A stretch of 64,000 nt of DNA from Scyliorhinus canicula (taxonomy: Eukaryota). Under the pieces are notes generated by a model. The model saw only the letters and a program-made list of their open reading frames with translations, did no database searches and was not told the origin of the DNA. Numbering within the stretch: position 1 is the stretch's first letter; each line of letters starts with the position of its first letter. This document shows, piece by piece, positions 1 to 64,000 of this stretch. The stretch covers positions 109,395,811 through 109,459,810 of the forward strand of contig NC_052162.1 in assembly GCF_902713615.1 (NCBI RefSeq), written 5' to 3'. Both the position numbers and the translations under genes were made by a program.

Positions 1-125
1 TCCTCTGGTTCTAGTTTTTCCTACAAGTGGAAACATCCTCTACACGTCCACTTTATTCAGGGCTCGCACTATCCTGTAAGTTTGAATAAGATCCCCTCTC
101 ATCCTTCAAAACTCCAACGAGTACT

Positions 126-449
126 CACGGTAGCATGGTGGTTAGCATCAATGCTTCACAGCTCCAGGGTCCCAGGTTCGATTCCCGGCTGGGTCACTGT
201 CTGTGTGGAGTCTGCACGTCCTCCCCGTGTGTGCGTGGGTTTCCTCCGGGTGCTCCGGTTTCCTCCCACAGTCCAAAGATGTGCGGGTTAGGTGGATTGG
301 CCATGCTAAATTGCCCGTAGTGTAAGGTTAATGGGGGGATTGTTGGGTTACAGGTATACGGGTTACGTGGGTTTAAGTAGGGTGATCATTGCTCGGCACA
401 ACATTGAGGGCCGAAGGGCCTGTTCTGTGCTGTACTGTTCTATGTTCTA
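126..449 (+). mobile_element. HE1-type tRNA-derived V-SINE (young)
   Basis: A/B boxes (tagcatggtgg; ggttcgattccc), V-domain gggtttcctccgggtgctccggtttcctcccacagtccaaaga, CR1-type tail. Confidence 0.9.
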
Positions 450-462
450 GTACAGACCCAGA

Positions 463-1722
463 GCAAGTTTGCAGATGATACTAAGATTGGTGGAGTTGCA
501 GATAGCGAGGAGGACTGTCAGAGAATACAACAAAATATAGATAAATTGGAGAGTTGGGCAGAGAAATGGCAGATGGAGTTCAATCCAGGCAAATGCGAGG
601 TGATGCATTTTGGAAGATCAAATTCAAGAGCGGACTATATGGTCAATGGAAAGGTCTTGGGGAAAATTGATGTACAGAGAGATCTGGGAGTTCAGGTCCA
701 TTGTACCCTGAAAGTGGCAACGCAGGTTGATAGAATGGTCAAGAAGGCATACAGCATGCTTGCCTTCATCAGACAGGGTATTGAGTACAAGAGTTGGCAG
801 GTCATGTAACAGTTATATAGGACTTTGGTTTGGCCACATTTGGAATACTGCGTGCAGTTCTAGAACATAGAACAGTACAGCACAGAACAGGCCCTTCGGC
901 CCTCAATGTTGTGCCACGCCATGATCACCCTACTCAAACCCACGTATCCCCCCTATACCCGTAACCCAACAACCCCCCCCGCCTTAACCTTACTTTTATT
1001 AGGACACTACGGGCAATTTAGCATGGCCAATCCACCTAACCCGCACATCTTTGGACTGTGGGAGGAAACCGGAGCACCCGGAGGAAACCCACGCACACAG
1101 GGGGAGGACGTGCAGACTCCACACAGACAGTGACCCAGCCGGGAATCGAACCTGGGACCCTGGAGCTGTGAAGCATTTATGCTAACCACCATGCTACCCT
1201 GCTGCCCCCAAATTACCAGAAGGATGTGGATGCTTTGGAGAGGGTGCAGAGGAGGTTCATCAGGATGTTGCCTGGTATGGAGGGTGCTAGCTATGAAGAA
1301 AGGTTGAGTAGATTAGGATTGTTTTCGTTGGAAAGACAGAGGTTGAGGGGGGACCTGATTGAGGGCTACAAAATTATGAGAGGTATGGACAGGGTGGATA
1401 GCAACAAGCTTTTCCCAAGAGTGGGGCTGTCAGTTACAAGGGGTCACGATTTCAAGGTGAGAGGGGGAAAGTTTAAGGGAGATGTGCATGGAAAGTTTTT
1501 TACGCAGAGGGTGGTGGGTGCCTGGAACGCTTTACCAGCGGAGGTGGTAGAGGTGGGCACGATAGCATCATTTAAGAGGCATCTAGACAGGTATATGAAC
1601 GGGCGGGAACAGAGGGAAGTAGACCTTGGAAAATAGGAGACAGGTTTAGATAAAGGATCTGGATCGGAGCAGGCTGGGAGGGCCGAAGGGCCTGTTCCTG
1701 TGCTGTAATTTTCTTTGTTCTT
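463..1722 (+). mobile_element. CR1 LINE 3' fragment (RT C-terminus) with a SINE inserted
   Basis: WAEKWQMEFNPGKCEVMHFG; LERVQRRF...RGDLIE...FFTQRVV; tail gggccgaagggcctgttcctgtgctgta. Confidence 0.9.
861..1207 (-). mobile_element. HE1-type V-SINE (young)
   Basis: Near-identical inverted copy of 126-449, inside a CR1. Confidence 0.9.
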
Positions 1723-2239
1723 GAGACATTTTGATTCTGGAATTCAAGTGAAACCCAACTGTTCTCTGTGATCTATGCACTGTCAGTCTTTCTTTTCTCT
1801 GGCTATATTTTGCTGTATGAATGCAAAGGAGGCAAAGTTGAGACCCTCTTGTCTCGTTTTGAGTGTCTATAAATAGACTAACCTTTTGAGTTAATCCTAT
1901 CCCAAAGGATTGGGATATTTGCCACCGTTTATAACCAAGGAATCATATCAAAGGCATCTTTAGTTTACAGATCGATGGTGAGTGAAGAAGTCAGTGTGGC
2001 TTAAATTGACACCCCTTCAGTCCCTAACTTATCCCAGTAACATCGCTCGGCATGGTTTTGCTCATGTTTCTGCAATTTTCTTGCATTTAATGCTGACTTG
2101 CAACAAGTCTTGTTTGTCCATCACGCCTGTGCTCACGAGCCAAAAGACGTCTCCTAGTTCATAAGCACCCAAAACTTAAAATTCCTTGTTTTCCTTCATG
2201 GTTGTGACCTTGAAATACATGTCCAAAGGTCTACATCTG

Positions 2240-2880
2240 CAGTGCTATAACCTGGCCAGGTGCTGGGAAATTAGATTAAAATGGGCGGCTCGTGCATTTT
2301 TTCTCTTTATTGGCCGGAAAACATGATGGACTGAATGGCCTCTCTGCACGGTCAGCTGCCTCAAAGAAATATGGCGGCTACGCCTGCCCTTTAGTCCGTG
2401 TGACCCGCACAAATATGACCGCCACGCATACGTCCTATTACATATTAACATGGCGGACTTGAAGCCCAGCCTTGAACTCAGGAAAAGTCTGTGCTCCCAC
2501 TCAATGGAAACGGGAGACTGGAAAGTTCTTCTTCGGGATTGGAGGTTAATACAACATGCTTACGAAGCCTCTCCGCCCATCTGCCACATTCATCAATAGC
2601 TCTCGCTCCGTCCCGTGATTTCGCATTTCCTGCCTGGATTTCAGGATCAACTTCTTCCCGTCGCCATTCCTCATACTGCGCATGCTCCATTCTTAGTCCC
2701 GCCCCGCTATCTCTCCGATTCATGAGGATCCGCCCGGTCTTCCAGCCCCGCCCCCTCTCTCTGTTGGTCCGGAGCTGCCGTCAATCAGCCGGGCATTGTG
2801 ACGCTCCCAAATGGTAACAGCCACAGACTCAGTCTGATTTACTGATTATTGCCAGCATTCTCTGGGGATGAGAACTAGAA
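2240..2880 (-). promoter_or_regulatory. Duplicated ZNF promoter/first-exon module, copy 1 (gene probably left of the window)
   Basis: CpG-rich; TGCGCATGC (NRF1-like), GC boxes, TGACG and ATGGCGGC (YY1-like). Homologous to the 17.0 and 29.4 kb copies. Confidence 0.6.
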
Positions 2881-3065
2881 ATATTTGAGCGAGAGATGGA
2901 TGTTCAGTTGTCTTCTAGTCGGGTCGGGACGGAGGCGCAGAAGAGAGGAGATTCACACTCATTTCCCGAGTGCTCTGATTATCATTTTTACTACATATGA
3001 GAAATTCCCCACTTCAAGCAAACTTTTGTGTTTAAAATTGTTACTGAGAAGGAGTACTGAGTCTC

Positions 3066-3406
3066 CATAGAATCCCTGCAGTGCAGAAGTAGGCCTTTCT
3101 GCCCATCGAGTCTGCACCGACCCCTCGAATGAGCAGTTTGCCCATCCACAAGTGTCCACGCCTACCTATCCCTGTAATCCATAGCTGAACCTGCCCAACC
3201 CTGGACACAAAGGGGCAATTTAGCATAGCCAATCCACCTTAACCTTCCTATCTTTGGACTGTGGGAGGAAACCAGAGCACCCAGAGAAATCCCACACAGA
3301 CAAGGGGAGAACGTACAAACTCCACACAGTAACCCCAAGCCAGAATTGAACATGGGCCCATGGTGCTGTGAGGTAGCAGTGCTAACCACTGTGTCACCTT
3401 GCCGCC
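3066..3406 (-). mobile_element. HE1-type V-SINE (older)
   Basis: V-domain and tail recognisable. Confidence 0.8.
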
Positions 3407-3629
3407 CATGTCGGACACAGTTATTGTCTCATTCTTTAAAATGTCCTTCTTCATCTTTAAACATGAACGATAAGTCAGAGAAATCTGATCCACTGTGACC
3501 CAAAAACAAGATACTGCAGATGCTGCAAATCCCACTTTAAAACAGAAAATGTTGCTAATACTCAAATCAAACAGTTTCTATGGAGAGGGAAACAGAGTGA
3601 ATGTTTCAGGTTGCCTGAACTTTTATAAC

Positions 3630-5575
3630 AACGTAAGACAAAGAAGCAGAATTAGGCTATTCGGCACATCGCGTCTGCTCGGCCATTTAATCATGGGCGA
3701 TATCTTTCTCATCCCCATTTTACTGCCTTCTTTCCATGACCTTTGATCCCCTTATTAATCAAGAACTTATCTATCTCTGTCTTAAAGACATTCAGTGATT
3801 TAACCTCCACAGCCTTCTGAGGCAAAGAGTTCCACAGATTCATCACCCTCTGGCTGAAGACATTCCTCATCTGTTTTACAGGATCGCCCTTCAGTCTGAG
3901 GCTGTGCCCTCGGGTTCTAGTTTTTCCTACTGGTGGAAACATCCTCTCAATGTCCACTCTATCTCGGCCCCTCAGTATCTTATAAATTTCAATAAGATCC
4001 CCCTCATCCGGGGCGACATTGTGTCATAGTGGTTAGCACTGCTGCCTCACAGCGCCAGAGACCTGGGTTCGATTCTGACCTCCGGTTATTGTCAGTGTGG
4101 AGTTTGCATACTCTTCCTGTGTCTGCGTGGGTTTCCTCTGGGTGTTCCACTTTCCTCCCACAGTCCAAAGATGTGCAGGTTAAGTGGATTGGCTATGCTA
4201 AATTGCCCCTAGGTGGGGTTTGGTGGATATGGTGGAGAACTGGACCCTCGTAGGTTGCTCTATCAGAGGTCCAGTGCAGATTCGATGGCTAAAAGGCCTC
4301 CTTCTGCACTGTAGGGATTCCATGATCCTTCTGAACTCCAATAAGTACAGGCCCAGAGTCCTCAACTGCTCCCCATATGACAAGCTCTTCATTCCAGGGA
4401 TCATTCTTGTGACACTCCTCTGGACCCTTTCAAAGCACACATCATTCCTTAGATAAACGGCCCAAAACTGCTCACAATACTCCAAAAAGGGTCTGACCAG
4501 AGCATTATACAACCTCACATGTCCATCCCTGCTCTTGTATTCTAGCCCTCTCGACATGAATGCTGACATTGCATTTGCCTTCCTAACTGCTGACTGAACC
4601 TGCACGTTAACCTTCCGAGAAGCTTGACCTAGGAGTCCTAAGTCCCTTTGTGCTTCTGAGTTCCTAAGCCATTTCTCATTTAGAAAATAGTCTATGCCTA
4701 AATTCCTCCTTCCAAAGTGCATAAACTCATTTTCCCACATTGTATTCCAGCTGCCACTTCTTTGCCCTCTCTTCGCCTGTCCAAATCCTTCTGCAGCCCC
4801 TCTGCTTCCCGAATACTACTTGTCCCTCTGCATATCTTTGTATCATTTACAAACTTAGCAAGTGCTCTCAGTTCCTTCTTCCAGATCATTTATGTATATT
4901 TTGGAAAGTCGTGGTCCCAACACCAACTCACTAGTCACCAGCTTCCATCCTGAAAAGGCCCCCTTTATCCTCACTCTGTCTCCTGTCAGTCAGCCAATCC
5001 TCTATCCATGCCAGTATCTTACCCTTAACATATGGACTCTTAACTTTTTTAACAGCCTCCTATACGGCACCTTATCAAAGGCCTTCTGGAAATCTAAATA
5101 GATTATGTCCACAGGTTCTCCTTTGTCAAAGAATTGTAACAGATTTGTCAGACATGACCTACTCTTGACGAAGCCGTGCTGACCCAGTCCTATTTTATCA
5201 TGCACTTCCAAGTAGTCTGCAACTTCATCTTTATTAATCAATTCTAAAATCTTACCAATGATCAAAGTCAGGCTAACCGGCCTATCATTTCCCATCTTCT
5301 GCCTCCCTCCCTTCTTAAACAAGGGTCTTACATTAGCCATTTTCCAGTCCTCTTGGACCCTCTCTGCCTCTAGTGATTCCTGAAAGATCACCACTAATAC
5401 GCCACAATCTCCTCAGCTATCTCCTTTTAAGCCCTTGGGCTGCAGTCCATCCACTCCAGGTCATTTATCCACCTTCAGAACCTTCAGTTTCCTCAGAACT
5501 TCTCCTTCGTGATTGTCACTACACTCACCTCTGCCCCCTGATTCTCCTGCAGTTCTAGTATCCCACCGGTTTTGT
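3630..5575 (-). mobile_element. CR1 LINE RT fragment with a SINE inserted
   Basis: DWKMANVRPLFKKG...RPVSLT...QHGF...YLDFQKAFDKVP; LEYCEQFW. Confidence 0.9.
4010..4322 (+). mobile_element. HE1-type V-SINE
   Basis: Head, V-domain and tail present, inside a CR1. Confidence 0.82.
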
Positions 5576-5628
5576 GGACAGATTATAAACAGGGATTGTT
5601 CCCTTTAGAGCAAAGAACAGACATCTTT

Positions 5629-5944
5629 GGGCAGCATGGTAGCACAAGTGGATAGCACTGTGGCTTCACAGCGCCAGGGTCCCAGGTTCGATTCCCCGCT
5701 GGGTCACTGTGCGGAGTAGGCACGTTCTCCCCATGGCTGCGTGGGTTTCCTCCGGGTGCTCCGGTTTCCTCCCACAGTCCAAAGATGTGCAGGTTAGGTG
5801 GATTGGCCATGCTAAATTGCCCTTAGTGTCCAAAAAGGTTAGGATGGTTATTGGGTTGCGGGGATGGGGTGGAAGTGAGGGCTTAAGTGGGGCAGTGCAG
5901 ACTCGATGGGCCAAATGGCCTCCTTCTGCACTGTATGCTCTATG
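5629..5944 (+). mobile_element. HE1-type V-SINE
   Basis: Head, V-domain and tail present. Confidence 0.85.
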
Positions 5945-6202
5945 AAAAACAGCTTCTTCCCCACTGTTAGCAGACACCTAAACGACCCTCTTATGGATTG
6001 ACCTAATTAATGCGACACCCCTGTATACTTCACCCGATGCCAGTATTATGCAGTTACATTGTGTACCTTGTGTGGCCCTATTATGTATTTTCTTTTATTT
6101 CCTTTTCTGTTCATTTACTTAATGATCTGTTAATCTGCTTGCAGAAAAATACTTTTCACTGTACCTTGGTACACATAACAATAAACAAATCCAAATCCAA
6201 AA
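5945..6202 (+). mobile_element. Rex1-type LINE 3' end
   Basis: aaaaacagcttcttccc... and gtaccttggtacac...aataaacaaatcc, matching the 3' UTR at 37935-38520. Confidence 0.65.
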
Positions 6203-6639
6203 AAGATGAAATGGAGATTTCATGGAGCTGTTCAATATTATGTGTTGGGGCAATGGAGATGGGTGCTTTGATAGAGCACATATGGAGAAACTGTTTCCAC
6301 TGACGAGGATCGTGATTGAAGATAATCAAAGAAAGACAGATTTGTATTTAGAAAGCACCCTGGACGTCAGAGTGAAATCATTATTACAATGGCTAACATG
6401 TGCTCCTATGTTTTGTGGTCTATTCCTTTGTAACCTGGCTATTCCCAGCCTCCCACATAAAGATGGGGTCATTCAAAAATTAAAACCAAGCTTATCTAGT
6501 TGGTTTTTACCCCCAAATTAATACCTGAAACTGCACTGGAGTTTATTAACATTAGCAGAAAAAGACCATAAGAGGCCACAATAAACATGGTTCTGTCCAT
6601 TGAATTGATTTAACAGCAAAATCCAACCACTGTAGTTAT

Positions 6640-6810
6640 TTGTGAACTCGCTGGTGTCTCAGAAGATGGGATAACTGAGTGAATCCCTTCCCACTCCGGG
6701 AACAGGTGAACGGCCTCCCTCAATGTGAATTCGCTGGTGTGTCTGCAGGGTGGATGACCAAGTGAATCACTTCCCATAATAGGAACAGGTGAATGGTCTC
6801 TCCCCAGCGT
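6640..6810 (-). pseudogene. Orphaned last fingers of ZNF-A
   Basis: Degenerate GERPF-type fingers ending cagcgagttcacaaataactacagtg, like the end of ZNF-B. Separated from the ORF by an L1 insertion. Confidence 0.75.
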
Positions 6811-6812
6811 AA

Positions 6813-8335
6813 AGTTTTAAAATATATATATTTTATTTACAAGCACGTCAGCATAGGACAAAATAAATAAAGTACATACTGTTTGTTCAATTTTTCCCCC
6901 TTTTAAACCCCCAACACCCCCTCCTCTCCAGCTACCCCCCACCCCCCTCCCCCAGCGACAAACAATTCCTCAAACACGGATAGAAACGGTCTCGAACGCA
7001 CATAAAACTTCTCCTCCGATCCTCTAAGGGCGAACTTTATCTTCTCCAGCCTAAGAAATTCGTACAAATCCCCCAAACAAGCCATGACTCCCAGCGGTGC
7101 TGCTGACCTTCATTTCAATAGTATCCGCCACCAGTCAATCAGAGAGGCAAAGGGCACAATGTCAGTCCCCTTCCCCTCCTGCAACCCCGGACCCTCCAAT
7201 ATTCCAAAGATCACCACCATAAGGTCTGGCGTCATCCTAACCACCACAATCCCTACCAAACTCTCAAACACCACCTCCCAAAAGCTACCCAACTTTGCGC
7301 ACCATCAAATCATGTAAACATGATTTGTTGCCCCCGCCTCCCACATCTCTCACACGCATCTTCTACTACCGGGAAACAACATCCATCTGGGTCAGACTCA
7401 TATGAACCCTATGTATTACCTTAAACTGTACAAGGCACAGCTACCCACAAGAGGAGGTTGAGTTGATTCGGTTTATTATCTCGCTCCAAATTCCCCTCCC
7501 CACCTCGATCCCAAACTCTTTCTCCCACTCTCGTCTCATCCCTTCCACTTGGGCCGACCCCTTCTCCACAACCATCCACAGATCTCCTCAATCCTCCGTT
7601 CTCCCCACTCATCCGGGATCAACAGCTTCTTCAACAAAGTACAGTCTGGCAGCTGAGGAAACAAGGGCAGTTTCTTCGCTCACCTGCCAATATTTAAACT
7701 TGCTTTCTCTCGGCAACTCAAACTCGCAATTCCTCCAGCCCCGCAAACTCACCCTCAACAAACAGGTCCCTAACCCGCTCTATCCCTTCCTCCGACATCT
7801 CCTGTACATCCCATCCATTCCGCCCGATACAAGTCTATGGTTTCTACATAATGGGGTTAATACCGACATATGCACTAATTTAAAGTGCCTCCTCAACTGA
7901 TTGCAGGTCTTAAATCAAGATTCCACTACTGGGCTGCTCGTATACTTGAAATGAATGAAACTTGCTTATTGTCACAAGTAGGCTTCAAATGAAGTTACTG
8001 TGAAAAGCCCCTAGTCGCCACATTCTGGCGCCTGATCGGGGAGGCTGGTACGGGAATTGAACCATGCTGCTGGATTGCCTGGGTCTGCTTTCAAAGCCAG
8101 CGATTTAGCCCTGTGCTAAACCAGCCCACTTCCCTGGGGAAAAAGCAAGGGGCCTTCGCCAGGGCCCTCAAACTCATCCCCCTACAAGATTCCTCCTCCA
8201 ACCGGACACAGTCCCCCCCCCCCCCCCCCCCCCCACTTTCTACTCAATACCGTATCATCTTCTCGGCATTTGCAACCCAATAATTATGCAGCAGGTTAGG
8301 GAAGGCCAGGCCCTCCTCCTTCCCCCAAAGTAAAG
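6813..8335 (-). mobile_element. L1-clade LINE 3' fragment inserted in the ZNF-A last exon
   Basis: C-terminal peptide LGDLYEFLRLEKIKFALRGS, homologous to the 57.9-61.2 kb element; AATAAA/A-rich tail at ~6815-6840. Confidence 0.8.
7949..8128 (-). mobile_element. Short tRNA-derived SINE, family 2
   Basis: Inverted copy of 22671-22852. Confidence 0.8.
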
Positions 8336-8470
8336 TTTCTGGTGTTCAGTGAGTTCAGATGATCACCTGAGCCCAGTCCCAGTGAGAACACCTGAATTGT
8401 TTCTCGTCAGTGTGAACACGTTGATGGGACATCAGATTTCAGGAACTTTAAAGCACTTCCCGCAGTCCGG
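8336..8470 (-). pseudogene. Degenerate fingers downstream of the ZNF-A stop codon
   Basis: Finger-like codons continue after TGA (ccg gac tgc ggg aag tgc ttt aaa; cac act gac gag aaa). Confidence 0.7.
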
Positions 8471-10642
8471 TCATTTAAAACGTCCCTCATCAGTGTGGAC
8501 TCGTTGATGGTTTATCAGGTTCCCGGAACTTCTGAAGCGCCTCTCACAGTCTGGACATTTAAAAGGTCTCTCATCAGTATGAACTCGTTGATGGGACATC
8601 AGGTTCCGGGAACTTTTAAAGCACTTCCCGCAGTCTGGGCATTTAAATGGTCTCTCATCAGTGTGAATGCATTGATGGGACATCAGTTGCGAGGAACGTT
8701 TAAAGCACTTCTCGCAGTCTGGGCATTTAAAAGGTCTCTCATCCGTGTGAAGTCGTTGATGGAACATCAGGTTCCTGGAACTTTTAAAGCACTTCCCACA
8801 GTCTGGACATTTAAAAGGTCTCTCATCAGTATGAACTCGTTGGTGCGAGATAAGGTTCCCAGAACTTTTAAAATACTTCCCGCAGTCTGGGCAGCTAAAA
8901 GGTCTTTCATCAATGTGAACCCGTTGATGGGACAGCAGTTGCGAGGAACGTTTAAAACACTTTTCGCAGTGTGGACATTTAAACGGTCTCTCATCAGTGT
9001 GAACTTCTCGATGGCACATCAGGTTCCCGGAACTTTTAAAGCATTTCCCGCAGTCTGAGCATTTGAAAGATCTCTCATCATTGTGAACTCGCTGATGGGA
9101 GATTAGGTTCCAGGAACTTTTAAAGCACATCTCACAGTCTGGGCATTTAAATGGTCTTTCATCAGTGTGAATGCTTTGATGGGACATCAGGTTCCAAGAA
9201 CTTTTAAAGCATTTCCCGCAATCTGAACATTTAAAAGGTCTCTCATCATTGTGAACTCGCTGATGGGACAACAGGTTCCGGGAACTTTTAAAGCACATCT
9301 CACAGTCTGGGCATTTAAATGGTCTTTCATCAATGTGGACGCGTTGATGGGACATCAGATCCGAGGAACGTTTAAAGCACTTCTCGCAGTCTGCACATTT
9401 AAAAGGTCTCTCATCCGTGTGAACCCGTTGATGGGACATCAGGCTTCTGGAACTTTTAAAGCATTTCCCGCAGTCTGAACATTTAAAATGTCTCTCATCA
9501 TTGTGAACTCGCTGATGGGACATCAGGTTCCGGGAACTTTTAAAGCACATCTCACAGTCTGGGCATTTAAATGGTCTTTCATCAATGTGGACGCGTTGAT
9601 GGGACATAAGTTCCGAGGAACGTTTAAAGCACTTTTCGCAGTCTGGACATTTAAACGGTCTCTCATCAGTGTGAACTTGTCGATGGGACATCAGGTTCCT
9701 GGAACTTTTAAAGCAATTTGTGCAGTCTGGACATTTAAAAGGTCTCTCATCTGTGTGAACTCGTTGGTGGGACATCAGGTTCCCGAAACTTTTAAAACAC
9801 TTCCCGCAGTCTGGGCATTTATAAGGTCTCTCATCAATGTGAACCCGTTGATGGGACATCAGTTCCGAGGAACGTTTAAAGCACTTTTCGCAGTCTGGAC
9901 ATTTAAACGGTCTCTCATCAGTGTGAACTTGTCGATGGGACATCAGGGTCCCGGAACCTTTGAAGCATTTTTCACAGACTGAGCATTGAAAAGATCTCTC
10001 ATCATTGTGAACTCGCTGATGGGACATCGGGTTCTGGGAACTTTTAAAGCACATCTCGCAGTCTGAGCATTTAAAAGATCTCTCATCATTGTGAACTCGC
10101 TGATGTGACATCAGGTTCTGGGAACTTTTAAAGCACATCTCACAGTCTGGGCATTTAAATAGTCTTTCATCAGTGTGAACACGTTGATGGGACATCAGGT
10201 TCCCGGAATGTTTAAAGCATTTCCCGCAGTCTGGGCATTTAAAAGGTCTCTCATCATTGTGAACCCGCTGATGGGACATCAGGATCCGGGAACTTTTAAA
10301 GCACATCTCACAGTTTGGGCATTTAAATGGTCTTTCATCAGTGTGAACGCATTGATGGGACATCAGTTCCGAGGAACGTTTAAAGCACTTTGCGCAGTCT
10401 GGACATTTAAAAGGTCTCTCATCTGTGTGAACTTGTCGATGGGACATCAGGTTCCCGGAACTTTTAAAACACTTCCCGCAGTCTGGGCATTGAAAAGGTC
10501 TCTCAGCAGTGTGAACTCGTTGATGGGCCATCAATTCCCAGGAGCGTTTAAAGCACTTCCCACAATCTGGGCATTTAAAAAGTCTCTCATTAGTGTGAAT
10601 TATCTTCCAGAAATTTTGAAGAACTTCACGTAGTTTGAGCAT
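8471..10642 (-). CDS. Tandem C2H2 zinc-finger protein ZNF-A (25 fingers, no effector domain)
   Basis: 723-aa stop-free ORF: 23-aa leader plus 25 x 28-aa CxxC...HxxxH repeats (consensus [28 protein letters not shown]). The upstream part of the exon (to the acceptor at ~11265) is decayed and interrupted by a SINE. The stop is TGA in place of a finger Cys codon. Expression is unproven. Confidence 0.8.
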   Translation of the reverse strand: MLKLREVLQNFWKIIHTNERLFKCPDCGKCFKRSWELMAHQRVHTAERPFQCPDCGKCFKSSGNLMSHRQVHTDERPFKCPDCAKCFKRSSELMSHQCVHTDERPFKCPNCEMCFKSSRILMSHQRVHNDERPFKCPDCGKCFKHSGNLMSHQRVHTDERLFKCPDCEMCFKSSQNLMSHQRVHNDERSFKCSDCEMCFKSSQNPMSHQRVHNDERSFQCSVCEKCFKGSGTLMSHRQVHTDERPFKCPDCEKCFKRSSELMSHQRVHIDERPYKCPDCGKCFKSFGNLMSHQRVHTDERPFKCPDCTNCFKSSRNLMSHRQVHTDERPFKCPDCEKCFKRSSELMSHQRVHIDERPFKCPDCEMCFKSSRNLMSHQRVHNDERHFKCSDCGKCFKSSRSLMSHQRVHTDERPFKCADCEKCFKRSSDLMSHQRVHIDERPFKCPDCEMCFKSSRNLLSHQRVHNDERPFKCSDCGKCFKSSWNLMSHQSIHTDERPFKCPDCEMCFKSSWNLISHQRVHNDERSFKCSDCGKCFKSSGNLMCHREVHTDERPFKCPHCEKCFKRSSQLLSHQRVHIDERPFSCPDCGKYFKSSGNLISHQRVHTDERPFKCPDCGKCFKSSRNLMFHQRLHTDERPFKCPDCEKCFKRSSQLMSHQCIHTDERPFKCPDCGKCFKSSRNLMSHQRVHTDERPFKCPDCERRFRSSGNLINHQRVHTDEGRFK

Positions 10643-10761
10643 TTAAATGGTCTCTCCCCACTATGGATCCGCTGGTGTGTCAGCATAATGAATTACTTCA
10701 CATAGGTGTGACATCGTTGATGAATTTTCAGAACTGATGGGTAATTGAATTCCTTCCCACA

Positions 10762-11028
10762 ATAATAATAATCTTTATTGTCACAAGTAGGCTTACATTA
10801 ACACTGCAATTAAGTTACTGTGAAAATCCCCTAGTCGTCACATTCCGGTGCCTGTTCGGGTACACAGAGGGAGAATTCAGAATGTCCAATTCACCTAACG
10901 ACACGTCTTTCGGGACTTGTGGGTGGAAACCGGAGCACCCGGAGGGAACCTACGCAGACAAAGGGAGAAGTGCAGATTCCACACAGACAGTGACCCAAGC
11001 CGGGAATCGAACCTGGGACACTGGAGCA
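10762..11028 (-). mobile_element. Chimeric SINE (V-SINE head plus family-2 tail) inside the ZNF-A exon
   Basis: V-domain joined to ttttcacagtaactt...gcctacttgtgacaataaagattattattatt. Confidence 0.78.
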
Positions 11029-12167
11029 TTTGAAAAATTTCTTCCCGTTCTGACTGTGCTTTTGGACTGAAATGTCAAATATTCAGCTCAAACCTCGTCC
11101 ATACACGGAACACATATTCGGTTCTCCCCACTGTGAAGGATGCTTTTTCGTTCCATATTCAAAATCCGTTGATATTTAGATTAAGATAAATTGGGCGACT
11201 CTGTCAGATCCTGATTGTGATGTTTGGTTTCAGTTTCCCGACTGCAATCCTCCCCTTCTAAAGCCCTGTGAAACTGAGTTGAACAAAAAAAATGGAGTGA
11301 GAAAGAACCCACAAAACACAAAGGTAGATTGTCAAATTGAGCTGAATGAATCTAGTAAATTGTGGAGCTGGCATCACCAAAAAGTGACCATGAAAGCTGC
11401 TGGATTGTTGTAAAACTCCAACTGGTTCACAAATGTCCTTCAGGGAATGGAAACAGCCACCCAGTCTGTGCCTTCACAAGACAAGGGCTTTGACATGATG
11501 ACGGGAAGGTGAGCGGGGTTAAGAGATGTAGGAGCAGAAGAGGTGAAAGAGAGGAATCTTATATATCTACAACCAGTCTGAATCTCCCAAACACGCATCC
11601 TTCACTATCTAGAAAGACTAAGTTTGCATGTCAATGTGAACAGCATCACCTTCAGGTCACACACAGCACATTGTCCTGGATGACCAGAAATGTCCTCCGT
11701 TTAAATATTGGGAAGACTGAACCAATGTCTCCACCCCATCTCTCACCCTGGAAACTGTCTGAGGCAGAACAAGACTGTTCACAACCATGGTGAAATGTTT
11801 ATTTTAAATTTAGACTTTGCAGGGTCGACAGGGTTCAGCTTGGCATTGTCGTTTTGCTTTTTAAAGTGGCGGAATCTATTTCTGCCTGAACAAAAAGAAC
11901 TATCTGGGATTAACAAAGAAACGCACACTTCGTTGCCTCTGAAGAGACACTTTGGTTCTGGATGCCGGAAATCATGTGAAACACAATTATTCTCTGTGAC
12001 CTATGAACTGTAAATCTTTCCTTTCTGGGTCTTTTGTTGTCAGAATGCAAAGGAGGCAACTTTCAGGTCATTTTGAGTTTGAGTTCATCCTATCTCAAGA
12101 GAATAGGAAATCCGTCACTGGTTATAAAAGAGGAATCAAATCAAAAATATCTTTCTGTTTACAGAGG

Positions 12168-12545
12168 GGTGGCATAAGGACACAGCAGTTAGCACTATTG
12201 CCTCACAGCACCAGGAATCCGCAGTCAATTCCGGCCTTGCGTCACTGACTGTGTTGAGTTTCTATGTTCTCAACCTTGACTATCAAGAAAGACTAGGTTT
12301 GCATGTGTATGTGAACAGCATCACCTCCAGGTCACACACAGAAATGTCCTCCATTTAAATATTGGGTGGGTTTCCTCGGGGTGCTCCGGTTTCCTCCCAC
12401 AGTCCAAAAATGTGCATGTTATGTGGATTTGGATGATGTGCAGGTTATGTTAAGAGATTACGGGGATAGGGCAGGGTGGACGGGTGAGTGAACATGGGCA
12501 TTCAAAGGGTCCATTCAATTTTCTGCACTCTAGGCATTCTGACAT
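12168..12545 (+). mobile_element. HE1-type V-SINE with an internal templated insert
   Basis: Head to ~12270; V-domain resumes at ~12366. Confidence 0.7.
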
Positions 12546-13121
12546 AAAAATAGATGGCGATGGGAGAAATCAATGTTGTTTAAATTATTACCCCTTCTGT
12601 CCCGAACGTCGCTCGACATGGCCCAGTCTTACCTCATCCTTCAGAAACTTTCATGCATTTCATGCTCACTTGCAATAAGTCTTGTTCGCCCATCAACCCT
12701 GTGCTTACTGACCTTCAAAAGATTCCTGGTTCAGTAGCACCAACATTTTTAAATTCTCATCCTTGTTTTCCTCCAGTGTTGTGACCATCTCTGTCTATCT
12801 CTGTAATGTTATCGAGCCACACACCCTCCGAGATCTCTACACTGATCTAATGCCAGCCTCTTGAACATTCTTGATTTTAATCCTCCACCATTAGCGACCA
12901 TCCTTCCATTTGCCTGGGCCACAAACTCTGGAAATGAGAAACCTTGAAGTGCATGTCCACAGTTCTGCATCTGATGTGCTGTAACCTCACCAGGTACTAG
13001 AGTTGGGGTGAAGTTTATTTTTTCTCCAAATTGCCTGGAGCAGACCTGATGGGCTAAATGGCCTCTTTCTTCACCGTAACCTTTCTATGATTCTAAAGGT
13101 TTGAAAAACATTGCCCTAAAT

Positions 13122-13267
13122 ACACAGTGGTTAATATTGCCGCCTCAGAGCTCCAGGGACCCGGGTTCAATTCTGGCCTCGGGGGACTGTTTGTGAGAAA
13201 TTTGCATTTTCCACCCCGTGTCTGAATGGGTTTCCTCCGGGTGCTCCGGTTTCCTCCCACAGTCCAG
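13122..13267 (+). mobile_element. Partial V-SINE (head and V-domain)
   Basis: ggttcaattc B box and V-domain. Confidence 0.7.
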
Positions 13268-13539
13268 TGTGGGGGGGAGGGGCGAGTCCCACCACAGCAA
13301 ATTGGAATCCAATAAAAATCTGAAATTGCAAGTCAAATCTGACCATGAAATCATTTTCAATTTTGTAAAAACCCATTTGCGAAGGGAATCAACTTGGTCT
13401 GGCTTACATATGACTCCAGGTCCATGCAATGGTTAACTCTGAAGTTGATGGCAAACCACTCAATTTACAGCCAATTAGCGATGGGCAATGTTAGCCCAAA
13501 TGGTGGTCCAATCCCATTAATTCTTTTTTTTTTCTAAGT

Positions 13540-14350
13540 GAGACTTGTTTTTAAACTTGCTGGGCCAGAGAAGTAACTGATCAGATTGTCTCAATTTTAA
13601 TGAGAAATAAGGTGAGGATGGAGGAATTGGGGAAAGGGAGAGCCGTTCAAAACAAACTAACTTGTCTTGGAAATTTTAAGGAGATTGTCTTCCGGTGGCT
13701 GGATTTACTGAGCAGTCACAGGAACGTGGCTCTCCTCTTTGTAACTTCAAACTATGCATCTTTAACCCGAAAATTGATGGCCAAGCCAACAAAAAAAAAA
13801 ACCCCCGCCCCAAAAAACCACCACATACCCAAGGATATCGCCTGGAACCAGCAAAATGGTCAAAGAGAGAATAAGGACAGCAAGAGCCCGGGGAGAAAAG
13901 ACGGGCTGGCGGATATAAAGAGCGAGGCAGAGCAAGATATGGTGGAGAGAGCAGAACCACCAATGCAAAAATTGATTTCCCCAGGAATAGGTCAATGGAT
14001 GGAGCTCCTAACACAGAAGTTCCTAAAACACAGAGATGCCATTAAGAAATAAATTATGGCAAAGGTAAAATCGTGGTTGCAGATGCCTTGGCCTCCTTCA
14101 AAGGAAGAGGAGGGAGCGATGACTGGAGATGCAGGATTCAACAGTGTGAAAATTCTCGAGGACAGCAACCAACCAGGAAGACGAGATCACCTCAATGGAA
14201 GTAGAGGTGTCAAGGTTGGTATTGGCCCAGGAAGCACTCAAGGGGAAGGTGGAGGACCAAGAGAACAGGTCACGTCACCAGAACCTCAGGGTTGTGGGAC
14301 TACCGGAGGGCACAAACCCAACTGAGTATGTGGCCCAGATGCTGGGTGAG
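13540..14350 (+). mobile_element. L1-clade 5' region/ORF1 fragment
   Basis: Peptide LKGKVEDQENRSRHQNLRVVGLPEG (L1 ORF1 motif). Confidence 0.7.
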
Positions 14351-15460
14351 CAGAAGAGATTGATGCGTCAAATTAAAGCACATGGAATGGGATAGTGAAT
14401 TGAGATGGTTAGTGGACTGGTTAACAAACAGGAAACAAAGAGTAGGATATAGAGGGTCTTTTCAAATTGGCAGGCAGTGACTAGTGGGCTGCCGCAGGAA
14501 TCAATGCAATATATAGTAATGAGGAAGGAACAAAATGTAATATCTCTAAATTTGCAGATGACACCAAGTTGTGTGGGAGGGTGAGATGTGAGGAAGATGC
14601 AGAGATCCTTCAGTGTGATTTGGACAAGTTGAGTGAGTGGGCAAATGAATGGCAGATGCAGTATAATTTGGATAAATGCGAGGTTATACACTTTGGTAGC
14701 AAACACGAGAAGGCAGACTATTATCTGAACAGCCAGAAATTAGGAGAGGGTAATGTGCAATGAGACCTGGGTGTCCTCGTACACCAGTCACTGGAGCTAA
14801 GCATGCAGGTATAGCAAGTGATAAAGAAGGCAAATGGTATGTTGCCCTTCGTAGTGAAAGGATTGGAGTACAGCAGCAGGGATGTTTTGACACACTTATA
14901 TAGAGTCTTGGTGAGGCCACACCTGGAATATTGTGTCAAGGTTTGGTCTCCTATTCTGAGGAAGGATGTTCTTGCTTTAGAGGGAATGCAGCAAAGATTT
15001 ACCAGACTGGTTCCTGGGATGGCGGGACTGACATATGAGATATTGAATCGGTTGGGATTGTATTCGCTGGAGTTCAGATGCATGAGGGAGGGGATCTCAC
15101 AGAAACCTTTAAAATTTGATCAGAACTGAACAAGATAGATGCAGAAGGATGTGCCCGATGGCGAGTATGTACAGAATTGTCACAGTCTGAGGATACGGGT
15201 AGACCATTTAGGACAGAGTTGAGGAGAAATTTCTTCCCCAGAGAGTGGCGAGCCTGTTACCACAGGAGGTAGTTGAGCCCATGTTTTCAAGAAGCAGTTA
15301 CACATAGCACTTTGGGTGAAGGTGATCAAAGTATATGGGGGCGGGGAGGGGAAAGTGGGAGTAGACTTTTGATTTGGATAATCAGCCGTGTTCATAATGA
15401 ATGGCGGAGCAGGCTCGAAGGGCCGAAGAGCCTCCTCCTGCTCCAATTTTCTATCTTTCG
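14350..15460 (+). mobile_element. CR1 LINE 3' fragment
   Basis: KFADDTK, WANEWQMQYN and LVRPHLEYCVKVWSP peptides. Confidence 0.88.
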
Positions 15461-16609
15461 ATACAATGCTCTTGCTGGACTGAGATCCCATCCTGGATGA
15501 ACAGGATTTTCTGCCATTTAAATATTGGGAAGACTGAAGCCAATGTCTTCAATCTCCCGTACAAATTTCACTCCATGCACACCAACACCATCCCTCTTCC
15601 TGAAAACTGTTTGAGGCTCAGCCAGACTGTCCACAACCATGGTCAAATATTTAATTTTAAATTTGACTTTTAAGGCTGCATTTAGTGTTGTCGTTTCCAG
15701 TGTCTGTGTCTATGCCTGGTGGCCCGCCCATTTCATATATTTTTATTGACTTTGGAGCAGTTGAATGCAACTAAGCGGCTTGCTCCACCATTTCAGAAAA
15801 CATTTGGGAGTCAGCCAGTTTGCTGCGGATCTGAAGTCACATGTCAGCCAGACAAGGTGAGGATGGAAGATTTTGTCCCTAAATAGCATTAATGAACTGA
15901 ATGGTTTTTATATTTTGTACTTTTATCAAATTGAAATTCCACCACATGCCATGATGGGATTCAAACTTGGGTCCCCAGAGCATTACTCTATGTCTCGACA
16001 ATTACCCTGGGTGTCCCCACAAGATGACCTACAACCACACATCAGTGCCATCTCCAAATATGGGTGTCCTTCTGTGAGATGACTGAGACCTCACACTGCA
16101 TTTTTTTTGGAAAATACATCTTGACATCCTCAAGGATATTTTAAAAAATGTATTAGCTTGACAAAGAGTTTTTAAAACCACTATGTCTGTCTGTGACTCC
16201 TGAACTAAAATAGCTATCTGGCTGCAACAAAGAAACTTCCTTATCTCTGAAGAGACATTTTGATTCTGGACTCTAGAACTCAAATGAAATACACTGTTCT
16301 CTGTGATCTATGCAGTCAATCTTTCTTTTCTCTGTCTATATTTTGCTGTATGTATGCAAAGGAGGCAGAGTTGAGACAGTCTAATCTCGTTTTGAGTGTC
16401 TGTAAACAGAATAACACTTTGAGTTCATCCAATCTGAAGGGATTGGGAAATTTGCCATTGTTTATAATTTACTTGCAACAAGTCTTGTTTGTCCATCACC
16501 CCTGTGCTCAGTGGACTACAAAAGACTTCTGGTTCAGAAGCACGATAAAATCAAAAGTCCTAATTTTCCTTCATGGTTGTGACCTTAAAGTGCATGCCCA
16601 CATGTCACA

Positions 16610-16951
16610 GGGCAGCACGGTAGCATGGTGGTTAGCATAAATGCTTCACAGCTCCAGGGTCCCAGGTTCGGTTCCCGGCTGGGTCACTGTCTGTGCGGAG
16701 TTTGCACGTCCTCCCCGTGTGTGCGTGGGTTTCCTCCGGGTGCTCCGGTTTCCTCCCACAGTCCAAAGATGTGCGGGTTAGGTGGATTGGCCATGCTAAA
16801 TTGCCCGTAGTGTCCTAAAAAGTAAGGTTAAGGGGGGGTTGTTTGGGTTACGGGTATAGGGTGGATACGTGGGTTTGAGTAGGGTGATAATTGCTCTGCA
16901 CAACATCGAGGGTCGAAGGGCCTGTTCTGTGCTGTACTGTTCTATGTTCTA
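16610..16951 (+). mobile_element. HE1-type V-SINE (young)
   Basis: Full length, near-identical to 57144-57488. Confidence 0.9.
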
Positions 16952-16954
16952 CAG

Positions 16955-17545
16955 CTGCAGTGCAATAACCAGGTGCTGAAAAATTGTATTAAAATGGGCG
17001 GCTAGTTCATTTGTTCTCCTTATTGGCGGGAAAACATAATGGGCTGAGTGGCCTCCCGCCACCAACAACTTTGCCGGTTCATCCCTGTGGCCCGCACAAT
17101 TATGACAGTCACGTATGCGTTCGACGACACATTGCCTGTTGAAAACGTGGCGGCCATAAAGTCCGGTCTGGAACTCGGAATTATTCTGTGTTTCCACTAA
17201 GTGCAAACGGGGGACTGGAAAGCTCTCTCTCGGGATTGGAGGTTTACACAACATGTTTTCAAAGCCTCTCCGCCCACGAGCCGGATCCACCCCCATCCCG
17301 CCATTGCACCCGCTTACCCATAGAACATCAAATCAGCATCTCCCCACCGCCATTACTCTCACTGCGCATGCTCTACCTTCCCTCTGGCTCCGCTCCTCCT
17401 TCACTCCGATTGGCTGGAGGACCAGCACCTGCCGTTCGGTCTTCCAGTCACGCCCCCTCTCTGTCTATTGGTCCAGACAACGAACCGGGCATTGTGACGT
17501 TACGAACTGGTGACAGCCACAGACTTAGCCTGATTTGCTGATTAT
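16955..17545 (-). promoter_or_regulatory. ZNF promoter/first-exon module, copy 2 (upstream of ZNF-A)
   Basis: Two ATTGG (CCAAT) boxes, CACGCCCC, TGCGCATGC and TGACG. Candidate donor TGG|GTAAGC at ~17317 on the minus strand. Confidence 0.65.
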
Positions 17546-17547
17546 TG

Positions 17548-17685
17548 TGCTGTGGAGATGATGACGTTGGATTGGGGTGGGCACAGTAAGAAGTCTGGCA
17601 ACACCAGAGTAAAGTCCTGATGAAGGAGCTGCGCTCGGAAAGCTAGTAATTCCAAACAAACCTTTTGGATTTTAACCTGGTGTTG
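17548..17685. mobile_element. Short Penelope-pLTR-derived fold-back insertion
   Basis: Matches the 52317-52437 terminus in both orientations. Contains ctgatga-a-ggagc-tgc-gctcg-gaaagcta and is flanked by a duplicated gctgattattg. Confidence 0.7.
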
Positions 17686-17741
17686 CTGATTATTGGCAGC
17701 ATTTTCTGTTTGGGATTAGAGCGGTAGATAGATCTTCACTG

Positions 17742-17870
17742 AATAAAAGCAAATTATTGTGGATGCTGGAATCTGAAACCAGGAGAACATACTGGAAAAT
17801 CTCAGCAGGTCTGGCAGCATCTGCAGGGAGAGAAAAGAGCTAACGTTTCGAGTCCAGATGACCCTTTGTC
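17742..17870 (-). mobile_element. Second Penelope-type terminal repeat with a decayed hammerhead motif
   Basis: Minus strand reads gacaaa-gggtc-atctg-gactc-gaaacgtta. Older relatives at ~3500-3612 and ~30183-30420. Confidence 0.5.
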
Positions 17871-18050
17871 CTCTCTCCAGATGACCCAGTTGTCCTCTGT
17901 CCAGGAGGGCGGAGTGGAGGGAGAGGGAGATTCACACTCATTTCCAGAGTGCTCTGATTATCATATTTACATGAGGAATTCTCCATTTCAGTCCCCCTGC
18001 AAACGTTTGTGTTTAAAATTGTTACTGAGGAGGAATTTACAGTGAGTTTC

Positions 18051-18260
18051 CATGGAATCCCTACAGTACAGGAGGCCATTCAGCCCATTGAATCTGTACA
18101 TCCCCTCGAACGACCACTCTGCCCATTCACAAGTGTCCACCCCTACCTATCCCTGTAATCCATAACCTAACCTGCCCATCCCTGGACACTAAGGGAATAA
18201 GGGGCATAGCCAATCCACCTAACCTGCATATCTTTGGACTGTGGGAGGAAACCGGAGCAA
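18051..18260 (-). mobile_element. Partial V-SINE, paralogous to 3066-3270
   Basis: Same position in the duplicated unit. Confidence 0.7.
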
Positions 18261-18261
18261 G

Positions 18262-19975
18262 AAATAAGATTGAGGTGGAAAAGGCAAAATTAGAAGAGAG
18301 AAGAGAGAGGACTTTTCAAAGGGAAATGGAATGGAATAAGATGGAGATGAAAGAAAAAAAAAGCAGGAGAGGGAGATTGCCATTGGCAGAAACAAAAGAA
18401 AAAGAGAATTTGAGCTTCAGAAATGGCACCGACAGGAGAGCAACAACTTAAAAGGTTGAAGTTAAAAGCAAGAGCTGAGGAATTTCTACAGGAGAAACAC
18501 TTCCCAGTCAAAAGCGTAGTCGGGAAAAATGTTTGGAGGAATTTAAAGATTCACATCCCGCAGTAATGAGAACCCATGTGGAAGAGCGGAGAGTTAAAAT
18601 GGCTTGACCAGCCGCAGACATGGCTGACAATTTTAAATTGGTTCATAAAATACAGTTTAATGTCCAACATCAATTTAAATCTGTGACGGCTATAAACTGG
18701 GGATATGAGATGTTCACAGGGTCCATGCAGAGGAGGTGTAGCTGCTGATGTTAAAGAGTGTGCCTCAGAGTAAAAAAAGAACCAATGTTAGTGGTAGAGA
18801 GACAAGAAAACTTGGTGTTTTCATTGCAATGAAGCTGGACATGTGAAGCCGCAGTGTTGGTTACTTACAAAAAGGGCTGGGCAGACAGACTTGGCAGAGC
18901 TAGTGGAAAAGCCGGAATGGTTTATAAAAGTGGCAGAACAAAGCATTGGTCTAGTGGAAGGGGTGCCACATAGTGTACAAACTGTGCAGGCGCTGGTGGT
19001 TATGCAGGCACCAGGTCTTTTGAAGAATTTTGTTTGTGAGAGTAAAGTTTACTCATGTGTAAAAAATGGAATAGGTAAGGCAATTAAGATTTTAAGAGAT
19101 ACAGGAACAAGACAATCTTTAATGATGAGAGATAAGGAGATATCCAGCTTGGAAGGAGTATTGCCAGAAATGGTGGTAATGTGTCCCATTACTGGTGAGA
19201 ACCTCAGTGTGCCACTAATAAGGTAAGGTTAGAGAGTCCAATGAGAAGTGGTAGGAGGATGACTAGAACATACTATATATTTTTAGGGGCACAATTTATT
19301 CTGGGTAATGCTGCAGGTGGGAGTACAGCCTACTGTAGTTGAACAGCCAGTGGAAAGTCAAACAAAGATGATGCAAGAAGTATATCATTGAATTTGCAGT
19401 GCAGGAAGCCATTTGGCCCATGGAGTCTGCACCAACCCTTGGAAAGAGCACCCCACGTCTCCTCCACCCCATCCCCTTAACCCAGTAACCCCAATTAACC
19501 TTTTCGGACACTATGGGCAATTTAGCATGGTCAATCCACCTAACCCGCACATATTTGGACTGTGGGAGAAAACCGGAGCACCCGGAGGGTGTGCAGCCTC
19601 CACACAGACAGTGGCCCAAGCCAGGAATTGAACCTTGGTCCGTGGAGCTGTGAAGCAACTGTGCTAACCACTGTGCTACCGTGCTGTCCTGGGAGTGCTT
19701 CCTGATTGTGGGGTAACCCGATCACAAAGCCACAGGCTGAGATGGGGGGAAGAGAATTTGAGGAGTGCTAATAGGGAGGCTGAGATTGAATTATCTGAAC
19801 CCTGTTCGATCAGATAGTTAGCCAAGACAAAGAGCCGGTAGTGGATGAATTGTCAGGAACCATATTTAATCAAATGGTTAGTGCAGCAAATGGTAAATGA
19901 AGCAGATCTCTGTATGTAGTTCAAGCAAGTTGGTTGAATTACAACAAAAAATTTCAGAGCTAAAGAAGTTACACC
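18262..19975 (+). mobile_element. Gypsy (Gmr1-like) gag-protease remnant
   Basis: Zinc knuckle CFHCNEAGHVKPQC and protease-like IKILRDTG.RQSL. Confidence 0.7.
19385..19690 (-). mobile_element. HE1-type V-SINE
   Basis: Head, V-domain and tail present, inside the Gypsy remnant. Confidence 0.82.
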
Positions 19976-20277
19976 GTTATTTGTGATATATATAAATGAT
20001 TTGGATGAGAATATAGGAGGCATGGTTAATAAGTTTGCAGATGATACCAAGATTGGTGGCATAGTGGATAGTGAAGAAGGTTATATAAGATTGCAACAGG
20101 ATCTTGACCAATTGGGCCAGTGGGTCGAATTTGGATAAATGTGAGGTGATGCATTTTGGTAGATCAAATCAGGGCAGGATCTATTTAGTTAATGGTAGGT
20201 AGTTGGGGACAGTTACAGAACAAAGAGATCTAGGAATACAGGTTCATAGCTCCTTGAAGGTGGAATCGCAGATCGGG
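19975..20277 (+). mobile_element. CR1 RT fragment
   Basis: atatataaatgatttggatgag...aagtttgcagatgataccaag. Confidence 0.75.
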
Positions 20278-22317
20278 TCAGTCATACAGTGTGGAGCAAA
20301 GGCTGGAGGCGCAGCCTGTGTCGCTCCAGAAGATGGAGGTGTCCGTAGCTGACCACGAGGGTCTGTTGGCTTCATTGGAGGCAGAATTTGTCCTAGTGGC
20401 AGAGGGCCAGAATAAGTTAAGACAGTAGGTTGACAACTTAAGAGAATCGCTCGAGGAGGCAGAATCTTCACATTGTGGATCTGTCTGAGGGGATCGAGGG
20501 AATGCAGGCCACACAATATGTGGCAAGGATGTTCAAGAAGCTGGTGAGGGAGGGGGTCTTTGATTGATCTCCTGAGGTGAATCGAGCACACAGGTCACTG
20601 AGGAATCCGAAAGCCGATGAGCTGCCGAGGATGATCATGGTGCGTTTGTACTGTTATTTGCATAAAGAGAAGATTATGCGGTGGGTGAAGAAGACAAGAG
20701 AGTACACTTGGGAAGGCCATACCATGTGTATTTATGGGAGCGGAGTTGGCCAAGCGACAGACCGGGTTCAAGAGAGTCAAAGCAGCCCTATTTAGGAAAG
20801 ATGTGAAATTCGGTGTGCTATATCTTGCTTGTTTGTGGGTCACGTACCGAAATCAGGAGTTTAATTTTGATACGCCGGAGGAGGCGAATAGGTTTATGAG
20901 AGACCATGGACTGGGGACGTGTGAGGACATTGGACTTGGGAGATACCTGTGAGGGAAGGGGTTGCGTTTATGCCGGGTTGTTTGTTTGCTCTTGCTGTTT
21001 TTCCCACTGTGTTTAATTGATTATTGGTGTATGTGGTAAATTGATAAGCTGTGTCTGTTTACCCGCCCACAGTTGGGATTTGGGATGGGTATGTCGGTAG
21101 TGGAGGGACGGGCGGTGGACGAGGAAGAGGGAGAGGGTGGAATGGGGGTCCAGGTAGGGCAGGAGGTTGGATATGGGTTTGGGAAGCGGAAGGACATTGT
21201 GGTTGGGGGAAGGTGGTTACTTTGATTGGGGGCCACTATGCTCTCAGGTAGGTTAGTTTGCGGGAGTGAAATGGGAGATAGATGTATGGAGGGAGGAGTG
21301 GAGGTGGTTTTCTTTGTTTGTGTATGGAGGGGGAGGGAAGCTTGCTGATGTAGTTGGAGCTGGGGTGGCGCAGTTGGTAATGAAGGAATGGCGGCGACCA
21401 GTTAGGGGGCCCCGGGGGTGATCAAGACGTGGGCTTGGAGGAGGCCATTAATGGGGGGAAATGGCTGATTGAAGAGCTGGGTGGGGGGGGGACTGGTATC
21501 TTGGAATGTTCAGGGATTAAATAGGCAGATTAAGAGGTTTTGAATCCAACAGTGTTGGATCCTAGGCTTGGCCGGTCATGTTCCAGTTTTTTGAAGGTAT
21601 TGGTAATGGCAAAGGACTGTGGAGGTTAATGGAGCGGATGGGTGGGGTGGACCTGTGGAGGTCTGAGGGCGAAGGAATTTTCATTTTTTTCACAATTCCA
21701 CCAGGTGTATTCCTGGATTGATTTTTTTTGTTCTGGACAAGGCGTTGTTAGCAGGGGTGGTTGGTTGTAATATTCGGCGATTGTGGTGTCCAAACACGCA
21801 CCGCACTGGGTGGACTTGCGGGTGGGGCTGAGGGAGGTAATTGTATATCATAGTATTATAGAATTTACAGTGCAGAAGGAGGCCATTCGAGTCCGCACCG
21901 GCTCCTGGAAAGAGCACCCCACCCAAGTCCACGCCTCCACCCTATCCCCGTAACCCGACCTAACCTTTTGGACACTAAGGGGCAATTTAGATTCTATGAT
22001 GCGGGCGGTGCCCAATGACGCACATTTAGGTTGGACCCTCTTAGCTGACGAGGTCTTTTGCCAGAACATGTCATGGCCATACGCGAGTACGTCACTAACG
22101 ATGTGTGGGGCCAATTCAGTTGGGGAAGGCCCGGGCGCAGACAGGTTGCCGGCAGTTTATTTTGGATTGGGACCCATTATAGTTGACATGTACGAGACAT
22201 TGAAGAATGGGAAACTCCCCCAAGCTGTCTCAGGCTTCCATCTAGCTTATTTTAAAAACAGGATAAGGATTCGAAGCAGTGTGTGTCGTACCGTCTGATT
22301 TCGTTATTGAACAAGGA

Positions 22318-22662
22318 TAGAGCACAGTAGCATTGTAGACAGCACAATTGCTTCACAGCTCCAGGGTCCCAAGTTCGATTCCGGCTTGGGTCACTGTCTG
22401 TGCGGAGTCTGTACATCCTCCCCGTGTGTGCGTGGGTTTACTCCGTGTGCTCCGGTTTCCTCCCACAGTCCAAAGATGTACAGGTTAGGTGAATGGGCCA
22501 TGATAAATTGCTCTTAGTGTCCAAAATTGCCCTTAATGTTGGGTGGGGTTACTGGGTTATGGGGATAGGGTGGAGGTGTTGACCTTGTGTCGGGTGCTCT
22601 TTCCAAGAGCCGGTGCAGACTCGATGGGCTGAATGGCCTTCTTCTGCACTGTAAATTCTATG
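22318..22662 (+). mobile_element. HE1-type V-SINE
   Basis: Full length. Confidence 0.85.
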
Positions 22663-22670
22663 AAAATATA

Positions 22671-22852
22671 GGGGCTGTTTAGCACAGGGCTAAATTGCTG
22701 GCTTTGAAAGCAGACCAAGGCAGGCCAGCAGCACGGTTCAATTCCCGTACCAGCCTCCCTGAACAAGCGCCGGAATGTGGCGATTAGGGGCTTTTCACAG
22801 TAACTTTATTTGTAGCCTACTTGTGACAATAAGTGATTTTCATTTCATTTTG
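22671..22852 (+). mobile_element. Short tRNA-derived SINE, family 2
   Basis: ggggctgtttagcacaggg (A box), ggttcaattccc (B box), tail cttttcacagtaactt...gcctacttgtgacaataag...(tttca)n. Confidence 0.8.
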
Positions 22853-23161
22853 GTGAATGTGCTGGCAATGCATACGAGGATTTGTGCCACGGGTGATAGG
22901 AAAGAACCAGGCCAAGTTTGTGAAAGGGTGGCAGTTGTCGGTTTGTATCTGGAGATTATTGAATATTATCTGGCGGGCCAGGATGTGAAAATGATAGTGT
23001 TGATGGACACGGAGAAAGCGTTTGATGGGGTTGAATGGGCGTATTTGTTTGAGGTGTTGGGAAGGTATCGGGTAGGACAGGGATTCGTAGATTGGGTGAG
23101 GTTGCTGTATAAGGCCCCTAAGGCGAGTGGACTGGAGGAATAATGTCAGTTTGGGGTACTT

Positions 23162-23430
23162 TAGATTACAGATACAGCCTGAAGGCTTCTCAATACACCG
23201 GACGGACCGCACGGCGTCATTGGGCAAAGTGAAGAGTGGAGGGGGTTCCCTCCTCATCTACTCCTCCTGGTGCTCCGACGTAGCAACCCTCGTGAACTAC
23301 TGCTTCCCGGACCTGGAATAATGGACTGTTAAGTGCTGCCCGTATTACCTTCCATGGGAGATCACTTCTTCCATCATCACGGCGGTCCATACCCCACCCT
23401 TGACGGAAGTGAAGAAGGCGCTTGATGACA
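23162..23430 (+). mobile_element. Rex1-type endonuclease fragment
   Basis: Peptide IQPEGFSIHRTDRTASLGKVKSGGG...SWCSDV. Confidence 0.65.
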
Positions 23431-23927
23431 TTAGGTTTGAATTGCTGATGTCCTGTAACAAGAATCCTTTCAGTGTGTCAGATTAGCTAATCAGATTAGT
23501 GACACCATCAGAGTCAATGTTCCACCGTGTTAAAGGGAAAATTTCCTTGATTGTCTCTGCTCAGTCGGACAGTTCACCCTTCATTCTTCTCTCGTTCCGG
23601 TTCTCAAAGTTTCTAAAGATTCACAAAGCTGGAGACAGAGTTTTCTCTTTTGTTTCCTTTTCCGATTTTCCCACCTGCCAATTAACAATAGTTTCCAAAA
23701 TCTTCTCTCAATCCTCCTCCTCGCATCATGTCCAGGGATGAGAGGTGTGTGGAGAGAATGTACAAACCTGGATTGTTCTCTTCAGAGCAAAAAAGGTTGA
23801 AGAGGGATTTCATGGAGCTGTTCAATAGTATGGGTTGAGCGACAGGCGTATTGATAGAACAGATAGGGAGAAACTGTTTCCACTGATGAGAATCCATAAC
23901 CAGAGGATCGGGACTGAAGATAATTCA

Positions 23928-24177
23928 GGGCCGCACAGTGGTGAGCACTGCTGCCTCACGGTGCCAGGGATCCGGGTTCAATTCCAGCCTTGAGTCACCT
24001 TTTCCCCATGTTGCGTGGGTTTCTTCTGGGTGCTTCGGTTTCCTCCCACAGACCAAGATGTGCAGGTTAGGTAGATTGACCATGTTAAATTACCCCTTAG
24101 TGTCCAAAGATGCGCAGTTGGGGTTACAGGACTTGAGGGGGATAGTGGACCTAGATAGGGTGCTCTTTAAGAGGGTC
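23928..24177 (+). mobile_element. HE1-type V-SINE (partial)
   Basis: Head and V-domain present. Confidence 0.72.
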
Positions 24178-24641
24178 ACATTTATCCGGATTGAATTTCA
24201 TCTGCCAATTTTTGTATCATACGTACACTTATTGTTCAGCCCTCCTACATTCATGTCTAGAACAGCAAGGGCCCCAACACAGATCCCTGCGGGTCCCCAC
24301 TGGACATAGGTTCCAGTCAGTAAAAACACCCCTTGACCATCACCTTTGTTTCCTGCCATGCAGCAAATTCTGGATCCAGTTTGCCAAATTTCCTTGGATC
24401 CCCTGGGCTCTTACCCTTGCAATTATGGTATATTCCTTTGTTCGCCCTTAAATTATTCTAATCCCAGCCTCCCACATAAAGTTGGGGTCATTCAAAAATT
24501 AAAACAAGCTGACTTATTTGCTTTTACCCAGAATATTAACACCTGAAACTGCACGAGAGTTGATGAACATCAGCAGAAAAAGACCCGAATGAGCATAGTT
24601 AAGTCCTTGATGTGATTAGCAGCAAAGTCTAATCACTGTAG

Positions 24642-26027
24642 TTAGTTGTGAACTCGCTGATGTGTAAGCAGGTAGGATGACCGAGTGAATCCCTTCCCAC
24701 ACTGGGAGCAGGTGAACGGTCTCTCCCCACTGTGAACTTGCCGGTGTCTCCGCAGGTGGGATGACCGAGTGAATCGCTTTCCACACTGGAAGCAGGTGAA
24801 CGGTCTCTCCCCACTGTGAACTCGCTGGTGGGACAGCAGGGTGGATGACCGAGTGAATCTCTTCCCACACTGCAAACACGTGAACCGCCTCTCCCCACTG
24901 TGAACTCGCTGGTGTTCCAGCAGGTTCGATGACTGAGTGAATCTCTTCCCACACTGGGAGCAGGAAAATGGTCTCTCCCCACTGTGAACTCGCTGGTGGG
25001 ACAACAGGGTGGAATACTGAATGAATCCCTTCCCACACTGGGAGCAGGTGAATGATCTCTCCCCACTGTGAACTCGCTGGTGTGACTGCAGGGTGGAAGA
25101 CTGAGTGAATCCCTTCCCACACTGAGAGCAGGTGAATGGTCTCTCTCCAGTGTGAACTCGCTGATGTGACAGCAGGGTGGAACGGTGAGTGAATCCCTTC
25201 CCACAGTGGGAACAGGTGAACGGCCTCTCCCCACTGTGAACTCGCTGGTGTGACTGCAGGGTGGAAGACTGAGTGAATCCCTTCCCACATTGGGAGCAGG
25301 TGAATGGTTTATCCCCACTGTGAACTCGCTGGTGTTCCTGCAGGTGGGATGACCGAGTGAATCCCTTTCCACACTGGGAGCAGGTGAATGGTCTCTCCCC
25401 ACTGTGAACGCGCTGGTGTACAGTGAGTTGAGATGACCACCTGAACCCAGTCCCACACTGAGAGCACCTGAAGGGTTTCTCATCAGTGTGAACACGTTGA
25501 TGGGATATCAGTTCCGAGGAACTTTTAAAGCACTTCCCACACTCTGGGCATTTAAAAGGTCTCTCATCAGTGTGGACTCGTTGATGGGACATCAGTTTCC
25601 AGGAACTTTTAAAGCACTTCTCACAGTCTGGGCATTTAAAAGGTCTCTCATCAGTGTGAACCTGTTGATGGGACATCAGTTCTGAGGAACTTTTAAAGCA
25701 CTTCTTGCAGTCTGGGCATTTAAAAGGTCTCTCATCAGTGTGAACTCGTTGATGGGACATCAGGTTACCGGAACTTTTGAAGCACTTGCCACAGTCTGCG
25801 CATTTAAAAGGTCTCTCATCAGTGTGAACTCGCTGGTGTGTCAGAAGGTTAGATGATCGAGTGAATCCCTTCCCACACTCGGAACAGGTAAATGGTCTCT
25901 CCCCAGCACGAATCCGCTGCCGTCTCAGTAGGTGTGATGATTCATCGAATCCCTTCCCACACTGGGAACTGATGAATGATCTCTTTCCAGTGCGAACTCG
26001 CTGGTGTGTCAGCAATGCTGATGACAT
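24642..26027 (-). CDS. Tandem C2H2 zinc-finger protein ZNF-B (15 intact fingers)
   Basis: 461-aa ORF: degenerate leading fingers, then 15 intact fingers (4 of the LMSH/TDERP type, mostly SGERPF linkers afterwards). Ends HQRVHN*, matching the paralog ends. Acceptor tttcacAG at 26364-26363. Confidence 0.85.
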
Positions 26028-26629
26028 AGTGAACCCCTTCCCACCTCAGAACAGGTGAATGATCTCTCTCCAGTGTGACACCGTCTATGTACTTCCAGGA
26101 TTGATGGGTAATTGAATCCCTTCCACAATCCTTATATTTCTACAATTTATTCCCGTTGTGACTATATTTATGGTCTGATAGGTCAAATAATCATCTGAAT
26201 CCTCGAACACGTGTATGGTTTCTCCCCACTGTGAATGGTGCTTTTTCCTTCCAGGTTCAAAATCCGATGATATTCAGACTACAATAAATTGGGCGACTCT
26301 GTCAGATCCTGATGTGATGTTTGGTTTCAGTTTCCCAACTGCAAGTCCTTCCCTTCTATACCCTGTGAAATTGATGTAAAACAGAAAAAAGTGAGTGAGA
26401 GAACCCACAACAACACAAAAGCAGGTTGTGAAATGATTCTGGTAATTTGTGGGGCCGGCACTAGGAAAAACTGACCATGAAAATCAAACTTTGCAGGATT
26501 GACAGGGCTGAGTTTGCCGTTGTAATTTCCGTTGTCTACGTCTATGCCTGACCTGATTAATAACTTTTTATTGTCTTTGGAGCAGTTAGATACAACAAAG
26601 GGGCTTGCGCCGACATTTCAGAGGATGGC

Positions 26630-26930
26630 AAGGTCATACCGCTCGGTTAGCACTGCTGCCTCAGTGGCAGAGACCGGGGTTCAATTCCGGACTTGGCTGA
26701 CTGTCTGTATGGAATTTGCACGTTCTCTCATTGTCTGCGTGGGTTTTCTCTCTGTGCTCCGATTTCCCCCCAAAGTCCAAAGATGAACAGATTAGGTGTA
26801 TTGGCCTTGATCAATGCAGGGGGTTACAGGGATAGGGTGCAGGAGTCGGTCTAGGTAGGGTGCTCTTTCAGAGGGTTGGTGCAGACTCGATGGGTTAAAT
26901 GGTCTCCTGCACTGTTCAGATTCTATGGAT
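26630..26930 (+). mobile_element. HE1-type V-SINE (diverged)
   Basis: Head, V-domain and tail recognisable. Confidence 0.72.
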
Positions 26931-27297
26931 TTAAGAGTCCACCAGATTGCTGCGGATGTGGAGGCACATGTAAGTCGGACAAGATGAGGATGTCATGTTT
27001 TTTTTTCCCAAAACTGTATTTGTGAACCAGATAGTTTTATGATCATTAACAATGGTTCCTTGTTCAGACTTTCACTTTCAAACTTTTATTAACTTCATAT
27101 TTCACCACCTGCTGGGCGGGAATCAAACCTGGGTCCTCAGAGCATTACCCTGGGTGTCACCCCAAAATGACCTATCAATCACACATCTGTGCGATTCCCA
27201 AAAAATGGGATTCCATCTGTGATGGAACTGAGACCTCACACTATTTATTTTTGGAACATATTTCTTGATAACCTCATGGATATTTCTAAAATGTTAT

Positions 27298-27468
27298 AAA
27301 ATGAAATGAAAATCGTTTATTGTCACAAGTGGGCTTCAAATGAAGTTAGTGAAAAGCCCCGAGTCACCACATTTATGGCACCTGTTCAGGGAGGCTGGTA
27401 TGGGAACTGATCCGTGCTGCTGGCCTGCTTTCAAAGCCAGTGATTTAGCCCTGTGCTAAACCAGCCCC
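27298..27468 (-). mobile_element. Short tRNA-derived SINE, family 2
   Basis: Inverted copy of 22671-22852. Confidence 0.8.
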
Positions 27469-27979
27469 TGGAAACTGGGAAACCAAACATCACATCAGGA
27501 TCTGACAGAGTCGCCCAATTTATAAGCTGGATAAAGAGCTTGTTCTGCTTTTTAAAATGGCTAAATCTATTTATTTCTGTGATCCCTGAACAAAAGAAAG
27601 TATCTGGGATTTACAAAGAAACTCACACCTCGCTATCTCTTAAGAGAAATTTTGAATCTGGACTCTGGAATCCACGTGAAACACAATTATTCTCTCTGAT
27701 CTCTGTAAATCTTTCTTTTCTGTTTTTTGTTGTATAAATACAAAGAAGGCAACATTCAGACCCTCTTATCTCATTTTGAGTGTGTATAAATAAACTAACC
27801 CTTTTGAGTTCATCCCACCTTGAGGAATTCGGAAATACGCCACCGGTTCTAAAGGAGGAATGAAATCCAAAGCATCTTTCTGTTTATAGTAAGATACGGT
27901 AAAGTCGCCAGAATCCGAAATGACCATGGGCTCCTTTCCCTGTTGAGAGGAAGTGCTGACTGGTAATGATTTAACCTGA

Positions 27980-28884
27980 AGTAAATTTGCAGACGACACT
28001 AAAGTCGGTGGAGTTGTAGACAGTGTGGAAGGATGTTGCAGGTTACAGAGGGACATAGATAAGCTGCAGAGCTGGGCTGAGAGGTGGCTAATGGAGTTTA
28101 ATGTAGAGAAGTGTGAGGTGATTCACTTTGGAAAGAATAACAGGAATACGGAATATTTGGCTAATGGTAAAATTCTTGGAAGTGTGGATGAGCAGAGGGA
28201 TCTCGGTGTCCATGTACATAGATCCCTGAAAGTTGCCACCCAGGTTGATAGAGGTTGTGAAGAAGGCCTATGGTGTGTTGGCCTTTATTGGTAGAGGGAT
28301 TGAGTTCCGGAGCCATGAGGTCATGTTGCAGCTGTACAAAACTCTGGTACGGCCGCATTTGGAGTATTGCATACAGTTCTGGTCGCCTCATTATAGGAAG
28401 GACGTGGAAGCTTTGGAACGGGTGCAGAGGAGATTTACCAGGATGTTGCCTGGTATGGAGGGAAAATCTTATGAGGAAAGGCTGATGGACTTGAGGTTGT
28501 TTTCGTTAGAGAGAAGAAGGTTAAGAGGTGACTTAATAGAGGCATACAAAATGATCAGAGGGTTAGATAGGGTGGACAGTGAGCGCCTTCTCCCGCGGAT
28601 GGAGGTGGCTAGCACGAGGGGACATAGCCTTAAATTGAGGGGTAATAGATATAGGACAGAGGTCAGAGGTAGGTTTTTTACGCAAAGAGTGGTGAGGCCG
28701 TGGAATGCCCTACCTGCAACAGTAGTGAACTCTCCAACATTGAGGGCATTTAAAAGTTTATTGGATAAGCATATGGATGATAATGGCATAGTGTAGGTTA
28801 GATGACCTTTAGTTTTTGACTTCCCATGTCGGTGCAACATTGTGGGCCGAAGGGCCTGTACTGCGCTGTATCGTTCTATGTTCA
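27980..28884 (+). mobile_element. Young CR1 LINE 3' fragment
   Basis: Nearly intact RT C-terminus (ORF 28233-28796) and tail gggccgaagggcctgtactgcgctgtatcgttctatgttc. Confidence 0.92.
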
Positions 28885-29329
28885 CCATGCCTCAGGTGTG
28901 GGGAAAAGTTGAAAAGGCGGGCCTTTCTGTTTACAGGCAGATGGTGAGAGGATAAATCAGTGTGGCTTACATTAATGCCCCTCCTGTAACTAATATATCC
29001 CAGTAACATTGCTTGACATGGTCCTGTCTTTGCTCATGTTTCTGAAACTTTCATGCATTTCATGTTTATTTGCAACAAATCTTGTTCACCCATCACCCTT
29101 GTATTCACTAACCTACAAAGACCCCAGTTCAGAAGTTTAAAATTCTCATCCTGGTTTTCTTCCATGGTCATGACCATCGCTATCTCTATAACCTCCTCCA
29201 GCTACACATCCTCCCGATATCTCTATCCTCATATAATTCCAATCTCTTGAACATTCCTGATTTTAATCGCTCCACCATTAGTGCCCCCTCTTTCATTTGT
29301 CTGGGCTACAAGGTCTGGAAGTGAGAAAC

Positions 29330-30010
29330 CTTGAAGTGCTGTCTACATCTAAAGTGCAGTAACCTGACCAGGTGCTGGAAAGTTGGATTAAAATGAGCGG
29401 CTAGTTTATTTCTTCTCCTTACTAGACGGAGCACATGTGACAGGCTGAATGGACACTTTATACGCGGTCACCGTTCTGCCCTAAATAAATATGGCTGCCA
29501 CATATGTGCGTTACTGCATATTGCCCCGCAGAGAGATGGCCGCCATGCCTGCAACACATTGCCCGTTGGAAACATGGCGGTCGTGAACTCCGGTCTGGAA
29601 CTGGGGGAAAAAACCGTGTTCCTGTCCAGTGTGAATGGGAGACAGTAAAGTTCTTCTTTGGGATTAGTAATTTACATAAGATGTTTACGAAGCCTCTCCG
29701 CCCACCTGCCGGATCCATCGCCCCCTCCATCCCGCCATTGCACCCGCTTACCCAGTGGACACCAGATCATCATCTCCCCACCGCCATTATTCTCACTGCG
29801 CATGCTCTACCTGCCGGCTGGCTCCGATTCTCCTTCACTCCGATTGGCTGGAGGACCAGTAGCTGCTACTCGGCCTAACTGCCACGCCCCCTCTCTGTCT
29901 ATTGGTCCGGACAATCAACTGGGCATTGTGACGTTTTGAAATGGTGAGCGTGGCCAGAGACTCAACCTGACTTGCTGATCTTTGGCAACATTTTCTGTTT
30001 GGGAGTGCGC
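29330..30010 (-). promoter_or_regulatory. ZNF promoter/first-exon module, copy 3 (upstream of ZNF-B)
   Basis: CCAAT boxes at ~29844 and ~29901, GCCACGCCCC at 29881, NRF1-like motif at ~29797. Candidate donors TGG|GTAAGC (~29751) and CAG|GTGGGC (~29705). Confidence 0.65.
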
Positions 30011-30231
30011 GCTCCGGGACATAAATTGCAGACCATCCTCGTCCTGTTTGGACTGTTTTCAAGCGGTTGAGCTTGTTGCAAGATTTTGCTGCTGTCTGTC
30101 TCCCGCCTTATCTACTTTGGCTGTGTGGAGACGGAAGGAGTGAGGGAGCGATGAGTCGGGGGACACTGCTCCATTGTGACCCGAAAACAAGGTACTTGCA
30201 GATGCTGCAACTCCCATTTTGAAGCGGAACA

Positions 30232-30392
30232 TGGATTGGATTTGTTTATTGTCACGTGTACCGAGGTACAGTGAGAAGTATTTTTCTGCAAGCAGCTCAA
30301 CAGATCATTCAGTACATGGAAGAAAAGGGAATTAAACAAAATACAAGAAAATACATGAGAATACATAATAGGGCAACACCAGATATACAATG
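30232..30392 (-). mobile_element. Rex1-type LINE 3' tail
   Basis: Reverse complement of 6060-6200. Confidence 0.65.
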
Positions 30393-31234
30393 TTGGAACA
30401 TGTTGGAAATACTCAACGGGTGGATTGTTTGCTGCTGCCTCCTTTACTTCAGTCCGTGGACTTTGGAGTGGGAGGTGCCAGATGACCCGATGATGGTGCT
30501 GCAGGAGCGTACGGGGGAGGGGGAGGGGGGACCACTGGTGATCTTCCGTGTTGGTGGCTGTGTGCTGATCTCGGTTTGGAAGCCGTGTGAATTGTGTTGT
30601 TTACTTGATTGTATTTTATGTTTGGTAGCTGTATGGGGTTGGTGTATGAGGATCCGAGCGCGAGGCACTCTGAGGACAGCATCATGTCGACTGCGAGAGT
30701 CCTGTTTACAATGCATTTTTAAACTATGTAATTGTTTTCTTCGTGTGACTACAATGTTGTTTTCTGTTGATGCAGATATGTATCGGTGCCTGTGTGTATA
30801 GCATGGTGCTGTTTCCCTATGGATTCATGATCCTTGTGCTGTGAGGACGGTTCATGGACCAGGTTCGGTCTGTCTCCCTGTGAAGGTGAAATGCTAGTGC
30901 TTTCACTGTATTTTTACTGTTTCAGATTGTTGTTTTGTACTTTAAATGAACTATTAATAAATTAAAATATGCTGATATTCAGTTTGGAAGTTCGAGCTCG
31001 GGACATCAATTCCAGACCATCCTCCTCCTCCTCTTTGGGGTGTTTTCCAGCGATTGGTCCAGCTATGAGGTTCGGCTGCTCTTCTGGCTGTCTGCTGCCT
31101 ATTGTTGTATGTTTTTCTTACGTTTACTGCTTAGCTGCCTTTCTGACTGTGGAGAGGGAAGGAAAGAAGGAAGGAAGAAAAGAGAGGGTAGGAAGGAGGG
31201 CAGGACTGAAGAGAGGTAAAAGTCACTCTTGCCT

Positions 31235-34115
31235 TGCTGATCTTTGTGAGGGATTTCCAACATGGAAGACGTAGTGATAACAAAGACACAAAGTTCTTTT
31301 AAATAACTCCTTCACTTATCATCTTCTATCCTGTCCCAAAGCACCATCAGTTACATGCTTTTGGGACTAGCTCCCTCTAGTGGCTGTCTGTAAACACTTC
31401 ATTAATCCTTGCATTGCCTTCATGTATGATACCATTTTTTTCTTTCTAAAGAAACATTATTACACTTAGTTTAAGACTTTTTCTTTCACTCCTGTCATGC
31501 AATATTAATCATAAATGCATTATCCTGTTCCATTACTAATGACTAAACATGTCATACGACCCCCCTTGTTCCTGTTTTTTTGTCTGTAAGAAAATAGGAG
31601 ATTGTTACAAACCTATATCAAAATCATTGTGTATTCATTATAAGCGATTGTGTTCTTGTTAACAATTGTTTAAACTGTTCAAACTTTTTTTTACAGTCCA
31701 CAAATTTCAGAATGCACTCAGTCTTCAATGCGGTACTGTACCATACAGTACCAATGTGTTACGGTGCCAACAAGTCATCAGTCCAATCCACCAAATGTTT
31801 GAATGGTTGAACTATATTCGCTAACTGACGTGGTCTCTTTCTGTGCTTGTGATGTTGCTTTCGTATTTCCTTTGCCTTCAAAACCTGTTTGGAATCTGGT
31901 TTTTCAGCAAGAACCACCACTTCCAGACCATTGGAATGTCGTTGTTTCTTTCTAAACAATGTCCTGCTCTTCCTGACATTGCTGCCATTATGTGTGAATT
32001 TGCATTGTCAACACGGATCGGTTTGTTCTACCTTGAATGGTAATTGTGTTGCACACGCTGTGCTGCAGTCCCTTGTCCAGTTGTCATCTGGATTGCTTCC
32101 CATCGTGTATGGTTTGTAAAGCATGACTGCAAGTTTCAACACTTCAAGTGCCATGTGTCATTGAATTGCCCTTTGGTATCACCGTTGTACCCCTTGAGTA
32201 TATTCTGTAGCACCAGAACTATTTTTGGTGCGCTCAGGATCAGTTCCTTGTTGCTTGGTTGATTAAATTTTAACTTGTTTACCATCCGTGTCCTTAGGAT
32301 TATCTGATGTCGCGTCAGGCTTTGTAATATCAGTTCCTGTTGAATGAGCTGATGTATCTGTGATCTCTTGGTGCTTCTCATCTGGAGTCAACTTCTCCAA
32401 GATGTCATTTTCTTGTAGGCAGTTCACGATTGATGTGCTCTCAATTGATCTGATCACTGTTGCACTTCTGTCACTTTGTACAGTCCCGCTGAGATTTGTC
32501 AGTCTTGCTTTTGTACTGTACAGCTTGTATACCACTTATGATCACTTCGTCACTAGTTGCAAATAAAGTGGAAAGATCGTCATAATCTTATTTTCATTGC
32601 TCATTATCTGTTTCTTCACTGTTGTCCTTGCTGGCAAATACAGTGGATAGACTTTCATAGTCTTTTTCTTGCTTATCATCTGTACACGATAGACTTCATA
32701 GTCTTCTTGTTGCTCATTTGTCAGATTACTGCTATCCGATGTAGCAACGGTATTCAGCTTTTCAATCGTGTTGCTAAAGGAATGATAAGTTGAGCCGAAG
32801 TTCTACTATATCTGAATAATATTCTTCAATGTATGTGTTATTTTCTGTATGCTTCTTTCACTGTTGTCTTTCTGGAGTCTTTCAGTGCCTTCCCTGTGGA
32901 GTCTTTCATTGCCCTCCTTTTGGGGTCTTTAATGCTGTAAACTACTTGTTCAATGGTGCTGCAAAAGTGTTCTTCAGCTGTGGTTCAAATTCAGGCAATG
33001 TTCTGCCTTGTGAGTCAAAATGAGGCTGTTTGTTTCAATCTAAATCTGCTTTTTCGATCACCGGGCATTTTTTCTCTAAGTGGGCGTGGCCACAACATCC
33101 TGGATGTTATCACGTCAGTGATGTCATGTGCATGCGCAAATTGCTCATCGTCCGGACTGCGCTCTTTTCAAGTGCACACGTGCAATCTCCTGCGCATGCG
33201 CAGAATGGTCATCACCCGAGTCGTCGTTTTTGAAAGTGCACATGCGCAGAATGTTAAACATCTGAATCGCGTTTTTTCTTCAACTGCCCATGTCCGAAAT
33301 GTTTTGTTCAGGTCCTGGCCTTTTTCAGCACGATGAATTTTTAGCTGCGACAGCATCAGCGACGTCGAGTATTTTCACGCCACTTTCTCGCACTAACATT
33401 TCAGAACTTCCATTTTTAGCAACTTTCCAAGCAGGGGATTTCTGACTAGATTCTTTTACTGTTCTTTTTCTCTCAAATCTTTTTTTTAAACAGAGGTTTC
33501 TGTTGATGTGAGGCTCACAATGCTGATCAAATATTTTAATTACCAACTCATAGTTTTATCATCTTCATTTTCAAAGTTAAATGATTTACATAAGTCTATG
33601 GCTTTTGGCCCAGCTATATTTAGGAGGAGGGTTATTTTTCTATTATCTGGAGCTGATTTAAGCGCAGAGGCAATTATATAAACTTCAAATTGTTGCCTGA
33701 AGTTTTTCCAATTCAAGCTTTGTTTACCATACATTTTGAAGGGTGCTGCTTTGTTCAGAACTTCCATATTGGTTTCGGTTCTTTTTTTTTGTGCAGCGAT
33801 GCAATGACTTTTTCTTTTTCTTCTTTTCTTATTGCTTACTTTTTAGGAATACATGCCTGGTACCATGTGGCGATCTTTGTGAGGGATTTCCAGGATGGAA
33901 GATGCAGTGATCACAAAGACAGACAAAGCTCTTTTAAAGAACTAAACTAATTTTATTAACTCTACTAAATTTGATACATATATATATATGGGCTTTTCAC
34001 AGTAACTTCATTGAAGCCTACTTGTGACAATAAGCAATATTATTATTATTATCTCTATCTATCTACTAACTATAACTATAATATCTTAACTAGCTCTGCA
34101 ATGTTCTAATCTCCT
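31235..34115 (-). mobile_element. Gypsy (Mag-like) non-autonomous LTR element
   Basis: Direct repeat gatctttgtgagggatttcca...aaag at ~31239 and ~33872; PBS-like TGGTACCAGG next to the LTR end (33865-33856); gag N-terminus NWKNFRQQFEVYIIA...KITLLLNIAG; no pol seen. Confidence 0.75.
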
Positions 34116-34808
34116 CCTTCAGGGTGGACGTAATGATTGCCCAGATGGCGTCAACATCTATGCCAGTGGCAGGGCACTCCGAGGTCTCTATCCAGGGGTG
34201 GCAGCCTCTGAGACCTCCACAACTCTCATAGCCCCGTCACCCTTCTGTCTGCTCACCCAGCAGCGACTGATCAAGTGCTATTCTCACTTTACAATATCCA
34301 TGTGGCCGCTTTCCGGATGTATGGAAAGATCGTGTTCTTTCTTTGGACCGAGCATGCGGTCCACCTTGTCCTCTAAAAAGAGCTCATGTTAGGCGGGACC
34401 CACTGGAGGCCACTGCCGAGAGGCTTATTCTTTCAAACGTCCCAACCTACCTCCGCAAGGAACTCCTCCTCCCCCACCTTCATGTATTGGGGGAGGCTAA
34501 GTTCAGGGTGGCGCCTCTTCCGCTCTACTTAAAGGACGCCTCCTATATCAAGTCGACTACTATCTATGCTATGTTTTATCTGTCTGGCCTGGGATGAGGT
34601 TGCAGAGGGGTGTTTAAAGCTCCCCTACCAGGGGGAGACCATTTGTTTTTTCTGGTCCATGGACAGCGTGCAATGCAGCGTTTGCAAAGGGGGGGGGCAG
34701 GTTCAGCAAAACTGCTCGGCCTCCATGACTGCCGCAACCACCAATGCGACCACAGCTGGCACTGCTGGCCCCTTTTGATCCTCTGATGCTACATCTGCCC
34801 CAACCCGG

Positions 34809-35377
34809 TGTCGTGTGAGTGTCCCTTTTTAGAAATAATTTTCTCTTATCAGTGATGTCATTGTGTTGGTGGAGCTGGGCTGTGGCTCTGGGAGTTGGTT
34901 TTACTTTCGCTTTGGGTTTGGAGTTGGTTTGTGGCTCGAGTTTTTACTTCCGTTTTCACATTTGGCTACTGTGGACTCGGGACAGAAGTATTTTGGCCTG
35001 TCTCTATTTTCAATTTTAAGAGTTATTCCAAGGAAGAAACCCAATTATTATCATTAGCTACTGTTTTGGTTGATGGGATCTTGTTATAGAATTAGAACAG
35101 TTAAAGGGGGAATTTATTAAAGGGTTATACATAGAATACTGTAGCTGTGTAGGGTCATTATGTTTATATTTGATAATTCTTACTGTGGACGTTTATACAT
35201 ATGTTAACTAAATTCGTAGAATAAAGCTTGTTTTTTGATTAAAAGTGCCTGAGAACTCTGTTGAATAACACCTGAAAGGCACGCTCTTTTGATCATCATA
35301 ACCAAAATCAATAAACGGTTGCAGGCCAGGGGGACTCCATAATATACTTTGGAGTTGATAAACCCTGGCCCAGAACA
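34809..35377 (+). mobile_element. Solo LTR
   Basis: TGTCGTG...AGAACA termini, 4-bp TSD CCGG on both sides, internal AATAAA at ~35220 and ~35310. Confidence 0.8.
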
Positions 35378-37457
35378 CCGGTCAAGGGAGAGGCCGCGCC
35401 GTTGCCTGCTGTCAGCTTAGCCATCAGCATGGAGGAGAGGGCGCATCTATGCAGGCGCAAGACACTAAAACAGGCGCAATGGAAGACTCGACAGGGGTCA
35501 AGCCAGGTTACCCCCAGCCCTGTAAGCCTTCAGGACCTCAAGCCACTGGCTCAGACACGGCCTCATCTTCCACCCTGCAAAATCTGCAGCCCGACAATAC
35601 CTTACATCGGGTGCTAAGCTGTTAGTCAACCTGCGAGGTCTTCGGAACTCCTTGCAGATGCTGTCTGTCTTGTACCAGAAACTTCTGAAAGTCTGGAGCA
35701 TGGTCACCATGCGCCGTAGCTCTCCCCTGTCAGGAGTAATGACTCTTGTTAGGGATCCACTCCTCTGGAATTCGCACTTCCTCCAATATCCACTCAGGTG
35801 GCTGGTGGAGTGGAAGACTGGCTGCCGGGGTGACCAAGATCAGGAACGTGCTGGGTGGCGGTGGAGTGGGCTGGATGATACCCTACAATTTGGTTGAAGG
35901 TACAGCGGTGGCCGTCCGACTCGCGACATATGCCATCCAGGCCGCACGGTCCCGAGGTTGCACAGGCCTGCGGTGGCCTCATGTCTGAGTGGATCCCTGC
36001 TCGGTCGGAATTCCATATTGGTCCCAACCCCTTCATCGAGCCCGACAAGTTCTGTTATCTCAAGCAGAATCCCGTCTGTTGCCGCTAAGTTATATTCACT
36101 GGCGAACTGGACATATGTTACTGAGGCAAAAGTTAATGAAGTTGCTGTCAGAAAACCATAAGTTATTTCTGAAGCAAATAGAGCAACAACTGTTGGAAGA
36201 ACAAATGTCAGGTGGCCATGAGCAGCTCCTGGGAGTGAGCACAGCAGCTAAGAGGGGCCAGCCTACTTGGGTTATGTCTGGTTTGCATGCTTTGTCCAAA
36301 ATTAAGTTCAGCTGAATTAACAGACAATCTGTTCTGATCAACAGTAAAAGGAGGAACAATCCAAATTCCGAATCCTTCATTCCCCTCGGTGAAGCGGGTA
36401 TAATTCTGTAATGAAGACTGTTTTAGGCCGAGACTTAAATGTGAGGGTGAAATGAAATTGACACAGGCCATTTGAATTCGGTTTGCTGTGGTTGTGATTG
36501 CTGCATTTCTGTGTGTGACCCTCTCTCTCTCTCTCCTTCCCAAATACAGGGATGAGAGAGAGAAGGACCAAAAGAGTGGGGGGGGGGGGGGGGGGGGGGG
36601 GGGAAGGAAGTGTAAGAGGGAGATGTGAGAAAGGGAGGGGAGATAGACAGAGAGAGGGTGGAGGGAGAGGGAGGTTGTGAAAAAGAGAGGCTTTCTCTCC
36701 TTTTCTGCCTTCTTTCCATTCTTGTCTCTCTCTCTGTCTCCCCAGCGTTCTGCCAATATCTGTCCATCTCTCTCCAGCATTTGAGTGTCTCTTTATGGGA
36801 TATGGCACATATCCCACAATTGCCCTGCCTCTGTGACTGCAGATGGCACTCCCGCCCCCCCCCCATATCTCTCCACTAACCCTATAACTGTCCACCCTGC
36901 GTCGGGGGACGTCCAGGAGCTGGCGCCTGAAAACTCCTCACAACTGCTGGCATGGAGGGGATGGCACCTCCGCGCAGTCAAAGGGCGCTTTGAAGAATGT
37001 GATGCAATATACCATGAAGGTCAGGCGGGGATATGCTTGTCCCGGTTGAGTCTGGTGATTCCGTGCCATTGGATGCTGGTTTGTGTGCCATTGTTCCACT
37101 CTGCCCTGCCATCACCTAGCAATATCCGCAGCCCTTCGACATTCTGTTGTCGGGTGGCCGGACTAGGCAATGCTTCTGCACGGGCCCCAGAAGGGGCGGC
37201 AGTGCAGCATACATCCCCGAGCTGGAGGGCAGTTCACCCCAGCCACAACCTTGGGGGATAGGCATCTTGGAGGGAGGGTACAATGCGGAGTGGCCTTCAG
37301 TGATGGAGGTCTCCTTGGCATGTGACCCCCATCCCCGCAGGCGGTGTCATTCGAAGAGGACGGAGTGATGAATGGATGACGCCCCAATACATCCCCATAG
37401 ACCTTACGCCCAGCCCCGTAAGAAGAAATCTAAGGGGAAGGTCAAAAAGTCCCTGGT

Positions 37458-37650
37458 ATCTCTTCTCGGCCTTTTGGCTAAGGTGAGCGCGAGTTCAGGT
37501 GTAATGCCTGGATCTGGTATGTCTCTTGTGAGGACCATGAATTGGATTCAATGTGAATTGTTTTTTGGAGCAGGTAAGGAGCTGGATTAGGGGTTTGCCC
37601 CTGTCCACACTCTGAGCTCTCGCTTTGTAACTCTGATAAAATAATAAAAA
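37458..37650 (+). pseudogene. U2 snRNA-derived sequence at the 3' end of a Tx1-like element
   Basis: ATCTCTTCTCGGCCTTTTGGCTAAG is a 24/25 match to the U2 5' end as recalled. Further colinear blocks follow (ATCTGGTATGTC...GAGGAC, TTTTTGGAGCAGG, TGGATTAGGGGTTTGCCCCTGTCCAC), then an A-rich tail. Confidence 0.8.
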
Positions 37651-37934
37651 CATGTTTTTAATCCCCAGGTATGTTGCTGTCCCCGAGCAGGATAATTTGG
37701 GGCCGATTGTGCACACCAGATACGTTCATTGTCTCTTCGAAGGTGGGGGGGAGGGGGGGGGGGGGGGGGGGGTCAGCAGTAGTGGTAACTCTCTTATTTT
37801 GGGGTCGTGTAGGTTGTGGCAAGGAAGGTGCCCCAACCTCTCCGTCCAAACTTGCGATGCCGACCTGCCTAGCCACCATCCCGGAATTTCTGGGGTTGCT
37901 CCCAATTCATTCCACGTCTGCGCAACACGCTCCT

Positions 37935-39790
37935 GGAGTATTCTATTTGTTTTGCCACGTGCACCGAGGTACAGTGAAAAATATTGTTCTGTGCAGTCTA
38001 GACAGATCATTCCATACATAAAAAAACATTGTACATTTATATATGCCCCATGTAAACACATAGACACAGGCATCGGGGGAAGCATACAGGAGTGTAGTAC
38101 TGCACTCCCGTATGGGCAGCAAGGTAGCATAGTGGTTAGCACAATTGCTCCACAGCTCCAGGGTCCCAGGTTCGATCCCCGGCTTGGGTCACTGTCTGTA
38201 CAGAGTCTGCACGTTCTCCCCGTGTGTGCGTGGGTTTCCTCCCACAGTCCAACGATGGGCAGGTTAGGTGGATTGGCCATGATAAATTGCCCTTAGTGTT
38301 GGGTGGGGTTGCTGGGTTATGGGGATAGGGTGGGTGTGTGGGCTTGGGTAGGGTGCTCTTTCCAAGAGCCGGTGCAGACCCGATGGGCCGAATGGCCTCC
38401 TTCTGCACTGTAAATTCTATGATTCTACTCAGTGGAGAAGCTGTGTGAAGAGATCAGATCAGTCCATAAGGGGGTCATTACAGATTCTGGTAACAGCGGG
38501 AAAGAAGCTGTTTTTGAATCTGTGCGTGTTCTCAAACCTTTGAATCTCCTGCCCGATGGAAGAGTGAATAGCAGAGGTGGGAGGGGGTCTTTGATTATGC
38601 TGCCCGGCTTCCCAAGGCAGCAGGAGGTGTAGACGGTCAATGAATGGGAGGTGGATTCGCATGATAGACTGGGCTGTGTTCACGACTCTCTGTAGTTTCT
38701 TACGGTCTTGGGCCGAGCAGTTGCCGTAATAGGCTGTGATGCAGCCAGAAAGGATGCTTTCTAAGGTGCATCTGTAAACATTGTAAGAGTCAATGTGAAA
38801 ATGCTGAATTTCCATAGTTTCCTGAGGAAGTACAAAACGCTGTTGTGCTTTCTTGGTCGTAGTGTCGATGTGGGTGGACCAGGACAGAATGTTGGAGATG
38901 TGCACACCTAGTAATTCGAAGCTGTCAGCCATCTCTACTTTGGCACCATTGATGCAGACAGGTGTGTGTATGATGCTTCGCTTCTTGAAGTTAATGACTA
39001 ACTCTTTAGTTTCGCTGACATTGAGGGAGAGATTGTTGTCATTACACCACTCCACTAGGTTCTCTATCTCCCTCTTATACTCTGAGTCATTGTTGTTCTA
39101 GATCCGACGCACTACGGTCGTATAATCAGCAAACTTTTAGATGGAAATGGAGCCAAATTGTGCTACACAGTCTTGTGTGTATAGCGAGTGTAGTAGCAGG
39201 CTAAGTATGCAGCATTGCGGGGCTCCGGTATTAAGGACTATCGTGGAGGAGGTGCTGGATTGTGGTCTATAGATTAGGAAGTTGAGGATACAGTTGCAGA
39301 GGAGCCAAGTCCTAGGTTTTTGAGCTTTGATATGAGCGTTGCTGGGATTATGGTGTAAAATGTGGAGCTGTAGTCAACGAATAGGGGTCTGTTATACGTG
39401 TCCTTGTTGTCGGGATGTTCCAGGGTGATTTGTCAGGCCAGGCATCTGCTGTGGACCAGTTGTGGCGGTATGCAAATTGCAGTGGATCAAGGCATTCTGG
39501 CAGTGTGGAGTTGATGTGTCTCATGAGCAACCTCTCAAAGCACTTCATAATGATAGGTGTCAAGGTCGCTCAACAGTAGTCGTTGAGGCACGTTGTCTGG
39601 TTATTTTTTGGCACTGGTATGATGGTGGTCTTCTTGAAGCAGGTGGGAACCTAGGAACAGAGTAGGGAGAGATTGAAGATGTCCACGAACACATCCACCA
39701 GTTGGTCCGTGCAGGATCTGAGTGCACGACCAGGGACCCCGTCGGGACCCGTCGCTTTCTGAGGGTTCAAGAGTAAGGATAGGGAACATT
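37935..39790 (-). mobile_element. Rex1/Babar-clade LINE (RT plus 3' end) with a SINE inserted
   Basis: Peptides [11 protein letters not shown]...LDPLQFAYR and WCNDNNLSLNVSETKELVINF...LSWSTHI...KAQQR. Confidence 0.85.
38114..38426 (+). mobile_element. HE1-type V-SINE
   Basis: Full length, inside the Rex1 3' region. Confidence 0.85.
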
Positions 39791-40099
39791 TTGATTGGCT
39801 GCGAATGCTGGGTAACAGCCCTGCCATTCAATGGTGTTGTATGTTCCGATTACAATAGGGGGGGGGGCGACAATATATCAAATTAATGAAGTAATTCATA
39901 CTGCAACCAAAGTGCACAGGGCCTCCATGATATTTCTTCCCCGGGTGTTATTACAGGCAAAACAAACCACTGCAATTCGATGTAAACCAACTGGATTTTC
40001 AGCAGGTGGGGTGACCAGTGATTATTTTTTTCCCATTGAACTGAACATTTAAACCGTGTTTTGCCAGTAAGACTGCACTGATTGTGGATTAAGTGGGAC

Positions 40100-43000
40100 A
40101 TATAGGGACTGGGAATTGGTCTTGGACTGAGGGTAGGGGGAGATGGAAGATTGTATATAGTTCTATTTTCTATTTCATGTTATATGTGTTAATGGGGTGA
40201 AGTTGCCTGTTTGGGAGTAGGAGTTGGGATTTTTTGCAAAGGCGGTTTTCTGGGATTTTTGTGTCTCCACAGAGTTTGTTTGTTTCAAGGGAATTTCTTT
40301 GTTTTCCTGGGACTGGATAAGGGGTAGGAGATTGGAGCCTGACCAGGGGCCTCCAGACTTGCAAGCTCCAGCTGGCTAGTTAAAGGGAGTGTGGTGAGGG
40401 AAGGGGCTGCAGACATTGTAGCCTGGTCGAACAGGTTTTGATGGGCCTGGGAGGTGCGAAAGGTGGGGGGGAGGAGAGGACCGGTATTGGGAGTGATGTT
40501 TTCGAGAGGAAGTGGTTGGGGGATTCTGGGAGGAGGGGGGAGTTTGGGGTTCGAAGGCAAGAATGAAACGGAACCGACGAGGCCCAATGGACAGGGCCCG
40601 GAGCTATGATGATGGCGGATAGGAGGGACAGGGGAGTGAGAGACCCCCGGTTAGAATAGTTACATGAAACATGAAGAGTTTGGGGGGGGTGGGGGTGGGG
40701 GGGGGGGGGGGCAGTTAATGAGGCTCAGGACAGATTAGGTGAGCCAAGTATTTCTGGGTAGCAGTTTTGGTGGATAAGAGGGTGAGTTTCCAGATGGATA
40801 AGGTGGTGGTGGTCCAGGGGGGCAGATATGTGACAGCAACGGGGGGACATTGGAGGGGAGGTTGGTGGCATTGGCAAGTGTTATTGGCCCTAACTGGGTT
40901 GGTGCAAGATTTGTGAGGAATGTGCTCATGGCTATTCCGGACTTGGATGGCATGAGCTAACAGTGAAGGGGGATTGGAATCTGATGCAAGAGCCAAGGAT
41001 GGACAGGTTGCAGCCTGGCTCACTTGTCCAGTCCGGGGGGGGGGGAGGCGGTTTGAAATTGACGATGCTTATGAGGGAAATGGGAGGGGTGGACGCTTGG
41101 AGGTTCTTGCACCCGAGGGAGCGGAGGTATTTATTTTTTCTCCTTTGCTCACTCGATGATAGACCCTTTTGTGGTAGGGAAGGCATTGCTGGCTGGGTAT
41201 CAGTGATCAGAGTATTCGGCAATTTATGCATATGGGGAGAAGGCAGGACCAACTTCAGAGGGAGGCGGCGGTGATGTAAATTGTCCAGATGCGGGATAGG
41301 ATGGGGAAATTGGTGGTGGCTCCCGACGAGATTAATAGGAGTTTTATGAAAAGCTGTAGAGGTCAGAACCACCAGGGGAGGTTCAGAGAAGAGGGAGTTC
41401 CTGGACGGATTGGAGTATCCCAGGCTGGAGAAGGAAGATGGGGCCAGAGGTCAGTGGGGAAACAGGAGGTAAAGGAGGCAATTGGGAGGATGCAATCGGG
41501 GAAGGCAGCAGGCCCAGATGGGTTCCCATGGGAATATTTACAAAACTTAAAGACAAATTGGCGCCACTGATGGTGGGGTTGTTTGAGGAGGCGATAGGGA
41601 AGGAGTGCGACCACAAACATTGGGCAGGCTTCGATCTCCCTGCTGCTGAAGATGGAGCATAGGGTATCTTTGTACCCGGCGATTTATTACTATATATATC
41701 AGAGTCGAGTATGTCGGTGGGGAACATAATGGGACTTCTCTGAAGATCTTTTTGAAGATATAATTTGAACTTGGGGAAGACTGAATATTTTGTGGTGTCC
41801 TGGTCGGGAGTGGGGATGGGAGGGCTGCCATTTTGGAGGGCCGCAACCCACTTCAGGTACTTGGGGGTGCAGGTGGTGCGGGATGGGGGCACCGTAGGTA
41901 CAATTTTACTAGTTTGGTGGTGAGAGTGAAAGCGGACTTCGCAAGGTGGGACAACCTCCCTCTGTCACTGGCGGGTCAGGTGCAGGCGATTAAAATGAAT
42001 GTGCTGCTGTAATTTCTGTTTTTATTCCAGTGCCTGCCGGTCTTTTTGCTGAAGGAATCCTTCAGGGAAGTGGACAAGTTGATCACCTCGCTTATTTGGG
42101 GGTAGGCGGTCAGGAAGATGGTCCTGCAGAGAGGGCGGGGTGCCTGGGCCGCCTGAATTTATTATACTATTACTGGGTGGCGAATGCGGAAAATGTGAGG
42201 GGTTGGGTCGTGGAGCGGGGCGGGGAAGAGAGAGAGAAGAGTTCCAGTGGGTTAGGTTGGAGGAAGGTCTGTGTAGGGAGTCAGGGTTGAGGGCGCTGGC
42301 AAAGGCAGCACTCCCGATGACTCTGGGCAAGTACTCTGGGAGTCCGGTAGTGCTGGCAACACTGAAGATTTGGAGGCAGCTGAGTCAGCATTTTAAGTTG
42401 GGAGTTGGGTCAGGGGAGATGCCGATCAGGGGGAATCACTGGTTTGAGCCGGTGAGGCTGGATGGGAGGTTTTGGAGATGGGGATCAGGGTATGAAAGGA
42501 CCTGTTCCCGGGGGGATGTAATGCGACTGAAATATGGACTGGGGGAAGGGTTTAGGTACCTGCATCTCCAAGACTTTGCTAGGAAGAAGGTTCCAAGCTT
42601 CCCGACAGTGCCAACCCGCTTGTTGTTAGAAGAGGTATTGACGGCGGTGGGAATGGAGAAGGGGGTGGTGTCAGCGATTTACAGGAAGATTTTGTTGGAG
42701 GACCAGGTGTCCATGGAAGGGATTAAAGCCAAGTGAGAAGAAGAGTTGGGTGAGGTAATGGAAGAAGGTCTGTGGTGTGTGATGCTCCGAAGGGTGAAAA
42801 CCTCAACCTCATGCACAAGTTTGGGGCTGATACAGCTGAAGGTTGTGTCTCAGGCGCACCTCCCGAGCGCGAGGATGAGCCAGCTCTTTGAGGGAGTGGA
42901 GGACATATGCGAGTGTCGTGGGAGGGGTTCTGCAAATGTATATATGTTTTGGTTCTGTCCGAAGCTGGAGGTATTGGAGGGAGGTCTTTAGTATCATCTC

Positions 43001-43450
43001 AGAGATAGTGCATGCGAACTTGGAACCGGGTCCCGTAGAGACCATTTTGGGGTGTCGGACCGGCCTGAGCTGTGTGCGGGTGCAGATAGCCTTCGCCTTG
43101 CTGATTGCCCAGAGGCAGGTCCTGTTGGGGTGGAGGTCGGCTTCTCCGCCCTGTGCCTCGGCTTGTGGGGGCGGGGGGAATCTACTTGAATTTCTGACTC
43201 TTGAGAAGGTGAAATTTGTGCTGAGAGGGATGAGGGAGGGATTCTACAATTCATGGAGATTGTTTAATATACACTTTTGAGAACTGGTTGCCATTGAATA
43301 TGGTGAGTTGGGTTTATTGTTGCACTGTTTGATTGTTAACTTTTACCTAGAATGTACAAATGGATGTATTGGATTGTGTATTGAGGGGGGTGTTGTTTCT
43401 GGGGGATTGTTATTGTGTTTGTTTTTTCTTTTGTTGAAAATGTGGAGAGT
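40100..43450 (+). mobile_element. Degenerate L1-clade ORF2
   Basis: GGVDAWRFLHP, MQSGKAAGPDGFP, LGLIQLKVV and LEKVKFVLRG peptides; heavily deleted and frameshifted. Confidence 0.8.
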
Positions 43451-43459
43451 AAAAAGATT

Positions 43460-43870
43460 TAAAAATAAGTATTCCAGGTGTGGTGTTGCAGAGTTGTAGG
43501 ACTTCCCTCTCCTTATACTCCATTCCTTTTGAAATAAAGACGATTTGCTCTCCTGTTACCTGCTGAACCTGCATGCTAGCTTTTTGTGATTTATGCACGA
43601 GGAGCCTTAAATTCCTGCGCTGCAGCTTTCTCCATTTCAATAATGTCAGTTGCTTTATTCTTCCTCGCAAAATGTACAACTTCTCACCTTTTTCCTAAAT
43701 TATGTTCCGTCCACCAAGTTTCTGTCCACTGACTCACGTGGATGCATTGTGTCATCCTCTCCACTTGCCTTCTCATCTATTTTTCTGTCATGCCCAAACT
43801 TGGCAATAGTGCATTCACTTCCCTCATCCCAAGTCAGTAATATATGTCGTAAATATTTGTGTTCCCAGCA
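43460..43870 (-). mobile_element. CR1 RT fragment
   Basis: Peptide KASMQVQQ...FISKGMEYKEREVLQL. Confidence 0.7.
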
Positions 43871-44269
43871 CACTTGTCTGAACTAATTGGTTCGTGTGGA
43901 GGCTGGATGGAGAAATATGGGAATTCAGGGATCAAACATGGGTGAAAGTTCAGACAGTTTGCCCGGTGGGCAATGGAAGGAAGGGAAGCAGCTGATCAGA
44001 TTGTCTTAATCTTAGTGATCTTGTTGTTGGAGGTGTGGATGGATGAGACAGGGGACAGGAAGATTCCTACAAAAGGAACTTGTTTGTGTCAGGGATATCT
44101 TTAAAAAACTCAACACTGTGTTTGTGTACTAATACAAAACTGATTTATTTGACTGTTATCTCGAATATTAACTACTATAACTGAGCTGAAGTTTATTAAC
44201 ATCAGCAGCGACAGACCCCCATGAACATGGTTTAATTCTGGATGTGATGAACAGCACAATTCAATCACT

Positions 44270-45415
<1,146 letters not shown>

Positions 45416-45589
45416 CTGTGAAATTGATTTAAAACAGAAAAAAGGGAGTGAGAGAGAACCCACAAAAAAACAATGGTAGGTTATGAAATTGTGCTGAATG
45501 AATCTGGTCATTTGTGGGGCCGATACTAGGAAAACGTGACCATGAAAGCTACTGGATTGTCATAAACACGGAACTGGTTCACTAATATC

Positions 45590-46320
45590 TTTACGTTAGC
45601 AATAAAATAGATGAATTAGCAGCGCAAATTGTTAAAAACCAGTACGGTACGATCATGATTATGGAGACATGCAAGGTGACCAAAGCTGGGAACTCAATAT
45701 CCAAGGGTACATTTATGAATGATGGGCAAAAAGGAAAAGGTGGTGGGGTTGAGTTGTTAGTTAACAGTAAAAATAATGCAACAGTGAGAGAGAATCTTGA
45801 CTAAGAAAATCTAGATGGAGCTAAGTGACAACAAGGGGAGGAAAACATCCCTGGGAGTTGTCTACAGGCCTCCAAATAGTACTGGTAAGCTAGGGGATGG
45901 AATTAAACAGGAAGTTAGAGATGCATGTAGTAACACGGGGTTAATTAATAATCTTGTTTTGAGGCGTCCTTTCGGCAACAGTGACCATAATATGACCAAA
46001 TTAGCATGGAAAATGATGTCTGAAACAAAAATCTGAAACGGGTTCTCAATCTAAAAAAGGAAACTACAAAGTTATGAGGTATGAATTGGCTAAGATAGAT
46101 TAGGGAACTTCAGTAATAAGCATGACGACGGATAGGAAACAGCTAATATGTATGGAACAAATGTATATATTGCAACAGTTACACGTTCCTTTCTGGTGCA
46201 AAAACACAACAAGATATACAGTCCAACCATGTCTTACAAAATAAATTAAGGACAGTACTCGATCCAAAGTGGAGTCATAAAATGTTAGAAAAAGCAGCAA
46301 GCCTGAGGATTGGGTGCAGT
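45590..46320 (+). mobile_element. CR1 endonuclease-region fragment
   Basis: GKGGGV, LGVVYRPPNS and GNSDHNM motifs. Confidence 0.75.
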
Positions 46321-47249
46321 TAATATAGGTACATTAATATAGGTAAGAAGACTGTTTAAGACAGAAATATTAAATCCCAGTTTTAAAATGAAAGAAATAT
46401 ACAACTTCCAAACTCAGACATGTGTTTGGGAAAAACAGAACCACTGATAAAAACATCACATTCTTTCAAGGGCAGCAGCGAAATCCCATGGGTTGTAAGG
46501 TGGAATAATTAAAGGCTCCATTGTTCTGATTTCTGGCCACTTGTGATAACAGCCTGAACCACATTCCATAACGTATGCAAGCCAAAACATTTTAGACTGT
46601 GTCAAAATACAGTTTCATTTATATTTTCGGAATAATAGCATGATGAGATGACTAACGTCTCAATTGTTGCAGATAAGCAACAATTGGAAGTGGCGTTGCA
46701 TTGGGAGGATGGATGGCTTGTTATCAAATCAAATGTGTTTTGAATATAGCTTAAACCAATTAGGATTATATTGGGGTGTGATCGGATCGCTTAAGACAGA
46801 TATGAAAGAGTATATCCATGGATAATTTGGCCACCATTTTAGACAAGAAGAAAGAAAGACAGAAAGAGACAGAGAGAAAGAGACAGGAAAGAGACAAAGA
46901 GAACAAGACAGAGACAGAGAGAGAGAGAGAAAGTAAAGAAAGAGAATTAGAAAAGAGTTCTGTATTCCTATTTCATTTTCATACTTTGACTTCAGCCTTT
47001 GACTTTTAAAGTTGTGATCAGGCTATTGTCTCAGAAGATAATTCCTGTGATTCTTTGAAGAAAATCAAATTGTCTACAAACTGCCTTTTAAATCATTTTC
47101 AAGTTGTAACCAATGAACTTCAATAAAACAATTCTTATTTGCACCTGACAAGTTTTTAACTTGAATTTCTACTGAGTTTCAGCAATGTCTCAACAACAAC
47201 CGGCAACCGTAAATTAAACAAAACTGAATTAATTCAAAGATACTACAAG

Positions 47250-48750
47250 GACACTTGGAAAATATTAACAGGATTAGACAAAGTCATCATGGATGTATGA
47301 AAGGGAAATCATGTTTGACGAAGCTACTGGAGTGTCTCGAGGACATAAATCGTGGAATAGATGAGGGTAAACTAGTGGATTTGGTATATTTGCATTTTCT
47401 GAAAATATTTGTCAACTCCCATGTAACAGGTTAGTGTCTGCAGTTTTGGTATCCTTATCTAAGAAGGGAAATATGTTCCATGGGGGGAGTGCAGAGAAAA
47501 TTCACCAGAATGATTTCTGGTATGGCAGGAAATAGACAGATTTCCAAACTATAAAGGTTTCAAGGAGTGTGGGGGAGCGCACGCGAGTATGGTGTTGAGA
47601 TAGAGGATCAGCCGTGAACATACTGAATGGTGGAACAGGCTCAAAGGGCTGAATGATCTACTCAGTCTCCTATTTTCTATATTTCTGCGTTTCTATTGGA
47701 ATGGATTGAGAATTTTCAGCAGGCAGGAAACAGAGTGCAGGAATAAATGTGACTTTTTCCAGGTAGCAGGCAGGAACTAGTGGGGTCTTGCAGGAATCGG
47801 TGCTTGAACCCCACCTATTCACAATATACATCAATTATTTGGATGTGGGAACTTAAAGTAATATTTCCAAGTTTGCTGATGACACAAAACCTGGTGGAAA
47901 TATGAGTGGTGAAGAGGATTTTAAGAGGTGTCGAGGCAATTTTAGACAGGTTGATAGATTGGCAAATACATGGCAGATGCAGCATAATGTGGATAAATGC
48001 AAAGTTATGCACTTCAATTGGAGAAACAGAATAACAAAGTATTAATTAAATGGTGATAGATTGGGAAATGGTGATGTAGAAAGTGACTTGTGTGTTCTAG
48101 TACATCAGTCACTGAAAGCAAATATGCAGGTATAGCAAACAGTTGGGAAGGCAAATGGTAAGATAGCCTTCATTGCAAGAGGATTTGAGTACAGCAGCTG
48201 TGCAGGGCCTCGGTGAGACCATATCTGGAGTATTCTGTGGGGTTTTGGTTTCTTTACCGAAGAAGGGATATATTTCCCACAGTGTGCAGCGGAGCTTCAT
48301 TAGCCAGATTGCTGGGATGGCAGGCTTGTCATACTAGGGGAAATCAGGTCAACGCGGCCTGCATTCACTGGAATTTAGTGAATATGAGGGGACCTAATTG
48401 AAAACATAAAATTCTGGGCTGGACAAACTGGATGCAGAGATGTTGTTTCCTCTGGCTGGAGGGTCTCGAACAAGGGGTCACAGTCTCAGGATATGGGATT
48501 GGTCATTTAGGACTGAGATGATGAGAAATTTCTTCACTCCGAGGATGGTGAACCTGTGGAATTCTCTCCCAGAAAAGGCTGTGGAGTCCAAGTCACTGAA
48601 TACATTTAAGGAGGAAATAGATTTTCTAGATTCTAAAGGTGTCAAGGAGTACAGGGAAGGGTGGGACTATGATTTTGAGATCGAGGATCAGCCATGATTG
48701 GTGGAGCAGGCTCAAAGGCTGAATGGTCTCCTGATCCTAGTTTCTATATT
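47250..48750 (+). mobile_element. Degenerate CR1 RT fragments
   Basis: KFADDTKLGG-like, WQMQHNVDKCKVMHF and RNFFTPRMVNLWNSLP peptides. Confidence 0.8.
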
Positions 48751-48869
48751 TCCTTCAGGAAAGGGAAACTGTCACCTGGTCTGGGCCAACACAAAACTCT
48801 GGCCTTTGTGGTGGGAGAGAGAGGGGGAGGTGGGAATAACAGGCAAAGGAGGTGAGATATTTTAATATC

Positions 48870-50287
48870 TATAACTAGAGCTATGGCCACCTGCAAAGGA
48901 TTATGGGAATTATGGCCAACCCAGGACTCGGACAGACACAGAGCCTGTGTGTATCTGAAACACAGGTAACCAGACCTGATCAAAACCCCCCGCTCGTTTG
49001 TATTTTAATGGCCCATTTTCCCAGGACAACAGAACTCCAATCAAGAACCTGGTACAGCCACAGACTGATCGTCGTCACTCCCTTTACTCAGTCCAACTGC
49101 CAAGGTCAGTTACCGCGAAGGACCCGCCCAGCTACCAAGGCACCCGCCCCTTTATCGGCCAAAATCGAAGATAGTGATCAGAGCCCTATCAAACTATTGG
49201 GTCCAAGGTTAAGGACCGCTTCAAAGAGCACAAAATCCTAGCGGGATAAAAGAGAGCACAACCATGTGTTCTGTCTCTTTTGGATCCAGCCTGTGCCAGC
49301 CCAACTGTAGCAGGAACAGCCAGCCAAGTTCAAGACCAACGATCACTACCTGATGGATGAGCCCAGCAGAGACAGAGCCACTTTCTTCGAACCAGCCAAG
49401 TGAAATCCAGATAAAGGCCTTATCCATTTGCACAGTGCCGGTCGCCCTGAAGTTAAGTATACGTTATTGTAGCTGATAGGTGTAGTTTAACTCATAGTAG
49501 ATATTGTGTTTGCATGTCGAGATAACTTGTGTATGTAAATAAACCATCTTGTGAACTAACTAACTGGTTGTGTGGTCATTTGATCAATATGTGGGAAGGC
49601 TTGTGGTTCACCAACATTATCATTAATATTAGCAACAGTATTGGCGATGCTGTTGGGATCGAAAACAAGAAATATTATTGGCAAACACTTGACGGGTCTC
49701 GATTAGAAGTGACTGTCATTCCGAGAGAACCCACAAACTTTGAATCCAATTGCGAGAAAGAGAAAGAACGACAAGCGCAAGTCCCATATCAACCTAATAA
49801 CCGGATTTTGGAAGTGTGTACTGACTCGCATGCGTACCAAACAGGAAGAATAAGGTAAACTCGTTAGAATTGTGCACAACTATCGAGAGATTGTGAACCG
49901 GAAAATAGCTGACAACTGTTCAAATCGCTGCCTTATTCCCCTGTCCCAAATTAAAAGTAGAGCAAGAGATAAGTAATGGCCACTAAAGCAATGGAAAGAT
50001 TGATGAATCCACAGGAACACGTGGTTGCAGCGACCAACAGAGCAGAGCAATGCCCCATATGGGAGGAAGAGTGAAGGAAATACTTAAGGGGAAAGGATGG
50101 CCCCTTTGGTTGAATTTTTGCACTAATGCTGAGTCAGGTCCAGGAAAGATAGGACAGACTTGGTGGGAGAACCTAAGTGAGGTCCACAAGAAAAATGTAG
50201 GGAAAGTCAGAAAGCCGATGGCAATAGTATCCTGTTTGGCACAGTTGCGAGGCACAGAGGAGGTCGTGAAGACGCTCCGTACGCAGT
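48870..50287 (+). mobile_element. LTR, PBS and truncated gag-like ORF (unclassified LTR/ERV-like element)
   Basis: ~770-bp LTR-like segment with AATAAA (~49538) ending AGCAACA (49637), followed by TGGCGATGCTGTTGGGAT. Broken ORF from ATG 49976; cut by an L1 at ~50288. Confidence 0.6.
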
Positions 50288-50962
50288 TAATTTTTATTTT
50301 TTATGCATTTTATTCAAACTTGTATCAAAGTAGGTTACAGCAAATGACCACTCTTCCCAACAATCAACTATACAGTATGTACAGATTTTTCTCCTTTTTC
50401 ACCCCCCCCTCCCCATCACCCACCCCCCTGCAACAATCAGCTCATCAAACAAGGTCACAAACATCCCCCACCTTTTCTCAAACTCCCCTGCTGAGCCCCT
50501 TAACTCATACTTTATCTTCTCTAACCGCAAAAAGTCATACAGGCCACCCAGCCATGCTGAGACTCCCGGTGGCGATGCTGACCGCCACTCCAGCAAAATT
50601 AATCGCCGTGCAATCAGAGAGGCGAAGGCCAAGACATCGGCCTTCCTCCTCTCCATGAGCTCCGGCTTCTCTGAAACCCCAAATATCGCCACCAAAGGGT
50701 CCCCTCCTCCACTATACTGGCTAAGACCGCGAACACTCCTGCCCAGAATCTTCCCAATTTTTCACAACCCCAAAACCTGTGTGCATGATTCGCTGCCCCC
50801 CACCCACACCTCTCACACGCATCTGCTACCCCCTGAAAGAACCCACTCATTCTGGCCCGAGTCATATGCACCCTGTGCACCACCTTAAACTGTACCAGGC
50901 TCATCCTTGCACAGTAAGAAGTCTTACAACACCAGGTTAAAGTCCAACAGGTTTGTTTCAAA

Positions 50963-50997
50963 CACGAGCTTTCGGAGCACGGCTCCTTCTTCAGGTG
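50963..50997 (-). ncRNA. Minimal hammerhead ribozyme motif (mirror copy)
   Basis: Reverse complement of 52314-52348 in the left arm. Confidence 0.7.
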
Positions 50998-52313
50998 AAT
51001 GGAAAGGCTTGTTCCAGAAATGTTTATATAGACACAGTCAGAGATGCCCCGGAATGCGAGCACCTGCAGGCAATCAAATCATCAAAGATGCAGAGAGAGA
51101 GGTAACTCCAGGTTAAAGAGGTGTGAATTGTCCCAAGCCAGTTCAGTCGGTAGGCCTCTGCAAGTCCAGGCTTGTTGGTGGGGGCCGAATGTAATGCGAC
51201 ATGAATCCCAGATCCCGGTTGAGTCCGCATTCATGCGTGCGGAACTTAGCTATAAGTTTTTGCTCAGCAATTTTGCGTTGTCGCGTCTCCTGAAGGCCTC
51301 CTTGTAGAATGCTGACCCGGAGATCAGAGGCTGAATGTCCTTGACTGCTGAAATGTTCCCCAACTGGAAGGGAACAGTCCTGCCTGTTGATAGTCGCATG
51401 ATGCCCGTTTATTCGTTGTCGCAGTGTCTGCATGGTCTCGCCAATGTACCACGCTTCGGGACATCCTTTCCTGCAGCGTATGAGGTAGACTACATTGGTC
51501 GAGTCGCACGAGTATGCGCCGCGTACCTGGTGGGTGGTGTTTCCACGTGTAATGGTGGTGTCCATGTCGATGATCTGGCATGTCTTGCAGAGATTACCCT
51601 GGCAGGGTTTTGTGGTGTTGTGGTTGCTGTTCTGAAGGCTGGGTAATTTGCTGCAAACAATGGTTTGTTTGAGGTTGCGCGGTTGTTTGAAGGCCAGTAG
51701 TGGGGGTGTGGGGATGACCTTGGCAAGATGTCCATCCTCGCTGATGATGTGTTGGAGGCTGCGAAGAAGATGTCGTAGTTTCTCCGCCCCAGGAAAGTAC
51801 TGGACGACGAAGGGTACTCTGTCAGTGGTGTCCACTGCAGGAAAGGATGTCCCGAAGCGTGGTACATTGGCGAGACCATGCAGACACTGCGACAACGAAT
51901 AAACGGGCATCGTTCGACTATCAACAGGCAGGACTGTTCCCTTCCAGTTGGGGAACACTTCAGCAGTCAAGGACATTCAGCCTCTGATCTCCGGGTCAGC
52001 ATTCTACAAGGAGGCCTTCAGGAGACGCGACAACGCAAAATTGCTGAGCAAAAACTTATAGCTAAGTTCCGCACGCATGAATGCGGACTCAACCGGGATC
52101 TGGGATTCATGTCGCATTACATTCGGCCCCCACCAACAAGCCTGGACTTGCAGAGGCCTACCGACTGAACTGGCTTGGGACAATTCACACCTCTTTAACC
52201 TGGAGTTACCTCTCTCTCTGCATCTTTGATGATTTGATTGCCTGCAGGTGCTCGCATTCCGGGGCATCTCTGACTGTGTCTATATAAACATTTCTGGAAC
52301 AAGCCTTTCCATT

Positions 52314-52348
52314 CACCTGAAGAAGGAGCCGTGCTCCGAAAGCTCGTG
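52314..52348 (+). ncRNA. Minimal type I hammerhead ribozyme motif in the Penelope pLTR
   Basis: CAC-CTGAAGA-A-GGAGC(cgt)GCTCC-GAAA-GCTC-GTG: catalytic core, 5-bp stem II, palindromic AGCT in place of stem III, and CAC/GTG stem I. Confidence 0.7.
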
Positions 52349-52720
52349 TTTGAAACAAACCTGTTGGACTTTAACCTGGTGTTGTAAGACTTCTTACTGT
52401 GCTCACCCCAGTCCAACGCCGGCATCTCCACATCATGGCTATCCTTGCACAAGAGGAGGTCCCGTTTACACTTCGCAATGCCTCACTCCATACTCCTCAA
52501 TTGATCTAGATTCCCAACTCCGCTTCCCATTTCTCCTTAATCTTCACCACCCGCTCACCTCCCTGCTCCCGCAACCACTTTCCTTTCGTGCAAAGTCCCT
52601 AACCTGTAGATACCTGAACTCGCTACCCCTTGGCAGCTCTACCCTCTCCCTTAGCTCCTCCAGACTGGCGAACCCTTCCTCCAAATACAAATCCTTCACC
52701 TTGACCAGCCCCACTTCCCT

Positions 52721-53466
52721 CAGCACCATGTCACTGCAGTCTGCACTAACAGCACAATGGCACTGCAGTCTGCACTGACAGCACAATGGCACTGCAGTCT
52801 GCACTGACAGCACCATGTCACTGCAGTCTGCACTAACAGCACAATGGCACGGCAGTCTGCACTGACAGCACCATGGCACGGCAGTCTGCACTGACAGCAC
52901 CATGGCACTGCAGTCTGCACTGACAGCACAATGACACTGCAGTCTGCACTGACAGCACAATAGCACTGCAATCTGCACTAACAGCACAATGGCACTGCAG
53001 TCTGCACTGACAGCACAATGGCACTGCAGTCTGCACTGACAGCACAATGGCACTGCAATCTGCACTGACAGCACAATGGCACTGCAGTCTGCACTGACAG
53101 CACAATGGCACTGCAATCTGCACTGACAGCACAATGGCACTGCAGTCTGCACTGACAGCACAATGGCACTGCAGTCTGCACTGACAGCACCATGTCACTG
53201 CAGTCTGCACTGACAGCACCATGTCACTGCAGTCTGCACTGACAGCACAATGTCACTGCAGTCTGCACTGACAGCACCATGTCACTGCAGTCTGCACTGA
53301 CAGCACCATGTCACTGCAGTCTGCACTGACAGCATAATGTCACTGCAGTCTGCACTGACAGCACCATGGCACTGCAGTCTGCACTAACAGCACAATGGCA
53401 CTGCAATCTGCACTGACAGCATAATGTCACTGCAGTCTGCACTGACAGCACCATGTCACTGCAGTC
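52721..53466. repeat. 29-bp minisatellite, ~25-26 copies
   Basis: Unit AGCAC(A/C)ATG(G/T)CACTGCAGTCTGCACTGAC repeated head-to-tail with no spacers. Confidence 0.95.
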
Positions 53467-53768
53467 GTCACTGCTTGGCCCGAGTACCCCGCCACAGCGA
53501 GTGTGGTGGGTGGCACGGACCTAGAGACAAACCCTGAGCCTGCCTTGATCCCACCGCCAGGATCATCGATAGGCGGATTCCTCACGGGCTCCTCCTCAGG
53601 CTGTTATGACAGCTCAAAGTTTTGTTTGCTGGGCGTAAGGACAAGGGTGATGAATTGAGGTGTCACCCACTCCTCACCTGGAGAGGGGGGGGGGTTGATG
53701 GTTGTCTCCCCCTCCTTGGAGTGTTGCCGTTTACAGGGTGCATGCGCTGCGAAGACCTCCATTCTATG

Positions 53769-54302
53769 AGGGGCTGGTTTAGCACAGGGCCAAATCGCTG
53801 GCTTTGAAAGCAGACCAAGACATAGAACATAGAACATTACAGCGCAGTACAGGCCCTTCGGCCCTCAATGTTGCGCTGTCCTGTGAAACCCCTCTAAAGT
53901 CCCTCTACACTATTCCCTTATCGCCCATATGCCTATCCAATGACCATTTGAACGCATTTAGTGTTGGCGAGTCCACTACTGTTGCAGGCAGGGCATTCCA
54001 CGCCCTTACTACTCTCTGAGTAAAGAACCTACCTCTGACATCTGTCCTATATCTATCTCCCCTCAGTTTAAAGCTATGTCCCCTCGTGTTGGACATCATC
54101 CGAGGAAAAAGGCTCTCAATGTCCACCCTATTTAATCCTCTGATCATCTTGTATGCCTCAATTAAGTCACCTCTTGCCAGCAGCACGGTTCAATTCCCGT
54201 ACCAGCCTCCCCGAACAGGTGCCGGAATGTGGAGACTAGGCTCTTTTCACAGTAACATCATTTGAAGCCTGCCTGTGACAATAAGCGATTTTCATTTCAT
54301 TT
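53769..54302 (+). mobile_element. Short SINE, family 2, split by a CR1 fragment
   Basis: Head at 53769-53819; remainder at 54176-54302. Confidence 0.8.
53819..54175 (-). mobile_element. CR1 3' fragment inserted inside a short SINE
   Basis: RGDLIEAYKMIRGL...FFTQRVVRAWNALP, similar to 28527-28884. Confidence 0.88.
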
Positions 54303-54489
54303 CCTCACACTGGCGCCGCTGTACTCGATGCTCAACCCCAAGGCTGTGGCCGGAGCATGTACCCTGCGGCCCTGGGTCGCATGCTTCACCTCCGCCACCC
54401 TCCAGGGCCTGCGCAGAAGCATCACTGTGTGCAGCACCCGACAACAAGGCGCTGTCCGGCTGGGGAGGTTGCTGGGTTCCGGCGGGACG

Positions 54490-54606
54490 TGAAGGAGCTA
54501 TGCTCCAAAAACTCTTGATTCAAAATAAACCTGTTGAATTTTAACCTGGTGTTGTGAGATTTCTTTCTGTGCCTACCCCAGTCCAACGCCAGCATCTCCA
54601 CATCAT
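54490..54606 (+). mobile_element. Penelope pLTR terminus fragment
   Basis: Similar to 52322-52437 (gaaggagc...aacctggtgttgt...ccagtccaacgcc.gcatctccacatcatg). Confidence 0.7.
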
Positions 54607-55275
54607 GAATAATCAGCAAGTCTGTGGCCACTCTCACCAATTGAAAGCGTCACAATGCCCGGCTGATTGACGGCGGCCCCGGACCAATAGGGGGAGAGAG
54701 TGGGCGGTCCTGGAAGACCAAGTAGGAGAGGATGAACCTCCAAGCAGAGTGAGCGAGGGACGGGGCCGGGTTAAACTGGAAATGGATCATGCGCAGTGTG
54801 AGTAATGGTGAAGCAGCGAAGATATGATGCAGAGTCGGTCCGTGGATTAAAATGGCGGAACGGAGAGAGTTATATATGCGGCGGGTGAGCGGAGAAGTTT
54901 GAACTAGAAATCTCGAAAAATAGCTTCCTGTCTTCCGTTTACACTGGGCAGGGTACAGTTTTTATTCACAGTTACAAACCGAGTTCACGGATGCCATGTT
55001 TTCAAAAGACATCTTGCAGCAGGCGCATGCGTGACAACCATGTTGTGTGGATCATGTGCACCAAAGCGTCTGCGCGGCCGCCATGTTTATTCGGGGCTAT
55101 TTTTTTCAATCTTAGATTCAAAGAAGGTTTACAGTGCAGAAAGAGGCCTTTAACCGATCATGTCTACTCCGGCCAATCAGGAGAAAATACATATTTTAAT
55201 CTCGTTTTCCAACAACTGGTCAGGTTACATCACTTCAAATTCAGATCTGTGAGCATGCACTACAAGGTTTCTCAG
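54607..55275 (+). promoter_or_regulatory. ZNF promoter/first-exon module, copy 4 (inverted orientation)
   Basis: Reverse-complement homolog of copies 1-3: cgtcacaatgcccgg, ggaccaatag, catgcgcag, AAAATGGCGG (YY1) and donor-like CGG|GTGAGC at ~54885. Intron homology continues to 55275. Confidence 0.65.
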
Positions 55276-56037
55276 TGGTGCCAGGGTCAGGGATGTCAAA
55301 AGTGGTGCCTGTAGCAGGAGCGTGAATGAGCGATGAGGTCCTGCAGCAAGAATTTAGGCAGCTAGGCAATAGACTAAAGAGCAGGATCTGAAAGGTTGTA
55401 GTCTCTGGATTTACTCTTGGTGCTGGTGAGTGCAGAAATGAGAGAAAGGTCAGATAGATGAATGCTTGGCTCAAAAAGTTGCGCAGCAGCAAGGGGGTAA
55501 GATCCAAGGGATTGTTTCTGGGGATGGTGGGACCTGTAGAAGCAGGACAGTCTGTATCTGAACCAGAATGTGATCCATATCCTCGCAGGTGGGTTTGCTA
55601 ATCATAATAATATATTACTACTGCATCCTCACAGACGGATTTGCTGGTGGTGTTGGGAGGGATTTAAATTAGTTCGGGAAGAGGAGGGGACACAGTCAAT
55701 GAAATATGGACACAGAGTGTTGAGTTTGAAGGGAGTAAGGCGAGGCTGGATGACCTGTAATGCAAGGAGTGTCATGGGTACGAGCGTGGATTGCAAATCT
55801 GTTGTAGTCATCACAGAGAGATTGCTGAGGAGGGGCAGGACTGGCAGGTGAACATTCGGGGTATATGATCTTTCAGCAGGACAGGAGAGGGTGTAAAAGA
55901 GGAGGTGGTGTCAATTAAGGAATCTGTTCCTGCAGTAAGGAGGGACGCTGTCTTGGAAGGACCTTGTAATGAGGCTTTGTGAGTAGACCTTATGAATAAA
56001 AAGAGAGAAGTCACACTGCTTGGAGTGTATTATAGAC

Positions 56038-56562
56038 CAGTGTTTTTTGAACTTTTTTTCCGGGGACCCATTTTTACCAAGCAGCCAACCTTCGTGACCC
56101 AACCCGGCCGACCTTCGTGACCCATGCCGGCCGGCCTTCGTGACCCATGCCGGCCGGCCTTTGCGACCCACCATTGTTTGTTGCTGACAAAAATGAGGGA
56201 AATGGTTTTGGGTCCCTTCGGCCCCAATGGTCCCTTTGGCCCCTCGAACTTGAAAAATAAGGCTGCGACCATGTTAAAAACAAAAATGTGGCCGCACTGC
56301 GTATGCGTTCCTGATCATCGGTGCGCAGACGCATAGTTTTTCACATGCGCACCGATGATCGAGCACGCATGCCCAGTGCGGCCGAATATTTTTTATCTGT
56401 TCTTGGCCATTTTGAAGGACGCTTTCAGCCCGCATTATTAAAAGCCGGCTGTTGTGCGCGGATTTGCACAATCGAGAGCGCCACAACGGACGGCTCCGCA
56501 ACTCTCTTGACACCCACCCGCGACCCACCCACGGGTCGTGCCCCCGAGTTTGACAATGCCTG
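56038..56562. mobile_element. Non-autonomous hAT (Charlie/Buster-type) DNA transposon
   Basis: CAG...CTG ends with imperfect TIRs and a perfect 8-bp TSD TTATAGAC (56030-56037; 56563-56570) with central TA. Interrupts a CR1 endonuclease GVYYRPP motif. Confidence 0.85.
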
Positions 56563-57143
56563 TTATAGACCACCAAATAGTCAGAGGACAATAGAGGAGA
56601 TGATATGCAGACAATTCACTGATGTGTGTAAAAACAATAGAGTAATTATTTTCGGGGATTTCAACTTTCCCAACATTAATTGGGATAGTCATTGTAAAGG
56701 GATTAGAGGGAGCAGATTTCTTGAAATGTATGCAAGTGAACTTTTTATATCAACATGTCGTAGGTCCACTAAGGGATGATGCAGTGCTCGACCTAGTTCT
56801 GGAGAACGAAGCTGGACAATTGTAGCACTTGGGGAGCATTTTGGTGATTTGTCATGGAAAGGGATAAGTTTTTAAAAATTAATTTACGGGATGTGGGCAT
56901 CACTGGTTCGACCAGCATTTATTGATAATCTCTAGTTGCCATTCAGAAGGTGGTTGTGAGTTGCCTTCTTGAACCGCTGAAATCCCTGGGGTGTAGGTAT
57001 ACCCACTGTGCTGTTACGGAGGGAGTTCCGGGGGTTTGCCCCAGCGTCAGTGAAGGAATGACAATGTATTTCCTTGTCAGGGTGGTGGGTGACTTGGAGG
57101 GGAACCTCAAGGCGGTGTGTTTCCCAGGTATCTGCTGCTCTTA

Positions 57144-57488
57144 GGGCAGCACGTTAGCATGGTGGTTAGCATAAATGCTTCACAGCTCCAGGGTCCCAGG
57201 TTCGATTCCTGGCTGGGTCACTGTCTGTGCGGAGTCTGCACGTCCTCCCCGTGTGTGAGTGGGTTTCTTCCGGGTGCTCCGGTTTCCTCCCACAGTCCAA
57301 AGATGTGCGGGTTAGGTGGATTGGCTATGCTAAATTGCCCGTAGTGTCCTAAAAAGTAAGGTTAAGGGGGGGGTTGTTGGGTTACGGGTATAGGGAGGAT
57401 ACGTGGGTTTGAGTAGAGTGACCATGGCTCGGCACAACATCGAGGGCTGAAGGGCCTGTTCTGTGCTGTACTGTTCTATGTTCTATGT
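57144..57488 (+). mobile_element. HE1-type V-SINE (young)
   Basis: Full length with ttctatgttctatg tail. Confidence 0.9.
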
Positions 57489-57924
57489 TTTCCTTCTAGA
57501 TGGTAGTGGTCGCGAATCTGGAAGGTGCTGTCTAAGGAACATTAGCGAGTTACTGCAGTGCATCTTGTCGATGGTACACACGGATGCCGCTGTTTGTCAG
57601 TGGTGGAGGGTTTGAATGTTAATTTGGCCTGCAAAAAAGGTGTTTTGGATTGTGGGGGGTGGGTCTGGTCATAGTAGACCGGGAACAGATATTTCTGGGA
57701 AAATCTGTAGCAGAGCTGTGGGGCCCGTTCAAAATGGAACTGGTGAGAGTACAGGTCCACAATGTTCCCTTCAGGGTAAAATGGAAGAGCAACAAGTCCA
57801 GAGAACCCTGGATGTCTGGAATTATTCAGGACTGAATAGGAAGGAAGAGAGGCTTTTAACTGGTACAAAGGGAGCAAATCTCGAGAAGCTCTCGTGGTGT
57901 ATAGAAAGTGCGGGGGGGGGCTCT

Positions 57925-60900
57925 AGAGGCGGGAGGTCTGATCATGGGGGGTCTTCAATATGGTGTTGGATCCTTCACTGGATCGGTCCAGCTCTAGGAC
58001 GGGTAGGAGGCCGGCGGCGGCCAAGGTACTGAGAGGGTTTATGGACCAGATGGGTGGGGTGGATCCATGGAGGTTTGTGAGGCCGAGGGCACGGGAGTAC
58101 TCTTTCTTCTCCCACGTACATTGGGTCTACTCTCAGATCGACTTCTTCGTGGTGAGTAGGGGACTGATTCCGAGAGTGGAGGAGGCCAAGTATTCGGCCA
58201 TTGCAATCTCCGACCACGCTCCGCATTGGATAGAGTTGGAGATGGGGGAGGTGCGGGACCAGCGCCCGTTGTGGCGGTTGGATGTGGGGTTGTTGGCGGA
58301 GGAGGAGGTGTGTAGGAGGGTCCGGGCAAGTATTGAGGGGTACCTCGAGGTGAATGATACGGGGGAGGTTCAGGTGGGGGTGGTCTGGGAAGCCCTGAAG
58401 GTAGTGATTCGTGGGGAGCTGATATCCATCCGGGCACAAAGGGAGAGGAGTGAGAGGGCTAGACTGGTGGGAAAGATGCCGGAGGTAGACAGGAGGTACG
58501 TAGAGGCACCAGAGGAGGGACTGTTGGGGGAGAGGCGCAGCCTGCAGGCTAAATTTGATTTGCTGACCACAAGAAAGGCGGAGGCACAGTGGAGGAAGGC
58601 ACAAGGGGCAGTGTATGAACATGGTGAAAAGTCGAGTAGGATGCTGGCTCATCAGCTCCGCAAGCGGGATGCGGCTAAGGAAATTGCTGGAGTGAGAGAC
58701 AAGAGTGGGAATGTGGAGCGGAAGGGAGTAGAGGTGAATGAGGTCTTCAAGGGCTTTTACGGGGAACTGTACCGGTCGGAGCCAACGGTGGAGAGGAGGG
58801 GAATGGAGAGGTTTCTCGACGGGCTTTCTTTACCGAAGGTGCAGGAGGAGCAGGTGGAGGGGTTGGGGGCGCCGATTGAGCTGGAGGAGCTAGTTAAGGG
58901 GATCGGGCAGATGCAGTCAGGGAAGGCACCAGGGCCGGATGGGTTCCCGGTGGAATTTTATAAAAAGTTTGTGGACCTAGTGGGCCCCTTGCTGGTGCGG
59001 ACACTTAATGAAGCGTGGGAAGGGGGGACTTTGCCCCCGACAATGTCGCGGGCGCTGATCTTGTTAATCTTAAAAAGGGACAAGGACCCCCAGCAGTGTG
59101 GTTCATACAGGCCCATATCTCTCCTCAACGTAGATGCAAAGGTGCTGGCAAAAATCCTGGCCACCAGGATAGAGGACTGTGTGCCAGGGGTTGTACACGA
59201 GGACCTTCGATAGAGTGGAGTGGGGGTACTTATGGGAGTTGTTGGGGAGGTTTGGATTTGGTGAAGGGTTTATTAGATGGGTGAGGCTGCTATATGAGGC
59301 CCCGATGACGTGCGTGGCCACGAATGGGAGGAGGTCGGAGTACTTCCGGCTTTACCGAAGGACCAGGCAGGGTTGCCCCCTGTCCCCCTTGTTGTTTGCA
59401 TTGGCAATCGAGCCGCTGGCGATGGCGTTGAGGGATTCAGAGAGGTGGAGAGGTTTGGTGTGAGGTGGGGAGGAACATAGGGTGTCGTTGTACGCTGATG
59501 ACCTGCTACTGTATGTGGTGGACCCGGTGGGAGGGATGCCGGGGGTGATGGAGCTGCTAGCTGAGTTTGGGACTTTTTCAGGTTATAAACTAAATTTAGG
59601 CAAGAGTGAGGTGTTTGTGGTGCACCCTGGAGACCAGGAGGAAGGAATTGGTAGGCTCCCGCTGAGGCGGGCAGGGGAGAGTTTTAGGTACCTGGGGGTG
59701 CAGGTGGCCAGGGACTGGGGGACTCTTCAGAAACATAATTTCACCAGGCTTGTAGATCAGATGGAGGAGGAGTTCAAGAGGTGGGACATGCTGCCATTAT
59801 CGTTGGCGGGGAGGGTGCAGTCCGTCAAAATGACGGTGCTTCCGAGGTTCTTGTTCCTCTTTCAGTGCCTGCCCATCTTCATCCCCACGGCCTTCTTTAG
59901 GAGAGTGACTAGCAGTATTTTGAGCTTTGTGTGGGCACATGGGACTCCGAGAGTGATGAGTGTTTTCCTGGAGCGAGGGAGGGATAGAGGCGGGCTGGCG
60001 CTGCCCAACCTTTTGGGGTACTATTGGGCGGCCAATGTGTCAATGGTGCGTAAATGGGTGATGGAGGGGCGGCGTGGAAAAGAATGGAGATGGCGTCATG
60101 TAGAGGTACGAGCCTGGGTGCCATGGGAACGCCGCCGTTGCCGCTCTCCCCTAAGAGGTATACCACGAGCCCGGTGGTGGCGGCGACCCTAAGAATCTGG
60201 GGACAGTGGAGATGGCATAGGGGAGAAACAGGGGGCTCGATGGAGGCTCCATTGGGTGGCAATCATCGGTTCATCCCGGGGAACAAGGATGGGGGATTTA
60301 GGGGGTGGCAAAGGGTGGGCATCAGTTAATTGAGGGAGGTTTGCGGGCCTGGGGGAATTGGAAGATAAATTTGGGCTTCCCCAAGGGAACATGTTCAGAT
60401 ACTTGCAGGTAAAGGCGTTTGCTAGGCGACAGGTAGAGGGATTCCCTTTGCTGCCCTTGCGGGGGACGATGGACAGAGTGCTTTCGGGGGTGTGGGTCGG
60501 AGAGGGAAAGGTGTCTGACATCTATAAGGTAATGCAGGAGGTGGAGGAGTCGTCAGTGGAGGAGCTGAAGGCTAAATGGGAGGGGGAACTTGGGGAGCAG
60601 ATAGAGGACGGGACTTGGGCGGATGCCTTGGAAAGAGTCAACTCTTCCTCTTCATGTGCGAGGCTTAGTCTCATCCAATTTAAGGTGCTGCACCGGGTCC
60701 ACATGTCCGGGACTACGATGAGTAGGTTCTTTGGGGGTGAGGACAGGTGCACCAGATGTTCGGGGAGTCCAGCGAATCATGTCCATACGTTCTTGGCATG
60801 CCCAGCACTGGAAGAATTCTGGAAGGGGGTGGCGGGGACGGTGTCGAGGGTGGTTGGATCCAGGGTCAAACCAGGGTGGGGACTCGCGATTTTCGGAGTT

Positions 60901-61256
60901 GCGGTGGAGCCGGGAGTGCAGGAGGCGAAAGAGGCCGGTGTCCTGGCCTTTGCGTCCCTAGTAGCCCGGCGGAGGATCTTGCTGCAGTGGAAGGATGCGA
61001 GGCCCCCAAGTGTGGAGACCTGGGTCAATGACATGGTGGGATTTATAAAGCTGGAAAGGGTCAAATTTGCCCTGAGAGAATCAGTACAAGGTTCTATAAA
61101 CGGTGGCAGTTGTTGTTGTTAATATGTTGGGTTGTTCATTGAGGAGGGGCGAAGGTTCATGATTGTTGTCATTATTGTTATTGTTGGTATTTTAGTATGG
61201 TTTGATGTTGTATAAATTCAAAAACTTTTCAATAAAAATTATTTTTAAGAAAAAGA
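57925..61256 (+). mobile_element. 5'-truncated L1-clade LINE ORF2 (EN C-terminus, RT, C-terminal region)
   Basis: YSQIDFF...SDH, PGPDGF, YRPISLLN, RQGCPLSP and LYADD motifs. Internal deletion at ~59205, a few stops/frameshifts, AATAAA plus A-rich tail at ~61231-61257. Confidence 0.92.
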
Positions 61257-61344
61257 AAGTTCAGGGGGAACTCAAAAAAACAATTAGGAGAGCAAAGAGG
61301 GGCATGAAAAAGCACGGATGGGTAAGATTAGATTAACAAATTCT

Positions 61345-63805
61345 TGTTGAATCTGCCACAGCAGTGAAACAGCAGGGAGAAAATGATGAAAAAGATTTAT
61401 TAGTAATAATCAAATACTCCACTCCCTGAAGGGTCTGCATCCTCAACCTACACCCAGGTCAGTTTTTTTTAATACTAGTGTGGGTATCCCTTGTTAAGGT
61501 GAAACTTCGCCCCAGTTACCGGGATGTTTATATTCTGTGAAGGTCACGGGGAATTGGACTGTCTTTATTCCTTGACTTCCGTGGGGCTTATAACACTCTT
61601 ACCCCCCCCACCCCCCACACCAAATCTAGGGTGACGCCCGTGTCAGTAGGCTAACACGAAAAGTCTCTTGGCTTCTTAGCCCAGGGATGGCTTTCGGGCG
61701 CTATCTATCGTACGTGGAGTTGTATACCTGACCAGAGAGTGGCGTTTTTGCAAGCATCGCTTGGGCTGGACTGGCTCATTTGTGGGACCTGGCACGGGCT
61801 TCCATCGGCGCAACACATTCATGTCAGATTCTGAGTCGGAGCTGGGTGGGACATCATCCGGCATCAAAGTGCCTTCGACCTCAGCGTTCAGACTCTCGTC
61901 AGATGACACTACCGGGAGCAGTGGAGAAAGCATTGGCGAAGGCGGGAAAGGGTTCTGGATCAAGGATTCTGAAACTGGGTCTGGCACGTCGGCAGCATGG
62001 CATTGGAGATGGTCAACCTGCCGATTGGACTCACGGCCCTGTGCCCATACCCTATACAAAACCAGTGCAGTTTGCGGCCACACGACACGTGGGATCCATG
62101 CGTACCCTTTGCAGAAATTCTGGACGTGCATGAGATCACCGTGGGCGAACTTGTGCAACAGCGTATGCCAGCCTGCATCCGCCTATGTTCCCTCCTACCC
62201 ACGGCAGACTCCCTCCAATGCCTGGGATAACCAAACCTAGACAGGTAAGGAGGCCACCCATCAACAACTCAGCCCCTGCGACTCCTGTTGTGACGTGTGG
62301 TGCCGTCCGGTAACGAGAAGAAGTGTGCCTGTCGAGTCTCCCAGGAACTCGAGATCTGGTTCTTCATCCAGAGCACACACCCCATGTGTGCTGAATATTT
62401 GACGCAACCTATCGACAGCGGCCCGCGTGGTCGTTGGCTGCATCCTGTTGACTTCCATCCACTTTTAGTGAGTGTTCACGACGTGAAGGAACATTGCCCC
62501 CTGGGAAGGTCCAGCAAAGTCGATATGGAGGCGGGTTCACGGTCGACCTGGCCACTCCCATAGGTGGAGCTGCACTGCTGTTGAGAGTTTTTGGTGCTCC
62601 TGGCATGGTGTGCAACATTGGGCCAAGTTTTCTATGTCTGTGTCAATCTCAAGCCACCATACATAACTGCGGGTCAGCATCTTCATCTTTCACACCCCAG
62701 TGAGTCAATTGTCGAGGTCTTGCAAGAGTGGACCACGCCCTCGCTCCTGAACTACCACTCATGTTCCGCACAAGATCATGTCATCCTCAATAATGTATCT
62801 TGGAAGCATATGCCTTCAAATTGCCTGGCAGAACTCCATACAGTATGATGTGTTTGATGCGGGACATCTGCGGGTCTATCTGGATCCAGCTTCGCATGTG
62901 AGATGCCGTTACCAGCAGGGAGTCCATAAAATGGAGGGATGCGATGATCTCATTGGCCAATGCCAATGTGGGTGGCCTGGTAGGGAGGAGAAGGTGGCTC
63001 AGTGCATCAGCATGGGAAATCTTGCTCCAGCACATACTTGAATGCTACTGATAACAGTGTCCATCGCTGAATCCTAGCAGAGGCTATGGGGAGGAAATTG
63101 CCCGGTCCTCCTTAAACAAACCGAGTCAAGATTTGTGGTCCAGGAAGACGGTGAACGGATGTCTGTAGACATATGAGTGAAAATGTATCACCCCAAAAAC
63201 CACGGCCAACCCTTCCTTTTTGTTCTGAGCATAATTCTTCACAGCGTCAGCAAGTATCTGTGATATGAATGTAATGGGGCGCTTCGACCCATTGTCCATT
63301 TGGTGGGAATGGACATCCCAAACCATATAGGGCGAAGCATTGCGTGCCAGCAATAGTTTTTTGGATGGGTTGAAGTGGGTCAGCAGTTTTGAGGACAACA
63401 GTTGTTGCCTTGCCCTTGCAAAGGCTGTGTCCTCTGCCTCGGCCCATTTCCAAGGGTGCCCCTTTTTTAAACAGATGGTGGAGGGAGGGCTAATAGCTTG
63501 GCCAAGTTGGCGATAAATTTCTCATAATAGTTCACTCGGCCTGAAAATGAACGAAGTTCCGTCAGCCCGCTGGGTACAGGGGCCTGCCGGATCACCTATA
63601 CCTTCTCCTCCATGGGATGCAATCCATGACAGTCCACGGGGTCACCTAGGTAAGTTGAAAATGCACTTCTCTCTTCAGAGGTGAATGCCAGCCTCCTCAA
63701 ATAACCGGAGGACCTCGGCCAGGCGTGCCCGTAATCAGAACACCATCCAGGTATACTGCCATGCATAGGAGCCTGCTGTTTTCCATCACACTCTGGAAGA
63801 CATGT
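61345..63805 (-). mobile_element. Gypsy (Mag/K02A2.6-like) pol remnant with 3' LTR
   Basis: RT VYLDGVLIT, RNase H NYAQNKKEGLAVVFGV...FTVFLDHK, integrase region. G-rich PPT, then TGTTATAAG...TTCAACA LTR (61595-61345). Confidence 0.85.
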
Positions 63806-64000
63806 CTGCAGGATGACCAGATATGGAAACTGAATGTGCAGGGGTATTTGTTATTGAGGAAGGACAGACAAAAGGGAAAAGTCGGTGGAGTTTGTGTCCT
63901 GGTTAAAGAGGAAATTAAAGCAATCGTGAGGAAAGTTATTAGCTCTGACTATGGGGAATTTTGCCTTCTGTGACCGAGCCAGTTCTGTACCCATCTTACC

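Follow-up and report, generated by a model that had tools for sequence, protein, structure and literature searches.

The 64-kb window of Scyliorhinus canicula contig NC_052162.1 (the whole stretch of DNA analysed, to which all positions refer) contains three related zinc-finger loci, ZNF-A, ZNF-B and ZNF-C, of which ZNF-A carries a long tandem array of one atypical C2H2 finger. Their features are:

6350–6860 (approximate), minus strand: last two ancestral canonical fingers of ZNF-A, natural stop (HQRVHK*) and 3'UTR
6970–8329 (approximate), minus strand: TE insertion, consisting of the 3' part of a LINE ORF2 and a high-copy SINE-like piece (7954–8127)
8330–8396 (approximate), minus strand: remnant of a CGTGFR-type finger, the successor of the atypical finger across the family, frameshifted and with stops
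8397–8479, minus strand: unit 26, the decayed last atypical finger, best matched by ZNF-B finger B4 (89%)
8471–10642, minus strand: ZNF-A ORF, 723 aa; its ATG at 10642 is an out-of-frame AAATGC inside decayed unit 0
8480–10579, minus strand: array of 25 undamaged 84-bp units that encode one atypical C2H2 finger apiece; the start of unit i lies at 10579 − 84 × (i − 1)
10580–10650, minus strand: unit 0, the decayed first atypical finger, best matched by ZNF-B finger B1 (89%)
10651–10761, minus strand: decayed second finger of the family (CGKEFNYPSVLKIHQRCHT, followed by a stop) and remnant of another finger
10762–11027, no strand assigned: high-copy SINE in the ancestral N-terminal coding region, recognised by read depth and loose contig ends
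11028–11405, minus strand: 5' leader common to ZNF-A, ZNF-B and ZNF-C, with the ancestral ATG (11156)
24642–26027, minus strand: ZNF-B, 15 intact fingers including 4 atypical ones (25473–25808), natural stop present
44381–45300, minus strand: ZNF-C pseudogene with one atypical finger (44768–44851)

The ZNF-A ORF opens with 21 lead residues, continues with 25 fingers, each 28 residues long and all in perfect register, and closes with FK before a TGA stop (8471–8473) derived by mutation from the Cys1 codon of unit 26. All 100 Cys and His ligand codons are intact, and TRF reports a period of 84, 26.2 copies, 81% matches and zero indels over 2100 bp. A six-frame scan recovers the atypical finger 25 times (22 with the strict pattern and three slight variants), and together with a decayed unit at each edge the locus holds 27 units. 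The fingers follow C-x2-C-x12-H-x3-H and score above the curated Pfam cut-off (PF00096, 460.8 bits over 23 stretches; PF13465, 512 bits over 25 stretches). The ORF is recorded as a called gene in GCA_902713615.2, and this source assembly was the sole match in an exact-protein look-up. For three fingers modelled with AlphaFold2 without an alignment, the mean pLDDT was 40.8, too low for the model to be of use.

The recognition helices vary as the earlier note had described. Position −1 is Ser in 16 units, Arg in seven, and His and Gly in one each; +2 is Gly or Arg (seven each), Ser (six), Trp (three) or Gln (two); and +3 is Asn in 15 units, Glu in four and Gln in two, with other residues in the remainder, while Ser occupies +6 in 21 of 25. 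The RSS(E/D/Q) fingers were found at the same unit numbers as before, i.e., 3, 9, 12, 15, 20 and 23. Diversification at the DNA-contact residues, to which the earlier note had pointed, is present in that these are the most variable positions, but the scaffold positions 7, 8 and 24 vary as well, and they co-vary with unit subtype. A third Cys does occur in most fingers (23 of 25, lost in units 21 and 25), but the idea that it is a special feature was rejected, since the CGKCF form recurs in frog ZNFs among the protein matches. The acidic (T/N/I)DERP linker, which the earlier note suspected of altering DNA/RNA binding or metal coordination together with the third Cys, is also present, but it is one Gly-to-Asp change away from TGERP, a linker common in the proteins of shark relatives. 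An objection that TDERP linkers should bar a DNA-binding array was softened by ZFP568, a protein with solved structures whose sequence contains an HTDEK linker.

Beyond the ORF, the gene is otherwise wrecked and the ORF start fortuitous, which was absent from the earlier reading; all finger-derived segments outside the ORF are broken by stops, frameshifts or lost ligands. In unit 0, Cys2 is replaced by Tyr and Cys3 by Phe, and deletions of 11 nt and 5 nt have occurred. Unit 26 is the remnant that had been noticed past the ORF stop, where Cys1 is changed from TGC to TGA, followed by a 1-nt deletion and a second stop. On the 3' side, the LINE/SINE-like insertion occupies the place expected for the middle canonical fingers; both of the last two canonical fingers lack Cys2, and they show one stop and one frameshift. 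The 3'UTR is homologous to those of ZNF-B and ZNF-C. On the 5' side, the SINE has no counterpart at the equivalent place in ZNF-B or ZNF-C, and over its 266 bp it differs from the high-copy majority by about five bases and by indels at two places, a closeness that makes this lesion look young. The frame from the ancestral ATG ends in a stop after 22 codons. The ATG of the ZNF-A ORF itself is accidental and out of frame, and the leader before it, 600 nt long or more, contains 9–11 upstream ATGs, one uORF overlapping the ORF; the whole leader (10643–11450) holds 11 ATGs, five of them in 11028–11405.

Damage is present in all three paralogs of the window. Upstream of ZNF-B, CTG has taken the place of the ancestral ATG and decay has affected fingers 1–4, and ZNF-C has three in-frame stops in its N-terminal fingers and a 3' frameshift. 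The six-frame scan bears out the series of finger counts claimed for the paralogs, with one atypical finger in ZNF-C, four in ZNF-B and 25 in ZNF-A. The units of ZNF-A fall into three subtypes, G, EK (beginning CEKCFKRSS[EDQ]) and EM, and blocks have been copied in the order G-EK-EM. The proposed duplication of multi-unit blocks is real, units 12–13 and 15–16 being 96.4% identical. In contrast, to call the units highly homogeneous was an overstatement, since identities of 87–98% are reached solely inside subtypes and the mean over all units is 81–85%. Even the most similar units differ (98% identity), and each has differences of its own. Homogenisation across the array as a whole is slight, and what is seen is the amplification of subtypes. 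The EK and EM subtypes are each monophyletic within the array (bootstrap 96% and 98%, respectively); EK units cluster with ZNF-B finger B2 (91%), and G units cluster loosely with B1 (69–71%).

The atypical finger belongs to a family of shark proteins, where its consensus is a CxxCxxC[FY]KSS..LMSH helix with TDERP-type linkers. It occurs once per protein in all six other shark proteins examined, the named ones from Heterodontus francisci and Mustelus asterias, and it is always followed by a CGTGFR-type finger; the pair is found in three shark orders. ZNF-B and ZNF-C also show the pair, and in ZNF-A a frameshifted CGTGFR remnant follows unit 26, so that all three loci carry the family module (C..C..C[FY]KSS..LMSH, TDERP, then a CGTGFR.S..LT.HQR finger). 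The N-terminal signature of the family, whose proteins begin directly with fingers, MExKS..HSGEK.Y.CS.CG with a CGKGFNYPS.LE.H.RSHTGE finger, is likewise recognised, as decayed remnants upstream of ZNF-A, ZNF-B and ZNF-C that match the starts of the Heterodontus and Mustelus proteins. Searches with the whole ZNF-A ORF, the atypical segment of ZNF-B and a three-finger query (the last against 1.84 billion representatives) returned no second protein built of the atypical finger, a weak negative given the summed-score ranking. Long C2H2 arrays of a generic kind, the majority of them frog and reptile sequences, filled the rankings with top identities of 54–63%, and the best relative of known structure was ZFP568 (E = 1.3e-79). 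A literature search found no paper on the shark fingers-only ZNF family or on the atypical finger type.

The locus is transcribed, contrary to one way in which the earlier proposal might have failed. Unique contigs from three probable RNA runs (three studies) and from one run recorded as RNA are colinear with the locus and cover 7300–11436, but not 11437–12027, and they run through each of the two SINE junctions and through the start and stop of the ORF with 0–1 mismatches. Raw unique reads derive from a single strand, the strand call assuming the usual library convention. Contigs of independent runs match the start and stop of the ORF and several unique stretches inside the array with zero mismatches, and all depth bins are covered; within the array the longest read or contig span is about 170 nt, and the unit count of 25 is that of the assembly. 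Some read joints were considered as introns and rejected, because they run from repeat to repeat (SINE–SINE or unit–unit) with short sides and without splice-site ends. Neither a variant at 9652 (paralog-level depth) nor those at 9006–9015 (four changes clustered in one contig) were counted as alleles.

Differences between the units carry coding constraint. Codon parsimony on the within-array branches, where inter-unit recombination inflates the counts and homoplasy is seen, gives 52 synonymous (S) and 75 nonsynonymous (N) changes in total, with S = 19 and N = 2 at ligand and core codons. Contact codons have S = 4 and N = 23 versus S = 48 and N = 52 elsewhere (Fisher p = 0.0018). Independent nearest unit pairs, counted separately, give S = 41 and N = 57, with S = 13 and N = 0 at ligand codons and an omega of 1.1 at contacts and 0.24 elsewhere. 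Over both methods, omega is 1.1–1.7 at contacts and about 0.25 off contacts (Fisher p = 0.002–0.018). The excess of replacement at contact positions anticipated in the earlier note is therefore real as far as contacts are less constrained than the scaffold, but with 23 N to 4 S, where neutrality predicts 3.4 to 1, the contact omega does not exceed 1 significantly, and positive selection there is not shown. The unique changes, the youngest in the array (S = 6, N = 33, N/S = 5.5), are near the neutral ratio except at ligand codons, and none of the 39 falls in a ligand codon or creates a stop. Under neutrality, the probability of seeing neither a stop nor a ligand loss is 1–3e-3 in these 39 changes; among the 98 pairwise changes it falls below 3e-7. 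The unique changes do include a core Leu-to-Pro in unit 7, and one individual has a Phe-to-Ser at the conserved aromatic residue of unit 1. All these counts are to be read with the caveat that working paralogs in other parts of the genome could supply, through gene conversion, variation that looks selected.

We consider it probable, at roughly 60%, that the ZNF-A array has been selected as an array-only protein after its flanks died. In this reading, ZNF-A is a lineage-specific copy of a fingers-only, effector-less shark C2H2 gene, and in the common ancestor of ZNF-A and ZNF-B the atypical finger was already present in four copies. Growth to 27 copies then proceeded by unequal crossing-over of one-, two- and three-unit blocks, and the differences between units accrued during a protein-coding phase that preserved zinc ligands and hydrophobic core but let the base-contact positions −1, +2 and +3 vary. 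Decay of the other parts of the gene has since left the array alone as a 723-residue ORF in transcribed RNA, and we infer that selection continued on the array-only protein once the flanks had died. Since Ser is fixed at +6 and predominates at −1, each finger of such a protein is predicted to add little specificity to its hold on nucleic acid, and the target of the protein would probably be periodic because of the G-EK-EM block order. The anatomy, the paralog series, the selection signature and the transcription are shown, whereas present-day translation and the kind of target are inferred. Counting against this reading are the dead ancestral start, the accidental ATG behind 9–11 upstream ATGs, the loss of the C-terminal fingers, the damage in all three paralogs of the window, and the near-neutral ratio of the youngest changes, with the core Leu-to-Pro in unit 7 and the Phe-to-Ser of one individual in unit 1.

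The same lesions are what would be expected if ZNF-A were an expressed pseudogene, in which the array grew in a working gene, translation of the whole was lost, and the ORF stays open for lack of time. The broken start, truncated end, upstream ATGs and SINE and LINE insertions agree with this, as do the decay of the neighbouring paralogs, the closeness of the SINE to the high-copy majority (so that at least this lesion looks young), and, among the unique changes, an N/S of 5.5, the Leu-to-Pro in the core and a third Cys that units 21 and 25 have lost. However, each flanking finger remnant has several disabling lesions and the 2100-bp array has none, not even an indel, which is hard to explain by simultaneous death of the whole gene. 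The absence of unique changes at ligand codons or to stops (P about 1–3e-3) also speaks against it, and we regard this explanation as unlikely, though a real contender. Intact ligands could alternatively have been borrowed, if a neutral locus had its units overwritten by gene conversion from working paralogs, and the homoplasy in the parsimony would fit. This is very unlikely, since the related proteins examined have one atypical finger each and would be poor donors for 25 units, EK and EM are monophyletic within the array, and the edge units 0 and 26 were not rescued.

That array length and unit order derive from a mis-assembled shorter repeat is a still fainter prospect. Inside the array, reads and contigs extend over about 170 nt at most, and public DNA runs hold about one third of the sampled words from the 3.2-kb stretch 8200–11400, but no unit pair is identical, every unit has its own differences, and contigs from several independent studies agree exactly with the two ends of the array and with unique stretches inside it, all depth bins being covered. 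We can scarcely credit a fast-evolving specifier of the PRDM9 type, i.e., a minisatellite under positive contact selection joined to a KRAB or PR/SET effector. The 84-bp tandem units, most variable at −1, +2 and +3, and the higher N/S at contacts are as such a gene would have them. Yet the upstream part of the gene consists of decayed fingers and not an effector exon, the units, in three old subtypes, average about 81% identity, +6 is almost fixed, and the contact omega is not significantly above 1. For the selected array that we favour, a more specific version, in which the array-only ORF is a working new gene whose 25-finger protein coats a tandem-repeat target (satellite DNA or repeat RNA) with a period matching the G-EK-EM block, is improbable as it stands; if true, a higher-order finger repeat would track a higher-order target repeat. 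In this version, the single atypical finger of the other family members would perhaps serve as a non-latching hinge with Gly-to-Asp linkers.

Within-gene growth of finger arrays is a known route of ZNF evolution, and the finding therefore changes no principle; ZNF-A is an extreme but recognisable case. Its value lies in an unusually clean natural series of 1, 4 and 27 copies in one 64-kb window, with amplification steps that can be read directly because the edge units still mark the ancestral order. The amplified part kept coding constraint and the rest of the gene decayed, a possible route to a new repeat protein, and the pair of atypical and CGTGFR fingers is an unstudied module of a shark ZNF family. 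Should the array protein be made, it would allow a test of Gly-to-Asp linkers and a fixed Ser at +6 in nucleic-acid binding by long arrays.

Among known systems, the nearest is the shark and ray fingers-only C2H2 family itself. The decayed N-terminal part of ZNF-A keeps the family signature (MExKS..HSGE..C..CG, CGKGFNYPS.LE.H.R.HT), and TGERP/SGERP-style linkers and the absence of KRAB are also shared, but the relatives examined have one atypical finger, whereas ZNF-A has 27, which form its sole intact coding part. Like the PRDM9 minisatellite, ZNF-A has tandem finger units of 84 bp, grows by unequal exchange and varies most at the helix contacts. It differs in that KRAB, SSXRD and PR/SET are missing, uniformity among the units is far lower, variation extends to scaffold positions 7, 8 and 24, +6 is a nearly fixed Ser, and the replacement excess at contacts is not significant; near-identical units differing mainly at −1, +3 and +6 with dN/dS above 1 there are not what ZNF-A has. 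Pfam finds C2H2 families alone in the ORF, and neither a PR/SET nor a KRAB domain (nor, upstream, the KRAB-like and SSXRD parts of PRDM9) in the ORF or the larger neighbouring ORFs scanned; the shark relatives also lack PR/SET and KRAB, PF01352 (KRAB) being absent from all those listed and present in most tetrapod matches. Because of these missing domains ZNF-A is not PRDM9-like in architecture, nor is it a KRAB-ZNF, and the term "PRDM9-like" of the earlier note survives as an analogy alone.

TE-linked, fast-evolving ZNFs such as tetrapod KRAB-ZNFs and cyprinid FiNZ-ZNFs resemble ZNF-A in their clustered paralogs, TE-rich DNA and birth-and-death turnover, and in contacts that vary more than the scaffold (PMC10547256). 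For the FiNZ-ZNFs, Wells et al. (2023) applied the same Fisher-type enrichment test (PMC10547256). Unlike these genes, ZNF-A has no N-terminal effector exon, and it repeats a single finger type where their arrays are diverse. ZNF pseudogenes that are still transcribed, whether unitary or duplicated, show a similar lost start, premature stop and TE insertions, with transcription that persists from the signals of the old gene. What sets ZNF-A apart from them is a 2.1-kb internal segment that bears coding constraint and, unlike its flanks, is free of lesions.

The array of ZNF-A, one of three paralogous C2H2 zinc-finger loci on the minus strand of this region, has evolved as coding sequence, and this is our strongest result. 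In the ORF at 8471–10642 (minus strand, 723 residues), a 21-residue lead is followed by 25 in-register fingers of exactly 28 residues each, the residues FK, and the stop; Tandem Repeats Finder gives a period of 84 bp at 8402–10599 (26.2 copies, 81% matches, 0% indels). By exact protein match, the window belongs to assembly GCA_902713615.2. Both Cys and both His are retained in all 25 units, a third Cys is present in 23, and the linker is T/N/I-DERP. Position-by-position counts agree with the earlier note on which helix positions vary: −1 is S16/R7/H1/G1, +2 is G7/R7/S6/W3/Q2, +3 is N15/E4/Q2 with four singletons, and +6 is Ser in 21 of the 25 units. When codon parsimony is confined to the branches within the array, it yields 127 changes (S=52, N=75, omega ~0.34), unevenly distributed over codon classes. 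Since recombination among units can inflate such counts, changes were recounted on 12 independent nearest-neighbour unit pairs.

Table. Synonymous (S) and replacement (N) changes in the ZNF-A array
Parsimony; zinc ligands and hydrophobic core; S 19, N 2; omega 0.02
Parsimony; contacts −1, +2, +3, +6; S 4, N 23; omega 1.65
Parsimony; all other codons; S 48, N 52; omega 0.25
Nearest-neighbour pairs; all codons; S 41, N 57; omega 0.33
Nearest-neighbour pairs; zinc ligand codons; S 13, N 0; omega 0
Nearest-neighbour pairs; contacts; S 5, N 19; omega 1.1
Nearest-neighbour pairs; non-contact codons; S 36, N 38; omega 0.24

By Fisher's test, contacts differ from the rest under parsimony (p = 0.0018) and from non-contacts in the pairs (p = 0.018), and ligand and core codons differ from the remaining non-contact codons under parsimony (p = 1e-5). 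The most conservative count uses the 39 nucleotide states found in a single unit each, where the ratio is near neutral (S=6, N=33); synonymous changes are under-represented in this set, since a synonymous state tends to occur in more than one unit. No ligand codon is hit by any of the 39, and no stop results. Enumeration of all possible single changes gives the probability, under neutrality, that no stop and no ligand loss arises as 1–3e-3 for 39 changes and <3e-7 for 98. Every finger remnant in the flanks is disabled by a stop, a frameshift or the loss of a ligand, and no such lesion is present in the 2100 bp of the array. This contrast indicates that the array stayed under selection after its flanks ceased coding. 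At the contacts, the N:S ratio of 23:4, compared with 3.4:1 under neutrality, does not place omega significantly above 1, which indicates release from constraint rather than proven positive selection.

The units are less uniform than the earlier description of them as highly homogeneous, with pairwise nucleotide identities from 73% to 98%, means by spacing of 81–85%, and three subtypes:

Subtype G: units ending ..HTDERP
Subtype EK: CEKCFKRSS[E/D/Q]..HIDERP; units 3, 9, 12, 15, 20, 23; within-subtype identity 87–95%
Subtype EM: CEMCFKSSxN..HNDERP/S; units 4, 6, 7, 13, 16, 18; within-subtype identity 90–98%

Part of the apparent contact-residue diversity is thus subtype structure, and it varies together with scaffold positions 7 and 8 and the first linker residue. 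In a maximum-likelihood tree of all ZNF-A units and the corresponding fingers of the paralogs ZNF-B (B1–B4) and ZNF-C, EK forms a clade (96% bootstrap) that groups with B2 at 91%, EM forms a clade at 98%, and the association of the G units with B1 is loose. The array also extends two units beyond the 25 previously counted, both decayed:

Unit 0, directly before the ORF: best match B1 (89%); Cys2 to Tyr, Cys3 to Phe; deletions of 11 nt and 5 nt
Unit 26, directly after the stop: best match B4 (89%); Cys1 TGC to TGA, which is the ORF stop; 1-nt deletion and a second stop

The edges therefore still show the ancestral B1...B4 order, and the interior consists of amplified B1/B2/B3-like units. The proposed duplication of blocks is borne out by unit order, as G directly precedes EK in six of six cases, and by block identities: 96.4% across 168 bp for units 12–13 against 15–16, 93.3% for 12–14 against 15–17, and 92.9% for 11–13 against 14–16.

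When the entire window is scanned in six frames, this atypical finger (CxxCxKCFKxSxxLMSH) occurs four times in ZNF-B (25473–25808), once in ZNF-C (44768–44851), and nowhere outside the three loci. Among the proteins returned by searches, six from sharks carry it, exactly once each, the named carriers being Heterodontus francisci and Mustelus asterias. With one copy as the family norm, the series 1 to 4 to 25+ put forward earlier is real and polarised, its top count now being 27 with the two decayed edge units. The single copy is the ancestral state, the rise to four predates the ZNF-A/ZNF-B split, and the count of 27 is specific to ZNF-A. The next finger is CGTGFR.S..LT.HQR in all six shark proteins; the same pair is found in ZNF-B and ZNF-C, and in ZNF-A the CGTGFR finger is a frameshifted remnant after unit 26. 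This module, with TDERP linkers, occurs in three shark orders (Heterodontus, Mustelus and this catshark), and its location within the array varies among proteins P0026, P0050, P0056, P0065, P0125 and P0188. The shark proteins begin directly with fingers and contain no KRAB domain (PF01352); most tetrapod matches have one. We found no paper on this fingers-only family or on the atypical finger type.

Outside the array, the ZNF-A host gene is wrecked, as seen when the minus strand is read from ~11400 down to ~6350:

11150–11405 (ZNF-A), 26290–26560 (ZNF-B), 45290–45560 (ZNF-C), minus: 5' leader of ~220 nt common to the three paralogs, upstream of the ancestral ATG
11156, minus: ancestral ATG; frame ends after 22 codons (MERKSILHSGENRICVPCMDEV, then stop); 1-nt deletion
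10762–11027: high-copy SINE, not at the corresponding place in ZNF-B or ZNF-C
Between SINE and array, minus: remnants of the family's second finger with a stop, a partial other finger, then unit 0
Directly after the array, minus: unit 26, then a broken CGTGFR finger
~6970–8329: 3' part of a LINE ORF2 and a SINE-like piece, in the place of about eight canonical fingers
Then, minus: last two ancestral fingers, Cys2 lost in both; a stop and a frameshift
After these, minus: natural stop, then a 3'UTR with homology to the ZNF-B and ZNF-C 3'UTRs

Leader identity among the paralogs is 82–88% (divergence K: A-B 0.15, A-C 0.21, B-C 0.13). A splice-acceptor-like TTTTCCTAG in the leaders of ZNF-B and ZNF-C is lost in ZNF-A (TTTTTGGTGA). 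The ORF ATG (10642) is an out-of-frame AAATGC of unit 0, and is in the array frame because of the unit 0 deletions. It is preceded by 11 ATGs in 10643–11450, nine of them within the stretch covered by RNA contigs, and one upstream ORF overlaps it. The SINE copy at 10762–11027 differs from the majority sequence at ~5 base positions and by indels at two places. Very high-copy short repeats lie at 10762–11027, 7954–8127, 12366–12420, 22671–22850 and 54176–54353, where word depth in RNA runs reaches tens to hundreds of thousands. A 29-bp tandem repeat at 52721–53473 (26 copies, 93% matches) adjoins LINE-like ORFs and yields long Cys-rich minus-strand ORFs.

The neighbouring paralogs are damaged as well:

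24642–26600, minus: ZNF-B, ATG now CTG; 15 intact fingers and natural stop
44381–45300, minus: ZNF-C, N-terminal fingers interrupted by three in-frame stops; a frameshift precedes the last fingers

Fingers 1–4 of ZNF-B have lost ligands or carry stops or frameshifts, a dead front and live array that repeat the ZNF-A pattern. ZNF-C retains the family plan with its one atypical finger, and reads as a clear pseudogene. Since the lesions differ among the loci, each copy decayed independently.

As for transcription, about half of the sampled words of the ORF occur in small transcriptome-like contig sets from at least seven studies of the same organism. In three such runs, each from a different study, the unique parts of 7300–11436 are covered at depth 10–35, and depth at 11437–12027 is 0, or ~4 in one run; a run recorded as RNA (oligo-dT, raw reads) has matching limits. 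The unique raw reads are all on the plus strand, which under the usual stranded-library convention, not a test in itself, means RNA from the minus strand, the sense of ZNF-A. Contigs with 0–1 mismatches span the ORF start and lower SINE junction (10476–10788), the upper SINE junction (11015–11245) and the ORF stop (8465–8574, 8408–8573), so that the RNA is colinear with the genome at those places, and no reported joint has splice-site ends. Credible variants in other individuals comprise one synonymous change and three replacements: Met to Ile at +5 of unit 6 (in all runs), Phe to Ser at +1 of unit 10 (towards consensus), and Phe to Ser at the conserved aromatic of unit 1. In run X10, from one individual, contigs inside the ORF match the window exactly, and a contig over 8408–8574 has four substitutions and one insertion, all in decayed unit 26; this contig may represent either an allele or a paralog.

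In the general recognition code, Asn at +3 goes with adenine and Arg at −1 with guanine. From this code we expect few base-specific contacts per ZNF-A finger, because +6 is nearly always Ser and −1 mostly so, and the repeated G-EK-EM block points to a periodic, low-complexity target. As to the suggestion that the third Cys may alter metal coordination, the CGKCF form recurs in frog ZNFs among the search matches, which leaves no ground for expecting such a change here. The acidic linker is a single Gly-to-Asp change from TGERP/SGERP, the usual linker in the shark proteins. According to a review, the linker Gly provides the backbone flexibility required for latching on DNA (PMC8084297). An array with 25 consecutive Asp-bearing linkers may accordingly bind more weakly or in a different mode. 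ZFP568, the nearest solved structure by sequence (E = 1.3e-79), has a natural HTDEK linker (PDB chains 5v3j_E, 5v3m_C, 5wjq_D), so the shark finger is not alone in having Asp at linker position 2.

We favour, at a probability of about 0.6, a reading in four parts. ZNF-A would be a lineage-specific offshoot of a shark ZNF gene of the fingers-only type. Unequal exchange would have multiplied its signature finger while selection kept the finger fold intact. The array would have persisted as a transcribed ORF when the remainder of the gene decayed, and its base-contact positions would have been able to change freely. The main rival, that translation of the array has also ceased in recent times, is a less probable but serious one; the near-neutral single-unit states and the upstream ATGs can be set on its side, and the lack of disabling lesions in the array on the other. 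Conversion from working paralogs elsewhere could import selected-looking variation into the array and so mimic the counts, which we regard as unlikely. The same applies to assembly error: several stretches inside the array are matched exactly, by records that each span at most ~170 nt of it, so that none confirms the unit count independently, and mis-assembly is improbable because every unit is distinct. A PRDM9-like architecture is also unlikely; Pfam returns only C2H2 families for the ORFs of the three loci.

Intragenic finger amplification and turnover of contact residues are well known in PRDM9, KRAB-ZNFs and FiNZ-ZNFs. What is unusual here is that the amplified finger is normally single and atypical, that the complete 1-4-27 series lies within one window, and that the amplified segment of ZNF-A survives alone.

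What the first reader, a model, noticed from the sequence alone, without database searches (positions are those of the whole stretch)
37458..37650. U2 snRNA-derived module forms the 3' end of a Tx1-like retrotransposon
Seen: directly after Tx1 ORF2-like sequence and before an A-rich tail lies a colinear, diverged U2 copy. The first 25 nt match U2 (as recalled) at 24 positions, followed by stem IIb-like GTC(T)C...GAGGAC and the Sm-site region TTTTTGGAGCAGG. Stem III reads GGGG-TTTG-CCCC instead of U2 GGAG-CTTG-CTCC, a compensated A-U to G-C swap. The branch-point-pairing GUAGUA is altered (GTAATG), stem IIa is deleted and the Sm-site A is lost. Established: some Tx1 families (Keno) target U2 genes, and U1/U2-headed SINEs (SINEU) mobilised by Tx1 are described in crocodilians. 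Inference: this is either a shark Tx1 family that co-opted U2 as a structured 3' UTR (possibly for RNA stability or snRNP-protein recruitment) or a shark SINEU-like element. Retained structure with lost splicing determinants is what such co-option would predict.
Basis: partly seen in the sequence, partly recalled or inferred. Interest (0 to 1): 0.8.

Follow-up and report, generated by a model that had tools for sequence, protein, structure and literature searches.

The report
Shark U2-derived SINE copy, not Tx1 tail
The stretch is one old, inert copy of an abundant short retroposon family descended from the U2 spliceosomal RNA; it sits in single-copy DNA and is not the tail of a Tx1 element, and such snRNA-derived SINEs are published only from crocodilians.

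Summary
The U2-like sequence is real. Rfam's U2 model matches 37458-37658(+) end to end at 27.9 bits, below the gathering score of 46. A 21-nt exact match to the U2 5' end is unique in the window.

The Tx1 claim fails. Public DNA runs give single-copy depth for 36840-37391 and for 37760-37943. Depth is about a thousand-fold higher over about 37467-37645. A unique contig ends at 37453, just before U2 nucleotide 1. The upstream frames have no Pfam hit, and two pieces have no homologue among 5.8 billion proteins.

Other copies run colinear with this one over about 175 nt at roughly 88-90% identity, including the parts that are not U2. So this is a dispersed family of SINEU type (closest in design: crocodilian SINEU-3), not a lone pseudogene and not a LINE 3' UTR.

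One new detail: the family-specific insert behind stem I pairs with the family-specific 3' region in a 17-bp helix that no shuffled module matched.

This scan had already noted the family at ten or more other places in this genome. I could not fetch other copies, so covariation, the partner LINE and TSDs remain untested.

The parts
36840..37457 (.). Upstream flank: single-copy DNA, not Tx1 ORF2
   Evidence: Depth is 3.6-5.5 (X7) and 8.8-8.9 (X1), against thousands over the module. X7 contig 21 covers 37011-37453 and stops there. No Pfam hit. No protein homologue for 36785-37258 or 37120-37365.
37458..37482 (+). U2 5' end and stem I (ATCTCTTCTCGGCCTTTTGGCTAAG)
   Evidence: The CM alignment to RF00004 positions 1-26 has posterior '*' throughout. 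The 21-nt exact pattern is unique in the window. Stem I is recovered in the MFE fold.
37483..37494 (+). Family-specific 12-nt insert (GTGAGCGCGAGT); with 37495-37502 it forms the 5' arm of a long-range helix
   Evidence: Not aligned by the U2 model. Pairs 37485-37502 with 37607-37625 in the MFE fold. An X1 contig runs colinear across it without gaps (record 3).
37495..37510 (+). Relic of the U2 branch-point-recognition region (TCAGGTGTAATGCCTG); GUAGUA is lost
   Evidence: Read and aligned by eye to U2 nt 27-42 as I recall it. The CM leaves this region unaligned.
37511..37536 (+). Stem IIa region deleted; stem IIb-like hairpin TCTC-TTGT-GAGG at 37522-37533
   Evidence: Hairpin in the MFE fold. 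Alignment to U2 nt 58-83 is by eye, from U2 as recalled.
37537..37583 (+). Sm-site region (GTTTTTTGGAGCAGG, 37560-37574); the A before the U run is lost
   Evidence: CM alignment. The family majority has T at 37553 and C at 37575; neither C nor the window's T is the G I recall at that site in real U2. So the depth here comes from family copies, not from U2 genes (table 3).
37584..37606 (+). Stem III; inner GGGG-TTTG-CCCC at 37590-37601
   Evidence: The CM alignment shows the inner stem paired and three outer pairs broken. Also in the MFE fold.
37607..37633 (+). Family-specific 3' region replacing stem IV; 37607-37625 is the 3' arm of the long-range helix
   Evidence: The stem IV columns are mostly non-pairs in the CM alignment. 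Duplex energy is -25.6 kcal/mol; 0.04% of arm shuffles and 0 of 100 whole-module shuffles reach it. The family majority has G at 37621, which would break one pair.
37634..37650 (+). A-rich tail (TGATAAAATAATAAAAA), including AATAAA at 37643-37648
   Evidence: Sequence. Alignments of other copies end at 37640-37645 (records 2, 3 and 14).
37651..37943 (.). Downstream flank: single-copy DNA with a poly-G tract at 37738-37786
   Evidence: Depth is 2.8 (X7) and 6.7 (X1) in 37760-37943.

Best explanation
37458-37650(+) is one retroposed, now inert copy of a high-copy, roughly 185-nt non-autonomous retroposon family that descends from a whole U2 snRNA. It keeps the U2 5' end and stem I, a IIb-like hairpin, the Sm region and inner stem III. 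It has a 12-nt insert behind stem I and has lost the branch-point sequence and most of stem IIa. Stem IV is replaced by about 27 nt that are not U2, followed by an A-rich tail with AATAAA. Shown here: the U2 descent, the unit's boundaries, its high copy number, the architecture shared by other copies, and the single-copy flanks. Inferred: master copies were transcribed by Pol II from a flanking or U2-type upstream promoter, because the unit has no internal Pol III promoter and carries an internal T6 run. The RNA was then polyadenylated and copied into new sites in trans by a poly(A)-using LINE of the L1/Tx1 clade through target-primed reverse transcription, as proposed for crocodilian SINEU and Tx1-Mar. 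This copy itself does nothing known.
For: U2 model match over the full model length with a perfect stem I. Unique 21-nt U2 5' match. Summed contig depth is 5,400-6,800 (X7) and 13,600-16,800 (X15) in the two bins holding the module, against about 3-11 in the flanks (table 2). At 37553, between 87 and 112 distinct contigs per run carry the family letter (table 3). Contigs from other loci align at 37467-37640/45 with 18-21 differences and 0-4 gaps, so they share the insert, the deletion and the 3' part that is not U2 (table 8, records 2, 3 and 14). The unique contig ends at 37453 (record 21). The unit ends in an A-rich tail. Runs of a second organism label hold 20-25% of the module's 31-mers. 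Published precedent: SINEU-3 is an internally deleted U2 plus about 40 nt of unique 3' sequence plus poly(A), and SINEU families carry internal oligo-T and no known promoter (PMC4494074). Unchecked notes of this scan report similar TSD-flanked copies at ten or more other places in the genome.
Against: Only this one copy could be read base by base. The summed contig depth is not a true copy number. The candidate TSD (CCCTGGTAT 37451-37459 / CCCAGGTAT 37664-37672) is no better than 37% of shuffles. The partner LINE, the promoter and the polyadenylation step are inference. Repbase and Dfam could not be consulted, so the family may already be catalogued.
Confidence: 0.85

Rival explanations
1. The module is the structured 3' UTR of a Tx1-type LINE, and this locus is a 5'-truncated LINE copy.
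For: Some crocodilian Tx1 families do carry U1/U2-derived sequence, though at their 5' ends (PMC4494074). An unchecked scan note reports a Keno-like Tx1 with a U2 5' fragment elsewhere in this genome. The A-rich tail fits L1/Tx1-type retroposition.
Against: Upstream DNA is single-copy right up to U2 nucleotide 1. There is no RT, endonuclease or zf-RVT signal and no protein homologue. The only RT relic in the window is 20 kb away, at 57942-60189. LINEs that target U2 (Keno, Utopia) are followed by U2 from nucleotide 39 onward, not from nucleotide 1 (PMC4640811).
Confidence: 0.04
2. An ordinary, independently formed U2 processed pseudogene that decayed at random and lies here by chance.
For: U2 retropseudogenes with poly(A) and TSDs are known (cited in PMC4494074). 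The score is below Rfam's gathering threshold.
Against: Other copies share this copy's changes that depart from U2 across about 175 nt. At most positions the family majority equals the window's letter, and only four well-supported majority differences were listed. Divergence from U2 is very uneven: 24 of 25 at the 5' end, against unalignable segments further on.
Confidence: 0.05
3. A variant U2-like snRNA gene, or a member of a dispersed variant gene family, that is still expressed as a small RNA.
For: Stem I, the Sm-like run and stem III are kept. The fold is more stable than shuffles (z -2.46). RNA reads map to the module on both strands at low depth.
Against: The branch-point sequence, stem IIa and stem IV are lost. 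The upstream DNA is not shared with other copies, so no common promoter exists. The unit has an A-rich tail in place of a 3' box. RNA reads come from both strands, as expected for passive transcription of many copies.
Confidence: 0.03

Closest known systems
SINEU-3 of crocodilians (Kojima 2015, PMC4494074)
   Same: A short retroposon made from a U2 snRNA with an internal deletion. It keeps the U2 5' end and the middle part, has about 40 nt of 3' sequence that is not U2, and ends in a poly(A) tail. It has thousands of copies, an internal oligo-T run, and no internal promoter.
   Different: The deletion is different: here about U2 nt 43-57, with a 12-nt insert after nt 26, against a deletion of about 50 nt after nt 32 in SINEU-3. 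That suggests an independent origin. Sequence homology to the SINEU-3 consensus, and a target preference for a Mariner element, could not be tested.
SINEU-1 and SINEU-2 (crocodilians)
   Same: An snRNA-derived head, a poly(A) tail, and presumed mobilisation by Tx1.
   Different: Those families have only short U1/U2 heads on an unrelated body (SINEU-1), or a U1+U2 composite (SINEU-2). Here nearly the whole unit is colinear with U2.
Keno (Tx1 group) and Utopia, the U2-targeting LINEs (PMC4640811)
   Same: They associate LINE sequence with U2 sequence.
   Different: They insert into U2 genes at a fixed site and are followed by U2 from nt 39 onward. Here a U2 derivative starting at nt 1 stands alone in unique DNA, with no LINE beside it.
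U2 processed pseudogenes and snRNA-L1 chimeric retrocopies of mammals
   Same: LINE-mediated retroposition of an snRNA, with an A tail.
   Different: Those are independent one-off events. Here a family amplified from master copies, with shared derived changes.
Monomeric Alu (FAM/FLAM), an internally deleted 7SL RNA
   Same: The same evolutionary route: a small structured cellular RNA loses an internal part, gains an A tail and amplifies.
   Different: 7SL carries an internal Pol III promoter. U2 does not.

Membership tests
SINEU (snRNA-headed SINEs, Kojima 2015) | 5' part derived from U1 or U2 snRNA | tested here: met
   RF00004 match starts at model position 1, with a perfect stem I. The 21-nt exact U2 5' motif is present.
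SINEU (snRNA-headed SINEs, Kojima 2015) | Short (<500 bp), non-coding, interspersed and multi-copy, with shared derived changes (not a sum of independent pseudogenes) | tested here: met
   A unit of about 185 nt with roughly thousand-fold higher depth than its single-copy flanks. Contigs from other loci are colinear over 175 nt with 18-21 differences. The majority letters are not those of U2.
SINEU (snRNA-headed SINEs, Kojima 2015) | 3' poly(A) tail | tested here: met
   A-rich end at 37634-37650, interrupted by T. Alignments of other copies end inside it.
SINEU (snRNA-headed SINEs, Kojima 2015) | Target-site duplications | tested here: inconclusive
   CCCTGGTAT / CCCAGGTAT lie at the expected positions, but the score is reached by 37% of shuffles.
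SINEU (snRNA-headed SINEs, Kojima 2015) | Mobilised by Tx1 LINEs (shared target preference) | not testable with these tools
   Needs all copies and the LINE library of the genome. Only one copy was readable.
SINEU (snRNA-headed SINEs, Kojima 2015) | Sequence homology to the crocodilian SINEU consensus sequences | not tested
Tx1 / L1-clade LINE (3' UTR) | ORF2 with APE endonuclease and RT upstream on the same strand, repeated together with the module | tested here: not met
   No Pfam hit, no homologue, and a single-copy upstream flank.
U2 spliceosomal RNA gene (RF00004) | Reaches the family's gathering score; keeps the branch-point sequence, Sm site and stems I-IV | tested here: not met
   27.9 bits against 46. 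The branch-point region and stem IIa do not align, and outer stem III and stem IV are broken.
Target-site junction of a U2-targeting LINE (Keno/Utopia) | The LINE 3' end is followed by U2 from nt 39 | tested here: not met
   The U2-like sequence begins at nt 1 and is preceded by unique DNA. The insertion site is taken from PMC4640811.

The most novel reading that the evidence does not exclude
U2-derived SINEs arose independently in cartilaginous fishes and in crocodilians. On this reading the shark family is not a decaying pseudogene lineage but a selected RNA design. It keeps stem I, an Sm-like site and stem III, and it has gained a 17-bp closing helix between its own insert and its own 3' region. 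The master RNA would then use snRNP biogenesis (Sm-core assembly, export and re-import) or a 3' structure to reach and engage a Tx1/L1-type reverse transcriptase.
Probability: 0.15. Interest if true: 0.65.

Novelty: new member of a known kind. Interest (0 to 1): 0.4.

Why it matters
snRNA-derived SINEs are the only SINE class whose head has no internal Pol III promoter. In the searchable literature they are described only from crocodilians (PMC4494074). A second, apparently independent and abundant family in a cartilaginous fish would show that U2 is a recurrent raw material for retroposons. It would also give a second system in which to ask how promoter-less SINEs are transcribed and which LINE moves them. 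For annotation the point is practical: these copies should be masked as repeats and not called U2 genes or pseudogenes. The specific claim of this finding, a LINE with a U2 3' UTR, would have been more novel, but the evidence does not support it.

Tried and rejected
1. A Tx1 ORF2 upstream. Pfam on ten stop-free pieces of 35300-37590 gave nothing at E<=1. The search for homologous proteins on 36785-37258 and 37120-37365 gave nothing.

2. A second copy in the window. None was found with up to 3 mismatches or with blastn at word size 7. The one marginal hit was 24 nt of the 3' tail against 54960-54983(-), E 0.12, in a context that is not a LINE. I treated it as chance.

3. Fetching other copies through translated frames of the module. 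The search for homologous proteins and the exhaustive search of 1.84 billion representatives both gave 0 hits.

4. Fetching copies from metagenome contigs with two family-specific patterns. Both gave 0 hits.

5. TSD. Not significant.

6. Stem III 'compensatory' pair as evidence of selection. Rejected as insufficient: it is one pair in a sequence this diverged, and the species' own U2 was not available.

7. SINEU consensus sequences from the paper's supplements. Not held.

8. tRNA scan of the window. None found.

Full report
**What is in the sequence**

Its parts, in order:

- ATCTCTTCTCGGCCTTTTGGCTAAG at 37458-37482
- a segment that is not U2, GTGAGCGCGAGT, at 37483-37494
- TCAGGTGTAATGCCTG at 37495-37510
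- a small hairpin, TCTC-TTGT-GAGG, at 37522-37533
- GTTTTTTGGAGCAGG at 37560-37574
- GGGG-TTTG-CCCC at 37590-37601
- GTCCACACTCTGAGCTCTCGCTTTGTAACTC
- an A-rich end, TGATAAAATAATAAAAA, at 37634-37650

At Rfam's gathering thresholds nothing in the whole window matches. With E-value reporting on 37300-37800, the U2 model (RF00004) matches 37458-37658 over model positions 1-192. The score is 27.9 bits and E is 9e-4, against a gathering score of 46.

That alignment shows three things. Stem I is perfect. The Sm region and inner stem III are kept. Three outer stem III pairs and most of stem IV are broken, and the branch-point/stem IIa region is skipped as unalignable.

The 21-nt U2 5' motif occurs once in the window, with none expected by chance.

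By eye, against U2 as I recall it, the copy is colinear with U2. It has a 12-nt insert after nt 26 and has lost about nt 43-57 (stem IIa). GUAGUA has become GUAAUG. The U2 descent and the listed motifs are therefore confirmed.

**What lies upstream**

- Ten stop-free translated pieces covering 35300-37590 on both strands have no Pfam family at E<=1. That includes no RVT_1, no Exo_endo_phos and no zf-RVT.
- The 158-aa piece 36785-37258 and the 82-aa piece 37120-37365 have no homologue among 5.8 billion proteins.
- The only reverse-transcriptase relic I found among the window's longest open frames is at 57942-60189(+), 20 kb away.

**Copy number and boundaries**

I laid Logan contigs of three DNA-type runs and raw reads of one RNA run on 35000-40500 at 85% likeness or more. 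The summed contig depths were:

| Region | X7 | X15 | X1 |
|---|---|---|---|
| 36840-37391 (three bins, upstream flank) | 3.6-5.5 | 0.8-11 | 8.8-8.9 |
| 37392-37759 (two bins holding the module) | 5,400-6,800 | 13,600-16,800 | 840-2,500 |
| 37760-37943 (downstream flank) | 2.8 | 0 | 6.7 |

An X7 contig of unique sequence covers 37011-37453 and ends there, five bases before U2 nt 1. Contigs from other loci, 346, 499 and 1,046 nt long, align to 37467-37640, 37469-37645 and 37467-37643. They show 18-21 differences and 0-4 gaps. They therefore share the insert, the deletion and the 3' part that is not U2.

At 37553, 37575, 37621 and 37641 nearly all depth carries another letter (T, C, G and G). 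At 37553 the X7 and X15 runs show 87 and 112 distinct contigs. The majority C at 37575, like the window's own T, is not the G I recall at that site in real U2. So this depth comes from family copies and not from U2 genes.

Summed contig depth is not a copy number. Even so, a ratio of 10^3 or more, together with about 100 distinct contigs, points to a family of at least many hundreds of copies and probably thousands.

Runs of a second organism label hold 20-25% of the module's sampled 31-mers. That hints that a relative carries the family too.

**What it is**

A unit of about 185 nt that begins at U2 nt 1, ends in an A-rich tail, is highly repeated and lies between single-copy flanks is a retroposed copy of a U2-derived non-autonomous retroposon. 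It is not a LINE 3' end, and it is not a lone decayed pseudogene.

It is also not the junction of a U2-targeting LINE. Keno and Utopia are followed by U2 from nt 39 onward (PMC4640811).

The closest described design is crocodilian SINEU-3. That element has the U2 5' 32 nt plus a middle 83 nt after an internal deletion, then about 40 nt that are not U2, then poly(A). It has about 1,600 copies and was probably moved by Tx1-Mar LINEs (PMC4494074). The deletion and the insert differ here, which suggests an independent origin. I could not compare the sequences.

**How it most likely works (inference)**

U2 genes use an upstream Pol II snRNA promoter. The unit contains an internal T6 run (37561-37566), which would stop Pol III. 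So, as argued for SINEU, master copies must have been transcribed from flanking promoters.

The tail contains AATAAA at 37643-37648. A polyadenylated transcript would be a template for a poly(A)-using L1/Tx1-clade reverse transcriptase acting in trans. An unchecked scan note reports a Keno-like Tx1 elsewhere in this genome. I did not test this.

The candidate TSD is CCCTGGTAT at 37451-37459 and CCCAGGTAT at 37664-37672. It sits where a TSD should sit, but it is no better than 37% of shuffles.

**Structure**

The MFE fold has an energy of -61 kcal/mol and a z-score of -2.46; 5 of 200 shuffles fold as well. It recovers stem I, the IIb-like hairpin and stem III.

It also pairs 37485-37502 with 37607-37625. 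The first arm is the family-specific insert plus the start of the branch-point relic. The second arm is the family-specific 3' region. The helix has 17 bp, with one 1x1 loop and one bulge.

Its duplex energy is -25.6 kcal/mol. That is reached by 0.04% of shuffles of one arm, and by none of 100 shuffles of the whole module scanned for any long-range duplex (mean -16.8, sd 2.5). This is the one feature that looks designed rather than decayed.

It rests on a single copy, however, and the family-majority G at 37621 would break one of its pairs.

The stem III 'compensated swap' is a single pair and is not significant by itself.

**Limits**

I could read only this one copy. Attempts to fetch others all failed: translated frames of the module and metagenome scans with two patterns. 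So covariation, subfamilies, target preference, TSD statistics, the partner LINE and the species' real U2 remain untested. Repbase and Dfam could not be consulted.

**Prior record**

In the searchable literature, SINEU is reported only from crocodilians, and no paper links it to sharks. This scan had already noted U2-headed SINE-like copies at ten or more other places in this genome. One follow-up reached the same reading. This window therefore adds one more copy, a clear refutation of the Tx1-tail reading at this locus, and the closing-helix observation.

Noticed in passing
window 37485-37502 with 37607-37625: A 17-bp long-range helix forms between the SINE's own 12-nt insert and its own 3' region. 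Duplex energy is -25.6 kcal/mol, unmatched in 100 shuffled modules. Whether the family conserves it is unknown; the majority letter G at 37621 would break one pair.
   Followed up: partly
window 38110-38430 (+), within the repeat-rich block 37944-39783: A tRNA-like-headed SINE (GGTAGCATAGTGGTTAGCA...GGTTCGATCCC...GTGGGTTTCCTCCCACAGTCCAA...) with enormous depth, 4-6 million summed in the DNA runs. It looks like the classical elasmobranch HE1-type SINE, from my own recall. ARAGORN does not call a tRNA there.
   Followed up: no
window 57942-61119 (+): A broken non-LTR retrotransposon. RVT_1 fragments lie in 57942-59210 and 59464-60189. Atlas neighbours carry Exo_endo_phos plus RVT_1. The clade was not determined, and the element is not adjacent to the U2 module.
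   Followed up: partly
window 24645-26045 (-), 44384-45025 (-), 8474-10642 (-): Long C2H2 zinc-finger arrays, with 15 and 7 fingers in the two scanned. The window lies in a zinc-finger gene cluster, and another note of the scan covers 8471-10642.
   Followed up: no
window 54960-54983 (-): A 24-nt resemblance (87.5%, E 0.12) to the SINE's 3' end, including AATAAA: CTCGGTTTGTAACTGTGAATAAAAAC. There is no LINE coding signal beside it. Probably chance.
   Followed up: partly
window 36472-36839 and 37738-37786: Low-complexity purine-rich and poly-G tracts flank the unique DNA around the SINE. They give very high summed depth and break contigs.
   Followed up: no
window 37458-37650, public runs: Runs of a second coded organism (organism B, study P10) hold 20-25% of the module's sampled 31-mers. 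This suggests the family, or a close one, exists in another species.
   Followed up: no
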